A DNA stretch of 64,000 bases from an uncultured Smithella sp. (GTDB lineage: Bacteria; Desulfobacterota; Syntrophia; Syntrophales; Smithellaceae). The stretch lies in contig CAZWCA010000009.1 of the NCBI GenBank assembly GCA_964632255.1, forward strand, positions 4,394 to 68,393, in the 5' to 3' direction. A model generated the notes under the pieces. It saw only the letters and a list, made by a program, of their open reading frames with translations. It was not told where the DNA came from and ran no database searches. Made by a program: the position numbers and the translations under genes. This document shows positions 1 through 64,000 of the stretch, one piece after another. The first letter of the stretch is position 1, and every line of letters begins with the position of its first letter.

Positions 1-96
1 GCTAAAATGCCCGGAGATGATTTTGCTTAATCTTTCATCATAACCGGGTAAATGAGTATCTGAAATAACACCTATTTTTATCTTTTTTATTTCCAT
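1..96 (-). CDS. metallophosphoesterase-family protein, N-terminal fragment (gene runs off left edge)
   Basis: Minus-strand ATG at 96..94 reads MEIKKIKIGVISDTHLPGYDERLSKIISGHFS. GVISDTH resembles the first metal-binding motif of YfcE/MJ0936-type phosphoesterases. Only 32 codons are visible. Confidence 0.5.
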   Translation of the reverse strand, partial: MEIKKIKIGVISDTHLPGYDERLSKIISGHFS

Positions 97-211
97 GAAC
101 ATAAATTATTAACGGCAAGGCTTAAAAAAAACAAGTTTTATTTGGGCCTCTCATCCTCAATAAAAAGCTTTTAATTTGACTTTATATAAAAGTAAAGTTA
201 CTATGTAGACC

Positions 212-2502
<2,291 letters not shown>

Positions 2503-2552
2503 ATATTGATGCTCTAGCAAAGCCGGCTAAAGAAAACGAGTGATTATACATT

Positions 2553-2828
2553 ATGAAGAGAGTCCACGTTTATATCAGCGGTATGGTTCAGGGAGTTTCA
2601 TTTCGAGCAGCAACAAAGAGAGCGGCAGCCAATTTAAACATTAGCGGCTGGGTGCGTAATATGGAAGACGGCCGGGTGGAAGCCGTTCTTGAAGGAGCAG
2701 ATGAGGATGTGGAAAGAATGATTGCCTGGTGCAAGGTTGGCCCGCGATTAGCCCAAGTGACAAAGGTTACTGCAAAAGAAGAGCATTATTCAGGTAGTTT
2801 TCGTGATTTCTCTATAAAATTCATGTAA
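2553..2828 (+). CDS. acyP: acylphosphatase
   Basis: 91 aa. Signature VYISGMVQGVSFRAATKRAA...GWVRNMEDGRVEAVLEG matches the acylphosphatase V-x-G-x-VQGV-x-FR / GWVRN motifs. Confidence 0.9.
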   Translation: MKRVHVYISGMVQGVSFRAATKRAAANLNISGWVRNMEDGRVEAVLEGADEDVERMIAWCKVGPRLAQVTKVTAKEEHYSGSFRDFSIKFM

Positions 2829-3010
2829 TTATCAGGAAATTATCTTTAGCCTTAATTATTCCGGTTTATTATAAAATTGGCAAGTTCTCCCTGATACTCA
2901 GGCTCCTGTATGCAGATTGTATATCTGGTTCCGCTGTTGAAATCTTGGTTAACATAGATAATTCACACTTATTTTAAGCATTGTAATTTATTGTTATTAT
3001 TACTGTATTA

Positions 3011-4369
3011 TTAAATTTTTACCTGTATTTTTTTCTTATACAAAACAAGCGCAATCAACCAGAATAAAAGAACATGTGCTAATGCAAATAACAGAGAACC
3101 ATTATAATCCCCGGCTGCAGGCAAAAACCATTCATTGAAAATCCAATTATAGCCATTGACCACGGCTCCATCAGACTTTGTGATTTTTATCAGGTACAGC
3201 AGAATTTTTACCCAGATAATGGAAAGAATGTACACAAATAATGGATTCCAGCCAAATACCTGAAATGGCACACTCCACTTCCGATACCCTTTAACATCAA
3301 TAACATAAAGACAAAGAGCAAGGACAACCATTGCCAAACCAGAGGTGTACAGTACAAACGAACTTGTCCAGAGATATTTATTAACCGGGAAAATCAATCC
3401 CCACGCCAGCCCGGTGATAATGGCCGCAATGCCCGCCAGGGTTAGTTTGTGAACCGCCTGTTTCAGGTTTGGTTGCGCTTGAATATAAGATCCGGTTAGA
3501 TAACCCGAAAGCACGGTAACCACTGCAGGAAGCGTACTCAGCAATCCTTCGGGATCAAATGCAATTATCCCTCTGTGCCACATATTGCTCTCACCAATAA
3601 TAGCAAGATCGATGAACCGGACCAGGTTATCTTCCAGTGAATAGGGCGATCCATTACCAAAGGCAGCAAGCAGAATCCAATAGCAAATCAAAATAAGCCA
3701 CGAAATAAAGAAAAGCTTTGTCCTGTTCAGCCAAAGACAAAGAAAGGCGGCAATGCCATAGGTAATGGCGATTCGCTGCAATACACCCATGATGCGCAGA
3801 TTGGTTAAATCTGCTTGAAAAGGAAAATAGTTAAGTAGGAGTCCGGTTAGAAATATCAATGAGACTCTTTTTAAAATTTTTTTTGTAATAGCGGGGGCCG
3901 GTTTATAATCCCATTTTATTTTAAGAAAAATACCGATGCATCTTAGAAAAGTTATTACGGGTGCAGTCTTTTTATTCCTGGAAGAACCGGGATTCCGGCC
4001 TTCAGGACAGTCTTTACCCGCAAAGGCACTGCTTGATTGTAAATTGAAATGATCAAACCGCCGGAAAGAATATGACATGGCAGCGCCCATGACAAAAAGA
4101 AAAAAAGGAAAGACCAGATCTGTCAGCGTGCAACCATGCCAGCTGGCATGCATCAAAGGAACATAAACAAAAGACCAGCTTCCGGGCGTGTTGACCAGAA
4201 TCATTAGCGCTATGGTCATGCCGCGAAAAACGTCGAGAGATTGTAAACGATGTACTTGAATAACTGATCTCCTTATAATTTTAGATTTTCTCACGTATCC
4301 ATTTAATACTTCTTGCCGCAATTTTCTCATAGACATCCTGCATAGTAAGGGAGAATCTCTTCGGCACAT
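3011..4369 (-). CDS. multi-pass membrane protein, heparan-alpha-glucosaminide N-acetyltransferase-like (DUF1624/DUF5009-type acyltransferase)
   Basis: N-terminal motif RLQSLDVFRGMTIALMILVNTPGSW...HASWHGCTLTDLVFPFFLFVMG, followed by many hydrophobic helices. The maximal ORF overlaps the upstream gene by 89 nt, so the true start is probably internal (M14 at 4330 or GTG at 4294). Confidence 0.8.
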   Translation of the reverse strand: MCRRDSPLLCRMSMRKLRQEVLNGYVRKSKIIRRSVIQVHRLQSLDVFRGMTIALMILVNTPGSWSFVYVPLMHASWHGCTLTDLVFPFFLFVMGAAMSYSFRRFDHFNLQSSSAFAGKDCPEGRNPGSSRNKKTAPVITFLRCIGIFLKIKWDYKPAPAITKKILKRVSLIFLTGLLLNYFPFQADLTNLRIMGVLQRIAITYGIAAFLCLWLNRTKLFFISWLILICYWILLAAFGNGSPYSLEDNLVRFIDLAIIGESNMWHRGIIAFDPEGLLSTLPAVVTVLSGYLTGSYIQAQPNLKQAVHKLTLAGIAAIITGLAWGLIFPVNKYLWTSSFVLYTSGLAMVVLALCLYVIDVKGYRKWSVPFQVFGWNPLFVYILSIIWVKILLYLIKITKSDGAVVNGYNWIFNEWFLPAAGDYNGSLLFALAHVLLFWLIALVLYKKKIQVKI

Positions 4370-4961
4370 TAAACGAATGATCGCCGCCTTCGATAACCTC
4401 CAGTTCCGCCCGAGGCCCTAAACGTTTAAGAACAACATTTAAAATATCCAGATCGCACAGAGTGTCGCGGGTGCCCTCGAAGAAGAGCATGGGGCACGAA
4501 ATCCGATATAAATGCGCATCTTTGAGCTTCTCCTTGTTTCCTGCAGGATGAAGCGGATAGCCAAGGAAGATGATTCCATCAGCGGTCAAACTTCCCTTGG
4601 CCAGCATTTCAGCGGCCACTCTGCCACCCATGGATTTACCCGCCACAATTATTTTTTGAAGAGAATAGCCCGATTGGTCCTTTACAAAATGAAGAACCTT
4701 TTGCCACGTTTTTTCAAGAAGAGGCTGTCTGTCCGGTGTTTTGCGCCCATGCTCCATATAAGGAAAATTGAATCTGACCGCAAGATATCCCGCCTGCGCC
4801 AGATGCTCGCAGAAGGAAACCAGCAAAGGGTTATTCATATCGTTTCCCGCACCATGAGCAACAATTACCGCCGTTCCTGATTCGAATCGATCCGGAATGA
4901 AAAGTATCGCCGATATGGATTCCTTTTCCGAAATTTCGATGGTGACTTGTTTAGATTGCAT
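4281..4961 (-). CDS. alpha/beta-fold hydrolase (dienelactone-hydrolase-like)
   Basis: 226 aa. Nucleophile elbow AGKSMGGRVA (GxSxG), VIVAHGAGN oxyanion-type segment, C-terminal GGDHSF with a candidate catalytic His. Confidence 0.85.
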   Translation of the reverse strand: MQSKQVTIEISEKESISAILFIPDRFESGTAVIVAHGAGNDMNNPLLVSFCEHLAQAGYLAVRFNFPYMEHGRKTPDRQPLLEKTWQKVLHFVKDQSGYSLQKIIVAGKSMGGRVAAEMLAKGSLTADGIIFLGYPLHPAGNKEKLKDAHLYRISCPMLFFEGTRDTLCDLDILNVVLKRLGPRAELEVIEGGDHSFNVPKRFSLTMQDVYEKIAARSIKWIREKI

Positions 4962-4964
4962 TGG

Positions 4965-5615
4965 CTATTCCTTAACTTTAGTGGACTTTGTGGACCACGT
5001 GGACGGTTGTTGCCTTGACCGTTTTTGAGAACGCACCCGGTAAAGGCGTTCGGTAAAGCCACCCTCGATTTCAAATACATGAGTCTGAGAGGCGAGCTGG
5101 CGGTCAAGTAAACTGCATGCCACCGACAATAGCACCAGCGCCGCGTTGGCTGCAATTTCCGTAAAGGTGGAGAACAATTTTTGTCCACTCTGTCCACTAC
5201 GTCCACTTATTCCACAATCATGCACTTTTTTGATCCACACCGCCACATCATCGACAGTAACGCATCTGCGATCAATAAGTTCCTGCCTGCGATGATCGGC
5301 GCGATCCCAGAGCGGCAGACCGCGTTGACGCAGGAAATCTTCATAGTCAAGCCGCAACTCTTCCAGACTGGCCCGTGCTACGTTGGTTAGTTTAAGTTCC
5401 GTTTTTTTCGAAGTTCCCGATGCCTGGCTACCTTCGGCGATATTCTGCACCCCCGACCGCGCCGCTTGAACCATCTGATCATGAGTGCGGCTGCGTTTAT
5501 CGATATAACGGTCGCAAAAACGTACCGTGACATCAAAAACAAGCTGAGCCACCTGAAAGCTTTTGAGTTTTCGGTAACCGCCATGAACAGGTATTAATTT
5601 TTCATCAATCACCAT
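4965..5615 (-). CDS. four-helix-bundle protein (23S rRNA intervening-sequence protein family) with C-terminal suffix domain
   Basis: 216 aa. YRKLKSFQVAQLVFDVTVRFCDRY...QMVQAARSGVQNIAEGS is typical of this family. The extra C-terminal domain is bracketed by tripeptide repeats (see repeat features). Confidence 0.8.
   Translation of the reverse strand: MVIDEKLIPVHGGYRKLKSFQVAQLVFDVTVRFCDRYIDKRSRTHDQMVQAARSGVQNIAEGSQASGTSKKTELKLTNVARASLEELRLDYEDFLRQRGLPLWDRADHRRQELIDRRCVTVDDVAVWIKKVHDCGISGRSGQSGQKLFSTFTEIAANAALVLLSVACSLLDRQLASQTHVFEIEGGFTERLYRVRSQKRSRQQPSTWSTKSTKVKE
4981..5004. repeat. 3 x 9-bp periodic array of hexamer GTGGAC
   Basis: gtggacTTTgtggacCACgtggac on the + strand. It encodes STWSTKSTK at the C-terminus of the four-helix-bundle gene and is inverted relative to the array at 5183..5215. 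Confidence 0.9.
5183..5215. repeat. 3-4 x 9-bp periodic array of hexamer GTCCAC
   Basis: gtccacTCTgtccacTACgtccacTTAttccac on the + strand. It encodes DCG-ISG-RSG-QSG on the minus strand. The hexamer is the reverse complement of the one in the 4981..5004 array. Confidence 0.9.
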
Positions 5616-6096
5616 ATTGTTGATCCTATGCCTTCCCGAATTTGGAAAGTTTCACCGAATAACAACAGTAAACGCATAGATTTTATTTTGCCTTCCCATG
5701 ATCGCATCACGCAAAGTACATATTATTATCCATGAATCAACGCCGAATGATCAAGCTAAAATATTCTTATCCAGGAGTAGGAATTTTCTCCGGAAAATTG
5801 CTCAGATTTTTTACTCGTAAATCAGCGCAGAACCGATAGATTCACCTTCGTTTAACCTGTAGATTTAACATAACAAAAAATTTCTTTAAAAAGCTGAGGC
5901 TGGAACAATCAGTCTGATTGCTCCACATACTAACATCGCGCGCCTCCAGCGCTTTAAAATGCAGCGGCAGAGCAGCGTTATGTTAATAGATCAAGGCAAA
6001 CCTGAAAAATAACCAAGCTCCGTAGGAGCGAAATATTAATAGCGGGAACACCGGGCAAATGCCCCCTGCAAAATAAATTTTGAAGGAGAATGCTTC

Positions 6097-6918
6097 ATGA
6101 GTGCAATCATAACCAAAGATGGAACGCGAATTTATTACAAGGATTGGGGAAGTGGACAGCCTGTAGTTTTTAGTCATGGCTGGCCGCTGAGTTCGGATGC
6201 ATGGGAAGACCAGATGTTCTTTCTGGCTTCCCAAGGATATCGATGCATCGCCCATGATCGCCGGGGCCATGGCCGGTCCAGCCAGCCCTGGAATGGCAAC
6301 GACATGGATACATACGCCGATGATCTGGCAGAATTGGTAGATCAACTTCACATAAAGAACGCTATCCATGTCGGTCACTCGACAGGCGGCGGTGAAGTCG
6401 CACGCTATATCGGCCGCCACGGCACAGACCGCGTGGCGAAGGCTGTTTTGATTGGTTCGATTACGCCACTGATGCTGAAAACTCCCGCTAATCCGGACGG
6501 CCTGCCGAAAGAGGTTTTTGATGGTATCCGTGCCAATGTCCTTTCTGACCGCTCGAAGTTCTGGAAGGATCTCAGCATGCAATTTTACGGATACAACCGG
6601 CCGGGGGCAAAGGTTTCAGAAGGCGTGCGTGAATCATTCTGGCTGCAGGGAATGATGTGCGGCTTTCCCGGTGCTTACTTCTGTATAAAGGCGTTTTCGG
6701 AAACGGATCTCACCCCGGACCTGAAGAAGATGGACATTCCGACTTTATTCATCCACGGTGATGATGATCAGATTGTGCCGATCGCCGACTCGGCAATGCT
6801 CGCCGTTAAGCTGGTCAAGAATGGAACGATGAAAGTTTATAAAGGCGCTCCGCACGGTCTGTGCACTACACATAAAGATGAGGTAAACAAAGATTTACTT
6901 GAGTTCATCAAGGGGTAG
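6097..6918 (+). CDS. alpha/beta hydrolase, non-heme haloperoxidase/arylesterase family
   Basis: 273 aa. [32 protein letters not shown]...HDRRGHGRS...[10 protein letters not shown]...GAPHG are the typical motifs of this subfamily. SD aaGGAGaa lies upstream of the ATG. Confidence 0.9.
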
Positions 6919-7118
6919 AAATGCATCAACTTCCATCCGGATTGTCCTGGAGCAGCGATTTGAGCTCTTCATGCTATACTGTTCTTACACTCAAGTAATG
7001 TATTCCTCGGTTGAGGGCATTGAGATCAGACCTGAGACGCTCTTCTCTGTTTTTACTCAGTTATATCTTGTACTACGGACACGCTGCCGATGATCTTGCC
7101 TTCCAAAGTCATCACTTG

Positions 7119-9005
7119 TCATTTGTTATTGGAATCCGCCACCCACAATCCCGGCAGGGAATCGACAATGGCTTTGAGACGGCTGCGCTCTTTGTCAAGG
7201 TCTTTTATGAGCATGTTTTTTTCTTCCTCGATCCGCTTTCGTTCGGCTATTTCCGCCCGCAGAATCGCTGTACGTTCGCGCACCCTTTCCTCAAGCTTTT
7301 CCTTGGCTTCCCGCAATGCTTCTTCAGCCCGCTTGCGCTCGGTGATATCCAGAATCGTTCCGATGAAGTAAAACGGTTGACCGGCTTCATTATATACGAC
7401 ATGGCCTTTGGCATTACAGTACTTAAGAACCCCATCCCTGGTGACCAGCCTGACATCGAAATCCAGCGGTTCGCCTGTTTGCAGGCTATGCTCAAATAAC
7501 TTATCATAAAAGGTAAGGTCATCCGGGTGAATGAATTTTCTTTTGGCCTTAAAACTAGGGACAAAATCCTTTTGCGTTACGCCGAAAATCCGGTAAGTCT
7601 CATCTGACCACCATACCTGATCGGTTTTCAAATTCCACTCCCAGCTTCCAATCATGCCCACCTGCTGGGCTTCATTCAATCTTTCCAAGAGCTTCTTTCG
7701 CTCTTCCTCAGCCTGCTTGCGGTTAGTAATTTCTGTTGCCGTCCCGAACCATTCACGGATCTCGCCATTCTTATTGAGTAAAGGCACAGCGCGGGAAAAT
7801 ACCCATCCGGCGCTGCCATCCGCCCGGCGGACCCGGTGTTCCAGTTCGAAAACGCTCTTGGTGCTGATGACCTTGTGAATGGCGGCAAGGATTTGCGGCT
7901 GGTCCTCGGAAAAAATATATTTATCCAACCATCCTCGGCTCGGTTCCGGCATATCGGCGAGAAACCCTCTGCTGTTGAGCCGGCGCATCTCGCTCCAGTC
8001 CGGGCTCATATGGTACAGCACATCCGAACTGGCCATTACCAGAGCCCGGAACTGTTCTTCTTTTTCCGCCAGGGCATCTTTGGCACGGTGAAGCCATGTA
8101 ACATCCTGTATGGCTATTATAGATCCCGTAATTTTTCCCTCTGGGTCCCGCACGGGAGAGGCACTGTTCATGATGATTGCTCGACCTCCGTCAAAACGCT
8201 CGATTTCCATAAGCTGGCTGTAAATAGGCTTGCCTTTTTGGATAGCAATGATCGAGGCCCACTGGTCCAGATGAACAGGATCTCCTGTATCGACCCAGCA
8301 GGCTTTTTGGGAATGGTATCGGTCAATATTATAAATCGGAGTATCACCATCCCAGATCTGATCGAAAGCTTTGTTGGACTGGATAATTTTCCCGTCTGCA
8401 TCCGTAATAGCCGTTCCAATTGGAAGCGTCTGCAACATGGCCTCCAAGCGGCCCTTCTCATGTTCAGCTTCAAGACGGGCCTTCTCCAGCTCGGCCGTTC
8501 GTTCGGCGACCCTCCTTTCCAGCAGGGCGTATGATTTCTGCAGCTCCCTTTCCGCCCGGTGTCTTGCCCTGTGTTCTTCCGCCTCAGCCAGGGCGCGCCG
8601 CACCGCGGGAACAAGCCGGCTCAGGCGGTGCTTGAGCACGTAATCCCGTGCGCCACTGGTAAGCACCTCGATGGCACGGTCTTCGGTTACGGCCCCGGTC
8701 ACTAATATGAAAGGAACATGGGGACATATTTTTTTAGCCAGTATGAGGGCCTGAATGCCGCTGTAGGTAGGAAGATCGTAATCGGAAAGGATAAGATTGG
8801 GTGCGAATCCTCTCAGGGCCTGCTCGAAAGTCTCTTCCGTTTCGACCCGCTTCAGAATGAAGGATATTTCCGCTTCCCTCAGTTCGAAGTCGATCAGCTC
8901 TGCATCGACGGGATTGTCTTCCAGCAACAGGATGCGGATCTCCTTTTGCCGGTTTTCCGATTCTTTAAAGTTATTTATTCTGAGGGCCTTCCCATTCATG
9001 GACAT
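7119..9005 (-). CDS. response-regulator receiver + coiled coil + three PAS domains; truncated paralog lacking the HisKA/HATPase transmitter
   Basis: 628 aa. The N-terminal ~150 aa (REC, phospho-acceptor in LILSDYDLP) are near-identical to the two downstream paralogs. The ORF stops just inside a fourth PAS (LKAIVDSLPGLWVADSNNK*), and decayed PAS sequence continues after the stop. Confidence 0.85.
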   Translation of the reverse strand: MSMNGKALRINNFKESENRQKEIRILLLEDNPVDAELIDFELREAEISFILKRVETEETFEQALRGFAPNLILSDYDLPTYSGIQALILAKKICPHVPFILVTGAVTEDRAIEVLTSGARDYVLKHRLSRLVPAVRRALAEAEEHRARHRAERELQKSYALLERRVAERTAELEKARLEAEHEKGRLEAMLQTLPIGTAITDADGKIIQSNKAFDQIWDGDTPIYNIDRYHSQKACWVDTGDPVHLDQWASIIAIQKGKPIYSQLMEIERFDGGRAIIMNSASPVRDPEGKITGSIIAIQDVTWLHRAKDALAEKEEQFRALVMASSDVLYHMSPDWSEMRRLNSRGFLADMPEPSRGWLDKYIFSEDQPQILAAIHKVISTKSVFELEHRVRRADGSAGWVFSRAVPLLNKNGEIREWFGTATEITNRKQAEEERKKLLERLNEAQQVGMIGSWEWNLKTDQVWWSDETYRIFGVTQKDFVPSFKAKRKFIHPDDLTFYDKLFEHSLQTGEPLDFDVRLVTRDGVLKYCNAKGHVVYNEAGQPFYFIGTILDITERKRAEEALREAKEKLEERVRERTAILRAEIAERKRIEEEKNMLIKDLDKERSRLKAIVDSLPGLWVADSNNK

Positions 9006-9062
9006 CCTTTTTTGAACAGTTTAGAAAACCATGCCCTTATAAGAAGAGCAACAATAAATTAA

Positions 9063-9092
9063 ATTTTATCATCAATTTTCCATGAAAGACAA
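9063..9092 (-). promoter_or_regulatory. sigma70-like promoter of paralog A (TTGTCT-N18-TAAAAT)
   Basis: Minus-strand reading is TTGTCTttcatggaaaattgatgaTAAAAT. It is positionally homologous to the better-matching promoters of paralogs B and C. Confidence 0.45.
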
Positions 9093-9224
9093 CGTCGTCA
9101 TACGTACCAACAAACTAAATTTCTCTCAGTCTTTGGATGATTTTCAGGAATTCCGGGCTATGTTTCTTTTTAAGATCATTCCCAAAAGGAACATAGATTA
9201 ATAGGCTCTATCCATCGCTATTCA

Positions 9225-12200
9225 TCAGCTTACCGGAAGTGAGAAATAGAAGGCAGCGCCCTTTCCAACTTCTCCTTCCGCCCAAATCCGGCCACTATGC
9301 CTATGGATAATTCGCTGGACGATTGCAAGCCCGACCCCCGTGCCTTCGTATTCGCTTTCAGCATGGAGCCGCTGGAAAACGCCGAAAAGCTTGTCATAAT
9401 ATTTCATATCGAAGCCGGTTCCATTATCTCTGACATAGTAAATGTTTTCTTTGGCCTTCGCCTCTTCCCCCACTTCGATTATTGCCTTTTTACGGTGCCT
9501 CGTGAATTTAACGGCATTGGCCAGAAGATTGGAAAGAACCTGCCGTACAAGGGCCTCATCTCCAACAGCACCTGGAAGCTCAACCATCTTCAATTCCATG
9601 TTCCGGTCCGGGTTGGCCGAAACCTGTTCCTTCCAGATTTCTTTCACGAGACGGTCCATATCGATTCGATTCTTTGCAAGGGGCGCCCGGCTGGACCTCG
9701 ACAAATAGAGCAGATCGGTAATCAGCCGGTCCATCTTTACGGCATTCTCCCGAATAACCTGAATTCTCCGACTCGTTTCCTGATCAAGATTCTGCTCACT
9801 TTTCAGAAGCATCCGGGAAAAACCATCGATCGCCCGCAGGGGCGCTCTCAGATCGTGGGACACAGAGTAGCTGAAGCTCTCAAGCTCTCTGTTGGCATCC
9901 TCCAGTTGCATACTGTGCAATTTCGATTCCTGCTCGGCCTGCTTCAGATCGTTGATATCGGTGGTCGTCCCGATCCATTTTATAACCTTCCCCTCATCAT
10001 CCTTGATAGGAACACCCCTGCTTAATTTCCAGCGGTATGATCCATCCCTTTGCTTGAATCGATGCTCGACTTGATTCAATGTTCCGTATGTAATTGCTTT
10101 CTGCCGGGCAATCTCACTCGCCGCAATGTCTTCCGGATGGACGACGGCATGCCAATCCCAGTATCCTGAATCTTGCAGAATCAAGTCAGGAAATTCTTCC
10201 CGACGTTTATTGAGATAATAGGTCCGGCCTTCGGGGGTAGATATCCAGATAAGCTGGGGCATGGCATCGGCAATCTCCCGTAGATCCTTTTCGCTTCTTT
10301 TCAAAGCTTCTTCAGCCATTTTGATCGCAGTCATATTGACTGTTGTCTGGCCTACGCCGATAACTTTTCCTTTCTCATCATGAACAGGCTCCCAGTAGAC
10401 ATCAAGGAAGATCCGACCGCCCGGCCTGTTGAACCACATCTGTTCCCGAAGCTCGATATCTTCATCCAGTACTCGTTTTTTTAGTGCCGTAATATGCGTT
10501 GCCTCTTCCGGCGTAAAAATTTCATTGTCTCGCTTACCGACGATTACCTCCAGAAGCGCATTCCTCTGATTGTAAACCCAGGTGTACCGGAGATCGCGAT
10601 CCTGAATGGCAACCGATACCGGCGCATTCCTCAAAGCCAGGCGGAAATGTGCCTCAGTTTCCCTCAGTGCTTTTTCCGTTCTTTTGATTTCCGTAATGTC
10701 GGAAAAATGCCAGAATCGACCATAATTTTTGCCGTTGACAGCGATGGGAATGTAATCCCGAAGGCTGGTTCTCCCGTGGGACATAGCGACCTCTTCGCCT
10801 CTCACGGGCTGTCCATGACTGATGATTTCCCGTATGCGAGCGATGGCTTCATCTGATTTCGGATAATTGTCTCTGATTTTGGAGAGCATCTCTTCCGCAG
10901 TCAGATCATTCAACTCATCAGGCGATTCTTTTAAATGAAACATTTCGCTAAAGGCCTGATTGGCGAATTCGATCACCCCTTCATTTGTTACAAGCAAAAC
11001 GGCACCGAACATGTTGGACAGAACGCTATAAAAGCGCTGCATAACTATCTTGACGTTCTCTGCTTCCAGCTTTTTCTCTGTGATATCCTCGGTCAGGATA
11101 GCTATTGAATTCCTCATCGGAACAACGGCCAGCCGCAACCATGTCGGGGCAAGAGTCTCACCCTTGCGCATCTCTTCAATGACGACCGGCTTGCCGGTTT
11201 CAGCAACCTCAACATAGGTTTCGAAGATACGGGTTCCCCGAATGCCGGGAAACAGGTTAAGCAGGCGTTTTCCAATAACCGCGTCGGGATCGGTCCCATT
11301 CAGGCGGGCAATGGCTGCATTTTCATAAAGCCAGATGAAGTCGACGATAAGCCCTTTTTTGTCGCGCACGGGTTCGAGGATGGTAAAGCCATCCGGAGAC
11401 ATATCCTGGGCAACACGGAACCGCGCCTCGCTTTCCCGCAGTGACTCCTCGGCCCGCTTAAGTTCGGTGATGTCTTGTCCAATGCCAAGATTCCCTACGA
11501 TATTTCCGTGAGAATCTCTGATCCCCTTGTTTCTCCATGAAATCCAGACCCGTTCTCCATTTTTCCGAATATTCTGATTGATGTTTTCGATGTAATCATC
11601 AGGATTTCTCCGAATTGCATCGGCCATTTCTTGCAGATTCCGTCCAGTGCATTCGGAAGGAGGGATAAGGGTCATCATGTTCATGCCAATGTATTCTTCC
11701 CGGGCATAACCGAAGAATTTTTGCGCAAAATCATTCACGAAGGTCAATATGCCATTTTGATCCATTTTTATGATTATGCTGTTCGCGTTCTCGACAAGCT
11801 CCCTGTAGTTGGTCTCGCTTACCCGGAGCGCTTCTTCCATCTCCTTCCGGGCCGCTATCTCGGCTTCCAGTTCCGCAGTCCTTGCCTTCACTTTCTCTTC
11901 CAGCGTCTTGTGGGCTTCACGTAGGTCGATCTCCGCCTGCCGCCGCACCCGGTGTTCCTCCGCTTCCGCAAGGGCTCTTCGGACGGCGGGCACCAGCCGC
12001 TGTTGGAGCCGGTTCTTCAGGACGTAATCCTTTGCACCCTGGGTGAGGATTTCTATGGCACGGTCTTCAGTCACAGCGCCTGTTACGAGAATGAAAGGTG
12101 TATCGGGACGCCTTTTTTTCGCCTCAGCAAGCGCCAAGGCACCGTTGTATGTGGGAAGGTCATAGTCGGAAAGGATGAGATCGGGTGCAAATTCTGTGAG

Positions 12201-12383
12201 GGCCTGCTCGAAAACTTCTTCCTTATCGACTCTCTTCAGGGAGAAGGATAGTTCCGCCTCCCTCAGCTCATACTCGATTAGCTCGGCATCGACCGGATTG
12301 TCTTCCAGCAACAAAATACGTATCTCCTTTTGCCGGTTTTCAGGTTCTTTGAAATTTTCTATTCTGAGAGCTTTCCCCTTCAT
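9225..12383 (-). CDS. hybrid sensor histidine kinase: N-terminal REC, multiple PAS, HisKA, HATPase_c (paralog B)
   Basis: 1052 aa. REC (DLILSDYDLP), PAS blocks ending in DITE(L/R)K linkers, H-box FSYSVSHDLRAPLR, N/G boxes NLLANAVKF, DNGTGFD, GTGVGLAIV. Confidence 0.93.
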   Translation of the reverse strand: MKGKALRIENFKEPENRQKEIRILLLEDNPVDAELIEYELREAELSFSLKRVDKEEVFEQALTEFAPDLILSDYDLPTYNGALALAEAKKRRPDTPFILVTGAVTEDRAIEILTQGAKDYVLKNRLQQRLVPAVRRALAEAEEHRVRRQAEIDLREAHKTLEEKVKARTAELEAEIAARKEMEEALRVSETNYRELVENANSIIIKMDQNGILTFVNDFAQKFFGYAREEYIGMNMMTLIPPSECTGRNLQEMADAIRRNPDDYIENINQNIRKNGERVWISWRNKGIRDSHGNIVGNLGIGQDITELKRAEESLRESEARFRVAQDMSPDGFTILEPVRDKKGLIVDFIWLYENAAIARLNGTDPDAVIGKRLLNLFPGIRGTRIFETYVEVAETGKPVVIEEMRKGETLAPTWLRLAVVPMRNSIAILTEDITEKKLEAENVKIVMQRFYSVLSNMFGAVLLVTNEGVIEFANQAFSEMFHLKESPDELNDLTAEEMLSKIRDNYPKSDEAIARIREIISHGQPVRGEEVAMSHGRTSLRDYIPIAVNGKNYGRFWHFSDITEIKRTEKALRETEAHFRLALRNAPVSVAIQDRDLRYTWVYNQRNALLEVIVGKRDNEIFTPEEATHITALKKRVLDEDIELREQMWFNRPGGRIFLDVYWEPVHDEKGKVIGVGQTTVNMTAIKMAEEALKRSEKDLREIADAMPQLIWISTPEGRTYYLNKRREEFPDLILQDSGYWDWHAVVHPEDIAASEIARQKAITYGTLNQVEHRFKQRDGSYRWKLSRGVPIKDDEGKVIKWIGTTTDINDLKQAEQESKLHSMQLEDANRELESFSYSVSHDLRAPLRAIDGFSRMLLKSEQNLDQETSRRIQVIRENAVKMDRLITDLLYLSRSSRAPLAKNRIDMDRLVKEIWKEQVSANPDRNMELKMVELPGAVGDEALVRQVLSNLLANAVKFTRHRKKAIIEVGEEAKAKENIYYVRDNGTGFDMKYYDKLFGVFQRLHAESEYEGTGVGLAIVQRIIHRHSGRIWAEGEVGKGAAFYFSLPVS

Positions 12384-12451
12384 GGATGGCCTCTTTTGAA
12401 CAGTTTTTTTGAAAAAAACCTCCTCTTATGAGTTTAGCAGCGGCAAGCTAA

Positions 12452-12481
12452 ATTGTATCTGCAATTTTTCCCGAAAGTCAA
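12452..12481 (-). promoter_or_regulatory. sigma70-like promoter of paralog B (TTGACT-N18-TACAAT)
   Basis: Minus-strand reading is TTGACTttcgggaaaaattgcagaTACAAT, ~70 nt upstream of the ATG. The sequence is conserved in copy C. Confidence 0.55.
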
Positions 12482-12861
12482 CGCTGGTTTACATGCGCAA
12501 TAAATTAAATTTTCTCAGTCTTTGGATGATTTCAGGCATTCCGGATCATTCATGGAACGTCCCATGGGCAATCCAACCGATTAGTTGGTGAACGTCGCAT
12601 TGAACCTTTCAAATCATAATTCATGCCATTACAACTTATAAAGGGAGCAAGCTTGACAATTAACGGCTTCGGATTGAACCGGGAACGATCCATCAAAACA
12701 TAATTAACCCATTTTCATTATTCGTTTTAACCGGTGGGGTCATGGATGACTTTGTAAAAATATGCCAAGGAAATTGTTATGATAATTATGTGCTTCGCCG
12801 TGATGAAATGACCGCGAACAAGCTGTATGGCGCCGTTGCCGCATACGCGATGATCGCTATT

Positions 12862-13206
12862 TTAAAATTTCCAGATCAGGTTAAGCGCAAAAAAGTTGAA
12901 GTTTGAATTCTTATAATCGCCGGACAACCTGTCTGCCAAGCGAGTCTGGTTAATGGACATATCCCCTCTCCATAAAAACTCATATGATGCCCCAAGTATA
13001 AGATTCGGATTAATGGCATACTGGCACCCCAGGCCGAAACGCCAGGACTCTCCCGTGGGAAGGATCACGCTGCGCTTATCATCATCGACGGCAGAGCTGT
13101 CATAGGCGACACCACCGGAGAAGGTCCATACCGGCGACTAACGGTACTGGACACCCAGAGAAATATGCCAGGTGTCGTTGTAGTCAGGGTTTTCAATGAA
13201 GGCATG
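12862..13206 (-). pseudogene. C-terminal remnant of an outer-membrane beta-barrel transporter (FadL/OmpP1/TodX-like)
   Basis: Minus-strand frame reads ...FIENPDYNDTWHISLGVQYR*SPVWTFSGGVAYDSSAVDDDKRSVILPTGESWRFGLGCQYAINPNLILGASYEFLWRG...ALNLIWKF. There is an in-frame TAG at 13138..13140, the N-terminal part of the barrel is absent, and the terminal aromatic F is typical of OMPs. Confidence 0.5.
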
Positions 13207-13979
13207 ATAATTTCTTACTCCTTATTCTTCACTATCTCAACTCGTCACACCTCGATCCTGGATAAATAACCCGGCAGCTACTTGATTCTTACAAACTCGA
13301 TGTTAAAGGTTTGTTTCTCCATTACCTGGAAGTAAGTACCTTCAACCGGTCAGTTGCCTTATCGTATTGCAGGTCGTAGGTCGAATCAGGGTAGTTGACA
13401 TCGCGCAGTTTCACAAATGCGGTGGTCCTACCTTCTTTTCGGCTTACTTCCGCACGAAAAAAAGCAGATTTGCCAATCAAACGAGAGTGAACGCAAAAAA
13501 TATCCCAGATGGTATAGTCCCCTGGCAAAGTGCAAGTAATTAATATTAGAGAATAATTTGGAATAAAGTGATGATATTGGTGCATATGGACAAAGAAAAG
13601 CTCTCAACATGTTGCAGATTTGCAAAATATTGAGGATTTGAGTAACGCACTGCACTTCTGACTGCTCAGAAAGAAGCCCCTACAACATGCACCCACCCAA
13701 AATGCCGGGTTATGATTGTTTTCGACTGAAGGCGACCTTGTTGTTTCAGCATTAAGAGGACATCGGCGCGAAAAAAAAGAGCACCAGCGTTAACCATTCA
13801 TGTGGAACCGTGTGATGAAATTTATAATGAGGATTGCCTGAATGGGTGTTTGCTTTAGGAAAAGGGAGCAAAACAGAGTCAAGCACTTTAAATTTTCATT
13901 TGGGAAAATATGCAAATTTTTTATCAGGTTATCTCCTCCTGTAAGCATTATTTATAGATCATTTTTTTAAGGCTGTTCA

Positions 13980-16900
13980 TCAGTTTACCGGAAGCGAGAA
14001 ATAGAAGGTGGCTCCCTTTCCGACCTCCCCTTCCGCCCAGACCCGGCCGCCGTGCCTATGGATAATTCGCTGGACGATTGCGAGCCCGACCCCGGTACCT
14101 TCGTATTCGCTTTCAGAGTGAAGCCGCTGGAAAACGCCGAAGAGCTTGTCATAATACTTCATATCGAAGCCGGTTCCGTTATCCCGGACATAATAAATGC
14201 TCTCTTTGCCCTTCACTTCTCCTCCAACTTCGATTACCGCCTTTTTACGGTGTCTCGTGAATTTGACGGCATTGGCCAGAAGATTGGACAAAACCTGCCC
14301 GATCAGCAAAGGATCGCCCTGTGCTCCGGGAAGATCTTCCATCCTCAATTCCAGTTTCCTATCAGGGTTGATAATGAGCTGTTCCTGCCAGACATCTTTC
14401 ACTACCTGGCCCATATTGATTTTTTTAAAGGAAACGGAGACGCGGCCGGACCTGGAAAAGCTGAGAATGTCATTGATCAGCCGGTCCATCTTTACGGCAT
14501 TCTCCCGAATGACCTGAATCCTCCGATTCGTTTCATGATCAAGAGCCTGCTCGCTTTTCAGGAGCATCCGGGAAAAACCATTAATCGCCCGCAGGGGCGC
14601 TCGAAGATCGTGGGATACGGAATAGCTGAAGCTTTCAAGTTCCTTGTTGGCGTCCTCCATTTGCAAACTGCGCCATTTCGATTCCTGCTCGGCCTGCTTC
14701 AGGTCGTGAATATCAGTGGTTGTCCCGATCCATTTTATAAGCTTCCCCTCATCATCCCTGATAGGAACGCCGCGGCTTAAATTCCAGCGGAACGATCCAT
14801 CTCTGTGCTTGAGACGATGCTCGATTTGATTCTCTGCGCCGGATTCAATCGCTTTTCGCCAGATATCCAGAGTCGCCGCAATATCTTCCGGATGGATGAC
14901 GGCATGCCAGTCCCAGTATCCCGAATCTTGCCGGATCAAGTCAGGAAATTCATCCCGGCGTTTATTGAAATAATAAATCAGGCCTTCGGGAGTAGAGGTC
15001 CAGACAAGTTGGGGCATGGCGTCGGCCATCTCCCGTAATTGCTCTTCGCTTCTTTTCAAGGCATCTTCAGCCATTTTGACCGCAGTCAGATTGACTGTTG
15101 TCGAGCCTACACCGATAACGTTTCCTTTCTCATCATGAACAGGCTCCCAGTAGACATCGAGGAAGATCCGGCCGCTCGGTCTGTTGAACCACATCTGTTC
15201 CCGAAGCTCGATATCTTCAGCCAGTACTCTTTTCTTGAATGCCGTGATATGCGCCGCCTCTTCCGGCGTGAAAATTTCATCGTCTCGCTTGCCGATGATC
15301 TCCTCCAGAAACGAAGTCCTCTGATTGTAAGCCCAGATGTACCGGAGATCACGATCCTGAACGGCAACCGATACCGGCGCATTCCTCAGAGCCAGGCGGA
15401 AATGTTCATCAGTTTCCCTCAGTGCTATTTCCACTCTTTTGAGTTCCGTAATGTCAAAGAAATACCAGAACCGGCCATAATTTTTTCCATTTACAGCGAT
15501 GTGGATGTAATCCCGAAGGCAAGTCCTCCCATCAGACATGGCGACTTCCTCGCCTCTCACGGGCCGTCCATGACTAATGATTTCTTGTATACGAGCGATG
15601 GCTTTATCCGGTTTCATATAATTATTTCTGATTTTGGAGAGCATCTCTTCCGCAGTCAAACCATTCAATTCTTCAGGTGATTCTTTCAAATGAAACATTT
15701 CGCAAAAGGCCTTGTTGGCAAATTCGACCACCCCTTCATTTGTTACAAGCAAAACCGCACAGAACATGTTGGACAGAACGTTATAAAAGCGCTGCATAAC
15801 AATCTGAAGGTTTTCTTCCGCCAGTTTTTTTTCTGTGATATCCTCGGACAGGATGGCTATAGAATCCCGCATAGGAACAACGGCCAGCCGGAACCATTTC
15901 GGGGCGACCATCTCTCCCTCATACATCTCTTCAACGATAGCCGGCGTGCCGGTTTCGGCAACCTTAACATAGGTTTCGAAAATACGGGTCCCACGGTAGC
16001 CGGGGAAGAGGTCCAGCAAACGTCTTCCAATAATCTCGCCGGGATTGGTTCCGTTCAGGCGGGCAATGGCTAGATTTTCATAAAGCCAGATAAAGTCGAC
16101 AACACGCCCTTTTTTATCGCGCACCGGTTCGAGGATGGTGAAGCCATCCGGAGAAAGCTCTTGCGCCACCCGGAAGCGCTGCTCGCTCTCCCTCAGCGCC
16201 TGCTCCGCCCGCTTGCGTTCGGTAATATCCACCAGAGTAACAAGAATCACATTTTCATCTTTTACGTTCAGGACCTGTGCCGACAGTTGTGCCATAAAGC
16301 GTTCGCCCGACTTTTTTCGGAACTCCTGCTCCCATCCATCAACAGAACCTTTCTCCCTCAGCTCTTGAACGAAACGAGCTGCGTCTTCGGACGTAGGCCA
16401 CATGTTCATCTCCCTGGCAGAATGGCCAATTGCCTCATCCCGGCTATATCCGTTCAGAGCTACCCAGGTATTATTTACTTCCAGGAAGAGCCCATCCTCT
16501 AAACGGGTCAGGGCAATGGCAGCGGGATTATTGGCAAAAGCGCGGGAGAACTTTTCCTCACTCTTACTCAATGCTTCCTCGGCCTTCTTACGCTCCGCTA
16601 TCTCTTGTTGCAATTCGGCTGTACGTTCCTGGACACGAGACTCCAAATCCTTTAAGAGCAGGTCTCTTTCCGCCTCAGCTGCTATGCGCTTTTTGTGCTC
16701 TTCCGCCTCTTCCAAGACCCGCTCAACAGCCGGGATCAGTCTTGAGAGCTTATGCTTAAGAACATAGTCTCTCGCCCCGCTGGTAAGGACCTCAATAGCC
16801 CGGTCTTCCGTTACTGCGCCTGTTACGAGGATGAATGGGATTTCAGGATGCTTCTTTCTTGCATAGGCAAGAGCCTGGATGCCGCTGTAGGTAGGAAGAT

Positions 16901-17123
16901 CGTAATCGGAAAGGATGAGATCAGGCGCGAATTCTCCGAGGGCCTGCTCGAAGGTTTCTTCCGTTTCAACCCGTTTCAGGGTGAAGGAGAGTTCCGCATC
17001 GCTCAGTTCGTACTCGATCAGCTCGGCATCGACCGGATTGTCTTCCAGCAACAGGATGCGGATCTCCTTTTGCTGGTTTTCGGGTTCTTTGAAGTTTTCT
17101 ATTTTGAGGGGATTCCCTTTCAT
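13980..17123 (-). CDS. hybrid sensor histidine kinase: N-terminal REC, multiple PAS, HisKA, HATPase_c (paralog C)
   Basis: 1047 aa, colinear with paralog B. It is highly similar by eye across the REC and the last ~730 aa, but has an unrelated first PAS module. H-box FSYSVSHDLRAPLR. Confidence 0.93.
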   Translation of the reverse strand: MKGNPLKIENFKEPENQQKEIRILLLEDNPVDAELIEYELSDAELSFTLKRVETEETFEQALGEFAPDLILSDYDLPTYSGIQALAYARKKHPEIPFILVTGAVTEDRAIEVLTSGARDYVLKHKLSRLIPAVERVLEEAEEHKKRIAAEAERDLLLKDLESRVQERTAELQQEIAERKKAEEALSKSEEKFSRAFANNPAAIALTRLEDGLFLEVNNTWVALNGYSRDEAIGHSAREMNMWPTSEDAARFVQELREKGSVDGWEQEFRKKSGERFMAQLSAQVLNVKDENVILVTLVDITERKRAEQALRESEQRFRVAQELSPDGFTILEPVRDKKGRVVDFIWLYENLAIARLNGTNPGEIIGRRLLDLFPGYRGTRIFETYVKVAETGTPAIVEEMYEGEMVAPKWFRLAVVPMRDSIAILSEDITEKKLAEENLQIVMQRFYNVLSNMFCAVLLVTNEGVVEFANKAFCEMFHLKESPEELNGLTAEEMLSKIRNNYMKPDKAIARIQEIISHGRPVRGEEVAMSDGRTCLRDYIHIAVNGKNYGRFWYFFDITELKRVEIALRETDEHFRLALRNAPVSVAVQDRDLRYIWAYNQRTSFLEEIIGKRDDEIFTPEEAAHITAFKKRVLAEDIELREQMWFNRPSGRIFLDVYWEPVHDEKGNVIGVGSTTVNLTAVKMAEDALKRSEEQLREMADAMPQLVWTSTPEGLIYYFNKRRDEFPDLIRQDSGYWDWHAVIHPEDIAATLDIWRKAIESGAENQIEHRLKHRDGSFRWNLSRGVPIRDDEGKLIKWIGTTTDIHDLKQAEQESKWRSLQMEDANKELESFSYSVSHDLRAPLRAINGFSRMLLKSEQALDHETNRRIQVIRENAVKMDRLINDILSFSRSGRVSVSFKKINMGQVVKDVWQEQLIINPDRKLELRMEDLPGAQGDPLLIGQVLSNLLANAVKFTRHRKKAVIEVGGEVKGKESIYYVRDNGTGFDMKYYDKLFGVFQRLHSESEYEGTGVGLAIVQRIIHRHGGRVWAEGEVGKGATFYFSLPVN

Positions 17124-17188
17124 GGACAGCCTTTTTTTAACAGTTTTTTAAAAAAAACATGCCCCTTATGAGAGGAGCAGTAATATAA

Positions 17189-17218
17189 ATTGTATCTTCA
17201 ATTTTCCCCGAAAGTCAA
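17189..17218 (-). promoter_or_regulatory. sigma70-like promoter of paralog C (TTGACT-N18-TACAAT)
   Basis: Minus-strand reading is TTGACTttcggggaaaattgaagaTACAAT, in the same position as in copy B. Confidence 0.55.
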
Positions 17219-17722
17219 CACCGGTTCATATATTAAACGAATTAAATTTTCTCAGCCTTTGGATGATTCTCAGTCATTCCGGGCTGTACCGATGTTTTTT
17301 AGAGATCATTCCTGCATGGGAAACATCATTGCGGAACATTGGCCGAAAAGCCCAAAGCGAAATTCATCCCCTTCTTCTATGCAGCCGGCGATATAAACTC
17401 GTTCCGCCTGGCCGTACCCGATCTCAGGAACATTCTTTCCAGCATCAGTCAGAACCGTATGTACCTGTGATTGCGCACGTGTACCGTCAGGAAAACGTCG
17501 AATGCATCCATGTGGCCGACGTTGATTTCGCATTGTCGATCAGTCAGGTACCGGCCAGATCCTTGCCCGAATGTTGTTAGGCAAAGCGGCAGTGTCACTT
17601 GACAAGGGCTGAAGTATCACTGGTGGCTTCGCCGGAACTGGTTGTGACGCAAGTTTATGAGTTCCAGCAAGTCTACGACTAATCATCTTTTTGGTTGTTT
17701 TGAGATCATTGAGGTTTGAAGG

Positions 17723-17845
17723 TTAATCCCCTGTACGAGGAATCTGATCGAAGGCCTTACCGAAAAGCAGAGCCGTCTTGGCAGTAACAGGCCCTTTCCA
17801 TTTAATGATATGAGATATTCACATAGCGGAAAGCCCGATGCATAT
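17723..17845 (-). pseudogene. possible remnant of an XRE/HigA-type HTH antitoxin
   Basis: Minus strand reads ...GLSAM* then, one frame over, ISHIIKWKGPVTAKTALLFGKAFDQIPRTGD*. This resembles the ...IS.I.NGK..IT...AL.L.K.FG... core of HigA-like HTH proteins. The piece is short and frameshifted. Confidence 0.3.
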
Positions 17846-18066
17846 GCTATTTTTAGTGTAGTGCGGCCAGCGAGATATACCTGCCTGTCCTGATTTATAA
17901 GATTAGTTCAGAAATTTATACCTGATTCAAATAAGCCTTTTCCTTAAGGCAAAATAAGGATGACTTTATCATCATCATGATTTAAATATTTTTACCGGTT
18001 TTAAAGGAAAGCATTGGACAGCGTGCTTTCACATAAAGAAGATTACGTGAATGATAGGTTAAAAAT

Positions 18067-18429
18067 ATGCTCCAAAATATTGATTATTTTAAAGGAATAA
18101 CAAACAAATATTACGAATTAAAAGAACTGTTTTCTCTTGTTATTGGACGACAATCGGAAGATCGGTATAATTCGGCTATTGCGGATTCTCTATTAGGAGA
18201 ATTAGAAAATATAGATTTAGATGATGTACATGCGTTCTTTCTACAAAATAAATTTGTCACTGAGCTTATAAAATTGAAATATGACCTCAATTTCCTTTAC
18301 CAGCAACCAGTTATATTGCTGCTTTATTATATGGCTGAAAAAACACCAAATAAATTAAAAATCTTATGGCCATTGACTCCGGAAGAAATTGATCCTGTAT
18401 TTGTCGATCTGAGCATAAAAGACTATTAA
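18067..18429 (+). CDS. hypothetical protein (120 aa), AT-rich orphan
   Basis: Clean ORF in a markedly AT-rich stretch flanked by ORF-poor DNA. No motif recognised. Confidence 0.4.
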   Translation: MLQNIDYFKGITNKYYELKELFSLVIGRQSEDRYNSAIADSLLGELENIDLDDVHAFFLQNKFVTELIKLKYDLNFLYQQPVILLLYYMAEKTPNKLKILWPLTPEEIDPVFVDLSIKDY

Positions 18430-18555
18430 ATTCTTATTGCTTTTGGCCGGAGCTGATCTACTGACGGTTCACATCCTCTGAGAACTTTTTTTGTTTATTC
18501 GTTGCGCATTCTTCATCCATTAAAAATTAATATATGAAGTGGTTTTATCATGCCT

Positions 18556-18882
18556 TTATCTTTCAATCCTTCTCATTGCCCTCACGATGACATGCATGTT
18601 TTGCGGGCGTACTAAACGCGCGACTTCCTGTCCGTCCTTCAGAAACAGCAAGGTGGGCCACAATTTGACCCCAAAGGAGCGCCCAAGCGGCCGACCACGG
18701 CCATCTTCAATCTTGATATGTGCGATGTTCGGATGCGTCGCGAATGCCTGCGCGATGAGTGGTTGCGCATCTTCACAATAACCGCACCAATTCGTGCCAA
18801 ATTCCAGAACCGTGGGCCCGCGAAGCGCGTCGATATCGTCACGGGTCGGTTCGATTTTTACAAAAACATTGCTGAAGCCCAT
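18556..18882 (-). CDS. thioredoxin-family protein
   Basis: 108 aa. Active site WCGYC within VLEFGTNWCGYCEDAQP, and the cis-Pro region LWPTLLFLKDG. Confidence 0.85.
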   Translation of the reverse strand: MGFSNVFVKIEPTRDDIDALRGPTVLEFGTNWCGYCEDAQPLIAQAFATHPNIAHIKIEDGRGRPLGRSFGVKLWPTLLFLKDGQEVARLVRPQNMHVIVRAMRRIER

Positions 18883-19796
18883 TCGTGCTCCTTTTTTCCG
18901 AAACAGTATTGGTGATGTGTTTAGATTTCATTTACAAATCCTCACGGTCTCGAGGATACCAAAGTCTCGCTGCTTTTCTCACCTTCTTACAGCAGGCATT
19001 GATAAAATCGCGGTTCTCGATATTCATTTTCATAAAGACCCTTCAATAGCGCGAGCAGAGCATCCTACTTTCAAATTGTTTGCATACAGCGCTTTATCTG
19101 TCAAGTTTTCGCCGGCATTTTTATAGTTTCGTTTTTATGTCTGGAATGGACAAGGAAGAACTGGTTGCAAGTGGTGGCAATGATTAGGGAGAAATAATCA
19201 GATTAATACTGCACGTCTATCCTGACAGACGCCAAATCAATCCGCGCCTTCCAACCTTCTCCTTGGCCCGGATGTGGGCAAGTTCGCTTGGGCGTCATGA
19301 TTAAGCTGAGCCCTGGTTTTAAATCCGCCAATTTTAGAAGTAAAACCGACATTATGCAATTAGTGGCCATCTCCAATTCTGCCTAAGATTACAAATAGTT
19401 ATTAATCACACTGAAAAAAATTATAAAAAATAAATCTGTCCGTGCCGTTAGTATTAAACTTTGTAATGGATCGATTTTTAGCACATTTTGCAATAAATGG
19501 CTCGCTCGACTTGAGATGTATGACAACGTTATACTTGCCCGTTTACTTCTTTTTTAATTGCAGTGGAAGTTCTCTTTTGTCTAACATTGGCAGAGACAGG
19601 AATGACAAGGCTTGGTTCGACCGCCCGCTAAATTTGACATACATTGTTAAATATTGTATGAGTTGTCTCCGACAAGGAAATAATTACTAAAGTACTCGTC
19701 GTTTCTTTTTTTTCTTTAATAACCTGTTCCATCTCGCTTTGACTCGGCAGTACTTAATCATATTCAAACTGTTACTATAATCGTGAAGGAGGAATT

Positions 19797-21044
19797 TTGA
19801 AGAAGATTTACGTCGTGTCTCTAACTTTCATTGTAATTACAATATTGAGCTGCTTCTATTTTTTCGGTGATAATACCCGGGAAAAAAATTACTTGCCTGA
19901 GATAAAGGCATCCAAATATCGCGAACATAAGGAAATAACCGGCGATATAAAAAAAGGGGACACCCTTTCAGGCATCTTCAGGAAGTATAAACTCAAAGCG
20001 GAAGACCTTTTCAAAATAAGAGAAGCTTCAGCCAGTCTGCATAAAGTACGAAATTTATTACCTGGCCAACCCTACAAAATAGTTCTTGATGACAATAATC
20101 AGATTAATTCATTCAGTTATTGGATTGACGATGATACCGTTCTTAACATAACGAATACTGACGAAGGTTTTTGCGCCAAAAAGACCGTTATTCAATATGA
20201 AGAAAGGATTGAATACATAGGTGGCGTAATTAAGGATAATCTTGTTTCTTCCATCGGAGAGGAAAACGGCGGCTTACCGATGGCTCTTGAATTATCGGAT
20301 ATTTTTGCCTGGGATATTGATTTTCTGACCGATACCAGAAACAACGACACCTACAAAGTTATTGTAAAGGGTCTTTACCTGGATGGAAAACTAAAAAAAT
20401 ACGGTGACATAATTGCTGCGGAAATAGTAAACAACGGGCGGGCCATTCGGGCTTATCGATACATTATAGACGGAAAAACCGATTATTATGATGAAGAAGG
20501 AAGATCTTTGAAGAAGGTCTTTCTGAAGGCTCCGTTAACATTCAGGCGGATAAGTTCCTTTTTCTCCGGTTCGAGACAGCATCCGATACTGAAAATCCAT
20601 CGCCATCATTACGGCATTGACTACGCTGCTCCGACCGGTACGCCTGTTTCCGCGTCCGGCGACGGCAAAATTATATTTTCCGGCTGTAATGGACAGTTCG
20701 GAAATCTCGTGGTCGTTAAACACCGCAACAATTTTAAAACCTACTATGGACACTTATCAACGATCGCTAAAGACATTCGGAAGGGAACAAATGTCGAGCA
20801 GGGGCAGTTGATAGGAAATGTGGGAGCAACCGGTTTGGCAACAGGTCCTCATCTGCATTATGAAATGCGCGTCGATAATAAGCCTGTAAACCCGCTTTCC
20901 GTAAAAACCCTCAGAGGGGGAACCATACCTGGAAAAATGATGGCAAAATTCGAACTGTTCAAAGATAAAGTCGATATCCGGCTTGCTTCCAATGAGTTTG
21001 GAACTTTAGCTTTGGCCAAGAACGAAACTCTCTCTTGCCGGTAA
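19797..21044 (+). CDS. M23-family metallopeptidase with LysM/OapA-like N-terminal region
   Basis: 415 aa. TTG start after GGAGGA, N-terminal TM segment, GDTLSGIFRKY (LysM-like), M23 motifs HHYGIDYAAPTGTPV and GATGLATGPHLHYEM. Confidence 0.9.
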   Translation: MKKIYVVSLTFIVITILSCFYFFGDNTREKNYLPEIKASKYREHKEITGDIKKGDTLSGIFRKYKLKAEDLFKIREASASLHKVRNLLPGQPYKIVLDDNNQINSFSYWIDDDTVLNITNTDEGFCAKKTVIQYEERIEYIGGVIKDNLVSSIGEENGGLPMALELSDIFAWDIDFLTDTRNNDTYKVIVKGLYLDGKLKKYGDIIAAEIVNNGRAIRAYRYIIDGKTDYYDEEGRSLKKVFLKAPLTFRRISSFFSGSRQHPILKIHRHHYGIDYAAPTGTPVSASGDGKIIFSGCNGQFGNLVVVKHRNNFKTYYGHLSTIAKDIRKGTNVEQGQLIGNVGATGLATGPHLHYEMRVDNKPVNPLSVKTLRGGTIPGKMMAKFELFKDKVDIRLASNEFGTLALAKNETLSCR

Positions 21045-21241
21045 ATTTTACGCCTTCAATTCCATGGTGTCACAATACGTCTACGCCGGCAGGGAGAACT
21101 TCGTAGTGCGGGAAAATCACCGCCCTCTACAAGTTTTCTGAAAAAAACCGCCCGTTCGCCGCAATACTTCACCAGTTCGTATGTCGGCGCTATTGGCCTG
21201 GGGGCAGCCCTCGCCATTGTTGGCGTTTTTCATCGACTTCA

Positions 21242-21277
21242 CAAGGCAGAACCGAAGAATTCTTCGGTTCTGCCTTG
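21242..21277. terminator. perfect 36-bp palindrome between convergent genes (candidate bidirectional terminator or protein-binding site)
   Basis: caaggcagaaccgaagaa|ttcttcggttctgccttg; the two halves are exact reverse complements. It lies between the M23 gene (+) and the aminotransferase gene (-). No strong U-tract on either side. Confidence 0.45.
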
Positions 21278-21436
21278 AAGATACGATTTTCAGCATAGAA
21301 AATTACTTACATGGACATAACTTGTCCGGCAAGAACATCGAAGATTAAGAATCCAGATACAAAGCCGTTTATGCTTATAATCGCAGCGACGCTTTTGACC
21401 GGCGCGATCTCCGCTCAACGCTTCCAGGCGGCTCGT

Positions 21437-22618
21437 TTACCTGCATTCCTCAATCGCTTCCTTAAACCCGGCTATGGAATTTATGATCGTTGCATCATCG
21501 ACGCAGTAGGCGATGCGGAAGTAGCCGGGGCTGCCGAAGGCGCTGCCGGGGACGGCCAGGATATTTTTCTTCAAGAGCATCTGGACAAAGGCTACGTCAT
21601 CGGGAATCGGGCTTTGCGGGAATAGATAAAACGCGCCGAGCGGCTTTTCAAATTTATAACCGGCCTCGGATAGCCCGGCGCAGAGCAGATCCCGTTTTCT
21701 CTTGTAAACTTCAACATCAACTTTAACATCCTGCAATCGGGCAATAATCCGTTGCATGAGCGACGGCGCATTCACGAAACCGGAAATCCGTGTACATAAG
21801 ATTAAGGCGGCGATCAATTCGGCGGCTTCTTCAATTTCCGGGTTGACGGCGATATAGCCGATTCTTTCTCCGGGCAGCGACAATGTTTTCGAATAGGAAT
21901 AAGCAATAATACTGTTTTTATATGTTTTAAAGGTACAAGGCACTGCGACATCGTCATAGACTATTTCCCGGTAAGGTTCATCGGCAATAAGGTAGATGGT
22001 GGTTTTCAGTTCATTGCTTTTTTTCGTGAGCATTAATGATAACTCGGCAATGTTCTTTTCACTGTATACTTTTCCTGTCGGGTTGTTCGGTGAATTGATT
22101 ATGAGAGCTTTGGTTTTTTCATTAACCGCTCTCTCCATAGCTTCCACGTCAAGCGAAAAGTCTTCTTTTGTTTTCACTCTTTTCAGAACGCCGCCGTAGT
22201 TTTCAACGTAGGGCGTGTATTCCATAAAGAAAGGCACCGGAACGATAACTTCATCCTGTGGATCAAGGATTGATTTTAGAATCACGTTTAACGCGCCGCC
22301 GGCGCCGCAGGACATAACCAAATTATCGGCATTGAGCTTAAGGCCGTATGTTTTATTCATCTTGTCGGCGATGGCCTGCCTTGTTTCGGGATATCCGGCA
22401 TTGGGCATATATCCATGTTTGTAGGGAATAACTTCTTGAGCCAGTTTCACCAGTTCTCTTTCGAACTCCTTGGGTGGATCAACATTCGGATTGCCGAGAC
22501 TGAAATCATATACTTTATCAGCGCCGAATTTCTTTTTAAGGATGGCGCCTTGTTCGAACATTTTTCGGATCATGGATGAATTGGAACCAGCTGCTTTAAT
22601 TTTTTTGGAAACAGACAT
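21437..22618 (-). CDS. PLP-dependent aminotransferase, class I/II (aspartate/alanine aminotransferase-like)
   Basis: 393 aa. NPNNPTGKVY, the PLP-lysine region YSYSKTLSLPGERIGY, and FRIAY near the C-terminus. Confidence 0.9.
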   Translation of the reverse strand: MSVSKKIKAAGSNSSMIRKMFEQGAILKKKFGADKVYDFSLGNPNVDPPKEFERELVKLAQEVIPYKHGYMPNAGYPETRQAIADKMNKTYGLKLNADNLVMSCGAGGALNVILKSILDPQDEVIVPVPFFMEYTPYVENYGGVLKRVKTKEDFSLDVEAMERAVNEKTKALIINSPNNPTGKVYSEKNIAELSLMLTKKSNELKTTIYLIADEPYREIVYDDVAVPCTFKTYKNSIIAYSYSKTLSLPGERIGYIAVNPEIEEAAELIAALILCTRISGFVNAPSLMQRIIARLQDVKVDVEVYKRKRDLLCAGLSEAGYKFEKPLGAFYLFPQSPIPDDVAFVQMLLKKNILAVPGSAFGSPGYFRIAYCVDDATIINSIAGFKEAIEECR

Positions 22619-22641
22619 TATAAAACCTCTTCAATTTTTCT

Positions 22642-23301
22642 TTAGTAATTTTTTACGATATATTCATTGATCTCGCTGAAGCTGTCAAAAGGCAGGCAGG
22701 GAGTTCCTTCCTTCTCACAGCGTTGATATAAAAGCTTTTTGGCAAATACCAGATCGGCATATTTGGACGGGCAGAAATCGGAATAACCGTCTCCGATATA
22801 AATAATCTTGTCATAAATCAGGCGATAGGAATCCAGAATGCGGCTCTTGCACGTCCCGCAACGGCCGCAAAAATCATTGCGCTCGGGAAACTCGACGGAA
22901 AAAGATTCATTCTCGCCGAATAAGGCCCGGTTCGAATAATATTCAATTTCCTGAAGATTGTATTTCTCCAGAACTGCATTGATGTAGAAGTCGAATCCGT
23001 CGGAGACGATTTTTATATCGATTTTCTTATCCCGGCATATAGAACAAAATTCAAGGAAATAAGGATCGAGCCTTTCAATTTCCAAAACGTGCTCAAGCAT
23101 TTTTTCCTGGCTGCCCTTGAGCCTTTGGGCGATTTTCTTATAAGCAATACGGGAGCCGATTTTTCCTTTGGCAAATTCCTTCTCGATATCGGCCAGGCTT
23201 TCTGTCACAAACTTAAAGATAAATTGACTGCCCAGGTCAACCGTGGTTATCGTGCCGTCAAAATCGGTAATGATTAAAATTTTCGGGGATCGGAGAGCCA
23301 T
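22642..23301 (-). CDS. HAD-IB family phosphatase (MtnX/PHOSPHO-like)
   Basis: 219 aa. HAD motif I ILIITDFDGTIT, motif IV IGDGYSD, and a CGRCGTCK cysteine cluster as seen in MtnX-like members. Confidence 0.8.
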   Translation of the reverse strand: MALRSPKILIITDFDGTITTVDLGSQFIFKFVTESLADIEKEFAKGKIGSRIAYKKIAQRLKGSQEKMLEHVLEIERLDPYFLEFCSICRDKKIDIKIVSDGFDFYINAVLEKYNLQEIEYYSNRALFGENESFSVEFPERNDFCGRCGTCKSRILDSYRLIYDKIIYIGDGYSDFCPSKYADLVFAKKLLYQRCEKEGTPCLPFDSFSEINEYIVKNY

Positions 23302-23478
23302 GATTGAATCTAATTATTTTTGCTTTCTTAAGATTGATACCAAGTCACTTTTTGAAACTTTTGCCAAATGCTCTTTTTATCATTTGTGAACGTAGGGGCA
23401 GACCTGGGTGTCTGCCCAAATCAGTGGGAACACGCAGATTCGCCCATATCCATGAGGAGCAATACAACCTGGCAATTA

Positions 23479-23790
23479 CTAACGTTTGCCGCGTCTTAAC
23501 AACACAAATATTCCCAATAAAACCAGTATTGCCGGCAATGTATACTGGGAATATTTGGAAAGCTGAAAGCCGTAGAATTCATTGGCCAAAAAAAATGCAC
23601 CGGCCGCAGTTATCAGCCAGCCTGACAAATTTTTAAATCCTTGAATAATAGTGCCGATTCCGACCACAATAATCAGTACCGGCCATGTTTTTCCCAAAGG
23701 GTACATTCCTGCTTTGCTCAGATATATCAGTACTCCGAGAGTAATCAGGAGTATGCCTCCGGGAAGAATACTGTGTTTTTCACTTGCCAT
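23479..23790 (-). CDS. small integral membrane protein (103 aa, 3-4 TM)
   Basis: Almost entirely hydrophobic helices separated by short loops. No family recognised. Confidence 0.5.
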   Translation of the reverse strand: MASEKHSILPGGILLITLGVLIYLSKAGMYPLGKTWPVLIIVVGIGTIIQGFKNLSGWLITAAGAFFLANEFYGFQLSKYSQYTLPAILVLLGIFVLLRRGKR

Positions 23791-23850
23791 AAAACCTGCT
23801 TAGCTCCTGTTCAATTACAAGGCGGTCAGATTTTTATCCGCCGCCTTTTT

Positions 23851-23976
23851 TTCTTATTCCATTTCCAAATCAAGCGCTACCTTTGTTGACCTTTCGACAT
23901 ACTCAGGGCAGGCTGAGAGTAGGCTACAATTAAGATAGTTATTTATGGTGAGCTTGTTCGAACCACGCCTCTTCGC
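23851..23976. repeat. ~126-bp repeat, copy 1 (inverted partner at 28252..28378)
   Basis: ttcttattccatttccaaatcaagcgctacctttgttgacctttcgacatactcagggcaggctgagagtaggctacaattaagatag...ttcgaaccacgcctcttcgcc. It matches the reverse complement of 28252..28378 with about 5 mismatches by eye. Confidence 0.9.
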
Positions 23977-24020
23977 CTCCTCCTCGCCGCCGCGGTATCA
24001 TCTATGGTTTGGAAACGGAA

Positions 24021-24785
24021 TCATTTATCCTTTTCCGCCAACTTTAAAAATGGTTTGAACAAGTCAATCGGAATGGGGAAAACGGTTGTGGAATTGTTTT
24101 CCGATGCGATCTGGTTGAGCGTCTGCAAATAACGCAGTTGCAGCGACATCGGCTGGGTTTCCATCAATCCCGCGGCTTCAATTAGCTTTTCCGCCGCCTG
24201 GAATTCGCCTTCAGCATTGATGACTTTGGCTCTTCTTTCTCTTTCCGCTTCGGCCTGCTTGGCCATCGAGCGTTTCATCTCTTCCGGCAAATCGATGTGT
24301 TTTACTTCCACCAAAGATACTTTAATGCCCCACGGCTCGGTGCTGCGGTCCAGAATGGCCTGTAAATGCATGTTGATCTTTTCGCGCTCGGAAAGGATTT
24401 CATCCAATTCCATTTGTCCGCAAACACTGCGCAGCGTTGTTTGAGCTAACTGGGAAGTGGCATAAAGATAATTTTCGACATTGGTGACCGCCGCATTGGC
24501 ATCCATTACCCGAAAATAAACAACAGCGCTTACTTTGATGGATACGTTATCTTTTGTGATAACATCCTGGGGAGGAACATCCATGGTAATTGTCCGCATA
24601 TCCACCTTTACAACTCTATCAATACCGGGAATGATCAGGATCAAACCGGGTCCTTTGACATCTCTGATTCTTCCCAAACGAAAAATAACGGCCCTTTCGT
24701 ATTCGTTTAAAATACGGATTGCGGCAGCCAAAAACATAATTACGAGCACAACCATAACAAGTGTCGGTATAGATAAAGTCCCCAT
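24021..24785 (-). CDS. SPFH/band-7 (stomatin-like) membrane protein
   Basis: 254 aa. N-terminal TM, then [16 protein letters not shown]...[11 protein letters not shown]...TKDNV...VVYFRV, typical of slipins. Confidence 0.92.
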
Positions 24786-24814
24786 TTTACCTCCTCCTTT
24801 TTTAAGATGAATTG

Positions 24815-26116
24815 TTATTTCTTCTCTATCTCCTCCACGCTCAACTTAAGACCATCAACTTTGAGAATTCTCACCTTTGTCCCTTTTCTAATAGGTTTAT
24901 CGCTTTTCGCTTTCCAGTATTCGCCCATTATCAATACATCTCCTTCATTGGCTATATCGGTAACTGCTTCCGCTTCGGCGCCGATCATGGCTTCCGCTCC
25001 GGAAAAATGCTTTCTCGCTTGCGCCTTAAGAGCGAGCCAGATGACGACAATAAAGAATGCTGAAGAAACAACAACTGCAGGAATTAAGACTTGCAGGGAA
25101 ATCCGTAAAGCCGGATCACTCGTATCAAATAGTAATAATGATCCCATAATCAATGAAATTATACCTCCGACAGTGAGCATTCCATGACTGACTATTTTTA
25201 TTTCCGCAATAAACAGGATCACGCCGAATATTATCAGCAATATTCCGGTGTAATTTACGGGCAGTGTGGCCAGACCGAAAAAAGCCAGCAAAAGCGATAT
25301 ACCGCCGATTACTCCCGGCAATATCGCGCCCGGCGTAGACAGCTCAAAATACAATCCCGCAAGGCCCACCAGCAAAAGAATATAAGAAATATTGGGATCG
25401 GAAATCGCAGAAAGTATTTTCTCCCGTGTCCCCATTTTCTTATCAACAATTACGGCATTTTTTGTGGACAGTTTCTTTACGCCGCCGGCCAGTTTCACTT
25501 CCTTTTGATCAATTTCCTTCAAAAGGCTGGCCACATCGGGGGCGACCAAATCAATTACGTTTAATTTCAGCGCCTCTTCAGCAGTGATTGATTCGCTTTT
25601 GCGTACCGCCTTTTCCACCCACTCTTCAGAGCGTCCCCTTAATTTAGCAATACTGCGGGCATAGGCCGCCGCATCATTTTCCACTTTTGTCGACATGGTT
25701 TTGTCCATTTTATCCCCGCCGATACCGATAGCTACGGGATGGGCGGCGCCGATATTGGTTCCGGGCGTCATGGCGGCGACATGCGCGGCCGTTGTAATAA
25801 TAACTCCGGCCGAAGCGGCACGGGCGCCGGGAGGATAAACAAAAACAATCACCGGCAGGGGAGCATTAAGGAAGCTCTTGGCAATATCACGCATGGCGGT
25901 ATCCATGCCGCCCGGTGTATCGAGTAAAATGACCAGTCCTTCCGCGCCTTCTTTTCTGGCTTCCTCAATACTTGCCGCTGCATATTTTGCCGTGGGAGCT
26001 GTTATGACGCTGTCAATACTGATTACATTAAATACAGGCCTTTTTTCTTCGGCAAAAGCATAAACGTTTACAGCCAGGAAAATCAGAACCAGGATGCAGA
26101 TAATTTTTCTATACAT
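24815..26116 (-). CDS. NfeD-family membrane-bound serine protease (ClpP-class), partner of the SPFH protein
   Basis: 433 aa. Signal sequence, ClpP-like domain (LDTPGG...AASAG), central TM bundle, C-terminal OB-like NfeD domain (GEYWKAKSD...[14 protein letters not shown]). Confidence 0.9.
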
Positions 26117-26142
26117 CGGCTTACCTCTTTCACCACGAAAAA

Positions 26143-26874
26143 TTAATTTTGCAATTCTTTCATGATCAGTTGCACATCTTGCCAGACGGTTTTTTTGGCC
26201 GAGGGATTGCGCAGCAAATAAGCAGGATGGTATGTCGGCATCAATTTTATTCCCTCGTAGGAATGAAAACGGCCGCGTAAACCGCTTATCGGTGCATCGG
26301 TTTTAAGCAGTGCTTTTGCAGCAAAAGTTCCCAGGGCGCAAATGATTTGCGGAGAAATAATTTTTAACTGCTGTTTTAAATAAGGCTCGCAAGCCGCAAT
26401 TTCGTGAGGCAGCGGATTACGGTTTTGCGGGGGACGGCATTTGAGAATATTGCAAATATATACTTCTTCGCGTTTCAGACCCATTGCCTCAATGATTTTG
26501 GTCAACAATTGACCGGCCTGACCGACAAACGGCAGACCCTGTTCATCTTCATCCGCTCCCGGCGCCTCCCCCACAAAAACGAGTTTGGCGTAAGGATTGC
26601 CGTCGCCGAAAACAAGGTTTCTCCTGGATTTACCCAGACTGCAAAGACTGCATTCAGCCATGTCTGCACGTATTGCGGCCAAAGCTTCTTCATTTTTTTG
26701 AATTTTTTGCGGTTTAATCTTTATATTGTTCTTGTGCATTCTTTCCACTTTTTCCCAGGAAATCCCGATGGCTAATCTATCCGGATCCATCACCTGGTTC
26801 TTCAAAGCTCTTATTGCCGAAAGCAAAGCGGACCGCAATTGACGTTTATTCGATTCGGTAAGAACTTCATCCAT
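26143..26874 (-). CDS. uracil-DNA glycosylase, family 4
   Basis: 243 aa. CSLC...LVFGDGNPYAKLVFVGEAPGADEDEQGLPFVGQAGQLL...HPAYLLRNP. The ATG overlaps the coaBC stop (TAATG). Confidence 0.9.
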   Translation of the reverse strand: MDEVLTESNKRQLRSALLSAIRALKNQVMDPDRLAIGISWEKVERMHKNNIKIKPQKIQKNEEALAAIRADMAECSLCSLGKSRRNLVFGDGNPYAKLVFVGEAPGADEDEQGLPFVGQAGQLLTKIIEAMGLKREEVYICNILKCRPPQNRNPLPHEIAACEPYLKQQLKIISPQIICALGTFAAKALLKTDAPISGLRGRFHSYEGIKLMPTYHPAYLLRNPSAKKTVWQDVQLIMKELQN

Positions 26875-28085
26875 TACTTTACGTTTTTACCTTTCTTATG
26901 AATTGTATCTTTAACCCGGTCAAGAATCTGGATGGCCGCATCGATTTTTGTCATCTTGGATAAAGCTTCCACTTTACCATTGCAATCAATTATTGTGATG
27001 ATATTCGTATCCGTCTGAAATCCCGCACCTTCCTCACGCAGGCTGTTGGCCACAATAAAATCCATTTTTTTTCTGGCCAATTTATCCTGAGCGTTGGCCA
27101 GAAGATTCTGCGTTTCCATGGCAAAACCAACCAAAATACAATTGCCCTTATTTTTTCCGACTTCGGCAATTATGTCCGGATTTCTTTCCAGCGTTAAGGA
27201 AAAAGAATCATTACCTTTCTTTATCTTTTCATTTGCAAGGGAAGCCGGCCGGTAGTCCGCAACAGCTGCGGCCTTGATAAGAACTGTGGATTTTTTGAAA
27301 TTTTCCATTACCGCTTCATACATTTCCTGTGCCGTTCTGATCTGAACTATTTTACTTACCTGAGGCAGGGGAAGATCCGTCGGTCCCGTAATTAAAGTAA
27401 CTTCGGCGCCGCGGCGGTGCGCAACCCTGGCCAGAGCATAACCCATTTTTCCGGAAGATAAATTGGTGATAAAACGCACAGGGTCCAACGGCTCTTCAGT
27501 GGGTCCTGCGGTGACCAGAATTTTTTCGCCGGTTAAATCTTTTGGCGCCAACATGATTGTAATTTCCTCAACTATGGAGGAAGCATCCGGCAAACGTCCG
27601 GCTCCCTGAGTTTTACAGGCCAGCTCGCCATAAGCGCTGTCCATTACCATATATCCGTAATTTTTCAATTTTTGGATGTTATCGGTAACGATGGGGTTCG
27701 CCAGCATTTTATCATTCATCGCCGGACAGATAAGCACAGGCTTGTCGGTGGCCATTATCGTGGTTGAAAGTAAATCGTCCGCAATGCCCGATGCTATTTT
27801 ACCGATAATATTCGCTGTCGCCGGTGCAATTACAAAAGCGTCGGCAAAATCGGCAAGACTGATGTGAGCCATATCAAACCCGGCCGTCGGAACAAACATG
27901 TCAGTATAAACCTGGCCTTTGGAAAGAGTCTGAAAAGTTAAAGGAGTGACAAATTGCTGAGCACTTTTTGTCATAATGACTCTGACCTCGGCACCTTCTT
28001 TCACAAGCGCGCGGGTCAGTTCTGCTGCTTTATATGCGGCAATACCGCCGGTTACTCCAAGGACAATCTTTTTATTCTTTAGCAT
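26874..28085 (-). CDS. coaBC: bifunctional phosphopantothenoylcysteine decarboxylase / phosphopantothenate-cysteine ligase
   Basis: KKIVLGVTGGIAAYKAAEL...PAMN flavoprotein half plus the CoaB half (ITNLSSGKMG). I start it at MLKNKK (28085). The track ORF extends to 28283 only because it reads through the upstream repeat element. Confidence 0.93.
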   Translation of the reverse strand: MLKNKKIVLGVTGGIAAYKAAELTRALVKEGAEVRVIMTKSAQQFVTPLTFQTLSKGQVYTDMFVPTAGFDMAHISLADFADAFVIAPATANIIGKIASGIADDLLSTTIMATDKPVLICPAMNDKMLANPIVTDNIQKLKNYGYMVMDSAYGELACKTQGAGRLPDASSIVEEITIMLAPKDLTGEKILVTAGPTEEPLDPVRFITNLSSGKMGYALARVAHRRGAEVTLITGPTDLPLPQVSKIVQIRTAQEMYEAVMENFKKSTVLIKAAAVADYRPASLANEKIKKGNDSFSLTLERNPDIIAEVGKNKGNCILVGFAMETQNLLANAQDKLARKKMDFIVANSLREEGAGFQTDTNIITIIDCNGKVEALSKMTKIDAAIQILDRVKDTIHKKGKNVK

Positions 28086-28251
28086 ATTTCTTCCATCATT
28101 TTTTTTGAGAATATAACAGTCTTTAAATTCAAGATCAAGGCATAATATCTTTATAATTATTGGAGATTTATCCTTTCTTATGTCCGGCTTTTGCAGCGGA
28201 AATCCAAGGTTTAATTCCATTTTCAAATCATGGATGCTACCGCGGGAGAAG

Positions 28252-28378
28252 GCGATGAGGCGTGGTTCGAACAAGCTCACCATAAATAACTATCTTAATT
28301 GTAGCCTACTCTCAGCCTGCCCTGAGCATGTCGAAGGGCCAACAAAGGTAGCGCTTGATTTGGAATTGGAATAAGAAG
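28252..28378. repeat. ~126-bp repeat, copy 2 (inverted partner at 23851..23976)
   Basis: The reverse complement reads ttcttattccaattccaaatcaagcgctacctttgttggcccttcgacatgctcagggcaggctgagagtaggctacaattaag... It lies in the coaBC / M23 divergent intergenic region. Confidence 0.9.
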
Positions 28379-28524
28379 ACATGAATTGTTCCTGTTTCCG
28401 TTTTTAATAATAATATTCGGTCTGATCGATGTCAATTTGAAACAGGGAAATTTGTCTTGCAAATAGCAGGGAAAGAAATTATAAAAATGCGCAAATCTTG
28501 ATTCCACCTGCTCTGGAGGTATTC

Positions 28525-29856
28525 ATGCAAAAATATAAGCTAATAATATCAGTCAGTATTATTGTAGCTGCCATAATAATTGCCGGTCTAAGTTTTCTTT
28601 TCTGGGGAAATTATTTGGAAAGAGATATTCCCCTGATTAAACCTAATCAGGATATCTCCATGATCGGCAAGCAAAAGAAAATGGAGATAACCTTTAGCGA
28701 CAAGCAAAGCGGCCTTTCACAAGTTTATGCAGAAATTATTCAGGACAACAAAGGTCAGGTTCTTGTTGCCGAAACCATTCCTTCCCGGGGAAACAAACAG
28801 AAAACGGTATCTCTGACCATAGACACAGCCGCCCTAAAGATACACGATGGCCCGGCAATACTTAAATTGATCGCCACCGACTGCTCTTTATTTAAAAACC
28901 GGACCATCTTATCTCAGCCAGTCACAATAAATACCGTCCCGCCGCAGGTATATCTGCTCAATCCCATCAATAATGTCAATCAGGGCGGCACCGGTTTCAT
29001 TACTTTCCGTACATCAAGCCCTCCTGCTTTGGCGGGTGTCTACGTCAATGATTATTTTACTCCGGCTTATACGGTGACAATTGACAATAAGCCCACATTG
29101 GTAGCTTATTTTGCCATACCGATGGATGCAACAAAAATGAAGACTGTCATCAAAGCTTTTATCCGCGATATAGCCGGAAATGAGTCCAGCATCGCGATCC
29201 CTTACGTGCTGAAAGAAAAGAAATTCCGTGCCGACAAAATGAATCTGAGCGAAACTTTCCTCCAGCAGAAAATGCCCGAGTTTCAGGCAATGATTCCCGC
29301 ACTGCAAGGTAAGCCTCTCCTGGATACTTTCATTTATGTAAATACGCAAATACGCAATGATAATTTCCGTACACTGCAGGCCCTCTGTCAGAAATCTTCA
29401 CCCGATAAACTATGGGAAGGAACGTTTCTGCGAATGGCCAGGGCTCAACCAATGGCCTTATTCGGCGATAAAAGAACATACATAGCCGGTGGAAAGGATA
29501 TCGGCAACTCCGTACACACTGGTGTTGATCTGGCATCCAATGCGCACGCACAAGTTGAAGCAGCCAATAACGGCAATGTAGTGTTTGCCGGTCCGCTGGG
29601 GATTTACGGCAATGCCGTGATGATTGATCATGGCCAGGGGTTATTCAGTGTCTACGGGCATTTGTCCGCGCTCAGCACCACAGTTGGAAAAGCGGTGAAA
29701 AAAGGAGAAATAATCGGTCATTCCGGAATATCCGGTCTCGCGGGAGGCGATCATTTACATTTCAGCATTATGGTCGGCGGGCAATTTGTCAACCCGCAGG
29801 AATGGTGGGATCCTCACTGGATAAACGACAATGTAAACAAGAAAATGATCTTCTAA
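28525..29856 (+). CDS. M23-family metallopeptidase (second copy, different N-terminal domain)
   Basis: Start at MQKYKL after GGAGGT. N-terminal TM. M23 motifs HTGVDLASNAHAQVEAA and GISGLAGGDHLHFSIMV. Confidence 0.9.
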   Translation: MQKYKLIISVSIIVAAIIIAGLSFLFWGNYLERDIPLIKPNQDISMIGKQKKMEITFSDKQSGLSQVYAEIIQDNKGQVLVAETIPSRGNKQKTVSLTIDTAALKIHDGPAILKLIATDCSLFKNRTILSQPVTINTVPPQVYLLNPINNVNQGGTGFITFRTSSPPALAGVYVNDYFTPAYTVTIDNKPTLVAYFAIPMDATKMKTVIKAFIRDIAGNESSIAIPYVLKEKKFRADKMNLSETFLQQKMPEFQAMIPALQGKPLLDTFIYVNTQIRNDNFRTLQALCQKSSPDKLWEGTFLRMARAQPMALFGDKRTYIAGGKDIGNSVHTGVDLASNAHAQVEAANNGNVVFAGPLGIYGNAVMIDHGQGLFSVYGHLSALSTTVGKAVKKGEIIGHSGISGLAGGDHLHFSIMVGGQFVNPQEWWDPHWINDNVNKKMIF

Positions 29857-29863
29857 TAAATAA

Positions 29864-30730
29864 TCAACTCTTGTTGATGTCGCGGTGAATAACATTGACA
29901 ATATATTTCATTTCCGAGAAATGAGCACCTAATTGATTGGCGATGACTACGGAACGGTGCTTTCCTCCGGTGCAGCCTAAAGCAACATTTAAGCGCACTT
30001 TTCCTTCTTTGTCATATAAAGGAATCAAAAAAGTCATTAAATCCAATATCTTTTTCAAAAAAGTTTTACTCTTTTCATTGTTCAGAACGTATTCCCTTAC
30101 AGCATTATTATGTCCGTCATACTCTTTTAATTCTTTAACAAAATAAGGATTGGGTAAAAATCTCGCATCATATACGAGATCGGCATCAGCAGGCAGGCCG
30201 TAACGGTATCCAAAGGAAATTACATTGATTATCATCTTCTTATGCCCGGAAGAAGGTAAGAAATATTGTTGAACAATATCTTTGAGCTGATGGACATTTG
30301 AAGATGTCGTGTCAATAACCCGGTCCGCCATCTTCTTCAGAGAAGATAATTTTTCCCGTTCCAGGCTAATGCCGTCCATAACCAATCCCTTTTCGGAAAG
30401 GGGATGGATGCGTCTGGTCTCACTGAAACGGTGTAAAAGTGCTTCATCTGTTGAATCAAGAAAAAGGATTTCAATTTTATATCCTTTTTCCTTAAGATTG
30501 GAAAAAATACGCTCATATTTTTCCAAAAAGCTTCTTTCGCGCAGGTCCATAACCAAAGCGACCCGCTTTATTTCCGGAGAAGACTGTGCGGTTAAAGCTA
30601 AAAATTTCGGCAGAAGAACAACCGGTAAATTATCTACACAAAAAAACCCTATATCTTCCAATGCCCGAAGTGCTGTACTCTTACCCGAGCCGGAAAGACC
30701 TGTAATAATAACAACACGCATATTTTTCAT
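29864..30730 (-). CDS. rapZ: RNase adapter / nucleotide-binding protein RapZ
   Basis: 288 aa. [33 protein letters not shown] and C-terminal CTGGKHRSV. Confidence 0.93.
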
Positions 30731-31593
30731 TGATTTTCCTTCGTCAGCTGTTCCAGAGCTTTTTTTATCAAATGTTCCTTAATATGATTATTTGATTTAG
30801 TAATGATGTGAAAGCAAATTAGTTTAATGTCAAGAATTTTCATTTCTTTTTTCATTATTCCGGTATTTTTCATATCATTTCTTTCAACCTCAATAATGGC
30901 GGAAAGTTTTGTCTTCTTTTTTACCCGCTCCGGTTTCAGCAATTTTTGAACGGGAACAATTCCGGTATCTTTCGTATGAATATAGTTTTGGATTTTTTTA
31001 TGTCCCGTGGCAATTAGTTCTCCAAGTTTGTTTCTCTTAATAATAACGAGATCATCGGCAATCCAATAATCATCCTTTGTAACAATTTTTAAAGCTGCTG
31101 TTGTCTTTCCAATACCACTGGCTCCCGTAATTAATATACCTTTTCCTTTTATCTCCAGCACTACACCATGGACACCAATGGTCCCCTGAATTTTTTCACG
31201 AATCAAAGACTTTAAGAGGCTTTTCAAATAAAATTCATCATATTTCGATGTCGCAATAGTAATATCGGCCTTTGCAGCAAGATCTTTAAAAACAGACGGA
31301 ATTGATGATGAATTTGCCAAAACAATAAAAATTAAATTTTGTTTTAAAATATTATCCATCTTTTGTCGGCAAAGAGATTCCGGCATCATGCTTAATCGAT
31401 TTGAGACCGGTTGAGCTATAATCGCGATAGTTGGAATATCCTTTTTTGAAATTGTAAAAGGCATCCGGTTAATAAGTCGAATATTGATTTTTGAAAATTT
31501 TTCTTCGAAATCCGTGGAAGGAATGATCTCTTTTATTCCGAATTTAACTATTTTTCTTTGAAATAATTCTTTTAGTGATAATTTTTTTTCCAT
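30727..31593 (-). CDS. hprK: HPr kinase/phosphorylase
   Basis: 288 aa. [29 protein letters not shown]-loop of the HprK C-terminal domain. Overlaps the rapZ start by 4 nt. Confidence 0.8.
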
Positions 31594-31676
31594 GAATGGA
31601 TGATTATTTACTCATTAGAATAACTGCGTGCGGATCCAGAAGGGGGTAAAGCAAATTAAAGCTGTATAAAAACTGG

Positions 31677-32147
31677 TTATTTACGAAAACCGGTTTCGTC
31701 TTGTTCAGTAATTATTTTATAGAGTTCATTACTGGATTTTGCTTCCATAAGCTTTTTGCGGAAATTGCCGGCTTTTGTCATTCTTGAGATCTTTGCCAAC
31801 ACTTTAAGATGCTGCCCCGTGCTGTTTTCCGGCGCCAAAAGTAAGAAGAAAAGGTGAACAAGTTTGCCGTCAATGGCATCAAACGCTACGCCACTCTTAC
31901 TTCGCCCAAAAGCAATAATAAGTTCGTTAAGACCGCTTATTTTTCCGTGGGGAATGGCGACGCCATCGCCAATCCCCGTTGAGCCAAGCTTTTCTCTTTG
32001 CAGCAACACATCATAAATTTGTGACCGGTTAAGTTTGCGAGAACCTTGTATTACTAATTCTGATAATTCGGCTAACGCATCAGTTTTGCTTTTCGCCTGT
32101 AAATCATCATTAAAATATTCCGGTTTTAAAAGTTGTTCCAAACGCAT
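31677..32147 (-). CDS. ptsN: PTS IIA-Ntr (nitrogen regulatory IIA protein)
   Basis: The GIGDGVAIPHGK phospho-histidine loop, and its position between hpf and hprK in the rpoN cluster. Start taken at MRLEQLL; the ORF can extend to a TTG at 32174. Confidence 0.88.
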   Translation of the reverse strand: MRLEQLLKPEYFNDDLQAKSKTDALAELSELVIQGSRKLNRSQIYDVLLQREKLGSTGIGDGVAIPHGKISGLNELIIAFGRSKSGVAFDAIDGKLVHLFFLLLAPENSTGQHLKVLAKISRMTKAGNFRKKLMEAKSSNELYKIITEQDETGFRK

Positions 32148-32263
32148 TGATATACCCGATTTGAAAACCAACAATTACTAAATATAAATCTTGCGGCAAT
32201 AACATTTAAGATATCCGCAACATAAGCTAATTTTTCGGCATACTGTTAAAAACTTACAGCTTA

Positions 32264-32794
32264 TCAGCTGTTTGTTTCGATCAGCGCATAATTCCCGTCA
32301 TCGCGCCGGTATACCAAACTTACATTTTCGGATAAAGAATCGCGATAGATGATAAAAGGTGATTTATTTTCTTCAATTTCCATTATTGCTTCGTCAAGAA
32401 ACATGGGTTTTAAAACGATTTTCCTGGATTCAGCGATTTTACCCCTGGCTGATATCGCTTCATCAACTTCACCTGTTTGTTCTTCCTTACGGCGAATAGT
32501 TTGCGGTTTATGCTCCCTGACTTTTTCTTTTTGTTTTTTAAGCTGCTTTTCAATTTTATCAATACAATTATCTATTGCCAGATGCATGTCTTTTGCTTCT
32601 TCCTTAGCATTTACATTCCAGCCATTGGCACTGAGATTGATTTCCGACAGACAGCGGAATTTTTCCACGGAAAGGATAATATGGGCTTCGGCAGGCGTAT
32701 CCAAATATTTATTAAGTTTGACTATTTTCTCTTCTGCATAAACTTTTTGCCAGTTTTCACCTTCGCCATTTCTAAATGTTACCGAAATCTTCAT
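32264..32794 (-). CDS. hpf: ribosome hibernation-promoting factor (long form)
   Basis: 176 aa. MKISVTFRN...KLNKY...IDKIEKQLKK... plus the C-terminal dimerisation domain. Immediately downstream of rpoN. Confidence 0.92.
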   Translation of the reverse strand: MKISVTFRNGEGENWQKVYAEEKIVKLNKYLDTPAEAHIILSVEKFRCLSEINLSANGWNVNAKEEAKDMHLAIDNCIDKIEKQLKKQKEKVREHKPQTIRRKEEQTGEVDEAISARGKIAESRKIVLKPMFLDEAIMEIEENKSPFIIYRDSLSENVSLVYRRDDGNYALIETNS

Positions 32795-32957
32795 TATTTT
32801 TCCTCCCTGTTAGTTTAACGCTCTTCAAAAATTACTGTTTTATCTTATGCAGGAAACCTCCGGCTGATAAAGGCAAGTCCTATAATGATGTAAAAAACAA
32901 AAGTCAATTAATTTTTTGATTTTCTTTTTATTTTAATCGCATTTTAGTCCGGAAAAT

Positions 32958-34433
32958 TTAAAAATATTTCTTTCTTTTTGAAGATGGCAAAATACCCATC
33001 ATTTCTCTATACTTGGCAACAGTACGCCGGGCGATATTAATTCCCTTCAGTTTCAATAAATCTACTATTTCGCAATCACTATAAGGTTTCTTGGAATCTT
33101 CCTTACCGACCAGGTTTTTAATTTCCTCCTTCACGCTTTTCGATGCAATATTTTCGCCGGATGTTCTCTGGATGGAGCTGCCGAAAAAATACTTCATTTC
33201 GAAGATACCGCGCGGTGTATGCATATATTTATTGGTCACAACACGGCTGATGGTGGACTCGTGCATTTCCACATCGTCCGCCACATCTCTGAGGATTAAA
33301 GGTTTAAGGAAGTTAATGCCTTTGTCAAAAAAATCTTTTTGAAATTTAACGATACTTTCAGCAACTTTGAATATTGTCTTTTGCCGCTGTTGAATGCTCT
33401 TTATCAGCCATGTTGCCGATTGAACTTTATCCCGGACATATTTTTTCCCGTTTTCTTCCTCGTCATGGTCGCCATGACCGCTCATTCCAGCCATTACTTC
33501 CCGGTAAAAATTGCTTATTCGCAGGCGCGGCATGCCGTCGTCATTGAGAATTATTTTATATTCATCTCCTGATTTAACAACGTAAACATCGACAATTATT
33601 GATTGAACTTTTTCCTCGGAGTACATGCTGCCCGGCCGCGGATCCATATTACTGATTAAAAGAACGGCGGTTTCCACTTCCCGTATTGGAACTTTTAACT
33701 TCCGGGAAATATGAAGATAATTTTTCAGTTCCAGGTCTTTGAGATGATCCCTGATTATGACTTCGACAAGCGGATTTTTCGTCCCCAGCAGCCGGGCCTG
33801 AATCAGGAGACATTCCTGTAAATTACGTGCAGCAACCCCTGCCGGATCAAAATCCTGAACTTTTTCCAGAACAGCTTTAACAAACTCTTCAGTAACATTC
33901 TCCAGAACGGCGATTTCCTGAAGTGTTGCGCATAAATAGCCGTTCTGGTCAAGATTGCCGACTATCTGGGCACCGACTCTCATTTCCTCTTCCGTAAAAG
34001 GAGAAAGTTTCATCTGCCACATTAAATGTTCAGTCAGGGATTCGCTTTCTGTGACAATGTTATCCCAGGCGGGCGCTTCGGCATCTTTATAATCATAGGA
34101 AACGCCTACAGGTCCATAATCTTCGAGATAATTGCCCCAATCAAACTCTTCACGCCCGTCTCCCTCGCCGGTAAGTTCTTCCGTGCGTTCAATAGTCTTG
34201 GCTTCTTCACGCTCAATCGATTTTACATCCTCTTCCGCTGTATCATGAATTATTTCCTCATTGTTTTCATCAGCGGTAACTTCTTCAAGGAGCGGATTTT
34301 CTTCCATTTCCTGATTGATCGTCTCAACTAATTCCATCCGGGACAACTGCAGAAGTTTTATCGCCTGCTGCAACTGCGGCGTCATTATTAACTGCTGAGT
34401 AAGTTTAAGATTTTGTTTTAATTCAAAGGCCAT
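32958..34433 (-). CDS. rpoN: RNA polymerase sigma-54 factor
   Basis: 491 aa. N-terminal Q-rich LKLTQQLIMTPQLQQAIKLLQLS, HTH and RpoN box ARRTVAKYRE. Confidence 0.97.
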   Translation of the reverse strand: MAFELKQNLKLTQQLIMTPQLQQAIKLLQLSRMELVETINQEMEENPLLEEVTADENNEEIIHDTAEEDVKSIEREEAKTIERTEELTGEGDGREEFDWGNYLEDYGPVGVSYDYKDAEAPAWDNIVTESESLTEHLMWQMKLSPFTEEEMRVGAQIVGNLDQNGYLCATLQEIAVLENVTEEFVKAVLEKVQDFDPAGVAARNLQECLLIQARLLGTKNPLVEVIIRDHLKDLELKNYLHISRKLKVPIREVETAVLLISNMDPRPGSMYSEEKVQSIIVDVYVVKSGDEYKIILNDDGMPRLRISNFYREVMAGMSGHGDHDEEENGKKYVRDKVQSATWLIKSIQQRQKTIFKVAESIVKFQKDFFDKGINFLKPLILRDVADDVEMHESTISRVVTNKYMHTPRGIFEMKYFFGSSIQRTSGENIASKSVKEEIKNLVGKEDSKKPYSDCEIVDLLKLKGINIARRTVAKYREMMGILPSSKRKKYF

Positions 34434-34453
34434 TTTTTTAAATCTTTTTCAAT

Positions 34454-35176
34454 TTATAAACTAAAATCTTCACCAAAATAAAACTTCCGCGCCAATTCGC
34501 TCTCCGCGATTACTTCCGGTTTACCTTCAACAAGGATTGCTCCTTCATTAACAATATAAGCACGATCACAACTGGAAAGAGTTTCCCGCACGTTATGATC
34601 GGAAATAATGATGCCGATTCCTTTAGCTTTCAGTTTGGCGATAATTTTCTGTATATCAGCTACGGCAAGGGGGTCAATTCCGGCAAAAGGCTCATCCAAC
34701 AGAATATACTTTGGAGATGTAACCAATGCCCGCGTAATTTCTACTCTTCTTCGCTCTCCACCGGAAAGGGAATAAGCCTGGTTTTTGGCCAGTCCCGTTA
34801 AATCCAATTCCCCAAGCAGTTCTTTGAGTTTTTCTCTTCTTTCTTCATCTTGTAAATCAAGTGTCTCCAAAATTGCCAGAATATTTTCTTCCACCGTTAA
34901 TTTGCGAAAAATCGATGGTTCCTGCGGCAAATAATTCAATCCTCGTCGAGCTCTCTTATACATGGGATATCTGCTTATATTTTCCCCGTCCAGAAATATC
35001 TCTCCGCCATCGGGTTTAATCAATCCGACAATCATATAAAAAGTAGTTGTTTTACCTGCGCCGTTTGGACCAAGTAAACCGACAACTTCTCCAGGAGAAA
35101 TTGTTAAATCGATATCATTGACAACTTTTCTTTTATTGTAGATTTTTACTAATCCTCTTGCTGATAAATTACCCAT
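34454..35176 (-). CDS. lptB: LPS export ABC transporter ATP-binding protein
   Basis: 240 aa. GLLGPNGAGKTT, LSGGERRRVEI, ILLDEPFAGIDP. Canonical position upstream of rpoN. Confidence 0.95.
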   Translation of the reverse strand: MGNLSARGLVKIYNKRKVVNDIDLTISPGEVVGLLGPNGAGKTTTFYMIVGLIKPDGGEIFLDGENISRYPMYKRARRGLNYLPQEPSIFRKLTVEENILAILETLDLQDEERREKLKELLGELDLTGLAKNQAYSLSGGERRRVEITRALVTSPKYILLDEPFAGIDPLAVADIQKIIAKLKAKGIGIIISDHNVRETLSSCDRAYIVNEGAILVEGKPEVIAESELARKFYFGEDFSL

Positions 35177-35181
35177 AATTT

Positions 35182-35745
35182 TTAATCTTTGTCTTTTTTA
35201 TTCTCTTTTTCCTGCGGGTAGATAACAGCCTTGACTCTTTTTTGAGGATTGCTTTCAACCACACCACGATCTTCATTGACGAAAACTATGACTTTATCTC
35301 CTTTTATAATATTTTTTCCATCGCGCAAAACAGGATTACCGGTCATAATAATTTGTCCGCTATCATGTAAATAGACGGCTTCCTCTCCTGTGGCAACCCG
35401 TTGTTTTTGAGTTACTATTACATTTCCTTTGGCTTCAATTTTTTCCAGATCGCCAGCTCCTTCAATGGCCTTACCGCCTACTTTGTCTTTTTTACCGCCG
35501 TCCTTTTTATAATACAGAAGCAACCGGTCCGCTTTAATCTCCTTATCTCCTTGTGTGGCCACAGCATGTCCTGCAAAGATTACCAACTTTTTCTCATTGT
35601 AGGCGTCCATGCGGTCCGAAACAATTTCAATCGGTTCCTTGGAAGTGAATTTATTTTTGGCTGATTTATTATCTTTAGCCCAGACAATAGGGACGGCCAG
35701 AAATGTAAACAGTATACAAAAAAGAAGTAATTTCTTAATCATCAT
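35182..35745 (-). CDS. lptA: LPS transport periplasmic protein LptA (OstA-like)
   Basis: 187 aa. Signal peptide plus OstA-like beta-jellyroll pattern. Sits between lptC and lptB. Confidence 0.85.
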   Translation of the reverse strand: MMIKKLLLFCILFTFLAVPIVWAKDNKSAKNKFTSKEPIEIVSDRMDAYNEKKLVIFAGHAVATQGDKEIKADRLLLYYKKDGGKKDKVGGKAIEGAGDLEKIEAKGNVIVTQKQRVATGEEAVYLHDSGQIIMTGNPVLRDGKNIIKGDKVIVFVNEDRGVVESNPQKRVKAVIYPQEKENKKDKD

Positions 35746-35754
35746 TTTATCACG

Positions 35755-36306
35755 TTACTTTATTTCTGCTTTTACGGAAGATAAAAGCTTCAATTCTCCC
35801 TTATTCATAAAGAGAATCAGCCCTTTACCCATTAATTTCATCCGCGCATTCTCCATAGTTACCGGAGCATCGGTATAAAATTTCTTTTCAGCATCAGAAT
35901 ACTTAAGATAATCCGTCGTAAAGCGATCTCCCGAATCGGATGTGATAACGACGTTTCCCTTAATTTCAATATCTTTCTTATCCGTGAGCATTTGACCTTT
36001 ATCCCCGGACATTTGATACACTTTTTTTTCTGCTGTCGTCAAACTAATTTGAACCTGATCAAAGACGGCAATATTTTGTTTTTTATTATATTGGGCTGTG
36101 CGGGCTTTAACCTCCCATTTGGAGTTTCCCTCACCTACTTCCGTATAGACAAAGTCTTTAATTTGCAAGTCTACGTGAGCAGGCAATATCTTTAAAACAT
36201 TTTTTGGTTTATCGTTTATATTCCTTATTATTGCAAATATTGCAATTCCCAGCGCGAAAGCTAAAGTCACTATAAAAATAATCTTTTTTTTTCTGCTGAT
36301 TTTCAT
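35755..36306 (-). CDS. lptC: LPS export system protein LptC
   Basis: 183 aa. Single N-terminal TM followed by a beta-rich domain. Assignment rests on synteny (kdsC-lptC-lptA-lptB). Confidence 0.75.
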   Translation of the reverse strand: MKISRKKKIIFIVTLAFALGIAIFAIIRNINDKPKNVLKILPAHVDLQIKDFVYTEVGEGNSKWEVKARTAQYNKKQNIAVFDQVQISLTTAEKKVYQMSGDKGQMLTDKKDIEIKGNVVITSDSGDRFTTDYLKYSDAEKKFYTDAPVTMENARMKLMGKGLILFMNKGELKLLSSVKAEIK

Positions 36307-36403
36307 TTTTATTCGACTCTGGCATTTCTTATTATTGGTTTACTTGATTCTTTTATATCATTCGGAATCAGACAAGTAAAGATTTAGGTTAACCCGTTAT
36401 CAG

Positions 36404-36943
36404 CTATAGATGCTCGGCAAATTCATATTTGTCGGCAATTTCCGGCCATTTTCCCTGCGCGATTAAGAGCATTTCACAGACTTCGCGCACTGCACCTCGA
36501 CCACTCCTGTTTTCGGTTACGTAATCGACTGATTTTTTTACAATTTCGATAGCATCAGCCACCGCCGCCGAGAATCCGGCCGCTTTCAATACCGGAATAT
36601 CAATAAAATCATCTCCGATATATGCGCAGGCGGAGGAATCTAAATTATTTTTTTTCAATATCTCACCGAACACCTCTTTTTTATTAAATACTTTTTGATG
36701 GACCTCCTTAATCCCCAGATCACGCGCCCGGTGCAAAACCACCTGCGATTCACGGCCTGTAAGCAGTACCACATTAATCCCGTAGCGCTGCAGAAGTTTA
36801 ATACCATGGCCGTCTCTTACATTAAAATTTTTTGTCTCCCGGCCGCTGTCGTCAAGAATAATCCGGCCATCCGTCAATACGCCGTCGACATCCAGAATCA
36901 ACATCTTTATTTTTCTTAATTTTTCCTGGAGATTGTTTTCCAT
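36404..36943 (-). CDS. kdsC: 3-deoxy-D-manno-octulosonate 8-phosphate phosphatase
   Basis: 179 aa. LILDVDGVLTDG, NVRDGHGIK, IGDDFIDIP. Confidence 0.9.
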   Translation of the reverse strand: MENNLQEKLRKIKMLILDVDGVLTDGRIILDDSGRETKNFNVRDGHGIKLLQRYGINVVLLTGRESQVVLHRARDLGIKEVHQKVFNKKEVFGEILKKNNLDSSACAYIGDDFIDIPVLKAAGFSAAVADAIEIVKKSVDYVTENRSGRGAVREVCEMLLIAQGKWPEIADKYEFAEHL

Positions 36944-36948
36944 ACTGA

Positions 36949-37770
36949 TTATTTTCCCTTCAGTAATTCATCAATTTTTTTAAGCATCATGAGCAATCCT
37001 TCAAGCGAATCCAGATAAAGTGAATTGGCCCCGTCGCAAAGCGCCTTTTCCGGATCACGATGGACTTCCATAAAAATACCATCAACCCCTGCCGCCACCG
37101 CCGCCCGGGCCAGATACTCCACCATTGCCCGCTCGCCTCCGGAGGCAGTGCCTGCTCCACCGGGCAACTGCACGGAGTGAGTAGCATCAAAAATTACCGG
37201 ATACCCCAAACTCCGCAGAATCGGCAGGGAACGGACATCAAAAACAAGATTATTGTAACCGAATGATGTACCTCTTTCCGTTATGATAATATTTTCATTG
37301 CCCGTTGATCTGGCTTTGGCAATAATATTAGACACATCCGACGGCGCCAGAAACTGCCCTTTTTTGATATTGATTACACGGGCTTTCCTGGCGATTTCCA
37401 CGACGAAGTCTGTCTGACGGCAAAGAAAGGCCGGAACTTGTATTATATCCAGGACTTCAGCCGCCATATCGATTTCCTCAAAGCGATGAACATCGGAAAG
37501 GACAGGCACATTCATCTTTTCCTTTATCCTTTGCAGGATGGCCAGCCCCTCTTTCGCACCCGGCCCCCGGTATGAATTAATCGATGTCCGGTTCGCTTTG
37601 TCATAGGATGCTTTAAAAATATAGGGAATTTTCAGTTTAGAGGTCAGATTTTTCAAATATCCGGCAATATCCAGCGCACTTTCTTCATTTTCCAGTACGC
37701 AAGGACCGGCAATAAGAACAAATCCCCTGTTATTTCCAATTTCAAAACCGCCCATGTCAATTTGCTTCAT
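36949..37770 (-). CDS. kdsA: 3-deoxy-8-phosphooctulonate synthase
   Basis: 273 aa. FKASYDKANRTS, QVPAFLCRQTD, FDATHSVQLPGG. Confidence 0.95.
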   Translation of the reverse strand: MKQIDMGGFEIGNNRGFVLIAGPCVLENEESALDIAGYLKNLTSKLKIPYIFKASYDKANRTSINSYRGPGAKEGLAILQRIKEKMNVPVLSDVHRFEEIDMAAEVLDIIQVPAFLCRQTDFVVEIARKARVINIKKGQFLAPSDVSNIIAKARSTGNENIIITERGTSFGYNNLVFDVRSLPILRSLGYPVIFDATHSVQLPGGAGTASGGERAMVEYLARAAVAAGVDGIFMEVHRDPEKALCDGANSLYLDSLEGLLMMLKKIDELLKGK

Positions 37771-37777
37771 CTTTTTC

Positions 37778-39790
37778 TTACTCCTGGTTCGTTTTCTGCA
37801 TTTTTTTCTGTAAAAGCAAAATTTTCAGCTTTGGTATTCTTTTAACAGCTCGTGGAGAGTCGGGATTCAGCTCGTAGGCATGGTTATAAGCCTTCAATGC
37901 TTCCTGATAAAGCCCTTTTTTCTCATAGGCTTCCCCCAGATTTGCATAAAGTTCATCATCTTCCCGATCCAACTTTAGAGCAATAAGATAATTTTTGATT
38001 GCTTTATCCCAGTCTCCACGTGCAGCATAGGCATATCCCAGGCTGGAATAAGATGCAGCCTTTTTAGGTTCCAATGCCGCAATTCTTTTATAATATCTTA
38101 TCGCTTGATCAATTTTGTTGTTTTTCAAATAATAGTTAGCCAGAGTGCTTAACACTTCTTTGCTGGGCGAAGGTATTTTTTCATATTCAGCCATCGCATC
38201 TCTTTCCCGGCCCATTTTTCCGTACGTATACGCCAGATTGTTATGCAAATTCGAGCCTTTTGAACCGAGTTTAACGGCCTTTTTGTAGTTTTCCGCAGAG
38301 GCGGTAAAATTTTTCATTTCACCGTAGGCAAAACCAAGATTGGAATAATAGGAAGCATTTTTGGGATGAATTTTGACCAGCTTTTCAAAATATTTCACAG
38401 CATGATCATACTGTCTGTTTTTAAAATATAAATCCGCCAGCCGTTCAATTGCATCGGCATCACCGGGTTTATTTTTTACAACGTGCTCGTATTCTCTAAT
38501 TGCCTCGGAAGTAAGCTTCTTTTTTTCATATGCGGCACCGAGATTAAAATGTATAACGGGCTCATCAGGGTTAAGCGCCGCCGCTTTTTTTAAATTCTCC
38601 AGTTCTTCCTGAGAATTTCCTTTTCCTGCATAAGCCGCCGCCAGTTTAGCATAGGCAACTGCATTTTTGGGCTGCTGATTGATTGCTTCCTTTAAATATT
38701 TAACGGCGTCATTATATTTTCCGGTTTTTAAATAGGCATCTCCCAGGGCAAGTTTTGCCATACTGTTATCTTTGGCATGGCCGACAATATATTCGTACTG
38801 TTCAATAGCCGGATTTACCTTATTTAAGTGCATATAAGCGTCGCCCAGCCGGTATCGTATCGGAAAATTATCAGGATCAATTTTAATGGCGGTAAGGTAG
38901 CTTTCAATGGCCTGCGGCCTGAGGCCCTTTTCTTCGAGTGAGAAGCCGAGCCCGGCATAAGCATCGGCATCCTTAGGACTGATTTTTATGAGTTTTTTAT
39001 ATATCCCGATGGCGTGATCATAATCTTTTTTTCGAAGATAGCATTTGGCTAATTCCTGCAAAGCTATTTTATCCTCGGGATTTATTGCCAGGACTTCTTT
39101 ATACTGAGTGACGGCGTCATCTAATCTTCCCGACTTCACATATATTCCGGCAAGAATTTTACGAACGCTTGTATCCTCCTTATTGAGAGCAATGGCCTTG
39201 GTCAGATATTCAATTTGAGTTTTAATATTTGTCGTATCTCTGGCAAAGCGCAGCCAGTCCTGCGGGGTAATTACAACTTTTATCGGAACTTTGGCTAATA
39301 CCTCATTGCCGTAATTTACGCGTATGGAATAATCCGTTACGGTTAACCCTTCCCCGCTCATCATTCCCTTTCCCATTATTTTATTGACCAGATCGCCTCC
39401 CCGCATCAAGACGCCCAGATCATTGTCGCCCTTGCCCAGACCTTCAATATTCACTGTTATATTTTTCCCTTTTAAATCATCCGTCGCCACTGACCTGACT
39501 ACGAACTCGTCCCGATAAGTCACTTCCAGGGGTTCATTAGCATTGACAGTAATGTCTTTGCCGTTTTTTTCCATTGCCAGATAATAAAAATGCGGCTTAC
39601 CCTGCAACAAATAGTAGGAGATCGTGTTCTTTATTCTTCCGGCATTAAAGGCAATGCTTCCCAGTAATTGTGGGCGAAGAAAGTATAGTAATATTAAGGT
39701 GATTAAAACAACGGCAACAGCACCGGAAAATACCCATAATTTATTTGGTATTCCTTTGCCCGTTTTGTTTTCTGCATTATCTTCTTTCAT
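37778..39790 (-). CDS. membrane-anchored TPR-repeat protein
   Basis: 670 aa. One N-terminal TM, a ~170-aa beta-rich domain, then more than 12 TPR units (repeated A..Y..A..L.P....A...LG..Y). Confidence 0.85.
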   Translation of the reverse strand: MKEDNAENKTGKGIPNKLWVFSGAVAVVLITLILLYFLRPQLLGSIAFNAGRIKNTISYYLLQGKPHFYYLAMEKNGKDITVNANEPLEVTYRDEFVVRSVATDDLKGKNITVNIEGLGKGDNDLGVLMRGGDLVNKIMGKGMMSGEGLTVTDYSIRVNYGNEVLAKVPIKVVITPQDWLRFARDTTNIKTQIEYLTKAIALNKEDTSVRKILAGIYVKSGRLDDAVTQYKEVLAINPEDKIALQELAKCYLRKKDYDHAIGIYKKLIKISPKDADAYAGLGFSLEEKGLRPQAIESYLTAIKIDPDNFPIRYRLGDAYMHLNKVNPAIEQYEYIVGHAKDNSMAKLALGDAYLKTGKYNDAVKYLKEAINQQPKNAVAYAKLAAAYAGKGNSQEELENLKKAAALNPDEPVIHFNLGAAYEKKKLTSEAIREYEHVVKNKPGDADAIERLADLYFKNRQYDHAVKYFEKLVKIHPKNASYYSNLGFAYGEMKNFTASAENYKKAVKLGSKGSNLHNNLAYTYGKMGRERDAMAEYEKIPSPSKEVLSTLANYYLKNNKIDQAIRYYKRIAALEPKKAASYSSLGYAYAARGDWDKAIKNYLIALKLDREDDELYANLGEAYEKKGLYQEALKAYNHAYELNPDSPRAVKRIPKLKILLLQKKMQKTNQE

Positions 39791-39943
39791 TTTGTTCCTC
39801 GATTAATCTCATTAATGCTCAGAACATAAAAATGCAGCCGATAAAATAAAGGCCATATCTTCATGTACTCTGGAAGTCGACAACGTCAAATATGTCAATT
39901 GTGTACAAATGAGAATAAATCAATCTTTCGCTTGCTCTGAATT

Positions 39944-40831
39944 TCAGCCACGCGGATGATACTTTTGATGAATTTCTTTTAATCTTTCACGGGTTATATG
40001 AGTATATATTTGAGTTGTTGATATATCCGCATGCCCCAGCATTACCTGCACTGTCCGCAAATCAGCTCCGCCTTCCAGAAGATGGGAAGCAAAAGAATGA
40101 CGAAAAGTATGGGGATGCACTTTCTTTTGTAATCCTGATTTTTTAGCATATCCGGCAACAATTTTCCAAAACCCCTGACGGGTAAATTTTTCTCCGAAGC
40201 GATTCAAAAACAAAACATCCGTGTTATTACCCTGCATTATCTTCGGTCTGGCCTGTTCCAGATAAAGTTTCGTACAATCATAGGCTGTCTGACCAATCGG
40301 GACAACCCGTTCTTTCGAACCTTTTCCCATAACAATCAGAAAACCGACCTGCCAGTTAATGCTGTTCATTTTCAGCCCGATTAACTCGGAAACACGGATA
40401 CCGGTTGCATACAGCAGTTCCAGCATCGCACTGTTACGAATCGCCGAAGCGGTTTCCATTCCGGGCTGGGCCAAAATAAGATTCATTTCATCTTTGCTGA
40501 TGGTGTCCGGCAGCCGCATCCAGACCTTCGCCAGTTCAATATTGGCCAAAGGAGTCTGTTCAATCATCTTTTCTGCAAGGAGATATTTATAAAACCCCCG
40601 TAGCGCGGCAAGCGACCGGTTCATCGAATTGGCCGAAAGTCCTTCCGCCTTAACCTGGACCAGATATTCAATAATAGTTTCAGGAACAACATGCCGGACG
40701 TCCGTGAGCCCTTTTTTCTGAACAATTAACAGAAAACGGCGTAAATCGCGTCCGTAGGCTTCCAGTGTATTTTCGGCTGCTCCACGTTCTATTAAAAGGT
40801 AGTTAAAATATTTTTCCAGTAAATTTTGCAT
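39944..40831 (-). CDS. xerD: site-specific tyrosine recombinase XerD
   Basis: 295 aa. N-terminal ERGAAENTLEAYGRDL. Catalytic region HPHTFRHSFASHLLEGGADLRTVQVMLGHADISTTQIYTH. Confidence 0.88.
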   Translation of the reverse strand: MQNLLEKYFNYLLIERGAAENTLEAYGRDLRRFLLIVQKKGLTDVRHVVPETIIEYLVQVKAEGLSANSMNRSLAALRGFYKYLLAEKMIEQTPLANIELAKVWMRLPDTISKDEMNLILAQPGMETASAIRNSAMLELLYATGIRVSELIGLKMNSINWQVGFLIVMGKGSKERVVPIGQTAYDCTKLYLEQARPKIMQGNNTDVLFLNRFGEKFTRQGFWKIVAGYAKKSGLQKKVHPHTFRHSFASHLLEGGADLRTVQVMLGHADISTTQIYTHITRERLKEIHQKYHPRG

Positions 40832-40939
40832 GAGGCCTTTTAACGCAAATATTATAACGAAGCAAAGTTTTTTTATTGACTTATGCTCTATTCTTGTAAA
40901 ATAGAAGATATCAGGAAAAAATCAAGCAGGAGAAAAAAA

Positions 40940-41389
40940 ATGAAAAAAATTATCATTGCCTCAGATCATGGAGCGGTTGCGCTTAAAGAAGAAATTATAT
41001 CTTTTTTAATAGAAAAGGGCTGCCTGGTTAAAGATATGGGCGTTAATAGCGAAGATTCGGTGGACTATCCCGATGTTACGGTCGCGGCCTGCCGGGAATT
41101 TATGAAGGGCGGCAGTGATTGCGGAATTTTACTTTGCGGCACGGGAATCGGCGTATCACTTGCTGCAAACAAAGTTCACGGCATCCGCTGCGCCTTAGTG
41201 CATGATCTGTTTACGGCGGAAATGGCCAAAGCCCATAACAATGCGAATTTTATAGCTTTTGGTGGCCGAGTAAAGTACTCCGTACCGGTGACGGATATGA
41301 TTGAAAAATTTCTTGATACAAAATTTGCAGGAGAAGAGCGCCATGAACGAAGAATAGCCAAGATCATGGCAATTGAAAACCGGTGCTGA
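40940..41389 (+). CDS. rpiB: ribose-5-phosphate isomerase B
   Basis: MKKIIIASDHGAVALKEEI..., GILLCGTGIGVSLAANK, and LFTAEMAKAHNNANFIAFGGR. Start taken at the internal ATG (40940) after a purine-rich tract. Confidence 0.92.
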   Translation: MKKIIIASDHGAVALKEEIISFLIEKGCLVKDMGVNSEDSVDYPDVTVAACREFMKGGSDCGILLCGTGIGVSLAANKVHGIRCALVHDLFTAEMAKAHNNANFIAFGGRVKYSVPVTDMIEKFLDTKFAGEERHERRIAKIMAIENRC

Positions 41390-41575
41390 TCCGACTTTTT
41401 CATTATTTTAATTTTTATAATTCCGGCAATGGAGATTAAATATTTATCCGTTACCGCAGAATATCATATTCGCGTGATCCCCTTCTGTTCCGAGAGATTT
41501 CGTAAAATCCATAACTTTCTGTACAGGTACCTGATTTTTACCATCAATTGCCATTGTCATAGTTTACCTGATGCG

Positions 41576-41866
41576 TCAAATCATTACCTTTTTTGAGTCA
41601 ACTATTTTCTTCAGTTCTTTTCCTGCCTTGAAGAACGGCAGTTTCTTTTTTCTTGCAGCAATCTTCTCTCCTGCCTTTGGATTTTTTCCCGTATGAATAA
41701 AGTGCTCCCTGATTGAATAACTTCCAAAACCCCTGATCTCAATTCTATCTCCATTACTCAGCGTTTCGATAAATCCATTAATTATGATATTTATAATTTG
41801 AGTCGCCTGCTTTTGGGTCAGTTTTTGCCTGGCAGCCAGAGCTGAGATAATTTCTGATTTGGTCAT
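41576..41866 (-). CDS. ihfB: integration host factor beta subunit (HU/IHF family)
   Basis: 96 aa. MTKSEII..., RIEIRGFGSYS, GKNPKAGEKI..., LPFFKAGKELK matches the IHF-beta pattern. Confidence 0.8.
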   Translation of the reverse strand: MTKSEIISALAARQKLTQKQATQIINIIINGFIETLSNGDRIEIRGFGSYSIREHFIHTGKNPKAGEKIAARKKKLPFFKAGKELKKIVDSKKVMI

Positions 41867-42038
41867 TCAAAAATGCTCCGTCTATATAATAAACACGAAT
41901 TGCATAAATATAACCAATGTTTTCAGTAACTTCGCATGCCAATTGCAGCATTCGTCCTGATTAAAATGCTGATATAAAAAATTTTGTTGCTTGTTTGGTC
42001 ATGAACTATTGCAAATTGAGTTTAATTACTGCCCGTCA

Positions 42039-42085
42039 CCCCGCCTTTTCCGGAATAGGTTTCCCGGCCAAAGGCGGGTTTTTTT
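42039..42085. terminator. GC-rich hairpin with A-tract/T-tract flanks (bidirectional-terminator-like) downstream of glnK
   Basis: ccccgccttttCCGGaataggtttcCCGGccaaaggcgggTTTTTTT. The T7 run is on the + strand, although the only gene ending nearby (glnK) is on the minus strand. Confidence 0.5.
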
Positions 42086-42173
42086 GTGTGACGAAGTGTT
42101 GATTTCCAGCGTGTTTCCAATTTTACTGTAATTTCACATTGTAAATATTAAGCCCGTGTTTTCTCTATTGAGC

Positions 42174-42515
42174 TTAGCCTACGGCGACGCTTCCAACCTC
42201 ACCTGTACGCACTCTGATACAGTCATCCATAGGTAAAACAAAAATTTTCCCGTCCCCGATTTTCCCTGAACGAGCCCCCTTGATAATTGCATCCACGGCG
42301 GGTTTGACAAAATCATCGTTCACTGCTATCTCGAATCGTACCTTATCCAGTAGATTGACCTCAGTAAAAGCACCGCGATATGATTCCGTATATCCTCCCT
42401 GCGACCCGCAGCCGATAACACTGGACACAGTCATTTTTCCAACCTTGGCATTGGAAAGTGCCTGTTTGACATCAGTCAGTTTTTCCGGCTGTACAATTGC
42501 TACGATTAGTTTCAT
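42174..42515 (-). CDS. glnK: P-II nitrogen regulatory protein (GlnK-type, amtB-linked)
   Basis: 113 aa. MKLIVAIVQPEKL...T-loop GSQGGYTESYRGA...GKIGDGKIFVLPMDDCIRVRTGE. Immediately downstream of amtB. Confidence 0.92.
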   Translation of the reverse strand: MKLIVAIVQPEKLTDVKQALSNAKVGKMTVSSVIGCGSQGGYTESYRGAFTEVNLLDKVRFEIAVNDDFVKPAVDAIIKGARSGKIGDGKIFVLPMDDCIRVRTGEVGSVAVG

Positions 42516-42558
42516 AATATTCTCCTTTGCAGAAAATAGCCTTGAAAGTAAAAATATC

Positions 42559-44049
42559 TTACTTTGTCAGGAACCCCTGGAAGTCAGGGTAAGCTTTTGA
42601 ACCATGCTCACCAAGATCCAGCCCTGAAATTTCCTCTTCACGTGATACTCTCAACCCCGCCACGAGTTTGATGAGATACCAGAATATAAGAGCACCAACT
42701 AATGTAAAAGCACCAACTGCGGCAACGCCGGCAGCCTGGGCACCAAGAAGCTTTAAGCCGCCGCCGAATAAAAGACCGTTACCCGTAGCCGTTCCCGTAA
42801 TCTTGTCAACGGCGAAAAGACCAACCGCCAATGTTCCCCATATGCCATTAACTAAATGAACCGAAAGGGCACCAACGGGATCATCGATTTTAAGTTTGTC
42901 AAAAGTAATAACCGCCAGAACTACAATTACACCGGCAATCAAACCGATTATTGCAGCTGAGCCGACGTTGACAAAGGCGCAGGGAGCGGTAATCGCTACC
43001 AGACCGGCCAGGGCACCGTTGATGATCATGGAAAGGTCGGGTTTTTTCTGCAGAATCCAGGAAGTAGCCGTTGAACTCAGAATCGCCATTGCCGCGGCGG
43101 TGTTGGTTGTTACCGCGATATGCGCAATTGCGCTGCCATCACCTACCCCCATTGTAGAACCGGGGTTAAATCCGAACCAACCGAACCACAAAACAAGTCC
43201 TCCCAGTGTAACAATTGACATATTGTGTCCGAAAATTGGATTAATAGAACCATCAGCACGGTATTTTCCAACACGCGGGCCTAGAAGCAGTACACCAGCC
43301 AGGGCCGCCCATCCGCCGACGGAGTGAACAACGGTGGAACCGGCAAAGTCAAACATCCCCATAGATTGAAGGAAACCGCCACCCCAGATCCAGTGACCGG
43401 TAATGGGATACATAATTCCAACCAATAAGAAGGAGAAGAAGATAAAGGAATGAAATTTAATCCTTTCCGCTACGACTCCCGAAACAATGGTAGCCGCTGT
43501 TCCGGCAAAAACAAGCTGAAAGAAAAATTTAGCCCACAGCGGAACGCCGGTCCAGTTAATTGCTGAATAAACTCCCTTATATGCATCGCCTATAGCCGGA
43601 CTGTTATCAGCCCCTCCGACAAAGAATATTCCTTCAAGACCTGCAAATGGACTGCCGTTTCCAAACATCAGCCCCCAGCCGATTATCCAGAAGGCAGCCG
43701 AGGAAATTGCAAAAACAATGAAATTCTTCGCCAGGATGTTTACTGCGTTTTTAGCACGGCATAATCCCGATTCCACCATAGCAAATCCAAGATTCATAAA
43801 AAAAACAAGAAAAGCCGCGAACAACACCCAGACGGTGTCGATTCCCACCTGCATGGAGCTTTTTAACGTATCTACGGCCTTTTGCGTCACGTCTTTTACT
43901 GTTGCCTCCGTTACGGCTTTGACCGGAGCAACTGCCCCTGCAGCAGCCGGCGCCGATTGTCCCTGAGGTGTTTCCTGTGCAAGAACAATCATACTGGAAA
44001 CAAAAAATAATCCTATAATAACAAACAAAATGGTGATTAGCTTTTTCAT
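42559..44049 (-). CDS. amtB: ammonium transporter
   Basis: 496 aa. Signal peptide, 11-12 TM segments, DFAGSTVVHSVGGWAALAG and HLVNGIWGTLAVGLFA twin-His signatures. Confidence 0.95.
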   Translation of the reverse strand: MKKLITILFVIIGLFFVSSMIVLAQETPQGQSAPAAAGAVAPVKAVTEATVKDVTQKAVDTLKSSMQVGIDTVWVLFAAFLVFFMNLGFAMVESGLCRAKNAVNILAKNFIVFAISSAAFWIIGWGLMFGNGSPFAGLEGIFFVGGADNSPAIGDAYKGVYSAINWTGVPLWAKFFFQLVFAGTAATIVSGVVAERIKFHSFIFFSFLLVGIMYPITGHWIWGGGFLQSMGMFDFAGSTVVHSVGGWAALAGVLLLGPRVGKYRADGSINPIFGHNMSIVTLGGLVLWFGWFGFNPGSTMGVGDGSAIAHIAVTTNTAAAMAILSSTATSWILQKKPDLSMIINGALAGLVAITAPCAFVNVGSAAIIGLIAGVIVVLAVITFDKLKIDDPVGALSVHLVNGIWGTLAVGLFAVDKITGTATGNGLLFGGGLKLLGAQAAGVAAVGAFTLVGALIFWYLIKLVAGLRVSREEEISGLDLGEHGSKAYPDFQGFLTK

Positions 44050-44115
44050 TTACTTCCTCCTGTTATCCTGAGCTGTTTGCGGATTGATGATCTCCGATAA
44101 CGGCCCATCCTTTCC

Positions 44116-44970
44116 TTAGAACGTGATACTGGCCATCAATCCACCGTATAAAAAAGAGCTGTCGCGATCATTAGGAGCTGCTCCACTCAAGCCGAATCCC
44201 TTCATTTCATTCTTGGCATCCGTTGAAAGCGGGAATACATAAGAAACAGTCGGTGTCAGTGTTATATAGGATGTAACTTTGACAGGGAGGCTGACACTTA
44301 TGCTCCCATCGTGAAAATTGCTGAATTTTTTATTTGTCGCCAGAGCATCCCCGTCAAATTCGGGATAAGTGGACTCATCGGTGCTCAGCAGATAGCTTGC
44401 CGTTGCCGCAAGTTTTAGAGATATCATCTTATTGAATTCGAACGCATGGGAAATACCCAGTAGAAAATACCAGTTATGGTAATGATCGATTTCCCGATAA
44501 ACCGTTAATGTCGGTGACAAAATTGTATTCAGGCCCACAGAGGCAAAGATTTCCTGAGAGTCGGGCCTGTCCGCCGCATCAGGATTAAGTGAACTGAGGC
44601 CGTAATATATGTAACCGCCGCCTATATTGAAAAGTCCCAGTGTTTTTGAATAGGAAAGAGTAAAATCCGTTTCGTTCCACGCGCTGCTGTAACTTTTGTC
44701 ATCTGTTCCGCTGTAATAGGGACGCGTATCCATGTTGCCCCATAAATTGGCGGAAAATCCCTTATAACCAACCGTAAAGGAAGGCTGGATTACAATACTG
44801 TTCCTGCTGAGTTCATACCCTCTCCAGATATACTTGCTTAAAACGGCTGCCGTTGCATCTGCCGTTGGTTTTTCCTCCTCGGCAAAGACCGGCGAAACTG
44901 AAGCAGTTAAAAAACACAGAGCCAGAAAACTGACAACTAATAGCACCCTAATCTGCAACCATTTTCTCAT
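44116..44970 (-). CDS. outer-membrane beta-barrel porin (TorF / Gcw_chp-like family)
   Basis: Start taken at MRKWLQIRVLLVVSFLALCFLTASVSPVFA (signal peptide). SKYIWRGYELS...QPSFTVGYKGFSANLWG, alternating beta-strand pattern, terminal F. First gene of the amtB-glnK operon. Confidence 0.75.
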   Translation of the reverse strand: MRKWLQIRVLLVVSFLALCFLTASVSPVFAEEEKPTADATAAVLSKYIWRGYELSRNSIVIQPSFTVGYKGFSANLWGNMDTRPYYSGTDDKSYSSAWNETDFTLSYSKTLGLFNIGGGYIYYGLSSLNPDAADRPDSQEIFASVGLNTILSPTLTVYREIDHYHNWYFLLGISHAFEFNKMISLKLAATASYLLSTDESTYPEFDGDALATNKKFSNFHDGSISVSLPVKVTSYITLTPTVSYVFPLSTDAKNEMKGFGLSGAAPNDRDSSFLYGGLMASITF

Positions 44971-45034
44971 AATGCTTCCTCCTGAACATCTTCTAATTTT
45001 TTTAAACAGTCCCGGTAACTGATGCCCTTTTATT

Positions 45035-45050
45035 TGCGAATGTCGTGCCG
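45035..45050 (-). promoter_or_regulatory. sigma54 -24/-12 promoter upstream of porin-amtB-glnK
   Basis: Minus-strand reading is CGGCACGACATTCGCA, with GG-N10-GC spacing exact. Close to the consensus TGGCACG-N4-TTGCA, ~65 nt upstream of the porin ATG. Confidence 0.7.
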
Positions 45051-45361
45051 CATCCATAACATATTGATATCACAGTATATATGTTCAAAAACAGGACATT
45101 ACATACTTAATAATAAACGATATTGTTATAAAATATTTTATTTTCCTTCCACTTTGTAGGATTGCAGGCTGCATGCATGGCAGTGATCGCTGATGAGGAA
45201 AAAATGATAAGAAAAAAATAAATAAATTTTGATATGGTTATAGAATTTTTTATCCGGTGGTTGAGTTTTTTGATGCCGAAAAAATAGATAAGGGAATTTT
45301 TATTTATTCGGCATGTTCTGGATTTAAGAAATGAGGCCGGTTTCAGATGTCTACTTAATAC

Positions 45362-46909
45362 TTATTTAAAAGAGGCAGGCTCGATGCCGTATTTCACGAT
45401 CCGCAATCCCATAACTCTTTCGGTCATGCCCAATACACGAGCTGCCTTGGCCATATTCCCGCGGCAGCGCTTCAATTCTTCCTCGATGATTTCACGTTCA
45501 AAGGCGGATAGTTTTTCTCTGAAAGTTCCCCCGCGCTTTGCACGTACCGTCATGTTGTTTTTTTGCAGACTATGAGGAAGATGGTTGCAACTAATAGTGC
45601 CGTCCGTACTCAACAGAACTGCTCTTTCAATGTAATTCTCCAGTTCTCTAATATTGCCGGGCCAGTTATAATTTACCAGAAGATCGATTGCCGGCCATGA
45701 TATGCCGGATATTTCCTTCCGCATATCTTTTGAGTATTTTTCAATAAAATGGTTGGCCAGTAACGGAATGTCGGTTTTACGTTCTCTAAGAGGCGGCACG
45801 GCAATAGGAAATATATTTAACCGGTAATATAAATCTTCCCTGAACATACCCTGCGCTACCCGTTCTTCAAGTTTACCGTTTGTGGCCGCAATAATTCGAA
45901 CATCCACTTTGATGGTTTCATTATCGCCTACCCGTTCAAATGCTTTCTCCTGGATGACACGCAGTAATTTTGCCTGAAGCGGTAATGTAAGCTCCCCGAT
46001 CTCGTCAAGAAAGATCGTACCCTGGTCGGCTATTTCAAAACGTCCCTTGCGCAAGGCAATAGCGCCGGTAAAGGCTCCTTTCTCATGCCCGAACAACTCG
46101 CTTTCGATAAGAGAATCAGGCAGGGCCGCACAATTGACCGTTACGAAAGGTTTGTCTGCCCGGTTTGACTGATAATGGATGGCATTGGCCACCCGTTCTT
46201 TACCAACGCCGCTTTCACCCAGCACCAGGACGGTAATATTTGTTCCGCATACTTTATCAATCGCAGTATAAATGCCCTGCATAGCCTTGGAGTTGCCGAT
46301 CATATTTCGCGGAGCATGCCGGATCCTTAATTCGTCGTGGAGGCGATTATTTTCCTCACGCACCATTTCCAGCTCTTCTTCAGCTAATTGCCTCAATCGG
46401 ACTGCCTGAGAAATGCTTGAAGCAATAATGGTCAACAGACGGACATCCTCTTCAAATGAAACATTTTCGTTAAACAGGCGGTCAACGGACAGGGCGCCTA
46501 TTATTTCATTACCGATTCTTATAGGAACACAAATGAAGGCAATTTCGTCCTTATCCAATGTTCTTGAACCTGTTTTGTTCAGGAAAAAGGGATCATGAGA
46601 AATCCTCGGGACAATGGCCGGTTCCCCTGTGTCAATTACCTTACCCGTAATTCCCTCACCCAGACGATATCGCCCCTTCATCAATTCCTCAGGAAGTAAA
46701 CCGTACGCCTCATCAATAAAAATTTCACCGCTGTTGCGATTCAGAATCGTGAGTGTGCCCCGGAGCATATCCATATGCTCGGCCATCATCCGCAGAATCG
46801 GTTTCAATGCCGTTTTCAGATCCAGATTTTCACTTAAATTCCGGCTGATTTCGAAAAGGAGTGTCAATTCTTTTATGGCCCGTAAGGCCTTGTCTTCCGG
46901 TGTAGCCAT
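45362..46909 (-). CDS. nifA: NifA-type sigma54-dependent transcriptional activator (GAF - AAA+ - Fis HTH)
   Basis: 515 aa. GAF domain, GESGVGKE Walker A, intact [23 protein letters not shown]-terminal [29 protein letters not shown]. Confidence 0.85.
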
Positions 46910-46962
46910 AATAACGCTTTCTGTTTAATTATGTTCTCATCCAGCCTTCCTGCTGTCGCTTA

Positions 46963-48360
46963 TCAGTCTTCTTCATGATCCCTGATTTTTAACCGCTGCA
47001 TACTTGGAGGTAAATGATTATGATGAATAACGCCGTCAGTACTTAAAACTACCGCCCTTTCTATATACCCTTTCAATTCCTGTACATTGCCCGGCCACTT
47101 ATAATTAATGAGGGAATCCATCGCCGAATGAGAGATGCTGTTTACTTCTTTGCCGGCTTCCTTTGCATATTGCTCAATAAAGTAGTTAGCCAGTAAAACA
47201 ATATCCTGTCTGCGTTCCCTCAGAGGAGGAACGATGATAGGAAATACATTAAGGTGGTAATACAGATCTTCTCTGAACTTTCCTTTCCGCACCTGACTTT
47301 CCAAGTCGCTGCTTGTTGCCGCAATGATGCGTACATTTGTGCCGCACTGTCTGTTTCCCCCGCATCTTTCAAATTTCCCCTCTTTAAGGACGTGTAACAA
47401 TTTTGCCTGGAGTAATGGTGTAAGAGCTGCAATCTCGTCAAGAAACAAAGTTCCTCCCCTTGCAATATCGAGTCCGCCTCTTCGCCGGCCGCCAGCGCCA
47501 ATGATAGTGCTTTCTTCATGCCCGAACAATTCACTTTCGATGATCGGTTCCGGAAGGTTGCTGCATACAACCTTTATGAAAGCCTGATTTGACCGGCTTG
47601 ACTGGCTATGTATCGCTCTGGCTATTCTTTCTTTCCCGACGCCGCCTTCACCAATAATGAGGACATTTGAATTTGAATCGCTTACTTTATAGATATAGTG
47701 ACAAATATTTTGTATAGCTTTGGAATCGCCGATAATTGCATCCGTTCTATTCCGCGCGTATAGTTCACTTTTAAGATTTTTTATTTCTTCGAGAAGTCTC
47801 TCATGTTCCTCTTCCGCCGCTTCCCGCAATTGAACCGCCTGAGCAATAATTAATGCGATTGACTTTAAAATTCTAATGTCTTCCTCAATGGGGACGGAAT
47901 TATCGAATATCCGGTCAACGGCGAGCGCACCTGTAATCTTTCCGCGGGTTTTTATGGGCACGCAGATACATGCCGCTTCATCCTTAACAACAAGACGTCT
48001 GGATATGTTTTTATCAAGGGAAAGCAGCCTTTCCGATACGGTCAGCATAACTGCGGGATGCATTGTATAAATAACCTTGCTTACTATTCCCCGGTCTGCC
48101 TGATACCCCATCTGCATGCCGATGCCATCAGAAAAGCCGTGTCTTTCCTCGATAATGATATCGTGTGAACTCTTTTTCAAGAGTATTATTGTACCGCGTT
48201 TCATCTCCGTGTACTCTGCGATAATAGGCAATATCAACTTGGATATTTTCCTGAGATCGATGGTCTCATTCAGTCTGCTGCTTATATTGAAAAGCAGTGC
48301 AAGCTCTTTTACTTGACATGAAGCCATCGTCTCTGCATTTGTGTTATAAATTTTACTCAT
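46963..48360 (-). CDS. NifA-like GAF-AAA+ protein lacking the DNA-binding HTH and with a degenerate GAFTGA loop
   Basis: 465 aa, colinear with nifA through GAF and AAA+ (GEGGVGKE, RIIAATS, WPGNVQEL). It reads [17 protein letters not shown] where GAFTGA should be, and ends ...LPPSMQRLKIRDHEED with no HTH. Confidence 0.85.
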   Translation of the reverse strand: MSKIYNTNAETMASCQVKELALLFNISSRLNETIDLRKISKLILPIIAEYTEMKRGTIILLKKSSHDIIIEERHGFSDGIGMQMGYQADRGIVSKVIYTMHPAVMLTVSERLLSLDKNISRRLVVKDEAACICVPIKTRGKITGALAVDRIFDNSVPIEEDIRILKSIALIIAQAVQLREAAEEEHERLLEEIKNLKSELYARNRTDAIIGDSKAIQNICHYIYKVSDSNSNVLIIGEGGVGKERIARAIHSQSSRSNQAFIKVVCSNLPEPIIESELFGHEESTIIGAGGRRRGGLDIARGGTLFLDEIAALTPLLQAKLLHVLKEGKFERCGGNRQCGTNVRIIAATSSDLESQVRKGKFREDLYYHLNVFPIIVPPLRERRQDIVLLANYFIEQYAKEAGKEVNSISHSAMDSLINYKWPGNVQELKGYIERAVVLSTDGVIHHNHLPPSMQRLKIRDHEED

Positions 48361-48568
48361 ACGCCAATCTCAAACCAGCAATCAGTAGATTCAGCGGCCG
48401 AAAATATTTCTATTTAAATATAAACCATGGCAAAACTTTTCTAATCTTTGCTGATGCACATTAGTAGTGTACCATTATTTATTATGAATTTTTTTCTCCA
48501 AATTATTAAAATTATAAATTCCTTCATCCTGTACATGAGCTGTTTCAACCCTGTCGTAAATAATTAGG

Positions 48569-48583
48569 GCAAACTGCGTGCCA
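48569..48583 (-). promoter_or_regulatory. sigma54 -24/-12 promoter upstream of the two nifA-like genes
   Basis: Minus-strand reading is TGGCACGCAGTTTGC, a perfect match to TGGCACG-N4-TTGC, ~210 nt upstream of the 48360 start. Confidence 0.75.
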
Positions 48584-48881
48584 TTGTTGTAACTATTTGT
48601 AAATACGTGGTTTATATCGGAATTGAACTGCTAATAGTCGGCCCTATACGACACATATTTGTATCATGCCACCGTATGGTAGGAATTAATTGCAGGTTTT
48701 TATGGCGGTAACGTTAATTGGAGTATTTCTTCAACATAACCGTCTTTCTCTCCCATGAAAAAAAGAGGGGTCGCGTCTAAAGGAGCTAAGGAGACGTAGT
48801 TGATTCATGATTCCTGAGAAGCAGCGCCTTTCTGTAACGATCACATTTAATACCGTACGTAATTCCGGGTAGAGAAGAGAA

Positions 48882-50243
48882 CTATTGTCTGTAATAGCGA
48901 TCTCTCATGATCTTCCGGTGCATGCCAAACTTCTTGGCAAGTAAGGTATTACTAATGTCGTCCAGTAATTTCAACGAACCATTATAACCGGTATAAACAA
49001 GCCGTTGTCCGCCAAAACGATCATTTATCGGAAAACCGATTCGGACAGGGGGTATCCCGTACTTTTCCGTAATCTGTTTGCCGGTGGAATTGCCGATGAT
49101 TAAATTCACCTCTTTTTCCAGGGCATGCTTCTCAATGGTCTCAAAATCCGTATCATCCAGGATCAGTGCTTGGGCACAAGAACAAGCAAGCTTACCACTA
49201 AGTTCCATTTTTAAGAGGGCACTCTGGGAACCGGTGCTGATAATAGAAGGTTCGATTCCGTTCTCAAAACATATACAGCTGATGGAATATACGATGTCGG
49301 GTTCGCCATATATCAAGGCTTTAATGCCGCCATTCAATTTGTGGGCATCAATCATTCCATCCACCAACCGGCCGCGATCCTCAATTATCTTATTAGGGAT
49401 TGATTTTTGCGAAAGATCGGAGAGGGTCACCATAAAACGGTCTGTATTGTCGATCCCGATGGGAATGGGGCACCGGTAACAGGGAACACCATATTCGTGT
49501 TCCAGGAATTGCCCCGGTGAGATGTTATCCGGAATGGTTACCCCAATTTCCAATGATGCTCTGGATGTTGCCATCATCTGGATATCCCTGTATCGAGTTC
49601 CTCCGACAGGGATACGGTTGAATTCACGAGAGAAGGGAGCATCAAAAGTATAGGAGATATCCGGCAGCATAATATAATTGATTCCGAAGGATTCCAGAAT
49701 TTCTTTGATATTCCTTACATCACCCGGACATACGTGCGGCATAATGACATTTACCCTCTGGTGTCGAATTCCAGGTTTCGTAGTTTGCCGGACAATGTCA
49801 AGCAAGGTTGTGTAATATCCCTCGTGCAGGGTTCCGCCATAGCCCGGAGTATTTGTTGTTATAATGTGGATTCCTGTTGTATCGTTTTCTGATTCGAACT
49901 CCTTTATGATCCTATTGAGGTCTTCGCCAATGGTCTCAGCCAGACACGTTGTGGAAACTCCAATAATTTGGGGATTATAAATCCGGATGAGATTTTTTAA
50001 ACCTTTCTTCAGGTTATTTGCACCACCGTGGATGGTGGCATTCTCATGCAGAGACGATGATGCAATATCGAACGGCTCTGAATAATGCGTAGTGATATGC
50101 GTGCGTATATATGCGCTGCACCCTTGTGAACCGTGGAGCATCATCATGCTGTTCTCTATGCCGTGGAAAGCGATGGCGGCGCCCATAGGCATGCACATTT
50201 TGCACGGATTGATATTCAAGTTCTCGAAATTTCTTTTTTTCAA
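48882..50243 (-). CDS. nifN: nitrogenase FeMo-cofactor biosynthesis scaffold NifN
   Basis: NINPCKMCMPMGAAIAFHGIENSMMMLHGSQGCSAYIR...STTCLAETIGEDL (component-1 fold, beta-like). Probable TTG start at 50243 overlapping the nifE stop (TTGA), 8 nt after GGAGGTG. The track ORF extends to a GTG at 50285. Confidence 0.85.
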   Translation of the reverse strand: MKKRNFENLNINPCKMCMPMGAAIAFHGIENSMMMLHGSQGCSAYIRTHITTHYSEPFDIASSSLHENATIHGGANNLKKGLKNLIRIYNPQIIGVSTTCLAETIGEDLNRIIKEFESENDTTGIHIITTNTPGYGGTLHEGYYTTLLDIVRQTTKPGIRHQRVNVIMPHVCPGDVRNIKEILESFGINYIMLPDISYTFDAPFSREFNRIPVGGTRYRDIQMMATSRASLEIGVTIPDNISPGQFLEHEYGVPCYRCPIPIGIDNTDRFMVTLSDLSQKSIPNKIIEDRGRLVDGMIDAHKLNGGIKALIYGEPDIVYSISCICFENGIEPSIISTGSQSALLKMELSGKLACSCAQALILDDTDFETIEKHALEKEVNLIIGNSTGKQITEKYGIPPVRIGFPINDRFGGQRLVYTGYNGSLKLLDDISNTLLAKKFGMHRKIMRDRYYRQ

Positions 50244-51673
50244 CTTGTCAACACCTCCTTCATTTCCGGAAATCCAATCGTGCACAGCTCATGCGATGAT
50301 ACGACATCTTCCCTTGTCCATTTCCAAACAGGACTGTTGGAGGTGAGATGCATTTCTTTGGCGAAATTAATCATCCCTTCGTAGGTTGTAAGAGGATGTT
50401 TGCGGTCGTGGTTAAAATCCACAAATGGAATTCCCATCTTTAAAGAGAGAGCCCGTTCCTTGACATTGCCGATGAGAATGTCAGGCTTCATTTTTTTCAT
50501 ATACTTCTCGAGTTCCGCAGGCGAGGTATCGTTCAAGATGACAGCGCCTTCTGTTGCAAATCCATGTATTATCCGGTAGTCCTCAGCATTGCCATGCTGG
50601 GTTCCGATGATAATGGTTTTAATATCAAATTCCTTGAGAAGCCTGATAATCGCGATAGCTTTGTATGTGCCGCCGACACAAACAGCAGCCCTCTTGCCTC
50701 TCAATTTCATTTTGTAACTCTCAATAACCGGTTTGACTGCTTTTTCCTCCTCATCCGCCAGGCTTAACGACTTTTCAACCAGTTCGCTGCCGCCGATTAT
50801 TCCGGAAATCTGTATCAGGGAATTTCTGATATCTTCAAAACCGATAAACCGGACCTTTATGGAGGGGATATTGAACTTTTCCTCCATCTGTTTAGAGAGG
50901 TATGCCATGGAGCCAGAACATTCCACGATGTTGAGGCTTGCGCTGGGTGCCTTCATTATCTGATCGTACGTGGAATCACCCGTTATCTTTGAAATGACTT
51001 TGATGCCGATCCTCCGGAGGTATTCCTCAATGATCCAGATTTCACCGCCATGGTTGTAGTCCCCAAGGATGTTTACGCCGGGCTTTTTTTCCTGTCTTTC
51101 GTCACCCATGAGTTCCAGCAGGGCACTGCATGCAAGCCTGTACCCCAGAGGCTTCGCCCCGGTAAATCCGCTGGATTTCACCGGTATGATGCGGACTATG
51201 TGCTTGTGCTCCATTCGCTTGCATACTGATTCGATGTCATCACCGATCACGCCGACAACGCAGGTCGCGTATACGAAAATGAGACGGGGTCTTGGCTTGT
51301 AGTTTTCCATGATTTCTTCGATCGCTGCGAGCAGCTTTCTTTCTCCGCCAAATATGATGTCCTGCTCCCGGAGGTCAGTGGAAAAGCTGTTCCTGTATAA
51401 ATCGGCATTACTGCTCAAACTTCCCCTTAAATCCCACGTATAGCTCGCACACCCGATAGGACCGTGAACAAGATGGACCGCGTCCGTGATGGGATTCAAT
51501 ACAACTCTTGCGCCACAGTAAACACAGGCCCGCTGACTTATGGAACCGGCGATACTTTCCTTTTCGCATCTGATTTGTCCTCCGCTGCAACCGGAAGATT
51601 TAAACATTATATGAGCCTTTCGTTCTTCAAGGACATCCTTGAAATCCGTAAAGGCATTCTTTTCTCCTTTCAT
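50240..51673 (-). CDS. nifE: nitrogenase FeMo-cofactor biosynthesis scaffold NifE
   Basis: Start at MKGEKN (ATG 51673, GGAGGT 5 nt upstream). RACVYCGARVVLNPITDAVHLVHGPIGCASYTWDLRG and YATCVVGVIGDDI resemble NifE/NifD-fold cluster sites. Confidence 0.88.
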   Translation of the reverse strand: MKGEKNAFTDFKDVLEERKAHIMFKSSGCSGGQIRCEKESIAGSISQRACVYCGARVVLNPITDAVHLVHGPIGCASYTWDLRGSLSSNADLYRNSFSTDLREQDIIFGGERKLLAAIEEIMENYKPRPRLIFVYATCVVGVIGDDIESVCKRMEHKHIVRIIPVKSSGFTGAKPLGYRLACSALLELMGDERQEKKPGVNILGDYNHGGEIWIIEEYLRRIGIKVISKITGDSTYDQIMKAPSASLNIVECSGSMAYLSKQMEEKFNIPSIKVRFIGFEDIRNSLIQISGIIGGSELVEKSLSLADEEEKAVKPVIESYKMKLRGKRAAVCVGGTYKAIAIIRLLKEFDIKTIIIGTQHGNAEDYRIIHGFATEGAVILNDTSPAELEKYMKKMKPDILIGNVKERALSLKMGIPFVDFNHDRKHPLTTYEGMINFAKEMHLTSNSPVWKWTREDVVSSHELCTIGFPEMKEVLTS

Positions 51674-51710
51674 AATACCTCCATTGCAGCCTGTATAGGG
51701 ACTGAATATT

Positions 51711-52127
51711 TCAATTTGATGGCCCCTCAAACATGAAATCGTGTTTGAGAATACGTTTCAGCCAGAGAGGCTTCTTGCCTTTAAACAGTCCCTGTAGTTT
51801 GAAGATTGCTGCTTCAATCGATTCAACTGCATTCATTTCTATAGGGTACACGCCCGATGCAATCACACGGTCTGCGATGGGACCGCCGATGGCTGAAACA
51901 AAGATGACATCGCTTTCCCTTATGGCGTCAATTCTCTCGTCAATGGAAAAAGGCTTTCTATGCACAGGCCTTATTGCGAGATCATCGGAGCCGCCTTGCG
52001 GGGAGAAGCTTGCTGCATGATTGAACTTACAAGTTTCTTCAGTAATATCGTAGAACATAAAGTAACGGCATAAGGCAAAATGCCCGTTCAGGTTCTCTCT
52101 ATCATTGGTCGCAAATACAACTCTCAT
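51711..52127 (-). CDS. nifX: NifX/NafY-family FeMo-cofactor-binding protein
   Basis: 138 aa. MRVVFATNDRENLNGHFALCRYFMFYDI..., IGGPIADRVIASGVYPIEM and KPLWLKRI parallel the NifX pattern (..AFAS.D...V..HFG....F.IY., GV.PIK., P.WL.K). Confidence 0.8.
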   Translation of the reverse strand: MRVVFATNDRENLNGHFALCRYFMFYDITEETCKFNHAASFSPQGGSDDLAIRPVHRKPFSIDERIDAIRESDVIFVSAIGGPIADRVIASGVYPIEMNAVESIEAAIFKLQGLFKGKKPLWLKRILKHDFMFEGPSN

Positions 52128-52191
52128 TTACGCTCTCCTTCTTCATAATTAGATTTTTTATACTCTCATATGTTGGTTTACGTATTTTCGC

Positions 52192-53553
52192 CTACATGAT
52201 GAGCTCAAGATTTTCATCGAGAGCATCCCTATCGGACCTGTCCAGAAGCGTATTGCCGATCATCTCAAGAAGACGCATGAGTCCCCTGTAACCTACAGTG
52301 GGCAGATAGGAATGCACTCCACGATCCATAATAGGGAAGCCAAACCGGACAAAAGGAATATCTTCAGCACGAGCTATATATTTGCCATACGTATTCCCAA
52401 TCAAGAGGTCCACTGGATCATTCTTGATCCATTGATGCAGCGTGAACAAGTCGCCGGCACTTTTCACCTTACCATCTATTTGCGCTTCCCGGAGCATGGA
52501 ACTCACCTTTTCTTCGAATGCAATTCCCGGGGTGCCGGTCAAAACAAATTGAGGAATCATTCCCAGTTCAAGCAGAAACGAAGCGAGCGCCATTACCGTA
52601 TCCGGGTCTCCAAATACTGCTACTTTTTTGCCGAAGTAATGCTGGTGAAGATCAGCCATTACGTCGATTACCTGACCGCGTTCCTCTTCCAGTTCATCCG
52701 GGATACCTTTCCCTGTTAAGTTTGAAACCGTCATAAGGAAGTCATCCATGGCATTTATCCCAATAGGGATCATGAGTGTTAAAGGAGGAACCCCGCACTT
52801 GTTTTGTAATTCATGAGCACCCCGCTCTGACGAGAAGCTTCCTAATGCTATGGTTGCCCTGGAGTTGCCCGCATCGATTATATCATTCACTTTTGTTCCG
52901 CCCTTGGGAAAGATGTGGTAATTGCCGGTCAATGGCGCATCCATAACACCGCTCGTATCGGGAAACATGATGAAGTCCACGTCCATAATCTGCAGTATCC
53001 GCTTGATTTCCCTCATATCGCCGGGGTTAACGAACCCTGGAATGATATTTATCTTCCCATTGGGTATCCCGTTATTCTCGCTGAGGTATCTGACCATTCC
53101 AACAATCATATTGGAAAATCCGATAATGTGAGATCCCACATAGCTTGGGGTGTTCGCATGAATGATATATTTTCCTTCAGGCTTAGCGGACTTGCTGATA
53201 ATTGTTGGTATGTCATCTCCTATAGTTTCCGATAGACATGTCGTGTGAATAGCGATAATGTCCGGATTATATATGGAGAATACATTGTTGATCGCGGTTG
53301 TCAGATTGGCCATGCCGCCGAACACGCATGCCCCCTCTGTGAATGAACTGGTGGAAGCCTCGGCCGGCTCACGGAAATGTCTGTTCAAATGGCCCCTAAA
53401 GTACATCTGACATCCCTGTGATCCATGGCTGTGCGGCAGACAACGGTGAATCCCCAAAGCAGCATAGGTAGCTCCCAATGGCTGGCAGGTTTTTGCCGGA
53501 TTGATAACAAGCGCCTTGCGCTCAAAAATTTCTTTAGGTGTATGGTCTAACAT
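52192..53553 (-). CDS. nifK: Mo-nitrogenase MoFe protein beta chain (short N-terminus, anaerobe type)
   Basis: 453 aa. P-cluster cysteine contexts TCQPLGA, HGSQGCQMY, TTCLSETIGDD. The ATG abuts the nifD stop (TAAATG) with GGGAGG upstream. Confidence 0.92.
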   Translation of the reverse strand: MLDHTPKEIFERKALVINPAKTCQPLGATYAALGIHRCLPHSHGSQGCQMYFRGHLNRHFREPAEASTSSFTEGACVFGGMANLTTAINNVFSIYNPDIIAIHTTCLSETIGDDIPTIISKSAKPEGKYIIHANTPSYVGSHIIGFSNMIVGMVRYLSENNGIPNGKINIIPGFVNPGDMREIKRILQIMDVDFIMFPDTSGVMDAPLTGNYHIFPKGGTKVNDIIDAGNSRATIALGSFSSERGAHELQNKCGVPPLTLMIPIGINAMDDFLMTVSNLTGKGIPDELEEERGQVIDVMADLHQHYFGKKVAVFGDPDTVMALASFLLELGMIPQFVLTGTPGIAFEEKVSSMLREAQIDGKVKSAGDLFTLHQWIKNDPVDLLIGNTYGKYIARAEDIPFVRFGFPIMDRGVHSYLPTVGYRGLMRLLEMIGNTLLDRSDRDALDENLELIM

Positions 53554-55179
53554 TTAAAATACCTCCCTTAAATATGAGCCATGAATAAGAGGCTCTGTCT
53601 TCCACTTGGGTTTAATCATTTTCCAAACCGGTGCAGTCAGCCCCATAGCGATGTCCCGGGCAAAAACCACGGCTCCGTTAAAGCCCGCAAAGGGACCGCT
53701 ATAGTCATAGGAATGGATCTGTTTTGAAAGGGTGCCCATCTTGTGGATGACGTATTTCTCTTTTATACCGGATCCGAAAAGATCCGGATTCAATAGTTTC
53801 ATAAAAGATTCCATCTCATAATGATTTAAATCATCAACGACGACGCTTCCGTCCTTCATAATTTTTATCATTCCTTTGAAATAATTGAGTTCCATTTGCA
53901 TTCTGAGTTCCTCAAACTTTTCCCTCGAAAGCATGAGGCGGTAGAATTTTTCATCCGGTTGCACTGACAGGTTCTCGATGTTTTTATTATCAGCGTTCTC
54001 CTTGATAAAAGGGATGACTTCACGTCCTTCGTAATCGTCGCGATGGGCGAATTCGAAACCAGCCAGGACTGTTTCCATGCCGATCTCTTCAAAAAGTCCT
54101 TGGAAGTGGTTGGCGCGGGAACCACCGACAAAAAGTGCCACAGTCTTCCCTTTGCAGATCTTTTTATATTTCTCTATCTGCGGCTGAATGATCGCCATTT
54201 CGTTTCTGATGAATTCATCAGTTCTGCAGATCAGATCGGGGTCTCCAAAGTAAGAAGCCAAATCATTCAATGCTTGGATCGTACTCCGGATGCCAAGGAA
54301 ATTCACTTTAATCCAGTCTGTTCCGTATTTCTCCCGTAATAACTCTGCATTGTAATTGGTTGATCGATGGCACTGCACCAGATTTAGGTCAGCACTGTGG
54401 GCCTTCCTCAAACGTTCTACGGAACCGTCACCGGACATAATAGAAATGATATCGTACCCTATGGTTCTCAGAATACGTTCTATCTCCCATCCATCGCCAC
54501 CGATGTTGTATTCGCCGAGGATGTTAAGCGAATAATCCTTTTTATCCTTTTTTACAGAAGCCTTAGTTCCTATAATATTTTTAAACAGACCGTTGTTTGC
54601 TATGTGGTGGCCTGCTGATTGACTTACCCCCTTGTAGCCTTCGCAACTATAAGCAATTGTCTGAATTCCGAACTCTTGTTCCGCCCAGCGCGCAACGGAA
54701 TGGATATCATCACCGATCAATCCCACAGGGCATGTTGCGCAGATCATGATGCTTTTGGGTTTGAATATTCGGACGACTTCTTCCACGGCCTGTTTCAACT
54801 TTTTCTCGCCGCCGAATACGATGTCGCTTTCTTGCATGTCTGTAGAAAAGCAATAAGTGAGGAAATTATACTCTTCATCTTTATTCTTTCTCGCTCTGTT
54901 TCTTCTTGTAAGCCAGCTATAATACCCGCAACCGATTGGTCCATGAGTTATGGCGACAGTATCTTTCAGCGGACCGACAACTACCCCTTTGCACCCCGCA
55001 TAACAACAACCACGTTCCGTAATAATCCCCGGGATGGTCCGACAATCAGCCACCATTTCCTGCGGAGCCTCTTCCGAGTTCACCACCAGCAGATGCCCCT
55101 TACGGCTTCTGTGCGTTTTCGGTGAGTATTTTTTTAAGATATTTTCCACATCTGCTTTCATTAATGTTATATTCGCCAT
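53554..55179 (-). CDS. nifD: Mo-nitrogenase MoFe protein alpha chain (anaerobe/group-II-like, ~50-aa insertion)
   Basis: Start at MANITL (AGGAGG 7 nt upstream). ERGCCYAGCKGVVVGPLKDTVAITHGPIGCGYYSW, CPVGLIGDD and GVSQSAGHHIANN are present. So are the FeMoco ligand contexts QCHRSTNY (Cys) and IHSYDYSGPFAGFNG (His). An extra segment sits between DDYEGRE and VVDDL relative to the Azotobacter NifD I remember. Confidence 0.92.
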   Translation of the reverse strand: MANITLMKADVENILKKYSPKTHRSRKGHLLVVNSEEAPQEMVADCRTIPGIITERGCCYAGCKGVVVGPLKDTVAITHGPIGCGYYSWLTRRNRARKNKDEEYNFLTYCFSTDMQESDIVFGGEKKLKQAVEEVVRIFKPKSIMICATCPVGLIGDDIHSVARWAEQEFGIQTIAYSCEGYKGVSQSAGHHIANNGLFKNIIGTKASVKKDKKDYSLNILGEYNIGGDGWEIERILRTIGYDIISIMSGDGSVERLRKAHSADLNLVQCHRSTNYNAELLREKYGTDWIKVNFLGIRSTIQALNDLASYFGDPDLICRTDEFIRNEMAIIQPQIEKYKKICKGKTVALFVGGSRANHFQGLFEEIGMETVLAGFEFAHRDDYEGREVIPFIKENADNKNIENLSVQPDEKFYRLMLSREKFEELRMQMELNYFKGMIKIMKDGSVVVDDLNHYEMESFMKLLNPDLFGSGIKEKYVIHKMGTLSKQIHSYDYSGPFAGFNGAVVFARDIAMGLTAPVWKMIKPKWKTEPLIHGSYLREVF

Positions 55180-55205
55180 AGTATTTCCTCCTTGCGGTAT
55201 GTTCT

Positions 55206-55946
55206 TCAATAATTATTCCAATGAATGATTTTTCGTTCTGCCATGATCATAATCTTGTTCATTATCAATCCAAGCAACCCCACCAGGATAATAGTTAAAT
55301 ACATTTCAGGAGTTGCATAAGCGGTTTGGGCGTATACAACCCTGCTTCCAAGACCGTATTTCGCGCCCACCAGCATTTCAGTAACAATTCCGACTATGAC
55401 ACCCATGGACAGGGCAACTCTAGTTCCAATGAATATTTGAGGAAGCGCATCGAAGATCACTATCCTGCATAAAACCTGACGCCATGAAGCGCCCATTATC
55501 CTCGCAATTCTCACTCTGGTCTTATTGCCATTGATAACTCCCATCGACGTATTCAGTATAATGATCAACATGCATCCGAAAATAATCACGGCGATTCTCG
55601 ATTCTTCCCCGGTACTAAAAATCAACATGGACAAGGGGTAAACAAGAATAGGCGGGATAGAACGGAAGAAATCCAGCGCTGTTTCGACATATGGACGTAT
55701 CCTGCCGAAATAGCCCAAAAGAATTCCCATCGGAATTCCAGCTGCCAGTGCTGCCAGGACTCCAATAACTACCCTTATGAAGGAATAAACCATGTCCAGG
55801 TAAATACTTTTTTCAGCGAAGAGCCTGATGCCTACATTAAGCGTTTCTTGCGGAGTCGGCAGGAACAACGGATTAACCAGTTGAGTCCAGGATAATCCTT
55901 CCCATAAGAGAACTATTGCCGAAAATGTGATGATGTATTTTTTCAT
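55206..55946 (-). CDS. ABC transporter permease, NitT/TauT (SsuC/TauC-like) family
   Basis: Start taken at MKKYIITF. Six TM segments, and an EAA-like loop ARIMGASWRQVLCRIVIFDALPQIF. Embedded in the nif operon. Confidence 0.85.
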   Translation of the reverse strand: MKKYIITFSAIVLLWEGLSWTQLVNPLFLPTPQETLNVGIRLFAEKSIYLDMVYSFIRVVIGVLAALAAGIPMGILLGYFGRIRPYVETALDFFRSIPPILVYPLSMLIFSTGEESRIAVIIFGCMLIIILNTSMGVINGNKTRVRIARIMGASWRQVLCRIVIFDALPQIFIGTRVALSMGVIVGIVTEMLVGAKYGLGSRVVYAQTAYATPEMYLTIILVGLLGLIMNKIMIMAERKIIHWNNY

Positions 55947-55971
55947 TTTCTGCTCCGCACTATTGTTGCTC

Positions 55972-56796
55972 TCATGAGAAGCGCGCTTCACCTTGGAAAC
56001 AAATCCGATGTTCATGATCGTGGTTAATCCTTTGAAGAACGCGGCTGTTCCACGCGGGATTCGTTTTCTCCAGTATTATCTTGGCCGGTTTATCCGACAG
56101 GAAAATAACCCTGCTGGACAAATAGAACAAATGCTCTATATCATGAGCCACAATCAAAGTAGGGATCTTGATCTCTTCCCGTATTTCCAGAAGTTTATCC
56201 ATGAGCCATTCGCCATTCGAGCAGTCGAGGGCTGAAAATGGTTCGTCCATAAGCATCACATCCGGATCAGAGATTAATCCCCGTATAATTGCTGCATATT
56301 GCTGCTGTCCCCCGCTCAATTGGTATGGATATTTATCAATTGAGAACGGGATTCTTATAAGATTCGTAAGCCAGCATAATTTCTCTGCTATGAGACTCTT
56401 GTTCCATTTTTTTAAGACCAAGGGAAATAGGATATTATCCCTGATTGATAACCAGGGAAAAAGGCTGCTCCGGAAGTCTTGGAAAATATAAGAGATGCTA
56501 TTTTCTCCCGGCTTTTTTCTCCCTATAGTTATGTGCCCGGAATCCGGTTCGATGATGCCGGAAATCATATTGAGCAAAGTAGTTTTTCCACATCCGTTCG
56601 GGCCAAAAATCCCCACAACTTCATCATAGTCCACGGAAAGGCTGAATTCCTCAAAAATCCGTTCTTCCTTGCCGGCAGAAATTCTTGCCTTCTTGCATAT
56701 CTTGTTAATATGAATTCCGTTCACCATCATCCCAGTTCCATTCATTATCAATTGACCAGTGAATTGTTTGAAAAAAACTGAACTCCAAATTTTCAA
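55972..56796 (-). CDS. ABC transporter ATP-binding protein, NitT/TauT (SsuB/TauB-like) family
   Basis: GIFGPNGCGKTT Walker A, LSGGQQQ signature, LMDEPFSALD Walker B. Start uncertain: TTG overlapping the SBP stop at 56796, or internal ATGs at 56745/56730. Confidence 0.88.
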   Translation of the reverse strand: MKIWSSVFFKQFTGQLIMNGTGMMVNGIHINKICKKARISAGKEERIFEEFSLSVDYDEVVGIFGPNGCGKTTLLNMISGIIEPDSGHITIGRKKPGENSISYIFQDFRSSLFPWLSIRDNILFPLVLKKWNKSLIAEKLCWLTNLIRIPFSIDKYPYQLSGGQQQYAAIIRGLISDPDVMLMDEPFSALDCSNGEWLMDKLLEIREEIKIPTLIVAHDIEHLFYLSSRVIFLSDKPAKIILEKTNPAWNSRVLQRINHDHEHRICFQGEARFS

Positions 56797-57758
56797 TTAG
56801 CTCCACGGAAGAGAGCGTTTGAGAGATCAACCTTTTCTTTGATTATCCCCAATTTTTTATGTGAATCACCGATTCTTATCAGTTTAGCGGGTGTGAATTG
56901 CGACGATTTCAAAAACAAGGAATCCGGATACTTATTAACGAAAGACCTTTGCGCTTCGGGAAGGAATTTCCCCATACTTACTTTAGACTCTTGCTGATTG
57001 GCAGTTATGTATTCGATTGCCTCATCAAGGGAGTTAATAATTCGTTGGGCAACAACTGGATTCTTGTTAACAAAATCCTTGGCCATGCAAAAACTCGCAA
57101 AAGGAAATGGAGATCCTAAATATTTTGGAACCAGAGCTTCCTTGAGCAGGAGACGGCCGATACCTTTCTCAATGCATGCTGTAACCGCAGGATCATTTGT
57201 AAACATGGCGTCGACTATGCCTGACTCGAGAGAGGCGGGGGTCATGGCCGGCGCTACCTGTTGTATAATAACTTCGTCTAATTTTACGTTATTTTTTTGA
57301 AGGATGAGTTCAAGCCAGACTTTATACGCAAATGTTGGAAGAATTCCTATTCTTTTACCTTTAAGGTCGGAGATTTTTTTTATCGATGAATCCTTTTTTA
57401 CGACGAACATGCTCACAGGATGTTTGTTATCTTCCAGCATCAGAGTGGCATAATATAATTCTTTTTTGCTTCTGAGCTGAGCACTCAAGATAATAGGAAA
57501 GGCTGCGTAACCGGCAACATCAAGTTTCCCGCTGCAAAGAGCATCGATTAGCGGTTGAGCTGTATCAAACTTTACCAGATCGACATCAATACCGTTCTTT
57601 TTGAATATCCCCTTTTCTTGCGCTACAAAAATAGGAAGGCTTATCCGTAAAGTGCTACATCCTATCCTCACCCTCTCGTTGCCGGCGGCCGGATTACCGG
57701 CGCACAAAAATATTACGAACACAATGACCCAGATCAATCTTTCGGAATTCTTATTCAT
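56793..57758 (-). CDS. ABC transporter periplasmic substrate-binding protein, NMT1/SsuA-like
   Basis: 321 aa. Signal peptide, then the SsuA/NMT1-type pattern (LPIFVAQEKGIFKKNGIDVDLVKF...DVAGY...KGKRIGI...). Confidence 0.82.
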   Translation of the reverse strand: MNKNSERLIWVIVFVIFLCAGNPAAGNERVRIGCSTLRISLPIFVAQEKGIFKKNGIDVDLVKFDTAQPLIDALCSGKLDVAGYAAFPIILSAQLRSKKELYYATLMLEDNKHPVSMFVVKKDSSIKKISDLKGKRIGILPTFAYKVWLELILQKNNVKLDEVIIQQVAPAMTPASLESGIVDAMFTNDPAVTACIEKGIGRLLLKEALVPKYLGSPFPFASFCMAKDFVNKNPVVAQRIINSLDEAIEYITANQQESKVSMGKFLPEAQRSFVNKYPDSLFLKSSQFTPAKLIRIGDSHKKLGIIKEKVDLSNALFRGAN

Positions 57759-57778
57759 TTGTTACCCCTCAAATTTGT

Positions 57779-58513
57779 TTATTTAGCGAAGTCTAAGGTT
57801 TCATCTCCTGTTTCTGCTGTGCGGATGCGGATAGATTCGGATATGGGCATCACAAAAATCTTACCATCACCCGGTTTCCGGGTACGGTTAGCGGAGATAA
57901 TTGTCTCCGCTACTTTATTAACCAGCTTATCCGGTACGACAACAGAAAGCATACGCTTGGGAATAAGCCGTTGTGTATTGCCCAGTTGCGCGATAGCTTC
58001 CTCATAACCCTGTTCCGCCCCCTTGAGCACCTTGAAATCCAACACACCCTTGCCGCGTCCCAGACACTCGCGGACATGCAGGGATGAGATCTCTGCATCG
58101 ATTAGGGCCTCTTTCGTCTGGTTGATTTTGTTCATCCGGATAATAGCCACAACTTCTTTCATCCGGGCACCTTCCGCCTTGTCAGCATCCGTCTCTTTAA
58201 TACCGGAGCTGACCGTGTAGACTTCCTCCACGGGGGAAACGAAAATCTTGCCGTCTCCGAATGCACCGTTGGCTCCTGTGCGGGCAGCACCTATGACCGT
58301 TTTGATGACCATGTCCTTCTCCGCGTCCGGTACCACGATGATCAGTAATTCCTTGGGAATCCCGTCATAAGTAATGTCACCGATCTTGATTCCGCGCTGC
58401 CGTCCGCGTCCGGATACGTTCATGCGCGTAACAGCGGGGAATCCCTCGGCCATTAAGTTTTCTAAAACCTTATCAGCCTTTTCCGGCCTGACGATTGCTC
58501 TAACCATCATCAT
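57779..58513 (-). CDS. fused NifI1-NifI2 (two tandem P-II domains in one ORF)
   Basis: 244 aa. Residues 1-~112 are NifI1-like (short T-loop, GRGRQRG...FGDGKIFVSPV). Residues 118-244 are NifI2-like (long T-loop, GRGKGVLDF...IPKRM...PGDGKIFVMPI). The internal ATG at 58162 keeps a GAAGGTG SD-like sequence 6 nt upstream. Confidence 0.88.
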   Translation of the reverse strand: MMMVRAIVRPEKADKVLENLMAEGFPAVTRMNVSGRGRQRGIKIGDITYDGIPKELLIIVVPDAEKDMVIKTVIGAARTGANGAFGDGKIFVSPVEEVYTVSSGIKETDADKAEGARMKEVVAIIRMNKINQTKEALIDAEISSLHVRECLGRGKGVLDFKVLKGAEQGYEEAIAQLGNTQRLIPKRMLSVVVPDKLVNKVAETIISANRTRKPGDGKIFVMPISESIRIRTAETGDETLDFAK

Positions 58514-58517
58514 CGCT

Positions 58518-58797
58518 TTACCTCCTCACGTTTCGTTGTTCAGTTTCTAATCCCCTAATCCAATATCCTATTTGATCAGAGCAGAGCTTCCATCTCTTCC
58601 GTAGCCAGAGGTTTGGGGATGACGAATACCTGGTTTTCATCAATGACCTCAGCAATTTTGCGGTATTCATCAGCATGGTTAGGCGAGTGTCGCAGGCGAT
58701 AACGGATTTGCGGTTGATTCCGGTGCGCTGCAATCGTATTTTGTGTAGTAGTTGATTTCCCGATTCCGCCTTTGCCATAATAGCAATCTTCTTTCAA
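58518..58797 (-). pseudogene. nifH: nifH remnant: frameshifted and internally deleted dinitrogenase reductase gene
   Basis: About 280 nt where ~830 nt is expected. One frame reads ..[19 protein letters not shown].., then ..[32 protein letters not shown] (NifH C-terminus). The neighbouring frame holds KKIAI before the P-loop and ..[16 protein letters not shown] ([11 protein letters not shown] lacking PKADS). The switch I/II regions and the 4Fe-4S cysteines are absent. Confidence 0.85.
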
Positions 58798-58820
58798 TTT
58801 TATGTTTTTTTTAGCATAGG

Positions 58821-58836
58821 ATCAAAATACATGCCA
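58821..58836 (-). promoter_or_regulatory. sigma54-like promoter upstream of the nifH remnant, with non-consensus -12
   Basis: Minus-strand reading is TGGCATGTATTTTGAT. The -24 element and spacing fit, but the -12 reads TTGA instead of TTGC. ~25 nt upstream of the remnant. Confidence 0.4.
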
Positions 58837-59393
58837 AACAGGAAAGTGATATGAGATACTTTCGGGGAAATATATTTTTATATATATTATCAAATTGTTA
58901 TTAATTGCTTTAACTTCGATCAATGACTCGAAAACCACATTTTATAAATTAAATAAATGCAACGTAACGGTAGGAAATACAGAATTGTCATACTGTAGCG
59001 TATGATTTCTTTGCCGGCTTACCCTCCAGAAACCCAATGCCTTTGAGTTAAGAACATATTATAAGCTAAACCAATTGGGATTAATCAATATGACGGTTCC
59101 TTGCATGCGACAAAGTTTCGATACAAAAGATCATACATCTGCGTAGACTTCGTGAATAATCGTACCTTCTTGTTTATGTGAGCAAAAAATTATCATAATC
59201 ATTTGAACTCATGTAATATTTTTCCTTGCAGTGCCTTAGTAATACAATATAATCCACCTCATGAAATATTTTTTATGATCCGTTTTTGTCTTTTCAGCAG
59301 TTATGACTTCCTGTAGCATTCACACTTAAAATTATTTTTAAGTATTTGTTTTATCTTGATTTAAATAAATATCAAAATAAATCGTTAAAAAAT

Positions 59394-59409
59394 TGGTATG
59401 CTATATGCT
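59394..59409 (+). promoter_or_regulatory. sigma54-like -24/-12 promoter upstream of the PII-like/HTH operon
   Basis: TGGTATGCTATATGCT, with GG-N10-GC spacing exact. TGGTATG resembles the Klebsiella nifH promoter as I remember it. ~200 nt upstream of the 59613 ATG. Confidence 0.5.
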
Positions 59410-59612
59410 CTCTCAAAAATCACATGTTAGTTGAAAGCCGGGCATAACGAGATAAAAAGACAAGTTGCTCCGGTATTATGATTACGGAAACAAGGGCGCA
59501 CGGGAAATAGAAAGGATTTATCCAGCAATGACGGGGTGAACCTTACAAGGTAACCAGCCAATGAAACCGTGGGAATGAGGACCGGGGAAGCAGCATTGTA
59601 AAGGAGAGAGCA

Positions 59613-59957
59613 ATGAAAAGAATTGAAGCAATTATCCAGTTGGATAAAATTGAAGGCGTGTCCAATGCATTGAAAAAAATCGGTCATAATGGACTGGCGA
59701 TTACCGAAATCAAAGGCTATGGATATCAGGAAAATCTGCTGCGCCGGTTTCGTGGTGTTTCCTTTTCCAATAAGGTAGATCGCATCAACAAGGCAAAGGT
59801 TGAACTTACTGTAAATGAAAATGAAATTGATGAAATTGTCGACGCAATCCGCAAATCAGCATATGCCGGCAGCTTCATGAATGAAAAAATATTTATTCAT
59901 TCTGTAGATGATGCGTTGCGGATTTGCTTCGGAAATAAAGAAGTAAATGCCCTATAG
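59613..59957 (+). CDS. divergent P-II-like (GlnB-fold) protein
   Basis: 114 aa. MKRIEAIIQLDKIEGVSNALKKIGHNGLAITEIKGYGYQ...KAKVELTV follows the P-II beta-alpha-beta pattern. The T-loop and the GDGKIFV motif are degenerate (MNEKIFIHSV). AAGGAG SD. Confidence 0.7.
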   Translation: MKRIEAIIQLDKIEGVSNALKKIGHNGLAITEIKGYGYQENLLRRFRGVSFSNKVDRINKAKVELTVNENEIDEIVDAIRKSAYAGSFMNEKIFIHSVDDALRICFGNKEVNAL

Positions 59958-59974
59958 CCTTTACGGAGGGATGT

Positions 59975-60172
59975 ATGAAAGATAATACATCTGTTATTGG
60001 AGAAAACATGTTGGAGCGTTGCGTAGCCGGTTTTGAGAAAACAGTCATCGTCCATGCCCTGACCAGAACAAGAGGCAATCAATCAGCCGCAGCCCAGTTG
60101 CTGGGAACAACGAAACGTGTTTTGACATATAAAGTTCATAAATATAAAATCGACTGCGAACAATACAAATAG
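59975..60172 (+). CDS. stand-alone Fis-type HTH protein (equivalent to a NifA/NtrC C-terminal DNA-binding domain)
   Basis: 65 aa. FEKTVIVHALTRTRGNQSAAAQLLGTTKRVLTYKVHKYKI matches the ..E...I..AL....GN...AA..LG..R.TL..K..KY.I pattern. GGAGGG SD. Confidence 0.75.
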   Translation: MKDNTSVIGENMLERCVAGFEKTVIVHALTRTRGNQSAAAQLLGTTKRVLTYKVHKYKIDCEQYK

Positions 60173-60204
60173 AAAAGTACTAAAGGAATTTCGAAGGAGT
60201 CAGA

Positions 60205-60372
60205 ATGAACGTATTAAAAGCTTCACGAAATGACCGTTTTTGTCACATCAATGAAAGCCCGGATTCCGGTTACAGATCTGAATTTCAACTAAAGATATTA
60301 TCAAGGCAACCGCTTCGAATGTTTTTGAAGCCTTTGATTCCACATGCACGAAATAGGCTTTGCCGAAAATGA
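60205..60372 (+). CDS. possible small basic protein (55 aa), not in ORF track
   Basis: ATG 5 nt after AAGGAG. Reads MNVLKASRNDRFCHINESPDSGYRSEFQLKILSRQPLRMFLKPLIPHARNRLCRK*. No homology recognised. Confidence 0.3.
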   Translation: MNVLKASRNDRFCHINESPDSGYRSEFQLKILSRQPLRMFLKPLIPHARNRLCRK

Positions 60373-60546
60373 GACTTTAGTTAAAAATTAAATGTAATTG
60401 TAATCAAGAAAATACCAATATGTAAGAGAGTCGAGAAAGTTGATAATGCTTAATATTTACATTGATGACCATTTAAGTAGTGTCGGTATTGATAGCTGTG
60501 CGCTTTAACTCTTTCCTTCCTAGGGACGTTTCCACCTCCTTCAGCC

Positions 60547-60591
60547 GCCGCTGCATTTTGTTTTGGGCGCAAAGTGCAGCGGCATTTTTTT
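60547..60591 (+). terminator. rho-independent terminator
   Basis: GCCGCTGCA-(19-nt loop)-TGCAGCGGC followed by ATTTTTTT. Sits between the PII-like/HTH operon and the anfH promoter. Confidence 0.7.
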
Positions 60592-60665
60592 GCGGATTTC
60601 CTCACTATTAATATTGACTAAGATCTTATTTGTCAGTTCCCGAATCACCGTTTTGGGGACTCTAC

Positions 60666-60681
60666 TGTACATTCAAGAACA
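60666..60681. promoter_or_regulatory. candidate NifA-type UAS (TGT-N10-ACA)
   Basis: TGTACATTCAAGAACA, ~150 nt upstream of the anfH -24 element. The pattern is short, so a chance occurrence is plausible. Confidence 0.35.
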
Positions 60682-60829
60682 ATCTCCGTTGAAATGCACG
60701 TACATGAACGCACGAGAAATTAAAAATAGCTGTGCTTAAGCGTCATCGTGCTAAATGCCTTGTGTTTTCATCATAACTCCTATGATTAACCATATAAATA
60801 CTTTACCTTTTTATAGATGCCTCAATCCC

Positions 60830-60845
60830 TGGCACATATTCTGCT
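60830..60845 (+). promoter_or_regulatory. sigma54 -24/-12 promoter of the anf operon
   Basis: TGGCACATATTCTGCT (TGGCAC-N5-CTGCT, GG-N10-GC exact), ~60 nt upstream of the anfH ATG. Confidence 0.75.
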
Positions 60846-60869
60846 CATCAGGAAAATAATACTTCTTAA

Positions 60870-61733
<864 letters not shown>

Positions 61734-61751
61734 CGCGCAAAGGAGAATTCA

Positions 61752-62069
61752 ATGAAAATGATCAAGGCAATCATTCGTCCCGAAGCAGCGGATACAGTGG
61801 CGGACAGCCTGGCTGAAGCCGGATTCTTCTCAATGACGAAAATCAATGCGTTCGGCCGTGGAAAGCAAAAAGGGATTACCGTTGAAAACATGCATTACGA
61901 CGAGTTACCGAAGACGATGATCATGATGGTCGTCGAGGACAAGGACGTCGAAGAGGTGCTGAGACTCATAAAGTACAAGGCTTACACCGGAAACTTCGGC
62001 GACGGGAAAGTATTTGTAACGCCGGTTGACTATGCGTTCACCGTCCGCACCGGCGAAAAGACCTTATAG
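61752..62069 (+). CDS. nifI1: NifI1-type P-II protein of the anf operon
   Basis: 105 aa. MKMIKAIIRPE...FGRGKQKG...GNFGDGKVFVTPV. AAGGAG SD. Between the H and D genes. Confidence 0.9.
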   Translation: MKMIKAIIRPEAADTVADSLAEAGFFSMTKINAFGRGKQKGITVENMHYDELPKTMIMMVVEDKDVEEVLRLIKYKAYTGNFGDGKVFVTPVDYAFTVRTGEKTL

Positions 62070-62078
62070 GAGGATCGT

Positions 62079-62444
62079 ATGAAGGAAATCACGGCTATCA
62101 TCCGTCCCAAAAAAATCACCGCGACGAAAACCTCCCTGGAGAACCTCGGATTCCCCGGCATGACCGCGATACAGGTCCTCGGCAGGGGTCACCAGAGAGG
62201 AATCGCCGGAGAATTGAACTACGAAGTCAGTCCCAACATCATAGGAAAGTCCTGCGGCATGAAATACATTCCCAAACGCATGATCAAGATCGTCGTACGC
62301 GACGAGGACGTCGACAAAGTCGTCCGTACGATTGTCGATGTAAACCAGACGGCGCAGATTGGCGACGGGAAAATCTTCGTGAGTCCCGTTTTCGACGCAC
62401 TCAGAGTGCGCACGGACGAGACCGGCGACAACGCCCTGGCATAG
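62079..62444 (+). CDS. nifI2: NifI2-type P-II protein of the anf operon
   Basis: 121 aa. MKEITAIIRPKK...LGRGHQRG + extended T-loop ...YIPKRMIKIVV...IGDGKIFVSPV. GGAGGA SD. Confidence 0.9.
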   Translation: MKEITAIIRPKKITATKTSLENLGFPGMTAIQVLGRGHQRGIAGELNYEVSPNIIGKSCGMKYIPKRMIKIVVRDEDVDKVVRTIVDVNQTAQIGDGKIFVSPVFDALRVRTDETGDNALA

Positions 62445-62447
62445 TAA

Positions 62448-64000
<1,553 letters not shown>

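Follow-up and report, generated by a model that had tools for sequence, protein, structure and literature searches.

Directly upstream of the canonical nifA gene in the window (the whole 64 kb stretch of DNA analysed here) lies a second gene whose product is, judged by its sequence, a genuine NifA-derived protein that arose from a duplicated nifA. Purifying selection maintains this paralog, and the constraint on it sits in the AAA+ domain and the lid, not in the GAF sensor. Because the motifs of an activator are dead and yet selection keeps the gene, the most likely role of the paralog is to regulate NifA from within the NifA ring. We tentatively favor the reading that it is a selection-maintained pseudo-enhancer-binding protein which would enter NifA oligomers and damp their activity. 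The anatomy, residue losses, purifying selection, operon membership, promoter conservation, and rarity come directly from the data, whereas we infer that mixed oligomers form, that the effect is negative, and that there is any link to GlnK. The coordinates of all features discussed are given in Table 1.

Table 1. Features of the paralog, its operon, and the stand-alone HTH gene, with positions in the window.
Feature	Position	Strand	Basis or remark
Stand-alone HTH_8 gene, 65 aa	59975..60172		Pfam HTH_8
Conserved 39-nt block, AATTCCTACCATACnGTnnCATGATACAAATATGTGTCG	48649..48687	(-)	precedes the -24 element by about 65-105 nt
Sigma-54 promoter (-24/-12), TGGCACGCAGTTTGC	48569..48583	(-)	209 nt ahead of the start codon of the paralog
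Paralog, NifA-derived putative pseudo-enhancer-binding protein, 465 aa	46963..48360	(-)	Pfam and NCBIfam scans
GAF domain of the paralog, aa 19-177	47830..48306	(-)	Pfam; highly divergent relative to the GAF domains of NifA proteins
Val265 in place of the Glu-switch Asn (PspF N64)	47566..47568	(-)	alignment
Degenerate L1 loop, STIIGA for GAFTGA	47494..47511	(-)	alignment to NifA
REDLYYH, trans-acting RxDxxxR motif in which His369 replaces the second Arg (PspF R168)	47254..47274	(-)	alignment
WPGNVQ, sensor II Arg (PspF R227) replaced by Gln427	47080..47097	(-)	alignment
Paralog-nifA spacer, 53 nt	46910..46962	(-)	ORF coordinates
Canonical nifA, 515 aa	45362..46909	(-)	GAF; AAA+ with intact GAFTGA, RxDxxxR, and sensor II; Fis-type HTH (HTH_8)
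Porin-like outer-membrane protein gene, same operon	44116..45057	(-)	weak Pfam Gcw_chp match
amtB ammonium transporter gene	42559..44049	(-)	Pfam Ammonium_transp, 407 bits
glnK-type P-II gene, last in the window operon	42174..42515	(-)	Pfam P-II

The paralog and its operon

Per Pfam and NCBIfam scans, the paralog consists of a GAF domain, a long linker helix, an AAA+ domain, and a lid, with no DNA-binding domain. Sigma54_activat is matched at 192.9 bits (Pfam gathering cutoff 20.2) and AAA_lid_14 is matched as well, the GAF match reaches 31 bits versus 49 in NifA, and HTH_8 is not matched in the paralog by Pfam. The protein ends 13 residues past the lid, and the spacer that follows is too short for an HTH, so there is no room for one between the paralog and nifA. 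A pairwise alignment with the neighboring NifA is colinear over 447 residues with 52% identity and one gap. The NifA equivalog model TIGR01817 in NCBIfam scores the paralog at 387.2 bits, below its curated cutoff of 528.85 (the canonical NifA scores 523 bits), and the match spans model positions 3-438 of 534, which indicates that the C-terminal part is missing. An AF2 model of the paralog (pLDDT 85.9) was searched with Foldseek, in which the AAA+ domain superposes on those of ZraR, NtrC1, and FleQ with TM values of 0.92-0.95. Inspection of the N-terminal sequence found no conserved Cys motifs of the AnfA/VnfA kind.

The spacing of 53 nt between the paralog and nifA recurs in a Smithella MAG (contig L003, 5997..6049), and no terminator-like site was detected within the spacer in the window. 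The paralog, nifA, porin, amtB, and glnK genes make up one sigma-54 operon, whose gene order is cyclically permuted in Smithella: there, the porin-like gene again sits before amtB, and glnK lies directly upstream of the paralog. The promoter is the sole exact TGGCAC-N5-TTGC in the 64 kb, and it aligns with TGGCATGGCATTTGC, which precedes the porin-amtB-glnK-paralog-nifA operon of contig L003. Promoter and upstream block are thus conserved between the window and Smithella despite the permuted gene modules. The 39-nt block is near-identical between the two, with diverged flanking DNA, and would be a candidate enhancer (UAS) for the activator of the operon. No NifA-type UAS (TGT-N10-ACA) was found upstream of the operon promoter, the block does not match one either, and a search for inverted repeats in the same region yielded nothing convincing. 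In the favored reading, one nitrogen-regulated sigma-54 operon supplies the paralog together with NifA, AmtB, and GlnK.

Several claims of an earlier note on this DNA are borne out by these results, namely the colinearity of the two proteins through GAF and AAA+, the missing HTH, the tandem arrangement at 53 nt, the perfect sigma-54 promoter, and the standard nature of the downstream NifA (intact GAFTGA and HTH_8). The pairing of the paralog with nifA recurs in the Smithella MAG and fails in a third lineage (contig L002), where an antitoxin-like gene, and not nifA, comes after the paralog; tandem linkage is therefore not universal.

The stand-alone Fis-type HTH gene pointed out in the same note exists, but the suggestion that it and the paralog form a split activator was rejected. 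Its product shares only 39% identity with the NifA HTH and belongs to a separate family of 65-77-aa HTH_8 proteins with at least 34 clusters, far more widespread than the paralog, whose members immediately follow a P-II gene at each of the eight places where the preceding gene could be read. No paralog was seen on the contigs of these places, at least one of which carries a complete NifA.

Motifs, selection, and distribution

We compared three paralogs (the window protein and its two orthologues) with 119 canonical NifA homologues, using PspF residue numbering checked against 2bjw. The L1 loop of the window paralog reads GHEESTIIGAGG where its NifA counterpart has an intact GAFTGA, with no indels versus NifA across the loop, and the three paralogs read STIIGA, GAVNGT, and GAIWGA. 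The F and T of GAFTGA, invariant in the canonical set (119/119), are accordingly I/V/I and I/N/W. The second Arg of RxDxxxR (R168) and the sensor II Arg (R227) are likewise present in 119 of 119 canonical sequences; the former is H/Q/Q in the paralogs, giving RxDxxxH, RxDxxxQ, and SxDxxxQ, and the latter is Q in all three, within a WPGNVQELKG stretch unchanged among them. The Glu-switch N, found in 112 of the 119, is V/V/S. Walker A (GEGGVGKE) and Walker B (LFLDE) are both intact in the window paralog, while the two orthologues have FLED and FLEE in place of FLDE; since Walker B thus varies (DE, ED, EE), nucleotide handling may differ across the clade.

Positions at least 95% conserved in the 119 homologues and yet changed in every paralog include F85, T86, Q/E125, R168, and R227, and the changed columns are enriched for known functional positions (p ~0.01, with the residue list picked post hoc). 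Five replacements are the same in all three paralogs (Q125K, F96L, R227Q, E230K, and N231G). NifA-conserved columns are retained in all three most fully in the lid (22/26), followed by the AAA+ domain (49/74) and the GAF domain (19/45, with a further 10/45 altered in all three).

The trans-acting RxDxxxR motif was defined in PspF as R162, D164, and R168 (PMC3419264). In that work, R168H had a Vmax of 0.43 versus 39.5 min-1 for the wild type and a Km above 5 mM, about 1% ATPase, and N64Q reached 1.5 min-1; R168 variants formed hexamers independent of nucleotide, and mixed rings of PspF variants did form (PMC3419264). The losses at the equivalents of R168, R227, and N64 make a non-catalytic, interaction-based role for the paralog more plausible, and by these motifs it is predicted not to hydrolyse ATP normally.

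As for the motif claims of the earlier note, the loss of GAFTGA is clear, and its proposal that such a protein could neither remodel sigma-54 holoenzyme nor bind a UAS alone agrees with the altered L1 loop and the absent HTH, by which the paralog is predicted to touch neither sigma-54 nor DNA. Its description of Walker A/B and the WPGN region as kept holds for the Walker motifs of the window copy and fails for the WPGN region, in which the sensor II Arg that follows is Gln. The paralog is more degenerate than was first noted, with RxDxxxH, the sensor II Gln, and Val at the Asn64 equivalent in addition.

The paralog protein is identical in three independent SRA assemblies, and its two orthologues, one from a Smithella sp. 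MAG with 73% identity and another with 57%, have the same architecture and losses. Samples that contain the gene are SRR9674393, SRR9590233, SRR36158023, and SRR15035647. Frameshift or mis-assembly, raised earlier as an explanation for the altered loop and the truncation, is ruled out by these identical assemblies, by the sharing of both features with orthologues in two other lineages, and by the indel-free L1 loop. Three lineages at dS 0.8-1.5 have kept the frame open, with dN/dS of 0.18-0.22 overall and 0.08-0.14 in AAA+/lid, which rules out a pseudogene. At the same divergence, dN/dS is 0.195 for the paralog versus 0.091 for the neighboring nifA; by domain, it is 0.14 in the AAA+ domain, 0.11 in the lid, and 0.29 in the GAF domain, the last versus 0.04 in the GAF of NifA. 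The gating by GAF that had been proposed is weakened, the GAF domain being the least constrained part of the protein.

In an exhaustive profile search of 1.84 billion representatives, the paralog clade made up just one cluster at 50% identity, with the score falling from 944 to 529 bits at the next match after the clade. A word-indexed search found three paralog clusters, a GTDB genome scan found the Smithella MAG as sole carrier, and a JGI metagenome scan returned no clade member, only unrelated EBPs at 38-47% identity. Because the clade amounts to one such cluster, the paralog is a lineage-specific invention and not a general solution, which undercuts the idea that it fills the NifL role that anaerobes lack. 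An NJ tree places the paralogs in one long-branched monophyletic group, which is no nearer to their own NifA than it is to other NifAs of the Syntrophia type; the tree is uninformative for dating the duplication, and with only three lineages carrying the paralog, comparative power is low.

Other GAF-AAA+ representatives with degenerate L1 loops were also seen (P0152, P0159, P0171, P0224, P0246, and P0265). Most of them retain an HTH, and of the two neighborhoods retrieved, that of P0224 is non-nif and P0159 lies on a contig too short to show one; they are a different phenomenon. A literature search, incomplete in coverage, found a NifA-derived dead paralog described nowhere, which does not prove absence.

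Possible roles in NifA regulation

Of the bEBP architecture, the paralog retains the AAA+ fold with its Walker A P-loop, the lid, and the long helix that links GAF to AAA+. Residues have been lost on both faces of its ATP site: the second Arg of RxDxxxR acts in trans, whereas the sensor II Arg and the Asn of the Glu-switch act in cis. Through the conserved AAA+ and lid surfaces, the linker helix, or both, it could co-assemble with NifA. All ATP sites bordered by the paralog would then be crippled, and its L1 loop would be unable to engage sigma-54, so that each paralog subunit in a ring would lower NifA output. In this way the paralog would act stoichiometrically, much as NifL does, to damp nif/anf activation or set its threshold, and GlnK may modulate it, since glnK and the paralog are linked in all three lineages. 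Paralogous bEBPs of nitrogen fixation, VnfA1 and VnfA3, are known to form hetero-oligomers (PMC9542535). In the HrpR/HrpS hetero-hexamer, the GAFTGA Thr is needed in both partners (PMC3105312), which makes a partner without GAFTGA likelier to subtract activity than to add it. A constitutive 1:1 poison would leave NifA useless, so an inhibitor of this kind must be conditional. The GAF domain would be the obvious sensor for conditional control, yet no other part of the paralog is so poorly conserved, an observation that counts against damping.

It is unlikely, though it has precedent, that the paralog instead forms active hetero-oligomers with NifA, obligate or facultative, as a structural, non-catalytic subunit, altering ring assembly, stability, or promoter choice and possibly switching between Mo-type nif and Fe-only anf. 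Hetero-oligomeric bEBP pairs are known and often tandem-encoded, VnfA1/VnfA3 co-activate Fe-only nitrogenase genes (PMC9542535), and FleT likewise has no HTH (PMC10084136). The window itself carries both the Mo-type nifDK-EN and the Fe-only anfH-I1-I2-D clusters and shows only one complete NifA-type activator. HrpS with Walker B and sensor II substitutions retains about 10-15% activity (PMC3105312), so the ATPase of one partner can be partly dispensable. Nevertheless, HrpRS strictly needs the GAFTGA Thr in both partners, and F and T are gone from all three orthologues. Loss of the R168 equivalent should moreover cripple the ATP site of a neighboring NifA, and losses of the N64 and R227 equivalents the paralog's own site; with both faces affected, every paralog-containing interface is predicted to be inactive.

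It is somewhat less likely still that the paralog acts outside NifA rings as a P-II adaptor or decoy, binding GlnK, another P-II protein, or a small ligand via its GAF or AAA+ surfaces and buffering or relaying the nitrogen signal to NifA or AmtB. P-II proteins control the GAF domains of NifA in a number of Proteobacteria, and a P-II gene lies immediately 5' of the paralog in two of the three lineages and elsewhere in its operon in the remaining one. AnfA of R. palustris is reported to need P-II (PMC12093980). The linkage to glnK is, however, equally explained by membership of an Ntr-type operon alongside amtB, the GAF domains of the paralogs differ widely (the window protein and P0003 share 43% identity there), and the strongest constraint falls on the AAA+ domain and lid, the pattern predicted by ring contacts.

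That the gene is a decaying duplicate, or a frameshifted or mis-assembled nifA without function, is highly improbable: the loss of several catalytic motifs, an evolutionary rate about two-fold that of nifA, the very narrow phylogenetic spread, and a nifH relic in the window (gene decay does occur in this locus) speak for it, but it is largely refuted by the intact frame and dN/dS values in three lineages, the five shared replacements, the identical assemblies, and the indel-free loop.

For two decades, engineered mixed hexamers have been used to dissect bEBP rings. If damping of the NifA ring is correct, a natural subunit combining losses in GAFTGA, RxDxxxR, sensor II, and the Glu-switch would show that cells regulate by ring poisoning or dilution. 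Rather doubtfully, the paralog might be the first natural poison-subunit bEBP regulator, an activator-derived AAA+ pseudo-enzyme entering the NifA ring, maybe under GlnK control and maybe biasing nif versus anf. It would suggest a second layer of control on nif/anf transcription in some syntrophic Deltaproteobacteria-type anaerobes (Smithella) in which NifA is present and NifL absent. The paralog-NifA pair is amenable to direct cloning and testing, and the paralog could serve as an added part for tuning NifA in engineered diazotrophs. Since it is known in three lineages only, its general importance is limited unless similar pseudo-EBPs prove common.

Comparison with known systems

TyrR, PhhR, Rhodobacter capsulatus NtrC, and HupR are bEBP-like proteins that have lost GAFTGA and act at sigma-70 promoters. 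These proteins keep their DNA-binding domain and act directly at promoters, whereas the paralog has none.

In the NifL-NifA systems of Azotobacter and Klebsiella, the regulator gene also lies directly 5' of nifA, and a sigma-54 promoter drives both genes together; the paralog has the same placement, upstream of nifA in a shared sigma-54 operon. Stoichiometric protein-protein inhibition of NifA would be common to both, being the role proposed for the paralog. However, NifL is a PAS/GHKL histidine-kinase-like protein with no homology to the paralog, in which Pfam detects only GAF, AAA+, and lid and no PAS or GHKL/histidine-kinase-like domain. NifL sequesters NifA (PMC12998190) by a foreign fold, whereas the paralog is proposed to enter the AAA+ ring. 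Any resemblance would be functional, not by descent.

FleT of Rhodobacter/Cereibacter sphaeroides is, like the paralog, an HTH-less protein of the bEBP family and works only with a DNA-binding paralogous bEBP, FleQ (PMC10084136, PMC7277832). FleT is also without an N-terminal domain and is a co-activator (PMC10084136), whereas the paralog keeps its GAF domain and linker and has lost the sigma-54 contact residues and key ATP-site Args, which FleT is not known to have lost.

HrpR/HrpS, RedR1/RedR2, and VnfA1/VnfA3 are paralogous bEBPs, often tandem-encoded, that form mixed oligomers, the last pair in nitrogenase regulation. The paralog and nifA are similarly two paralogous bEBP genes in one operon, spaced by 53 nt in two species. 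In the known pairs, both partners bind DNA or have an HTH, and HrpRS requires both GAFTGA loops; the paralog, by its motifs, would be blind to both DNA and sigma-54. Closest at the residue level are the engineered PspF variants (R168A/H/K, N64Q, and GAFTGA substitutions), in which the same residue classes are altered (PMC3419264). Those are laboratory point mutants with a single change each, whereas the paralog, natural and maintained by selection, combines four or five.

Anatomy of the paralog and losses in its AAA+ core

The NifA paralog and nifA are co-transcribed in tandem, and the 53-nt spacer between them holds no terminator-like site. Pfam assigns GAF, Sigma54_activat and AAA_lid_14 domains to both proteins and HTH_8 to NifA only, the paralog ending 13 residues past its lid. 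On the NCBIfam model for the NifA equivalog, whose cutoff is 528.85 bits, NifA falls just short with 523 bits and the paralog reaches 387 bits, its match stopping at model position 438 of 534. The two align over 447 residues with 52% identity and one gap, and the paralog reads GHEESTIIGAGG at the position of NifA's GAFTGA (L1) loop. The two ORFs, their colinearity, the broken GAFTGA, the missing HTH and the promoter are as the earlier note described them. The confident AF2 model of the paralog (pLDDT 85.9) comprises GAF, a 45-residue linker helix and the AAA+ domain of a bacterial enhancer-binding protein (bEBP), which superposes on ZraR, NtrC1 and FleQ with TM 0.92-0.95; by descent the paralog belongs to the bEBP AAA+ fold family.

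Features of the window
Feature	Coordinates	Strand	Remark
ORFs of 1052 and 1047 aa	9225..12383; 13980..17123	-	1.6 kb apart
nifA	45362..46909	-	515-aa ORF
Paralog gene	46963..48360	-	465-aa ORF
Sigma-54 promoter TGGCACGCAGTTTGC	48569..48583	-	sole exact TGGCAC-N5-TTGC in 64 kb
39-nt conserved block	48649..48687		
Assembly stop	48773		108 nt downstream of nifN
SsuA/TauA-like ABC transporter	55206..57758	-	three genes (binding protein, ATPase, permease)
Double P-II ORF	57779..58513	-	244 aa; domains at residues 1-102 and 118-239
nifH relic	~58560..58800	-	N-terminal P-loop piece fused out of frame to C-terminal piece
P-II gene	59613..59957	+	
HTH_8 gene	59975..60172	+	65 aa, stand-alone
TGT-N10-ACA site	60666..60681		upstream of anf promoter
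Fe-only nitrogenase cluster	60830..64000	+	complete start
Sigma-54-like promoter TGGCACATATTCTGC	60830..60844	+	ahead of anfH
anfH	60906..61733	+	sole intact Fe-protein gene in view
Two small P-II genes	61752..62069; 62079..62444	+	anf cluster
anfD	from 62460	+	extends beyond window

Aligned with PspF (sequence and numbering verified against PDB 2bjw), its own two orthologues and a set of 119 canonical NifA-type homologues, the paralog is more degenerate than the earlier note described: Walker A and, in the window copy, Walker B are retained as stated there, but the supposedly intact WPGN region has Q at sensor II R227. Conservation reaches ≥95% in 97 AAA+/lid columns; in ten of them all three paralogs differ, and five of the ten have a known function (hypergeometric p ~0.01, with a residue list picked after the fact).

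Residues in PspF numbering; paralogs with the window copy first, then the two orthologues
Residue	Element	Canonical	Paralogs
G36/G39/G41/K42/E43	Walker A	kept	kept
N64	Glu switch	N, 112/119	V/V/S
F85	GAFTGA	F, 119/119	I/V/I
T86	GAFTGA	T, 119/119	I/N/W
R95	base of L1	R, 119/119	G/G/S
F96	base of L1	F, 119/119	L/L/L
D107/E108	Walker B	DE	DE/ED/EE
E125 (Q in NifA)	trans-acting	Q, 119/119	K/K/K
R131	L2 loop	kept	kept
T148	sensor I	kept	kept
R168	RxDxxxR second Arg	R, 119/119	H/Q/Q
R227	sensor II	R, 119/119	Q/Q/Q

The RxDxxxR motif has been called ubiquitous among bEBPs; PspF R168H has a Vmax of 0.43 versus 39.5 min-1 and a Km >5 mM, R168 variants form nucleotide-independent hexamers, and N64Q reaches 1.5 min-1 (PMC3419264). 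The GAFTGA threonine occurs in >97% of bEBPs and is needed for activation (PMC3105312). Four functional features that define a sigma-54 activator are missing from the paralog (GAFTGA, RxDxxxR, sensor II and a DNA-binding domain). From the residue losses read with these experimental data it should be unable to bind an enhancer or to engage sigma-54, and neither its own nor its neighbour's side of a site should sustain normal ATP hydrolysis.

Degenerate L1 loops were also seen in other GAF-AAA+ proteins among the profile-search representatives (P0152, P0159, P0171, P0224, P0246 and P0265); most retain the HTH, Walker or Arg residues are sometimes altered, and one such gene lies between ruvA and ptsI, distant from any nif gene (contig L017, 8001..9587). 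GAFTGA-less bEBP-like proteins may be commoner than usually assumed.

Orthologues, selection and distribution

The identical 465-aa protein occurs on contigs of three independent SRA assemblies. One orthologue (MEN6331962.1, 73% identity), from a Smithella sp. MAG (JBDKVD010000197), bears no annotation beyond 'sigma 54-interacting transcriptional regulator'; another (57%) lies on a JGI metagenome contig. Both have the paralog's architecture and losses. An assembly artefact was rejected on these grounds, and the frameshifts that the earlier note allowed for are not borne out, since orthologues in two lineages share the loop loss and the truncation. Between window and Smithella, the paralog has a dN/dS of 0.195 (dS 0.81) and the neighbouring nifA one of 0.091; comparison with the third lineage puts the paralog at 0.18-0.22. 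By domain, paralog and NifA values are 0.14 versus 0.08 in AAA+ and 0.11 versus 0.10 in the lid, so that constraint there nearly equals NifA's, and 0.29 (relaxed) versus 0.04 in GAF. Several replacements, including the entire WPGNVQELKG stretch, are the same in all three orthologues, which looks like new constraint rather than drift. Together with the dN/dS values, they led us to reject a pseudogene.

A word-indexed search of 5.8 billion clusters returned only three clusters of the paralog clade, the remaining matches being full-length NifAs at ~50% identity. When 1.84 billion 50% representatives were searched exhaustively with a profile, one clade cluster came up at 944 bits, with the next match at 529 bits; a scan of GTDB species genomes found the Smithella MAG only, and a JGI metagenome scan yielded nothing above 47% identity. 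In a neighbour-joining tree the three paralogs form one long-branched clade without special affinity to their own NifA. We found no description of a NifA-derived dead paralog in the literature searched, whose coverage is incomplete.

Operon and neighbouring nitrogen-fixation genes

The window order is sigma-54 promoter, paralog, nifA, porin-like gene, amtB, glnK; that of Smithella is sigma-54 promoter, porin-like gene, amtB, glnK, paralog, nifA, then a nifH-I1-I2-D-K-E cluster. The -24/-12 element, a CCCTAATTA tail and the 39-nt block are conserved between the two promoters, and the DNA between block and element has diverged. Because the promoter regions are homologous despite the differing gene order, the five genes make up one nitrogen-regulated operon with two modules cyclically permuted, the paralog-nifA pair having shifted as a unit with its spacer length unchanged. 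The 39-nt block does not match the TGT-N10-ACA NifA site; since the operon includes amtB-glnK, its input more likely comes from an activator of the NtrC type. The paralog of the third lineage has a P-II gene before it and, after it, a gene for an AbrB/SpoVT-like antitoxin. Logan assemblies of the same organism, three in number and independent, break off at precisely one nucleotide between nifN and the operon promoter, which suggests a strain-variable junction and agrees with the cyclic permutation relative to Smithella.

Upstream of the operon lies a Mo-type nifDK-nifX-nifEN cluster, and on the opposite strand a Fe-only anfH-I1-I2-anfD cluster (AnfD 1074 bits, cutoff 873.8) with a GC content of 0.53 versus ~0.43 in adjoining DNA. 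The nifH on the Mo-type strand is a broken relic with ~190 codons absent, and the Mo-type cluster is therefore without an intact nifH of its own. The double P-II ORF, between the relic and the remainder of the cluster, appears to be a fused NifI1-NifI2; the SsuA/TauA-like genes are inserted between it and nifD, an unusual site inside a nif structural operon. The two long same-strand ORFs are possibly duplicated transporter genes.

The stand-alone HTH gene, in which the earlier note saw a possible split activator, does exist. However, its HTH_8 product has 39% identity to the NifA HTH and belongs to a conserved family (at least 34 clusters, 65-80% identity), and a P-II gene lies 9-21 nt upstream in 8 of 8 places with a readable upstream gene. 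It is therefore an independent module, and we rejected it as the paralog's missing half. One 276-kb contig carries the gene twice, as amtB-PII-HTH-nifA (complete NifA) and amt-PII-HTH-glnA, with no paralog seen in the stretches read. The P-II/HTH_8 module of the window recurs on other contigs (L010 9650..10225 and 14428..14990, L011 2..448, L013 3..455, L016 836..1417), with Fis-type proteins of 65-77 aa and amtB, nifA, glnA or anfH as neighbours. The HTH_8 protein may be a small P-II-controlled DNA-binding protein; we found no description of the module.

Proposed action on NifA and known systems

Taking anatomy, residue losses, selection and co-transcription with nifA as established, we infer that the paralog acts through contacts of its conserved AAA+ and lid, perhaps also the linker helix, NifA being the most plausible partner. 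In a mixed ring, a site that pairs the Walker motifs of NifA with the trans face of the paralog would have no R168 equivalent, one built on the paralog's cis face would have no N64 and R227 equivalents, and the paralog's L1 loop would be unable to engage sigma-54. Each paralog subunit entering the ring would thus put two active sites out of action and take away one sigma-54 contact, yielding a dose-dependent damper of NifA in a genomic layout like nifL-nifA. We tentatively favour this mixed-ring damper. Mixed rings among paralogous bEBPs have precedent in HrpR/HrpS (PMC3105312), FleQ/FleT and RedR1/RedR2, and mixed oligomers in nitrogenase control in VnfA1/VnfA3. As weak points of the damper model, no conditional switch is obvious, GAF being the least conserved part of the paralog, and one lineage is without an adjacent nifA.

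A non-catalytic positive subunit, altering NifA assembly or nif-versus-anf promoter choice, is unlikely: HrpRS needs the GAFTGA loop in both partners (PMC3105312), which speaks against a positive role for a GAFTGA-less one. More doubtful still is a role outside NifA rings altogether, as an adaptor or decoy that binds GlnK. A decaying duplicate is barely credible, being largely refuted by the identical assemblies, the orthologues, dN/dS and the shared replacements.

The paralog is known from three lineages only, with a function that can so far only be proposed, and the question it poses is mechanistically pointed and directly testable. As a mixed-ring damper it would act like NifL, to which it is unrelated by descent. 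FleT likewise has no HTH; in contrast, the paralog retains GAF and its proposed direction of action is opposite. It resembles laboratory loss-of-function variants of PspF, but is natural and combines their changes.

Follow-up and report, generated by a model that had tools for sequence, protein, structure and literature searches.

What does a solute importer do inside a nitrogenase operon? In the window, by which we mean the whole 64-kb stretch of DNA analysed here, three ABC transporter genes lie between nifI and nifD. The answer bears on the heterometal supply of anaerobic diazotrophs in sulfidic, Mo-poor settings and, through it, on how nitrogen is budgeted in sediments, in peat and in models of the early Earth. 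We tentatively read the genes as an operon-embedded cofactor-supply importer, whose substrate would most likely be molybdate, tungstate or a related Mo/W species. As a whole, this reading appears to us quite possible, somewhat short of probable.

The operon and its transporter genes

The host operon encodes a molybdenum nitrogenase (Table 1). NifD exceeds the cut-off of TIGR01862 and contains the motifs CHRS, GHH and HSYDYSGPF, NifK and NifE pass the equivalog cut-offs of TIGR01286 and TIGR01283, and NifN and NifX are also encoded. A nitrogenase-like system of the Mar/Isr (NFL) type was rejected because NifDK are canonical, with FeMo-co ligand motifs, and are accompanied by NifE, NifN and NifX. 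The preliminary description of this DNA had likewise thought a Mar-type homologue unlikely. An intact nifH is missing from the operon. In the remnant that takes its place, a deletion of ~200 internal codons has joined the P-loop N-terminus to the C-terminal ~55 codons, and a 1-nt indel lies close to the 3′ end; the remnant is identical in three other contigs (L001, L002, L004). The only intact Fe-protein gene within the window is anfH (60870-61733). Neither this remnant nor the fusion of nifI1 and nifI2 into a single gene is mentioned in the preliminary description; in the relatives L136 and L138, nifI1 and nifI2 are separate genes.

Table 1. Features of the nif operon, with positions in the window; profile scores are followed by the cut-off of the model.
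Feature	Position	Strand	Description
Sigma-54-type promoter candidate	58821..58836	(-)	TGGCATGTATTTTGAT; ~25 nt upstream of the nifH remnant; 1 mismatch to TGGC-N7-TTGCW
nifH pseudogene	58576..58797	(-)	222-nt remnant; alignment vs intact nifH of L136 and anfH of the window
Fused nifI1-nifI2	57779..58513	(-)	244 aa; two P-II domains (PF00543 in two stretches)
Solute-binding protein (SBP) gene	56793..57758	(-)	321 aa; SsuA/NMT1 fold; N-terminal signal sequence; Pfam NMT1_2 and NMT1, E 3e-23
ABC ATPase ORF	55972..56796	(-)	ABC_tran, E 1e-28; likely start ATG 56727 (251 aa)
ABC permease ORF	55206..56015	(-)	TauC/SsuC/SaoP-like; BPD_transp_1 (PF00528), E 2.5e-15; alternative start 55946
nifD	53554..55179	(-)	Mo-nitrogenase alpha, long 'anaerobe-type' form; TIGR01862 561.7 vs 486; TIGR01282 630.7 vs 653.6
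nifK	52192..53553	(-)	TIGR01286 448.6 vs 427.3
nifX-like	51711..52127	(-)	profile matches
nifE	50240..51730	(-)	TIGR01283 556.7 vs 505.1
nifN	48882..50285	(-)	TIGR01285 311.6 vs 326.8

The operon would run from the candidate sigma-54 promoter through the nifH remnant, nifI1I2 and the SBP, ATPase and permease genes to nifDKXEN, and these genes are probably co-transcribed. Sigma-54-like matches occur at chance frequency across the window, and position is the sole argument for the candidate listed in Table 1. No TGT-N10-ACA site was found upstream of the operon on the side of the nifH remnant, and within the operon no promoter-like or terminator-like site rose above chance.

The three transporter ORFs are intact and lie on the operon strand, as first described. 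A secreted SBP, an ATPase with three motifs (Walker A GPNGCGKTT, signature LSGGQQQ, Walker B LMDEPFSALD) and a BPD_transp_1 permease occur together, as expected of a binding-protein-dependent ABC importer. The ATPase has no TOBE or other C-terminal domain. The earlier assignment to the NitT/TauT type is borne out by the NMT1/NMT1_2 matches of the SBP, by its fold, and by a permease that is nearest to SaoP, TauC and NtrB. At the junctions, the gap of 20 nt between nifI and the SBP gene is confirmed, and the 26 nt before nifD hold if nifD starts at ATG 55179, the choice of gene callers on identical contigs. The reported TTGA overlap between the SBP and ATPase genes exists only with an ATPase start at TTG 56796. 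With ATG 56727, which is favoured by gene callers and by an NCBIfam alignment beginning at residue 28, it is replaced by a gap of 65 nt. The ATPase and permease ORFs share 44 nt, and an alternative ATG of the permease at 55946 has GGAG upstream.

The base composition of the transporter genes (GC 0.42-0.43, GC3 0.42-0.49) matches that of nifDKXEN (GC 0.44-0.47, GC3 0.47-0.55), as had been claimed, and the mean GC of the window is 0.44; the neighbouring anf cluster, unlike the transporter genes, has a GC3 of 0.65-0.73. A recent foreign insertion was rejected on this basis. Contig L001 is base-identical over 3.7 kb, from the nifH remnant up to the nifD start, and shorter identical stretches are present in L002-L004, from other sequencing runs. 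Since independent run assemblies share the arrangement, a misassembly or chimera was also rejected.

Relatives in nif, anf and AOR clusters

A transporter-centred search starting from the SBP, which counts the carriers found and not their share of nif clusters, returned nif- or anf-linked relatives with at least 50% SBP identity in about 20 independent loci from several phyla. The transporter lies between nifI2 and nifD (L136, L138), directly before nifD (L143), between nifI1 and nifI2 (L007, L056, L057, L061, L139), after nifN (L005, L006, P0004 contig, L141, L050), before nifH or anfH (L008, L009, L011, L059) or beside nifA-like and nifDKXEN genes (L013, L046), and in L010 its genes are split around nifDKEN. 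The linkage has thus outlived repeated rearrangement, with at least six arrangements, which argues for selection. We consider it very likely that the genes encode a conserved nif-associated importer. It would belong to a distinct orthologous NitT/TauT clade, co-inherited with Mo-nitrogenase genes of the 'anaerobe-type' in several phyla. The word 'insertion', used in the preliminary description, is better replaced by a conserved, mobile part of the nif gene module. That description had also allowed that the arrangement might prove widespread and already be tied to a known substrate. The first is the case; as to the second, the literature searched holds no substrate assignment for this transporter clade. 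Annotated plasmid homologues, for example from a Desulfovibrio megaplasmid, gave no match at E 1e-20.

Could the transporter be a hitch-hiking or decaying passenger without a nitrogenase-related role, in an operon that is heading for loss? The deletion in nifH would fit this explanation, and so would the lower conservation of the transporter proteins (50-71% identity vs 74-90% for NifD/NifK). However, the three transporter ORFs and nifDKXEN are intact and identical in independent assemblies, their composition is that of the host, and the linkage is kept across the loci listed above. We regard a passenger as very improbable. Homocitrate import was rejected as well: nifV or nifV-like genes share the clusters of L138, L141 and L050, where such an import would be unnecessary.

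A second genomic context is provided by tungsten enzymes. The SBPs of L062 and L142 are 56-57% identical to that of the window, in the same range as nif-embedded copies, and are encoded inside operons of tungsten-type aldehyde:ferredoxin oxidoreductase (AOR) with the order HTH, acyl-CoA dehydrogenase, B12-radical SAM, AOR, SBP-ATPase-permease, MoaD, ferredoxin and ThiF/MoeB. More distant relatives are found downstream of AOR on the same strand (L014, L017, L018, L068, L083, L084). A neighbour-joining (NJ) tree places the nif clade as a nested group amid AOR-linked members. No published cluster of AOR, MoaD, radical SAM and ABC genes was found in the literature. Some members of the clade are placed next to nifD, nifI, nifN or nifH, and others between an AOR gene and MoaD/MoeB pterin-sulfur genes.

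Further neighbours concern regulation and metal supply. Regulators with a PF12727 PBP_like domain adjoin the transporter in five loci (L009, L011, L060, L050, L141). The C-terminus of a MoeA fusion aligns with this domain, and ModA-type, sulfate- and thiosulfate-binding proteins do so weakly; the tungstate-responsive PBP_like regulators (TunR) offer a possible parallel. AnfO-like genes lie 1-4 kb from the SBP gene in eight loci and are directly adjacent in some, e.g. L010 and L012. In L005, the transporter is followed downstream, at a distance of 3.5 kb, by a canonical modABC, and a ModA-like protein is encoded beside it in L063/L032. No Moco/Tuco riboswitch was detected upstream of the transporter in nine AOR-linked loci, nine Firmicute-type loci or the window. 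The sole match (L063, 3619-3753) controls an FDH/XdhC unit and is separated from the transporter by a gene on the opposite strand. Distant members in Myxococcota, Acidobacteriota and Flavobacteria have the same invariant residues and no Mo/W context, their neighbours being lineage-specific only (Kelch lipoproteins, BcrAD-type activases, HTH or kinase genes).

The importer would take up a solute required for metallocofactor assembly, and on the evidence of its neighbours we hold a cofactor-related role to be probable. With its genes forming part of the operon, its synthesis would keep pace with that of NifDK and NifEN.

The binding pocket and candidate substrates

The AF2 model of the SBP has a pLDDT of 94.6 and a hydrophobic N-terminal helix (residues 3-19), and the sequence scores 83.4 bits with NMT1_2 against a cut-off of 24.7. 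The best Foldseek match of the model was SsuA 3KSJ (TM 0.70), and SsuA (3KSJ/2X26) and TauA 6SSY gave TM values of 0.69-0.71. Invariant residues comprise R38, T66, Y84, E109, D110, H113, T142, Y145 and D189. Among those lining the pocket are the acids E109, D110 and D189 and the histidine H113, and a 4-residue hinge insert bears E109, D110 and H113. In the alignment with TauA, the positions contacting the sulfonate oxygens are conserved (S60/G61 as T66/A67, T132 as T142). The amine-binding Asp205 of TauA is replaced by Ala221, and by Ala or Gly across the clade. A TauA-like taurine site was rejected as Asp205 has no counterpart. TauA Glu106 corresponds to Ser116, beside the 4-residue insert, where the hinge alignment is uncertain.

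These features have first to be weighed for a scavenger of organic N and/or S compounds, for example taurine-like aminosulfonates, sulfonates or aminophosphonates. Such an importer would share the regulation of N2 fixation and bring in nitrogen at a lower cost. Characterised family members bind taurine, alkanesulfonates, pyrimidines and others, the closest structures are SsuA and TauA, the sulfonate positions are retained and the acidic residues could hold an amine. In addition, the window and L058 both have amtB and nifA close by, and deamination of an amine to an aldehyde would fit the AOR neighbours. Against such a substrate stand the curated models, whose cut-offs are all missed widely: SsuA (TIGR01728 128.1 vs 163.5; PRK11553 52.7 vs 299), TauA (TIGR01729 65.3 vs 304; PRK11480 51.5 vs 490), SsuC (PRK11365 69.9 vs 347) and TauC (PRK10160 113.8 vs 342). 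The loss of the amine-binding Asp also speaks against it. The desulfonation genes ssuD/ssuE are absent from the window and the related loci examined, and no other gene for a desulfonating or deaminating enzyme (tauD, tpa, xsc, islA) was seen in any nif or AOR locus examined. Moreover, an importer of a nitrogen source would, from its place between nifI and nifD, switch off its own operon, and the MoaD/MoeB, PBP_like-regulator and AnfO-like neighbours would stay unexplained. We consider an organic substrate unlikely. Caution is advised with the annotation, since pipelines call these genes 'nitrate/sulfonate/taurine transporter' though the curated thresholds for those functions are failed.

The pocket may also be read as a metal site, with the importer delivering iron, another metal cation or a metal chelate to nitrogenase, AOR and other low-potential Fe-S enzymes, whose need for Fe-S clusters is very high. 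Its invariant Glu, Asp, His and Tyr residues, together with an Arg/Thr anion site, presumably resemble the ligand sets of ferric-binding proteins, and the fold has metal- or cofactor-binding members (3UN6 with Zn, PqqT with PQQ/Gd). Iron would cover all contexts, from Nif, Anf and AOR to the BcrAD-type activase genes beside distant homologues, and would be compatible with modABC alongside in L005. Fe-S proteins are, however, so common that this linkage is weak evidence. Furthermore, neither Fur nor siderophore genes turned up in the loci, and the adjacent regulators bear PBP_like domains of the oxyanion type. Iron, another metal cation or a metal chelate is, in our estimate, quite unlikely.

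Alternatively, the conserved site of the SsuA-like SBP could accept a tetrahedral or pyramidal sulfur oxyanion or a sulfonate (sulfite, thiosulfate, sulfonate), imported to provide the sulfur of clusters or of the pterin. Sulfur-carrier genes (MoaD/ThiS and ThiF/MoeB) flank the transporter in L062 and L142, the weak matches of the PBP_like regulators extend to sulfate- and thiosulfate-binding proteins, and sulfite is reported from in-vitro work to donate the cofactor's ninth sulfur. Yet sulfur does not limit the many carriers that reduce sulfate or inhabit sulfidic sites, genes of sulfur starvation (cys, ssu) are missing from the vicinity, and the AnfO-like linkage would be left unexplained. 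We judge this substrate improbable.

Foremost among the candidates would be a group-6 oxyanion (molybdate or tungstate) or another form of Mo/W, for instance thiomolybdate or a chelate. Genomic context makes Mo/W specifically a possible substrate, which we favour tentatively: the nif/anf and W-AOR linkages, the PBP_like regulators and the AnfO-like genes all point this way. So do the conserved TauA-type oxyanion contacts, the membership of the oxyanion binders NrtA and CmpA in the NitT/TauT family, and the lack of a ModA homologue in the 64-kb window. The latter was assessed with an E. coli ModA query, validated by its matches in L005 and L063. Against Mo/W count the modABC of L005, the lack of a Moco riboswitch and the distant members outside any Mo/W context. 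The acidic pocket would also suit a cation or zwitterion better than a dianion. An exception may be carboxylates that coordinate the metal, by analogy with WtpA, where they do so. The preliminary description had set this locus apart from the expected mod/nif association. We depart from it here, as its basis was family annotation alone, as the proteins fall below the cut-offs of all curated SsuA, TauA, SsuC and TauC models, and as the operons with W-AOR, MoaD and MoeB, the PBP_like regulators and the AnfO-like genes suggest a mod-analogous role in supplying a cofactor metal.

With its place in nifDK operons and, independently, in operons for the maturation of tungsten enzymes, the importer is a concrete, clonable candidate. 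Current minimal-nif-set definitions and engineering efforts ignore such an accessory importer. Should the substrate be neither Mo nor W, the clade would still point to an accessory role in 'anaerobe-type' nif clusters that has so far gone unnoticed.

Comparison with known systems

Among NCBIfam models, SaoXAP gave the best scores for ATPase and permease and was rejected, with 129-156 bits vs cut-offs of 295-360. The SsuABC/TauABC systems (NitT/TauT, TC 3.A.1.17) share the three-component architecture, the SBP fold and the permease family with the transporter described here. In contrast, identity to them is only 19-24%, the hinge insert and Ala221 (TauA Asp205) distinguish the SBP, and the genes lack ssuDE/tauD partners and occur in a nif or W-AOR context, not in a sulfur-starvation regulon.

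Isr/Mar nitrogenase-like sulfur enzymes are also adjoined by an Ssu/Tau-type ABC system, but these enzymes serve to acquire sulfur and come without NifEN or genes for FeMo-co biosynthesis. The 'Nif operon II' of Desulfitobacterium hafniense DCB-2 is nitrate-induced and encodes VnfE/VnfN-like D/K homologues (PMC3306737), whereas the D/K proteins of the window are canonical NifDK with NifEN and NifX. Pattern-based scans did not return any Desulfitobacterium locus.

ModABC, WtpABC and TupABC are the usual transporters of nif clusters and tungsten-enzyme operons, encoded within or next to them and often accompanied by a divergent regulator that senses oxyanions, and the transporter of the window follows the same genomic logic. 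It differs in its SBP, which belongs to another family (no PF13531/SBP_bac_11/ModA match), and in its ATPase without TOBE. Having modABC in L005 and a ModA-like protein in L063/L032 for company, it is not simply a replacement for Mod. A 2026 survey gives ModABC, WtpABC and TupABC as the only prokaryotic Mo/W systems. That the clade is a fourth such uptake system, which uses a NitT/TauT SBP instead of ModA, WtpA or TupA in anaerobe nif and W-AOR operons, is rather doubtful at present. Such a system might specialise in the Mo/W species of sulfidic habitats, e.g. thiomolybdates or a chelated form, and this would explain its coexistence with ModABC. With its different binding-protein fold, the transporter is not a member of the ModABC, WtpABC or TupABC systems and would at most be analogous to them in function.

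An ABC importer within the nif gene string

The three genes of an ABC importer, which belongs to the NitT/TauT family and has an SsuA/TauA-like predicted fold, show conserved linkage to nif/anf genes and to genes for aldehyde:ferredoxin oxidoreductase (AOR), MoaD and MoeB. In the window they lie in one closely packed minus-strand gene string (48.9 to 58.8 kb). The preliminary description had placed the importer inside the nif operon, and this observation is borne out: the gaps of 20 nt after nifI and 26 nt before nifD are as it gave them, the three genes agree in GC and GC3 with the nif genes and the window, and no promoter-like or terminator-like sites within the string rise above chance. Its ‘TTGA overlap’ holds if the ATPase starts at TTG, whereas the gene callers' ATG (56727) leaves 65 nt. 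One contig (L001) is base-identical to the window over 3.7 kb, from the nifH remnant to the nifD start, and contigs from other runs (L002-L004) over shorter stretches.

Features of the window
Feature	Positions	Strand	Remarks
Receiver-PAS protein	7119-9005		near the tandem kinases
Hybrid sensor kinase, 1052 aa	9225-12383	(-)	tandem paralogue
Hybrid sensor kinase, 1047 aa	13980-17123	(-)	tandem paralogue
nifA, full-length	45362-46909		
NifA-like sigma-54 activator, 465 aa	46963-48360	(-)	GAF + AAA+, no C-terminal HTH_8
nifD	53554-55179	(-)	then nifK, nifX-like gene, nifE, nifN
Transporter, three genes	55206-57758	(-)	between fused nifI1-nifI2 and nifD
Permease, BPD_transp_1	55206-56015	(-)	nearest models SaoP, TauC, NtrB
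ABC ATPase	55972-56796	(-)	Walker A, signature, Walker B intact; no extra domain
Binding protein, 321 aa	56793-57758	(-)	hydrophobic N-terminal signal; Pfam NMT1_2 + NMT1, E 3e-23
Fused nifI1-nifI2, 244 aa	57779-58513	(-)	two P-II domains
nifH remnant, 222 nt	58576-58797	(-)	pseudogene of nif operon
Sigma-54-like promoter candidate	58821-58836	(-)	first element of nif string
GlnB-like P-II gene	59613-59957	(+)	
Stand-alone HTH_8 ORF, 65 aa	59975-60172	(+)	adjoins GlnB-like gene
TGT-N10-ACA site	60666-60681		anf cluster
Sigma-54-like site	60830-60845		anf cluster
Fe-only nitrogenase cluster	60830-64000	(+)	anfH, anfI1, anfI2, anfD...

The family assignment was likewise correct, as the Pfam and permease model matches are joined by a confident AlphaFold2 model of the binding protein (pLDDT 94.6), which superposes best on SsuA and TauA (TM about 0.70, 19-24% identity). 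The curated functional models are all failed widely: the binding protein scores 128 with SsuA_fam (cut-off 163.5) and 65 with TauA (304), the permease 114 with TauC (342) and 70 with SsuC (347).

The nifH remnant (58560-58850 region) joins the P-loop part to the last ~55 codons, with ~200 codons deleted and a 1-nt indel close to the 3′ end, and is the same in three independent assemblies. Since anfH is the sole intact Fe-protein gene within the window, NifDK must depend on AnfH or on a nifH located elsewhere in the genome. The divergent Fe-only nitrogenase cluster lies 2 kb upstream of the nif string. GC3 is 0.65-0.73 in anfH and anfI1/I2, far higher than elsewhere in the window (0.42-0.55), and suggests that the cluster was recently acquired by horizontal transfer.

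The nif string is followed at its 3′ side by the HTH-less activator, nifA, an outer-membrane protein gene and amtB. The HTH_8 ORF and the GlnB-like gene both lie upstream of the anf cluster. The tandem kinases contain receiver, multiple PAS, HisKA and HATPase domains. The genes nifI1 and nifI2, fused here, are separate in a close relative (L136) and the other loci examined.

Linkage to nitrogenase genes in other loci

The search ran outward from the binding protein; nif genes were then mapped on the recovered loci and pre-annotated contigs were added. In this transporter-centred sample, the transporter is linked to nif or anf genes at about 20 independent loci, with identities to the window of 50-68% (binding protein), 45-69% (ATPase) and 39-71% (permease). 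Named organisms comprise ‘Deltaproteobacteria’/Solidesulfovibrio, Omnitrophota, Desulfosporosinus, Desulfocucumis and Selenomonadales.

The transporter lies between nifI2 and nifD in L136 (with intact nifH) and L138, opens the nifD operon in L143, separates nifI1 from nifI2 in L007, L056, L057, L061 and L139, and follows nifN in L005, L006, the P0004 contig, L141 and L050. It stands upstream of nifH or anfH in L008, L009, L011 and L059, beside a nifA-like gene facing nifDKXEN in L013 and L046, and is split in L010 (ATPase-nifDKEN-AnfO-SBP-permease, SBP being the binding protein). AnfO-like genes occur 1-4 kb from the binding-protein gene in eight loci, some directly adjacent, and nifV-like genes share the cluster in L138, L141 and L050. 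In Desulfosporosinus sp. SbF1 (L008, 40-10127), the transporter includes a tandem pair of binding-protein genes and is followed by a HutP-like gene and an Fe-only cluster, anfH-I1-I2-D-G-K.

In the nif-linked loci, NifD and NifK share 74-90% identity with their counterparts in the window, a degree of conservation that the transporter proteins do not reach. That linkage outlasts so many rearrangements speaks for a role connected with nitrogenase, and a functionless passenger is highly improbable.

AOR-linked relatives and the proposed substrate

Two transporters as similar to the window's as the nif-linked ones (L062, 56/55/51% identical; L142, binding protein 57%) lie outside nif clusters, inside AOR operons (L062, 5609-14858; L142, 3818-13145). 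The order is ArsR/MarR-type HTH regulator, acyl-CoA dehydrogenase-like, B12-radical SAM, AOR, importer (SBP-ATPase-permease), MoaD-family protein, small ferredoxin and ThiF/MoeB; this recurrent operon is apparently undescribed so far. An AOR gene directly precedes more distant relatives (40-51% identity; L014, L017, L018, L068, L083, L084), and the nif-linked clade falls among AOR-linked members, nested within them, when a neighbour-joining tree is built. AOR-family enzymes carry a tungsten or molybdenum pterin, whose dithiolene is made by MoaD and MoeB.

Because a group-6 oxyanion is the common need of Mo-nitrogenase and tungsten AOR, we propose that the transporter is probably a cofactor-supply importer. 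Encoded in their operon, it would be produced in concert with NifDK and NifEN, presumably by co-transcription, and would take up molybdate, tungstate or a related Mo/W species for the cofactor; this choice of substrate, drawn from gene context, is more tentative. HTH + PF12727 PBP_like regulators adjoin the transporter in L009, L011, L060, L050 and L141, an architecture we take to be that of tungstate-responsive modABC regulators in Desulfovibrio. In alignments, the PBP_like domain matches the C-terminal portion of a MoeA-fusion ‘molybdopterin biosynthesis protein’ and, weakly, ModA-type and sulfate-binding proteins. The interpretation in the preliminary description is partly borne out: family and placement stood, but its dismissal of a mod-like role was unjustified. 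Neither a ModA homologue nor any other recognisable Mo transporter is encoded in the 64-kb window.

Several findings, however, count against a Mo/W substrate. Canonical modABC lies 3.5 kb from the transporter in L005 and a ModA-like protein adjoins it in L063/L032, so the transporter is not a simple Mod replacement; bound species or affinity may differ. No Moco riboswitch was found upstream of any transporter operon, and distant homologues keep the invariant residues outside any Mo/W context. The invariant cleft residues (R38, S40, T66, Y84, E109, D110, H113, S116, T142, T187, D189, F220, F223) include three acids and one histidine; E109, D110 and H113 sit on a 4-residue hinge insert relative to TauA. 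Such a pocket could also suit a metal cation, zwitterion or sulfur oxyanion. Uptake of iron or another metal, as a rival reading, is quite unlikely. Mapping on TauA shows its sulfonate-oxygen contact positions conserved, whereas its amine-binding Asp205 is replaced by Ala or Gly. Among the other rivals, scavenging of a nitrogen or sulfur compound appears unlikely, and supply of a sulfur oxyanion very unlikely.

In L063, a Moco/Tuco riboswitch (RF01055, 66.9 bits, 3619-3753 (+)) lies downstream of a MoCF_biosynth gene and upstream of an FDH-like/XdhC/methyltransferase unit; a peptidoglycan-binding + ModA-like domain protein separates this unit from the binding-protein gene.

Comparison with known systems

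A 2026 survey lists only ModABC, WtpABC and TupABC as prokaryotic Mo/W importers. The cofactor-supply importer would work like these while being a member of none, the likeness being one of proposed function only. It is a well-defined, cheaply testable case which might bring to light a new way in which anaerobic nitrogen fixers acquire Mo/W. Our literature search found nothing defining the clade, its recurrent canonical nifHI1I2DK placement, its tungsten-AOR relatives or its substrate. A 2025 survey notes in general terms that genes for NitT/TauT transporters often lie close to nif clusters, and reviews connect Ssu/Tau transporters with nitrogenase-like sulfur enzymes. The nitrate-responsive Nif operon II of Desulfitobacterium hafniense DCB-2 (PMC3306737) differs in that its D/K genes are VnfEN-like, in contrast to the canonical nifDK found here.

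Follow-up and report, generated by a model that had tools for sequence, protein, structure and literature searches.

A nifH pseudogene at the head of an otherwise intact Mo-nitrogenase operon next to anfH in an uncultured Smithella sp.

Introduction

The nifH gene is the universal diazotroph marker and is regarded as indispensable for Mo nitrogenase. The MoFe protein needs the Fe protein for electron transfer, for P-cluster maturation and for FeMo-co synthesis (PMC9571451). In the stretch of DNA analysed here (64,000 nt from an uncultured Smithella sp., referred to as the window), a Mo-nitrogenase operon carries only a short remnant of nifH at its head, and an anfH gene is situated nearby. The question raised by this locus is whether the operon is still in use, and if so, which gene would provide its Fe protein.

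An operon that has been without nifH for a long evolutionary time, with nifDKEN intact, is a natural test of Fe-protein interchangeability in vivo. It also bears on minimal gene sets for nitrogen-fixation engineering and on the reading of nifH-based surveys. A natural organism that lacks nifH yet uses NifDK is not described in the literature searched.

Results

The nifH relic

Positions 58797–58555 of the minus strand (243 nt), situated as the first gene of the Mo-nitrogenase operon, read as a nifH pseudogene that is true, fixed and fairly old. Full-length NifH (NCBIfam TIGR01287/Pfam PF00142) is ~275 aa. The relic carries a 73 aa open reading frame with a TTG start (58797–58576, minus strand) that matches the TIGR01287 nifH profile in two stretches, positions 4–26 of the profile and a C-terminal stretch only, with an E-value = 3.3e-13 and 49.6 bits, where the curated cut-off is 394.35 bits. 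A tblastn search with intact NifH as query gives residues 1–24 and 227–267 at this site and no others. The preliminary description of the locus placed a nifH relic at 58518–58797. The relic is real but its 3′ limit is trimmed here to 58555. The survival of the P-loop region and the C-terminus, also described there, is confirmed by tblastn and by the register-corrected alignment.

The Walker A P-loop sequence GKGGIGKS is present in a 15-residue stretch encoded at 58779–58735, and the P-loop codons are perfect. In blastn searches the 5′ segment of the relic shows ~77–84% identity with the nifH 5′ ends of many loci. The 3′ segment has 75.7% identity over 115 nt with nifH of locus L098, and the blastn matches of positions 58732–58560, from about 45 loci, fall within the 3′ portion of the gene. 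When a 78 aa repaired, chimeric relic peptide is used as query, the matches consist only of four short, internally deleted H proteins, a result that does not bear on the existence of an intact allele.

Lesions in the relic

The relic was set in codon register by alignment to seven intact nifH genes, all 825 nt in length; almost all intact nifH genes recovered are of this length. The GGAG ribosome-binding site of nifH is lost and an A-run is found in its place. The start codon ATG has become TTG and is directly followed by an additional A. KKIAI and YGKGG are in different frames, with one T missing from ATT-TAT (58784–58774). The P-loop itself is at 58776–58753 in the 5′ segment. A deletion of 581 nt, which is out of frame, has removed codons ~23–216 and with them switch I, switch II and both 4Fe-4S cysteine ligands. 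The upstream side of the junction reads V22-A23-A24 (GTT GCA GC) and the downstream side V216-Q217-R218 (GT. CAG CG). Alignments to the 5′ segment stop at 58727–58730 and those to the 3′ segment begin at 58732.

The 3′ segment displays a −1 change at 58691–58682 and a +2 change (TG), which makes the TGA at 58578–58576 that ends the 73 aa open reading frame. After the TGA come the codons IK and then a nonsense change of TAC to TAG. Two nucleotides are lost before the old nifH stop, which is at 58557–58555. The small indels of the relic are, in order, +1, −1, −1, +2 and −2. No continuous reading frame headed by a ribosome-binding site and start codon is present; the native codons lie in alternating frames with the premature TGA and TAG. 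In addition, the relic differs at residues that are constant across the aligned NifH sequences, e.g. AE to TG and F to C.

Several of these lesions had been noted earlier. The 1-nt loss in ATT-TAT is seen in the alignment as the frame difference between KKIAI and YGKGG, and the estimate of ~0.55 kb missing, with switch I/II and both cysteines, was about right in view of the 581 nt measured. However, the letters ACD-TRL, taken for the reduced form of another 11-residue stretch, are really from the C-terminal INRKTVIDFD region. A 14-residue relic stretch aligns without gaps to VQRAEINRKTVIDFD (codons 216–230) with 9/15 residues identical, and TRL results when the variable segment ahead of QADEYR is read in the wrong frame. 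Nothing is left of the GCDPKADS region in the register-corrected alignment of the relic. Two blastn alignments (L062 and L070) do reach as far as a GCD...TRL reading, but this extension adds gaps and no score over the P-loop alone, and the gap-free C-terminal alignment is preferred for this reason. The other lesions given above go beyond the earlier list.

Table 1. Features of the nif-anf region of the window, with the evidence for each
Feature	Position	Strand	Evidence or remark
nifA-type sigma-54 activator, 515 aa, complete	45362-46909	-	domain search
nifA-type sigma-54 activator, 465 aa, without HTH_8	46963-48360	-	domain search
nifN	48882-50243	-	NCBIfam match
nifE	50240-51673	-	NCBIfam match
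nifX	51711-52127	-	NCBIfam match
nifK	52192-53553	-	NCBIfam match
nifD	53554-55179	-	NCBIfam match
ABC permease	55206-56015	-	profile match
ABC ATPase	55972-56727	-	profile match
SsuA/TauA-like binding protein (ABC transporter)	56793-57758	-	profile match
nifI1-nifI2 in-frame fusion, 244 aa, PII-like	57779..58513	-	ORF and family matches
Relic 3′ segment, codons ~217-274	58555..58731	-	blastn and register alignment
581-nt deletion junction	58726..58731	-	GCAGC microhomology; alignment ends
Relic 5′ segment, codons 1 to ~23	58727..58797	-	alignments, profile match, blastn
Former ribosome-binding region of nifH	58798..58812	-	relatives AAAGGAG, window AAAAAAAAC (alignments)
Sigma-54-type promoter TGGCAT-N5-TTGAT	58821..58836	-	motif; 39 nt upstream of relic TTG
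PII-family gene	59613-59957	+	family match
Stand-alone HTH_8 ORF, 65 aa	59975-60172	+	domain match
TGT-N10-ACA enhancer-like palindrome, anfH control region	60666-60681	+	motif
Sigma-54 promoter TGGCAC-N5-CTGCT, anfH control region	60830-60845	+	motif
anfH, intact, 275 aa	60906-61733	+	464 bits vs 394 cut-off
anfI1	61752-62069	+	
anfI2	62079-62444	+	
anfD	62457 to window end (64000)	+	TIGR01861 1074 bits vs 873.8 cut-off

The relic in other sequencing runs

Logan contigs are independent k-mer assemblies of other sequencing runs. Contigs from SRR9878568 (L004/L096) and from SRR36158023 (L097, which covers 59278–48744) run through the whole relic and match it letter for letter without gaps. A third contig, L001 (SRR9674389), has its first base within the relic, at 58683, and agrees fully with the window from that point. 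The relic is no assembly artefact, as its sequence recurs in independent assemblies of two other runs.

The operon in related loci

The closest relative found is L098 (JGI Ga0373875_000046), with identities of 86% for NifD, 90% for NifK and 85% for NifI1. It is collinear with window positions 58526–48889 at 73.6% nt identity. The order in L098 is nifA, nifH (274 aa), nifI1, nifI2, three ABC genes, nifDKXEN, nifB and, further on, nifV. The gene order of the operon proper, nifH-nifI1-nifI2-SsuA-like ABC genes-nifDKXEN, is the same in the window. However, L098 carries a complete 274 aa nifH with a ribosome-binding site and ATG where the window has the relic, and its nifI1 and nifI2 are separate where those of the window are fused. 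In L098 nifA is upstream and nifB and nifV come after nifN, whereas in the window the nifA genes come after nifN and nifB and nifV are missing.

In L003 (81%) an intact nifH is found directly upstream of nifI1. The orthologous position thus holds an intact gene in both L098 and L003, as is characteristic of a unitary pseudogene. Of 80 metagenome loci obtained with a NifI query, practically all that extend upstream of nifI1 have nifH there, and these nifH genes are full length, nearly always 273–276 aa, where the contig reaches far enough. In locus L002 a transposase replaces nifH-nifI and nifDK is broken into several frames, although sequencing error is possible there.

Short H genes in which the P-loop and the C-terminus are kept and the middle is missing occur in P0004/L092 (GCA_032774505.1), P0003/L093 (GCA_054861485.1) and P0001/L095. 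They head nitrogenase or nitrogenase-like clusters, as the relic heads the nif operon in the window. In L092 the I1, I2, D, G, K, E and N genes behind the short H are intact. In contrast to the out-of-frame deletion of the window, the putative deletions in these three are in frame and the genes are called as proteins of 104–137 aa; also, they are situated in V/Fe-type or nitrogenase-like clusters. In L093 fragmented D and E/N-type genes are found behind the 104 aa H, and this looks like true operon decay.

Promoter and genes downstream of the relic

The sigma-54-type promoter upstream of the relic (Table 1) matches the clade-typical TGGCAY-N5-TTGAT/C. This form is found upstream of intact nifH in relatives at −50 to −134, e.g. 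TGGCACGTTTATTGAT in L024, TGGCATTCTTTTTGAT in L030 and TGGCATTGTTCTTGAT in L033. A canonical TGT-N10-ACA enhancer is absent upstream of the nif promoter in the window, but it is absent in relatives with intact nifH as well and is therefore not evidence of promoter decay. The window also carries rpoN (32958–34433), whose product clusters at ≥90% identity with a protein from a Smithella sp. MAG. The predicted sigma-54 promoter presumably still drives the nif operon.

The first open reading frame behind the relic had been described as nifI. It is intact, but it is really an in-frame fusion of nifI1 and nifI2 (57779–58513), in which the ribosome-binding site (GGAGGG) and ATG of nifI2 itself are still present. 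In the sampled related loci a stop or a frame change is found between the two genes. An exact database look-up of the fused NifI protein gave no record, and the called start differs. The fusion may itself be a mild lesion. Three ABC genes, missing from the preliminary description, are situated between nifI and nifD (55206..57758). They have the same position in L098, but in L003 they separate nifI1 from nifI2 and in L002 they come behind nifN.

The genes nifD-K-X-E-N (48882..55179, minus strand) are intact and tightly packed. NifD scores 561.7 bits with TIGR01862 (above the 486 cut-off) and 630.7 bits with TIGR01282 (just below the 653.55 cut-off), and NifK scores 448.6 bits with TIGR01286 (above the 427.3 cut-off). 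The nifE product gives 556.7 bits (cut-off 505) and the nifN product 311.6 bits (cut-off 326.8). NifD and the MoFe alpha subunit of C. pasteurianum (4WES/1MIO) can be aligned over their full lengths, at 651 bits, and the NifD cluster-ligand motifs GC.YAG, HGPIGC, CPVGLIGDDI, GHHIAN, QCHRS and HSYDY are all conserved. With their family matches and the P-cluster/FeMo-co ligand motifs, NifD and NifK form a MoFe protein of the C. pasteurianum type, which displays a long insertion in the alpha subunit. Two nifA-type activator genes are found in tandem (45362..48360, minus strand). Neither nifB nor nifV is found in the 64-kb window.

Drift of the relic and selection on the operon

Relative-rate counts were used because synonymous sites are saturated for dN/dS; with L003 the nif genes give pS values of 0.78–0.92, and synonymous sites are saturated against every available relative. 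Tajima-type counts took L098 as the sister sequence, together with six different outgroups, and covered 239 aligned nt. The relic has 18–20 changes of its own at codon positions 1+2, versus 3–5 unique to L098. At codon position 3 the counts are much less skewed, 14–22 versus 9–16. The relic sequence shows relaxed constraint by these counts, and it appears to have been free of constraint at the protein level for long enough to gain roughly 6–10% change at normally constrained sites.

The ten genes downstream, ~9.6 kb, contain no frameshifts and no stops, and all are full length compared with their orthologs, as the earlier statement of intact downstream nif open reading frames implied. If this region were equally unconstrained, ~200 indels (from the relic density of 5 per ~243 nt) and tens of stop codons would be expected. 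Amino acid changes unique to one lineage across the operon number 251 for the window versus 138 for L098, ~1.8 times as many. Most of the window-unique NifD and NifK changes are conservative, and they are scattered. Operon GC is 45% in the window versus 48.6% in L098. The excess of 251 over 138 is put down to lineage or base composition, or at most to mild relaxation. Since the relic has drifted and taken lesions while the 9.6 kb behind it are without a lesion and the promoter is conserved, we infer that nifDKXEN and the rest of the operon have been under purifying selection long after the death of nifH.

The anf cluster and the nif-anf junction

The intact anfH gene is 2.1 kb from the relic and is divergently transcribed from the nif operon. 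A tblastn search of all 64 kb with intact Fe proteins gives anfH at full length and the two relic fragments and nothing else, which agrees with the earlier statement that anfH, 2 kb off, is the sole intact Fe-protein gene in the window. The score of AnfH with A. vinelandii AnfH (7QQA) is 550 bits and it is a canonical AnfH. It carries a basic residue, K69, at position 69; the residue at this site is Arg69 in R. capsulatus AnfH and Asp in NifH (PMC10803253). Logan contig L006 overlaps the window and continues the cluster beyond the anf genes in Table 1 with anfG, anfK and anfO; thus anfH, anfD, anfG and anfK of an Fe-only nitrogenase are all present. A PII gene and an HTH_8 open reading frame (59613..60172) lie between the nif and anf promoters.

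GC rises from about 0.38 to 0.50–0.55 at the anf cluster. Every Logan contig stops at 60559–60564, in the loop of a terminator-like hairpin, and no repeats that explain the contig breaks at 60559–60564 were found. In SRR9674389 and SRR9860464, which have contigs from both sides, the mismatch to the window is in no case lower for the anf contigs than for those of the nif side; the differences are 0.09–0.17% versus 0.01–0.09%, based on small counts, and about tenfold in SRR9674389. In other genomes, AnfH genes with ≥90% identity sit elsewhere in a different context, behind an anfA gene. The GC step, the contig breaks, the difference rates and the context in other genomes together suggest that the anf cluster was acquired or relocated, at a time that may lie before or after the loss of nifH. 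The nif-anf junction may be polymorphic.

Discussion

On balance we favour the explanation that the relic is an old nifH pseudogene and that the MoFe operon is still used, with its Fe protein provided in trans. Replication slippage or illegitimate recombination appears to be the origin of the 581-nt deletion, which is out of frame and bounded by two GCAGC microhomologies. After the deletion the leftover 243 nt would have drifted, with loss of the ribosome-binding site, the change to TTG, the indels and one nonsense change. The relic would then be a leader only, behind a retained sigma-54 promoter that would still transcribe nifI1I2, the ABC genes and nifDKXEN. The MoFe protein and the cofactor scaffold are probably still in use, since the downstream genes appear to have been kept under purifying selection since the death of nifH. 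As the MoFe protein needs an Fe protein for catalysis and maturation and nifH is dead, the Fe protein would have to be supplied in trans by another gene. The lesions, the synteny, the relic drift, the integrity of the genes behind it and the conserved promoter motif are direct observations; that the operon is expressed and still works, and which Fe protein serves it in trans, is what we infer from them.

Two sources of this Fe protein, AnfH and another nifH, had been put forward in the preliminary description. They are jointly supported as to an Fe protein in trans, but the window does not divide them as to its source. An unlinked nifH has a chance that comes close to even and is rated slightly more likely than the neighbouring anfH. 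Multiple nifH copies are common in anaerobes. Since nifB and nifV, which come after nifN in L098, are absent from the window, there are probably other nif loci in the genome. A related draft genome, that of Ca. Smithella cisternae, has nifHDKEB (PMC5606693). With a second nifH as partner, the locus would be an ordinary case of redundancy followed by loss.

That AnfH now acts as Fe protein to the MoFe protein, having taken over both the electron supply and the maturation steps of NifH so that nifH was dispensable, is possible but appears rather unlikely. The evidence for dependence on AnfH is solely that anfH is next door: it is the one Fe-protein gene in 64 kb, is intact and divergent at 2.1 kb from the relic, and carries its own sigma-54 promoter and an enhancer-like site. 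The locus does show the arrangement of a shared Fe protein, i.e. a catalytic cluster without a functional H (the relic) and another H in the genome (anfH). However, AnfH is canonical with K69 kept, and it displays no sign of adaptation to NifDK. MoFe proteins of the C. pasteurianum type are generally the least permissive in heterologous crosses, which also counts against AnfH. Moreover, anf operons are normally Mo-repressed, and service to NifDK would require expression of anfH when Mo is available, i.e. a rewired regulation. The anf cluster is found in a different context in other genomes and all k-mer assemblies break at the anf-side junction, such that the linkage may be recent or polymorphic.

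The biochemical basis for one Fe protein serving another isozyme is found in the in vitro Fe/MoFe crosses of A. vinelandii (PMC9571451; PMC10803253). For AnfH with NifDK the results of these crosses are contradictory (PMC9571451; PMC10803253), and this mixed record speaks rather for another nifH as the source. In some reports all three A. vinelandii Fe proteins are comparably active with NifDK, which favours AnfH as partner here, but in other reports AnfH is poor with NifDK (PMC9571451). In the case of the Fe nitrogenase, N2 is reduced only with AnfH and not with the other two reductases (PMC9571451; PMC10803253). If the partner at this locus is AnfH, these contradictory in vitro data on AnfH-NifDK compatibility would be settled, and one reductase would serve two isozymes. 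A natural hybrid maintained by selection, in which a free-living Smithella-like anaerobe (Syntrophales) has lost nifH for good and its C. pasteurianum-type MoFe protein is served, P-cluster and FeMo-co maturation included, by AnfH of a horizontally acquired anf cluster, is only a tentative proposal, and we hold it doubtful.

The known system closest in kind is Anabaena variabilis, where NifH1 and VnfH are reported to replace each other in vivo (Pratte et al. 2006, as cited in PMC4284476). There, an Fe protein encoded elsewhere can serve a catalytic cluster with no functional H gene beside it, as is proposed here, and the fact that the NifH1/VnfH swap works in vivo (PMC4284476) also lends some weight to AnfH. 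However, the Anabaena pair is NifH/VnfH, with two intact genes whose exchange was demonstrated by genetics, whereas the sharing in the window is a proposal. In A. vinelandii NifH and VnfH are about 90% alike (PMC9571451), while the candidate donor for the window is an AnfH with ~66% identity to the orthologous NifH, or a nifH outside the window. A pseudogene with probable complementation by a paralog is of an already known kind, and no new mechanism is shown. The interest of the locus is an apparently long-standing natural Mo-nitrogenase operon without nifH, beside anfH.

Plain decay of the operon, in which anf made the Mo system dispensable, nifH was hit first and the rest is to follow, is improbable. 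The operon is headed by a dead gene, nifI1 is joined to nifI2, the locus lacks the nifB and nifV seen in L098, and the window branch has its excess of amino acid changes (251 versus 138). In L002, a relative, a transposase insertion has cost the locus nifH and nifI, and nifDK frames are broken. All this would fit decay. But the relic took at least 5 indels, a nonsense codon and a ~6–10% excess of change, and over the same time 9.6 kb downstream took no disabling lesion, where equal neutrality predicts tens of stops and ~200 indels. The promoter motif is conserved as well and the cluster-ligand motifs are intact. The suggestion of an early stage of decay, made in the first account of the locus, is disfavoured by the same facts, the relic having drifted for long behind a promoter that was kept.

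An assembly or binning artefact, i.e. a full-length nifH at the site with the relic as a collapse or a nifH/anfH chimera, is scarcely conceivable: the source is a MAG contig of 72,284 nt, and L001 starts at 58683 beside the −1 site, which could reflect polymorphism there, but two independent short-read assemblies from other runs carry the identical relic, a collapse would not yield frameshifts, a lost ribosome-binding site and substitutions at invariant residues, and the relic is nearest to orthologous nifH, with the window anfH, although in the database, absent from the best 60 blastn alignments.

Two smaller points concern the surroundings of the operon. One idea is that the 465 aa activator without HTH and the 65 aa HTH open reading frame are halves of an anfA gene that was split by a ~13-kb inversion. 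The two pieces map to complementary parts of NifA; however, the HTH open reading frame has its own good ribosome-binding site right after the PII gene. Elsewhere the window carries ordinary chromosomal genes, among them ligA, rpoN, coaBC and amtB-glnK.

Gene order in the Mo-nitrogenase operon

The nif locus of the window is, on comparison of gene order, rearranged relative to L098, the orthologous operon of the closest relative, which carries an intact nifH. In L098, nifB and nifV directly follow nifN, whereas both genes are absent throughout the 64-kb window. The nifA genes of the window are found after nifN instead of upstream of nifH.

One of two tandem nifA-type activators, 465 aa in length, is without the HTH_8 DNA-binding domain. 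A stand-alone 65 aa HTH_8 open reading frame with its own ribosome-binding site is situated downstream of the PII gene, on the opposite strand from the activator and 11.6 kb away. The two match complementary parts of NifA and may represent an activator split by inversion, or the match may be a coincidence. The region also displays a 15-nt perfect inverted repeat, one arm just 5′ of the nifI1 ribosome-binding site and the other within the HTH_8 open reading frame; the chance expectation for such pairs in 6 kb is ~0.02.

An SsuA/TauA-type (NMT1) ABC transporter goes with this NifDK clade and occupies three different operon positions.

The nifI1-nifI2 fusion

In the window, nifI1 and nifI2 form a single in-frame open reading frame of 244 aa with no stop between them, whereas in L098 the two frames overlap. 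A stop separates the genes in eight related loci checked directly, and in most other loci they appear as two separate matches. Inside the fused frame, nifI2 still has a ribosome-binding site and an ATG of its own. The fusion may be a second, mild lesion in addition to the nifH relic, or it may be functional.

H genes in other clusters

In-frame, internally deleted H genes of 104–135 aa are found at the head of other nitrogenase or nitrogenase-like clusters, and internal deletion of the H gene may recur. The short H genes of L092, L093, and L095 all keep the P-loop and the C-terminus. Behind the short H gene, the I1, I2, D, G, K, E, and N genes of L092 appear intact; those of L093 are fragmented.

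In L002, from a related deltaproteobacterial MAG, nifH and nifI are absent and a transposase gene lies immediately 5′ of nifD. The nifD and nifK matches of this locus are spread across several frames, which represents either real decay or indel errors of long reads.

Contig breaks at the relic and at the nif-anf junction

L001, a Logan contig from run SRR9674389, starts at 58683, 2–3 nt downstream of the 1-nt deletion site of the nifH relic. Such a start would be consistent with the deletion site being polymorphic in that sample.

At the junction with the Fe-only nitrogenase (anf) cluster, every Logan contig from five runs either ends at 60564 or starts at 60559. The 6-nt overlap, TGTTTT, falls within a hairpin loop of a terminator-like structure, and on the anf side of the breaks there is an abrupt rise in GC content. 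In SRR9674389 divergence from the window is approximately 10 times greater for the anf contig than for its nif counterpart from that sample, and in SRR9860464 divergence is equal on the two sides, both from small counts. Possibly the break site is a polymorphic junction, or anf is an acquired island.

Hybrid sensor kinases

Elsewhere the window carries two large paralogous hybrid sensor kinases on the same strand, 1.6 kb apart, each with a receiver, multiple PAS domains, HisKA, and HATPase.

Coordinates of features in the window and in related loci
Feature	Locus	Position	Remarks
Fused nifI1-nifI2	window	57779-58513	
nifA-type activator	window	46963-48360	
Interval between nifN and the nifA-type activator	window	48361-48881	no nifB or nifV
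HTH_8 open reading frame	window	59975-60172	
Inverted repeat, arm 1	window	58527-58541	CACGTTTCGTTGTTC
Inverted repeat, arm 2	window	60105-60119	GAACAACGAAACGTG
Terminator-like hairpin	window	60547-60590	GCCGCTGCA-N19-TGCAGCGGC, then T7
ABC transporter	window	55206-57758	after nifI2
ABC transporter	L098	7411-9961	after nifI2
ABC transporter	L003 (second locus with intact nifH)	6967-9505	between nifI1 and nifI2
ABC transporter	L002	12845-15376	after nifN
Region with transposase gene, nifD and nifK	L002	3744-6146	
Internally deleted H gene	L092	10001-10408	GCA_032774505.1
Internally deleted H gene	L093	557-871	GCA_054861485.1
Internally deleted H gene	L095	1560-1952	
Hybrid sensor kinase	window	9225-12383	1052 aa
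Hybrid sensor kinase	window	13980-17123	1047 aa

Follow-up and report, generated by a model that had tools for sequence, protein, structure and literature searches.

The window analysed here, a 64,000-nucleotide stretch of a contig from an uncultured Smithella sp., carries a small unit on the plus strand at 59394-60591. As the first-pass annotation had noticed, the unit is located between two nitrogenase clusters and 5' of anfH: the minus strand carries the Mo-nif cluster, while anfH starts at 60906 and is followed by nifI1 and nifI2 (61752-62444) and by anfD (TIGR01861, 1074 bits). A fused NifI1/NifI2 pair at 57779-58513 stands behind the nifH remnant, a pseudogene 600 nt from the unit. The surviving parts of the unit are a promoter, a gene for a PII2-type protein, a gene for a stand-alone helix-turn-helix (mini-HTH) protein, and a terminator; a transporter gene is absent from this copy. 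An intact amt-glnK pair of the window is encoded elsewhere (42174-44049), and no HTH gene accompanies it. The same sequence was recovered in an independent sequencing run (L003).

The unit begins with TGGTATGCTATATGCT (59394..59409, plus strand), a predicted -24/-12 promoter of the sigma54 type. Only two strict sigma54 matches are found in the 64 kb, this site and the anfH promoter at 60830; with an expectation of 0.72 and two or more in 13% of shuffled sequences, the count alone is weak. The earlier suggestion of a sigma54-like promoter is nevertheless borne out by the GG-N10-GC spacing and by conservation, as 15 of the 16 bases are kept in the nearest homologous locus, L001, compared with about 70% in the flanks. 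The TGGYAY/TGCW context, the orientation and the distance also fit such a promoter, and the element is similar to TGGCACACTATATGCC, found upstream of permease::PII operons of the relatives. At the other end, the clean terminator noted before was confirmed at 60547..60591 (plus strand): a 15-bp stem (60547-60583) is followed by a T-run, 93% of it is conserved in L001, and it resembles the terminators behind the outer-membrane protein (OMP) gene in L012 and L021. The 57 nt preceding the start codon of the PII-like gene (59556..59612, plus strand), including the SD sequence AAGGAGAG, are 91% identical to L001, and together the promoter, SD region and terminator are 91-94% conserved in this comparison versus about 73% at third codon positions.

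What had been taken for a leader of about 200 nt turned out to be a glnK pseudogene (59448..59601, plus strand), recognised by blastx, a GlnK profile and frame translations. Its N-terminal/T-loop fragment (59448-59552) corresponds to positions 19-53 of the GlnK profile (E 1.7e-6) and is interrupted by two in-frame stops, and blastx gives 56% identity over 34 aa to GlnK of L002 (E 1.8e-6), while a frame-shifted C-terminal fragment (...VGMRTGEAAL, then a stop codon) ends at 59601. L001 retains the complementary part, GlnK positions 86-112, that is, the C-terminal 27 residues (E 1.6e-11). No similarity to Amt was detected in 58800-59612, and thus the unit, with no Amt and just a glnK fragment containing stop codons, is not an amt-glnK(-HTH) operon by itself. 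The fragment could also have been a remnant of a permease::PII fusion; this was rejected because it fits GlnK of the L002 type much better. A riboswitch or another known RNA was likewise dismissed for both the leader and the 3' region: Rfam has no match at the gathering threshold, with chance-level matches at E>0.4 only (for example mmgR/suhB over the terminator), and the fold z-score of the leader is only -1.9.

The first open reading frame (59613..59957, plus strand) encodes a divergent P-II protein of 114 aa, and the degenerate T-loop and GDGKIF motifs ascribed to it before are indeed seen in the alignment. Pfam P-II (PF00543) covers residues 1-104 with 64.6 bits (E 1.1e-17, cut-off 25). 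The AlphaFold model has the order beta-alpha-beta-beta-alpha-beta (E2-9, H10-22, E29-33, E60-67, H69-83, E92-97), in keeping with the P-II fold, a ferredoxin-like core of two beta-alpha-beta units and a long, flexible T-loop; this model was built from a 5-sequence alignment, its mean pLDDT is just 66, and residues 35-56 are of low confidence. The motifs differ from the canonical ones: the T-loop base reads GYGYQEN, the B-loop SFMNEKIF (within AGSFMNEKIF) instead of GDGKIF, and the C-terminus RICFGN instead of RIRTGE. When the canonical sites of GlnB/GlnK (G37-R38-Q39-K40-G41, Tyr51, G84-x-x-G87-D88-G89-K90, and R101-x-R103) are aligned, equivalents of Arg38/Lys40/Gly41, Tyr51, Gly87-Asp88-Gly89, and Arg103 are missing, with Phe at the place of Tyr51, the T-loop modification site. 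Because these residues include the canonical ATP/2-oxoglutarate contacts, control of the window's copy through ordinary PII ligands is doubtful, and so is the earlier idea that this protein makes DNA binding signal-dependent.

To which kind of PII does this protein belong? Scores with the NCBIfam models PRK10665 and PRK10858 are 75.6 and 70.5 bits, far below the cut-offs of 181 and 202, so that it is not a canonical GlnB/GlnK. It is 44-55% identical to the PII2 proteins of permease::PII operons versus 30-38% to GlnK/GlnB, and by sequence it falls in the transporter-associated PII2 clade. Like NifI1 and NifI2 of anaerobic diazotrophs, it is a PII paralogue encoded beside nitrogenase genes; it is, however, only 27-29% identical to the window's NifI1/NifI2, clusters with PII2, and its gene, with a promoter and a terminator of its own, precedes anfH instead of standing in a nifH-I1-I2-D arrangement. 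A metagenome scan for its subclade gave, among the matches listed, only more distant PII genes (at most 54% identity), and three of the 80 loci listed carry an HTH gene.

The second open reading frame (59975..60172, plus strand) starts 17 nt behind the stop codon of the PII-like gene with its own SD, GGAGGG, and encodes 65 aa. Its description as a stand-alone Fis-type HTH holds: Pfam HTH_8 (PF02954) matches with 42.9 bits (E 3.9e-11, cut-off 22), the model (pLDDT 87) has helices at 10-31, 36-43 and 47-56, and short homologues form a family. Among PDB entries, its best matches are Fis and the DNA-binding domain of a sigma54 activator, 2m8g. The sequence matches are 2m8g (E 1.9e-9), ZraR, Fis and NtrC, and Foldseek superimposes 2m8g with an rmsd of 0.6 over 46 residues and Fis with a TM of 0.71. 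The HTH_8 domain and fold are thus common to this protein, to Fis, and to the DNA-binding domains of sigma54-dependent enhancer-binding proteins (EBPs) such as NtrC, NtrC4/NtrC1 of Aquifex and ZraR. The differences are equally clear. In contrast to Fis (98 aa), it lacks helix A and the N-terminal beta-hairpin arms, only helices B-D are aligned, and the NCBIfam Fis model (NF001659) gives 23.7 bits against a cut-off of 99. In contrast to the EBPs, it has neither a receiver or GAF domain nor an AAA+ domain, Sigma54_activat does not match, and the NCBIfam EBP models match its last ~50 residues only; therefore, it cannot activate sigma54 by itself. The family is further distinguished from both EBP domains and Fis by conserved Cys16, Cys20 and Cys61.

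The protein database contains 33 homologues of 65-77 aa, and about 50 copies were found in 41 genomic loci. We defined the family, which is unnamed, by a length of 65-77 aa, 22 invariant positions, and a co-oriented PII gene located 9-21 nt upstream. The window's only mini-HTH has all the invariant positions besides its PII-like neighbour, and scores 118.6 bits with the family profile; it shares 82% of its core residues with the nearest orthologues and is placed in the GlnK-partnered clade. It keeps Cys16 and Cys61 and has lost the near-invariant Asp19-Cys20, with Gly at 19 and Phe at 20, and position 20 is also changed, to Thr, in two other members. A PII gene precedes the mini-HTH gene in 40 of 42 copies with a measurable gap, and the gap is 9-21 nt (9-11 or 20-21 nt) in 38 of the 40, one of the others overlapping and one being 179 nt apart; among the remaining 10 copies, eight follow a PII gene. 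From the sequences, the mini-HTH is a genuine stand-alone gene and not a decayed activator: homologues of the same 65-77 aa, pN/pS of 0.15-0.3 indicating purifying selection, and its own SD/ATG and stop dispose of the concern, raised by the first-pass annotation itself, that it might be a fragment of a longer gene.

Downstream, the non-coding region at 60173..60546 (plus strand) contains an open reading frame of 55 codons (60205-60372), once suspected to be a small basic gene. It has no family match, and in L001 its start is lost and an in-frame stop appears; the codon-position identities of 79/84/68% are not significant over 43 codons, so that it was rejected as a gene. The whole region is 59-75% identical to L001, approximately the level of third codon positions. 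Over its last ~40 nt it can be aligned, in L012 and L001, with the C-terminus of the OMP whose gene comes after the HTH gene in relatives, GGVTL(S/N)FT(F/H) followed by a stop codon. The entire region was also considered as an OMP pseudogene and rejected, as weak N- and C-terminal traces are seen in L001 only; because the window itself gives no significant hit in a profile search, an OMP remnant is claimed for these ~40 nt alone. A 3' sRNA with an anti-SD-like sequence, CCACCTCCTTCA, before the terminator was dropped too: its counterpart in L012 is a short stretch that separates the stop codon of the OMP gene from the terminator and is only loosely similar, and the bulk of the region changes at about the third-codon rate.

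Comparison with relatives reveals where such a unit can come from. In 41 loci of Smithella, Smithellaceae and Syntrophaceae, recurrent operons of the form amt-glnK-miniHTH-OMP or APC-permease::PII-PII2-miniHTH are found, both with sigma54 promoters upstream, and L002 has amt-glnK-PII2'-OMP. The window's unit is therefore homologous to a recurrent operon and no orphan, as it had been called. An ancestral order of [transporter]-glnK-PII2-miniHTH-OMP is well supported, and so is the view of the locus as what remains, two genes under a sigma54 promoter, of a nitrogen operon of the Smithellaceae type. In its descent, the transporter would have been lost, while glnK would have decayed into the 5' leader and the OMP gene into the 3' untranslated region. 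We hold this account of the anatomy and evolutionary origin of the unit with high confidence.

Has the decay gone so far that the two open reading frames are themselves leftovers, non-functional or on the way to pseudogenes? The remnants alongside them, namely the glnK pseudogene, the OMP traces and the nearby nifH pseudogene, speak for this, and a recent loss of function is possible because adjacent genes are pseudogenes. In L001 the mini-HTH gene is deleted, and at least one lineage can thus do without the PII-HTH pair. The PII-like protein has 14 substitutions specific to the window's lineage, including the replacement of two otherwise invariant B-loop glycines (Gly to Met and Gly to Glu, both window-specific), and is about 10 identity points farther from outgroups than its relatives are, a sign of faster evolution; the loss of Asp19-Cys20 from the mini-HTH points in the same direction. 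On the other hand, both frames are intact and have strong SDs, the dN/dS of the PII-like gene against L001 is 0.25, and the pN/pS of the mini-HTH is about 0.17. In addition, the regulatory signals are conserved far above neutral sites, and the independent run L003 yields the identical sequence. That both genes are mere relics thus seems rather improbable to us.

On what DNA may the mini-HTH act? It had been proposed that a free HTH of the NtrC/NifA type occupies NifA/AnfA-type sites at the nif and anf promoters, with the PII-like protein giving signal dependence. That the operon directly precedes anfH with its sigma54 promoter is suggestive, as is a TGT-N10-ACA element at 60666, about 165 nt upstream of that promoter. 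Relatives give a divided answer: an amt-glnK-HTH operon directly precedes nifH-I1-I2-DK in L008 and is one operon away from nif in L041, whereas the conserved neighbours of the family are ammonium/amino-acid transporter operons, nif occurs only sometimes, and anf is never found besides the window. The type of HTH is also only half right, since the HTH_8 domain is there but the family profile gives 24-36 bits to NifA-type HTHs (31.9 for the window's NifA) versus 48-66 bits to the C-terminal HTHs of another, GAF-sigma54 class of activators, its closest full-length relatives (48-53 bits in L013, L026 and L034, and 66 bits in L049). With the loss of the canonical ligand-site residues from the PII-like protein and the conserved terminator separating the unit from anfH, a role dedicated to nif and anf sites appears unlikely. 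Of 34 regions preceding transporter genes in the relatives, 14 contain a palindrome, ACA-W4-TGT, ~75 nt before the sigma54 promoter (background 0.08 per kb). It is absent from 58500-61000 of the window, which leaves this copy with no recognised target nearby, and the inverted repeats near the local promoters are just AT-rich palindromes of low quality.

A different partner for the free domain can be imagined within the window. FlgR, CtcC and FleT are sigma54 activators devoid of DNA-binding domains, indicating that the activator and DNA-binding functions are separable, and the window encodes an activator of this kind, an HTH-less NifA paralogue (46963-48360). Could the mini-HTH supply in trans the domain that this protein misses? 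The 465-aa GAF-AAA+ activator ends 53 nt before the next gene, which leaves no room for an HTH, its HTH-less state is kept in the two closest relatives, P0041 (470 aa, 73% identity) and P0042 (476 aa, 57% identity), and both genes are located in the same nitrogen-fixation region. However, they are 11.6 kb apart on opposite strands, the activators neighbouring the ~41 family loci all have their own HTH, and no HTH-less activator adjoins any other member of the mini-HTH family. The free piece here is the DNA-binding domain and not the ATPase as in FlgR, CtcC and FleT, with no systematic co-occurrence of the two. Moreover, a complete NifA is encoded in tandem with the HTH-less activator in both the window and L086, an arrangement that fits a hetero-oligomer with NifA better. 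We therefore regard such a split activator as very improbable.

As far as sequence and gene order can tell, the mini-HTH would most likely be induced by nitrogen limitation and, with a PII protein as its partner, modulate enhancer sites. Upon nitrogen limitation, a sigma54 activator would fire the promoter, and the PII-like and mini-HTH proteins would be made together. The mini-HTH amounts to the DNA-binding domain of a GAF-type sigma54 activator set free from the ATPase; it would be expected to dimerise and to occupy the upstream activator sites of that class, and this occupancy would tune, most probably damp, sigma54-dependent nitrogen genes. Its fold, its likeness to the HTHs of GAF-sigma54 activators, and the palindrome enriched before amt in the relatives speak for this. 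Tight operon coupling suggests the partnership, in which the PII encoded upstream is the likely partner sequestering or releasing the mini-HTH; the window's PII-like protein has probably ceased to respond to the ligands of ordinary PII proteins, and this copy may be constitutively active when it is made. This mechanism of a competitor with a PII partner is tentative; taken as one reading together with the anatomy and origin, it is reasonably probable.

The concept of a PII protein directly governing a DNA-binding nitrogen regulator, which we propose here from operon coupling, is familiar from GlnK-AmtR in Corynebacterium, GlnK-TnrA in Bacillus, PII-PipX-NtcA in cyanobacteria, and GlnK-NifL-NifA. 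The DNA-binding folds are different, TetR, MerR and CRP there and HTH_8 here, and we know of no factor of the AmtR/TnrA/NtcA/NifA types that is a stand-alone EBP DNA-binding domain encoded right behind a PII gene. The other obvious comparison is with amtB-glnK operons. In the relatives the mini-HTH gene comes after amt-glnK, and in the window a glnK remnant forms the leader in front of a gene for a PII fold, but here the transporter gene is missing and the PII-like protein scores far below the GlnK/GlnB equivalog cut-offs. In Actinobacteria the third gene behind amtB-glnK is glnD; to our knowledge, the described amtB-glnK unit has no HTH gene as its third gene. In the literature, no description of a module of PII and a mini-HTH was found, which agrees with the first impression that the pairing was not a recognised one.

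PII proteins are central sensors of nitrogen, carbon and energy in bacteria, and only a handful of their routes to the transcription machinery, via NtrB, NifL/NifA, AmtR, TnrA and PipX, are known to us. If the proposal is true, dozens of genomes would have another route, and a very compact one, in a small DNA-binding protein whose gene follows that of a PII protein at 9-21 nt. This protein would also be a natural case of a free EBP DNA-binding domain working in trans. One may speculate, at rather long odds, that PII signalling of Smithellaceae/Syntrophaceae has a dedicated DNA-binding output: a cysteine-bearing EBP domain co-translated with GlnK/PII2 would be held or released by PII according to nitrogen and energy status, perhaps also to redox or metal via Cys16/Cys20/Cys61, and would act against or alongside GAF-type sigma54 activators at palindromes such as GAACA-N4-TGTTC, while the window's transporter-stripped copy before anfH, with its ligand-blind PII, may have been co-opted for the alternative nitrogenase. 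In the window itself, the copy is trimmed and in part degenerate, and position alone gives no basis for annotating it as a nif/anf-specific regulator. The hosts are syntrophic bacteria linked to methanogenesis, and because they are hard to culture, a clear and testable gene pair is useful.

On the forward strand, the unit at 59394-60591 consists of a sigma54-type promoter (TGGTATGCTATATGCT, 59394-59409, geometry GG-N10-GC), a gene for a 114-aa PII-like protein (59613-59957; Pfam P-II, 64.6 bits), a gene for a 65-aa helix-turn-helix protein, here called mini-HTH (59975-60172; HTH_8, 42.9 bits), and a strong terminator made of a 15-bp stem and a T-run (60547-60591), all of them as described by the first-pass annotation. 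The 55-aa ORF at 60205-60372 (forward strand), which it had listed as a possible gene, has no match in a family search, and its version in L001, the nearest homologous locus, lacks a start and contains an internal stop. No known RNA families were found by an Rfam search of the region. Strict sigma54 matches in the 64-kb window are two, this promoter and that of anfH (60830-60845), but 0.72 are expected and two or more occur in 13% of shuffles, so that the count by itself is not significant. Downstream lie anfH, nifI1, nifI2 and anfD (TIGR01861, 1074 bits), and upstream, on the minus strand, the Mo-nif cluster. The nifH heading this cluster (58576-58830, minus) is a pseudogene with a frameshift in the first ~10 codons and a ~220-codon internal deletion, so that the P-loop runs straight into the last ~45 residues; the downstream nifD, K, E and N genes appear intact. 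A single 244-aa protein with two PII domains (57779-58513, minus) combines NifI1 and NifI2, and the genes of an ABC transporter of the SsuA/taurine type (substrate-binding protein, ATPase and permease; 55206-57758, minus) occupy an unusual position between nifI and nifD.

Is the mini-HTH a fragment left over from a longer activator that has decayed? A database search yielded 33 homologues of 65-77 aa and 65-80% identity, whose sole domain is HTH_8. When genomes were scanned, one per species, with at least 57% identity counted as family, about 41 loci (L008-L048) emerged, almost all in Smithella, Smithellaceae or Syntrophaceae MAGs, some genomes having two copies; matches at 57% or below are C-terminal HTHs of full-length GAF-sigma54 activators. 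The core shows pN/pS of 0.15-0.3 against about 50 orthologues, with synonymous sites saturated. Therefore, the mini-HTH is not such a fragment, the case that the first-pass annotation had set against its own reading, but a member of a short conserved family. By an exhaustive profile search, short HTH_8 proteins that stand alone are generally common, and this family makes up only a few clusters at 50% identity. The structure predicted for the mini-HTH (pLDDT 87), a long helix and then a helix-turn-helix, is best matched in the PDB by the DNA-binding domain of a sigma54 activator (2m8g) and by Fis. Across the family alignment 22 positions are invariant, Cys16 and Cys61 among them, and Cys20 is near-invariant. 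On the long helix a single turn separates Cys16 from Cys20, and Cys61 is near the C-terminus; the conserved cysteines may form a metal or redox site.

The partnership with PII holds as a rule across relatives. A mini-HTH start could be fixed in 42 of 52 copies, and a PII gene lies directly upstream in 40 of these 42, with a stereotyped gap of 9-11 nt after GlnK or 20-21 nt after PII2, the second PII of permease operons; two gaps are outliers, one overlapping and one of 179 nt. Eight of the ten other copies also follow a PII gene, and the remaining two (L035 700-3613, L039 6495-8186) follow an NtrC-type response-regulator activator of 428 aa with its own HTH. The operons are of two types. In one, amt (410 aa) and glnK (113 aa) precede the mini-HTH, and a gene for an outer-membrane-protein-like (OMP-like) product usually comes next; in the other, the order is a 627-aa APC-type amino-acid permease carrying a PII domain at its C-terminus, then PII2 (112 aa), then mini-HTH, and behind these an OMP-like gene, GS, or a 453-aa gene of unknown function. 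Both types have upstream sigma54 promoters (TGGCATTATCCTTGC or TGGCACACTATATGCC). The pair had been proposed to act at nif and anf promoters, but its recurrent setting is transporter operons: nearby are NifA-like activators, PtsP and GS, and nifHI1I2DK only sometimes (L008, L041). Among the matches listed, PII genes with similar N-termini outside the Smithellaceae-type lineage have no mini-HTH. The permease::PII fusions (627-647 aa; L004 10499-12382, L009, L010, L020, L024, L025, L028, L030, L033, L036, L088-L090) always precede a second PII gene and mini-HTH; they look like Amt-GlnK in a covalent form that serves an amino-acid transporter. OMP-like proteins (~280-320 aa, with signal peptide, YIWRG motif and C-terminal ...LSFTF; window 44116-45057, minus; L005 476-1324; L012 2461-3384) match no Pfam or NCBIfam family; their genes regularly adjoin amt-glnK(-HTH) operons, and they may be ammonium- or nitrogen-related porins. 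A GAF-domain PtsP (nitrogen-PTS enzyme I, ~750 aa) is often encoded just downstream of amt-glnK-HTH-OMP operons (L021 1621-3870; L015, L023, L038, L043).

The window copy is a trimmed version of such an operon. Its PII-like protein is 44-55% identical to PII2 but only 30-38% to GlnK/GlnB and 27-29% to NifI1/NifI2, and its nearest relatives are few, with four in the protein database, two of which lie in the order amt-glnK-PII2'. What had been read as a plain leader of ~200 nt is a glnK remnant: 59448-59552, when translated, corresponds to the T-loop region of GlnK interrupted by two stop codons (blastx E 1.8e-6; profile E 1.7e-6), and the end of the remnant, ...VGMRTGEAAL*, is shifted in frame and directly adjoins the SD of the PII-like gene. 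The metagenomic locus L001 shares promoter, terminator and PII-like gene (74% aa identity), retains the opposite end of the glnK pseudogene (27 C-terminal GlnK residues, E 1.6e-11), and has lost its mini-HTH gene except the first few codons. The last ~40 nt before the terminator, itself common to L012 and L021, align with the C-terminal codons of the relatives' OMP gene (GGVTLSFTF*); the rest of the 3' region has no significant OMP similarity. Since the window mini-HTH also falls inside the GlnK-partnered clade, the ancestral order was likely amt-glnK-PII2'-HTH-OMP.

Does this remnant still function? Quite probably it does. Both ORFs are intact with strong SDs, PII-like dN/dS against L001 is 0.25, and promoter, the 57 nt before the start codon and terminator are 94%, 91% and 93% conserved, compared with 73% at third codon positions and 59-75% in remaining non-coding DNA; the mini-HTH core shares 82% identity with the closest orthologues, and the same sequence was found again in an independent run. 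That this copy is a non-functional leftover is nevertheless a serious alternative: the PII-like protein carries 14 substitutions specific to its lineage, where its sisters have 2-3, with B-loop Gly to Met and Gly to Glu among the 14, and lacks equivalents of Arg38/Lys40/Gly41, Tyr51 and Arg103; Gly-Phe replaces Asp19-Cys20 in the mini-HTH (Phe at position 20); and many pseudogenes surround the unit.

Judged by sequence, the mini-HTH is a free DNA-binding domain of an enhancer-binding protein. Its profile scores 48-66 bits against HTHs of a distinct GAF-sigma54 activator class (Smithellaceae loci L013, L026 and L034, and other phyla), but only 24-36 bits against NifA-type HTHs (window NifA, 31.9). 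A palindrome, ACA-W4-TGT (e.g. GAACAATATTGT, GTACAAATTTGTAC), is a candidate enhancer: of 34 regions upstream of transporters, 14 contain it, the background being 0.08 per kb, and in most of the 14 it sits ~75 nt ahead of the sigma54 promoter, where enhancers typically lie. Upstream of amt (L012, L013, L018, L020, L042, L043, L047, L048 and others), many Smithellaceae loci have this palindrome, whose extended form is GAACA-N4-TGTTC or GTACA-N4-TGTAC, ~140 nt before the start codon. The window has only two such palindromes, 44517 and 48653, upstream of activator genes. As none lies in 58500-61000 and the NifA-type TGT-N10-ACA occurs once, at 60666 upstream of anfH, action of the mini-HTH at the anf or nif promoters is possible but unsupported.

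One window palindrome is intergenic, upstream of a NifA paralogue of 465 aa (46963-48360, minus) with GAF, AAA+ and lid but no HTH; a complete NifA (515 aa, 45362-46909, minus) adjoins this paralogue in tandem. Could the mini-HTH supply the DNA-binding domain of the HTH-less paralogue? The HTH-less state is kept in its two closest relatives (470 aa, 73% identity; 476 aa, 57%), while all other homologues (~50% identity) carry an HTH. However, the activators adjoining other mini-HTH genes all have their own HTH and the HTH-less protein stands beside a complete NifA, so that this is unlikely as the family function. The two may instead form a hetero-oligomeric activator pair; in L086 the order is amt-glnK-HTH-less activator-NifA.

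P-II and HTH_8 are both ordinary domains, and the window copy is degenerate; the conserved module of PII and mini-HTH is lineage-specific. It has no dedicated Pfam or NCBIfam family, and no description was found in the open-access full-text literature, whose silence is not proof, in agreement with the earlier impression that the pairing is not a recognised one. It is classified with PII-linked transcriptional control, already known in general. Domain identities, gene order and motif enrichment are shown; in the simplest model built on them, nitrogen limitation would induce the operon, the mini-HTH would sit on the enhancers used by its parent class of activators and tune activation, probably downwards, and the co-translated PII protein would bind or free the mini-HTH.
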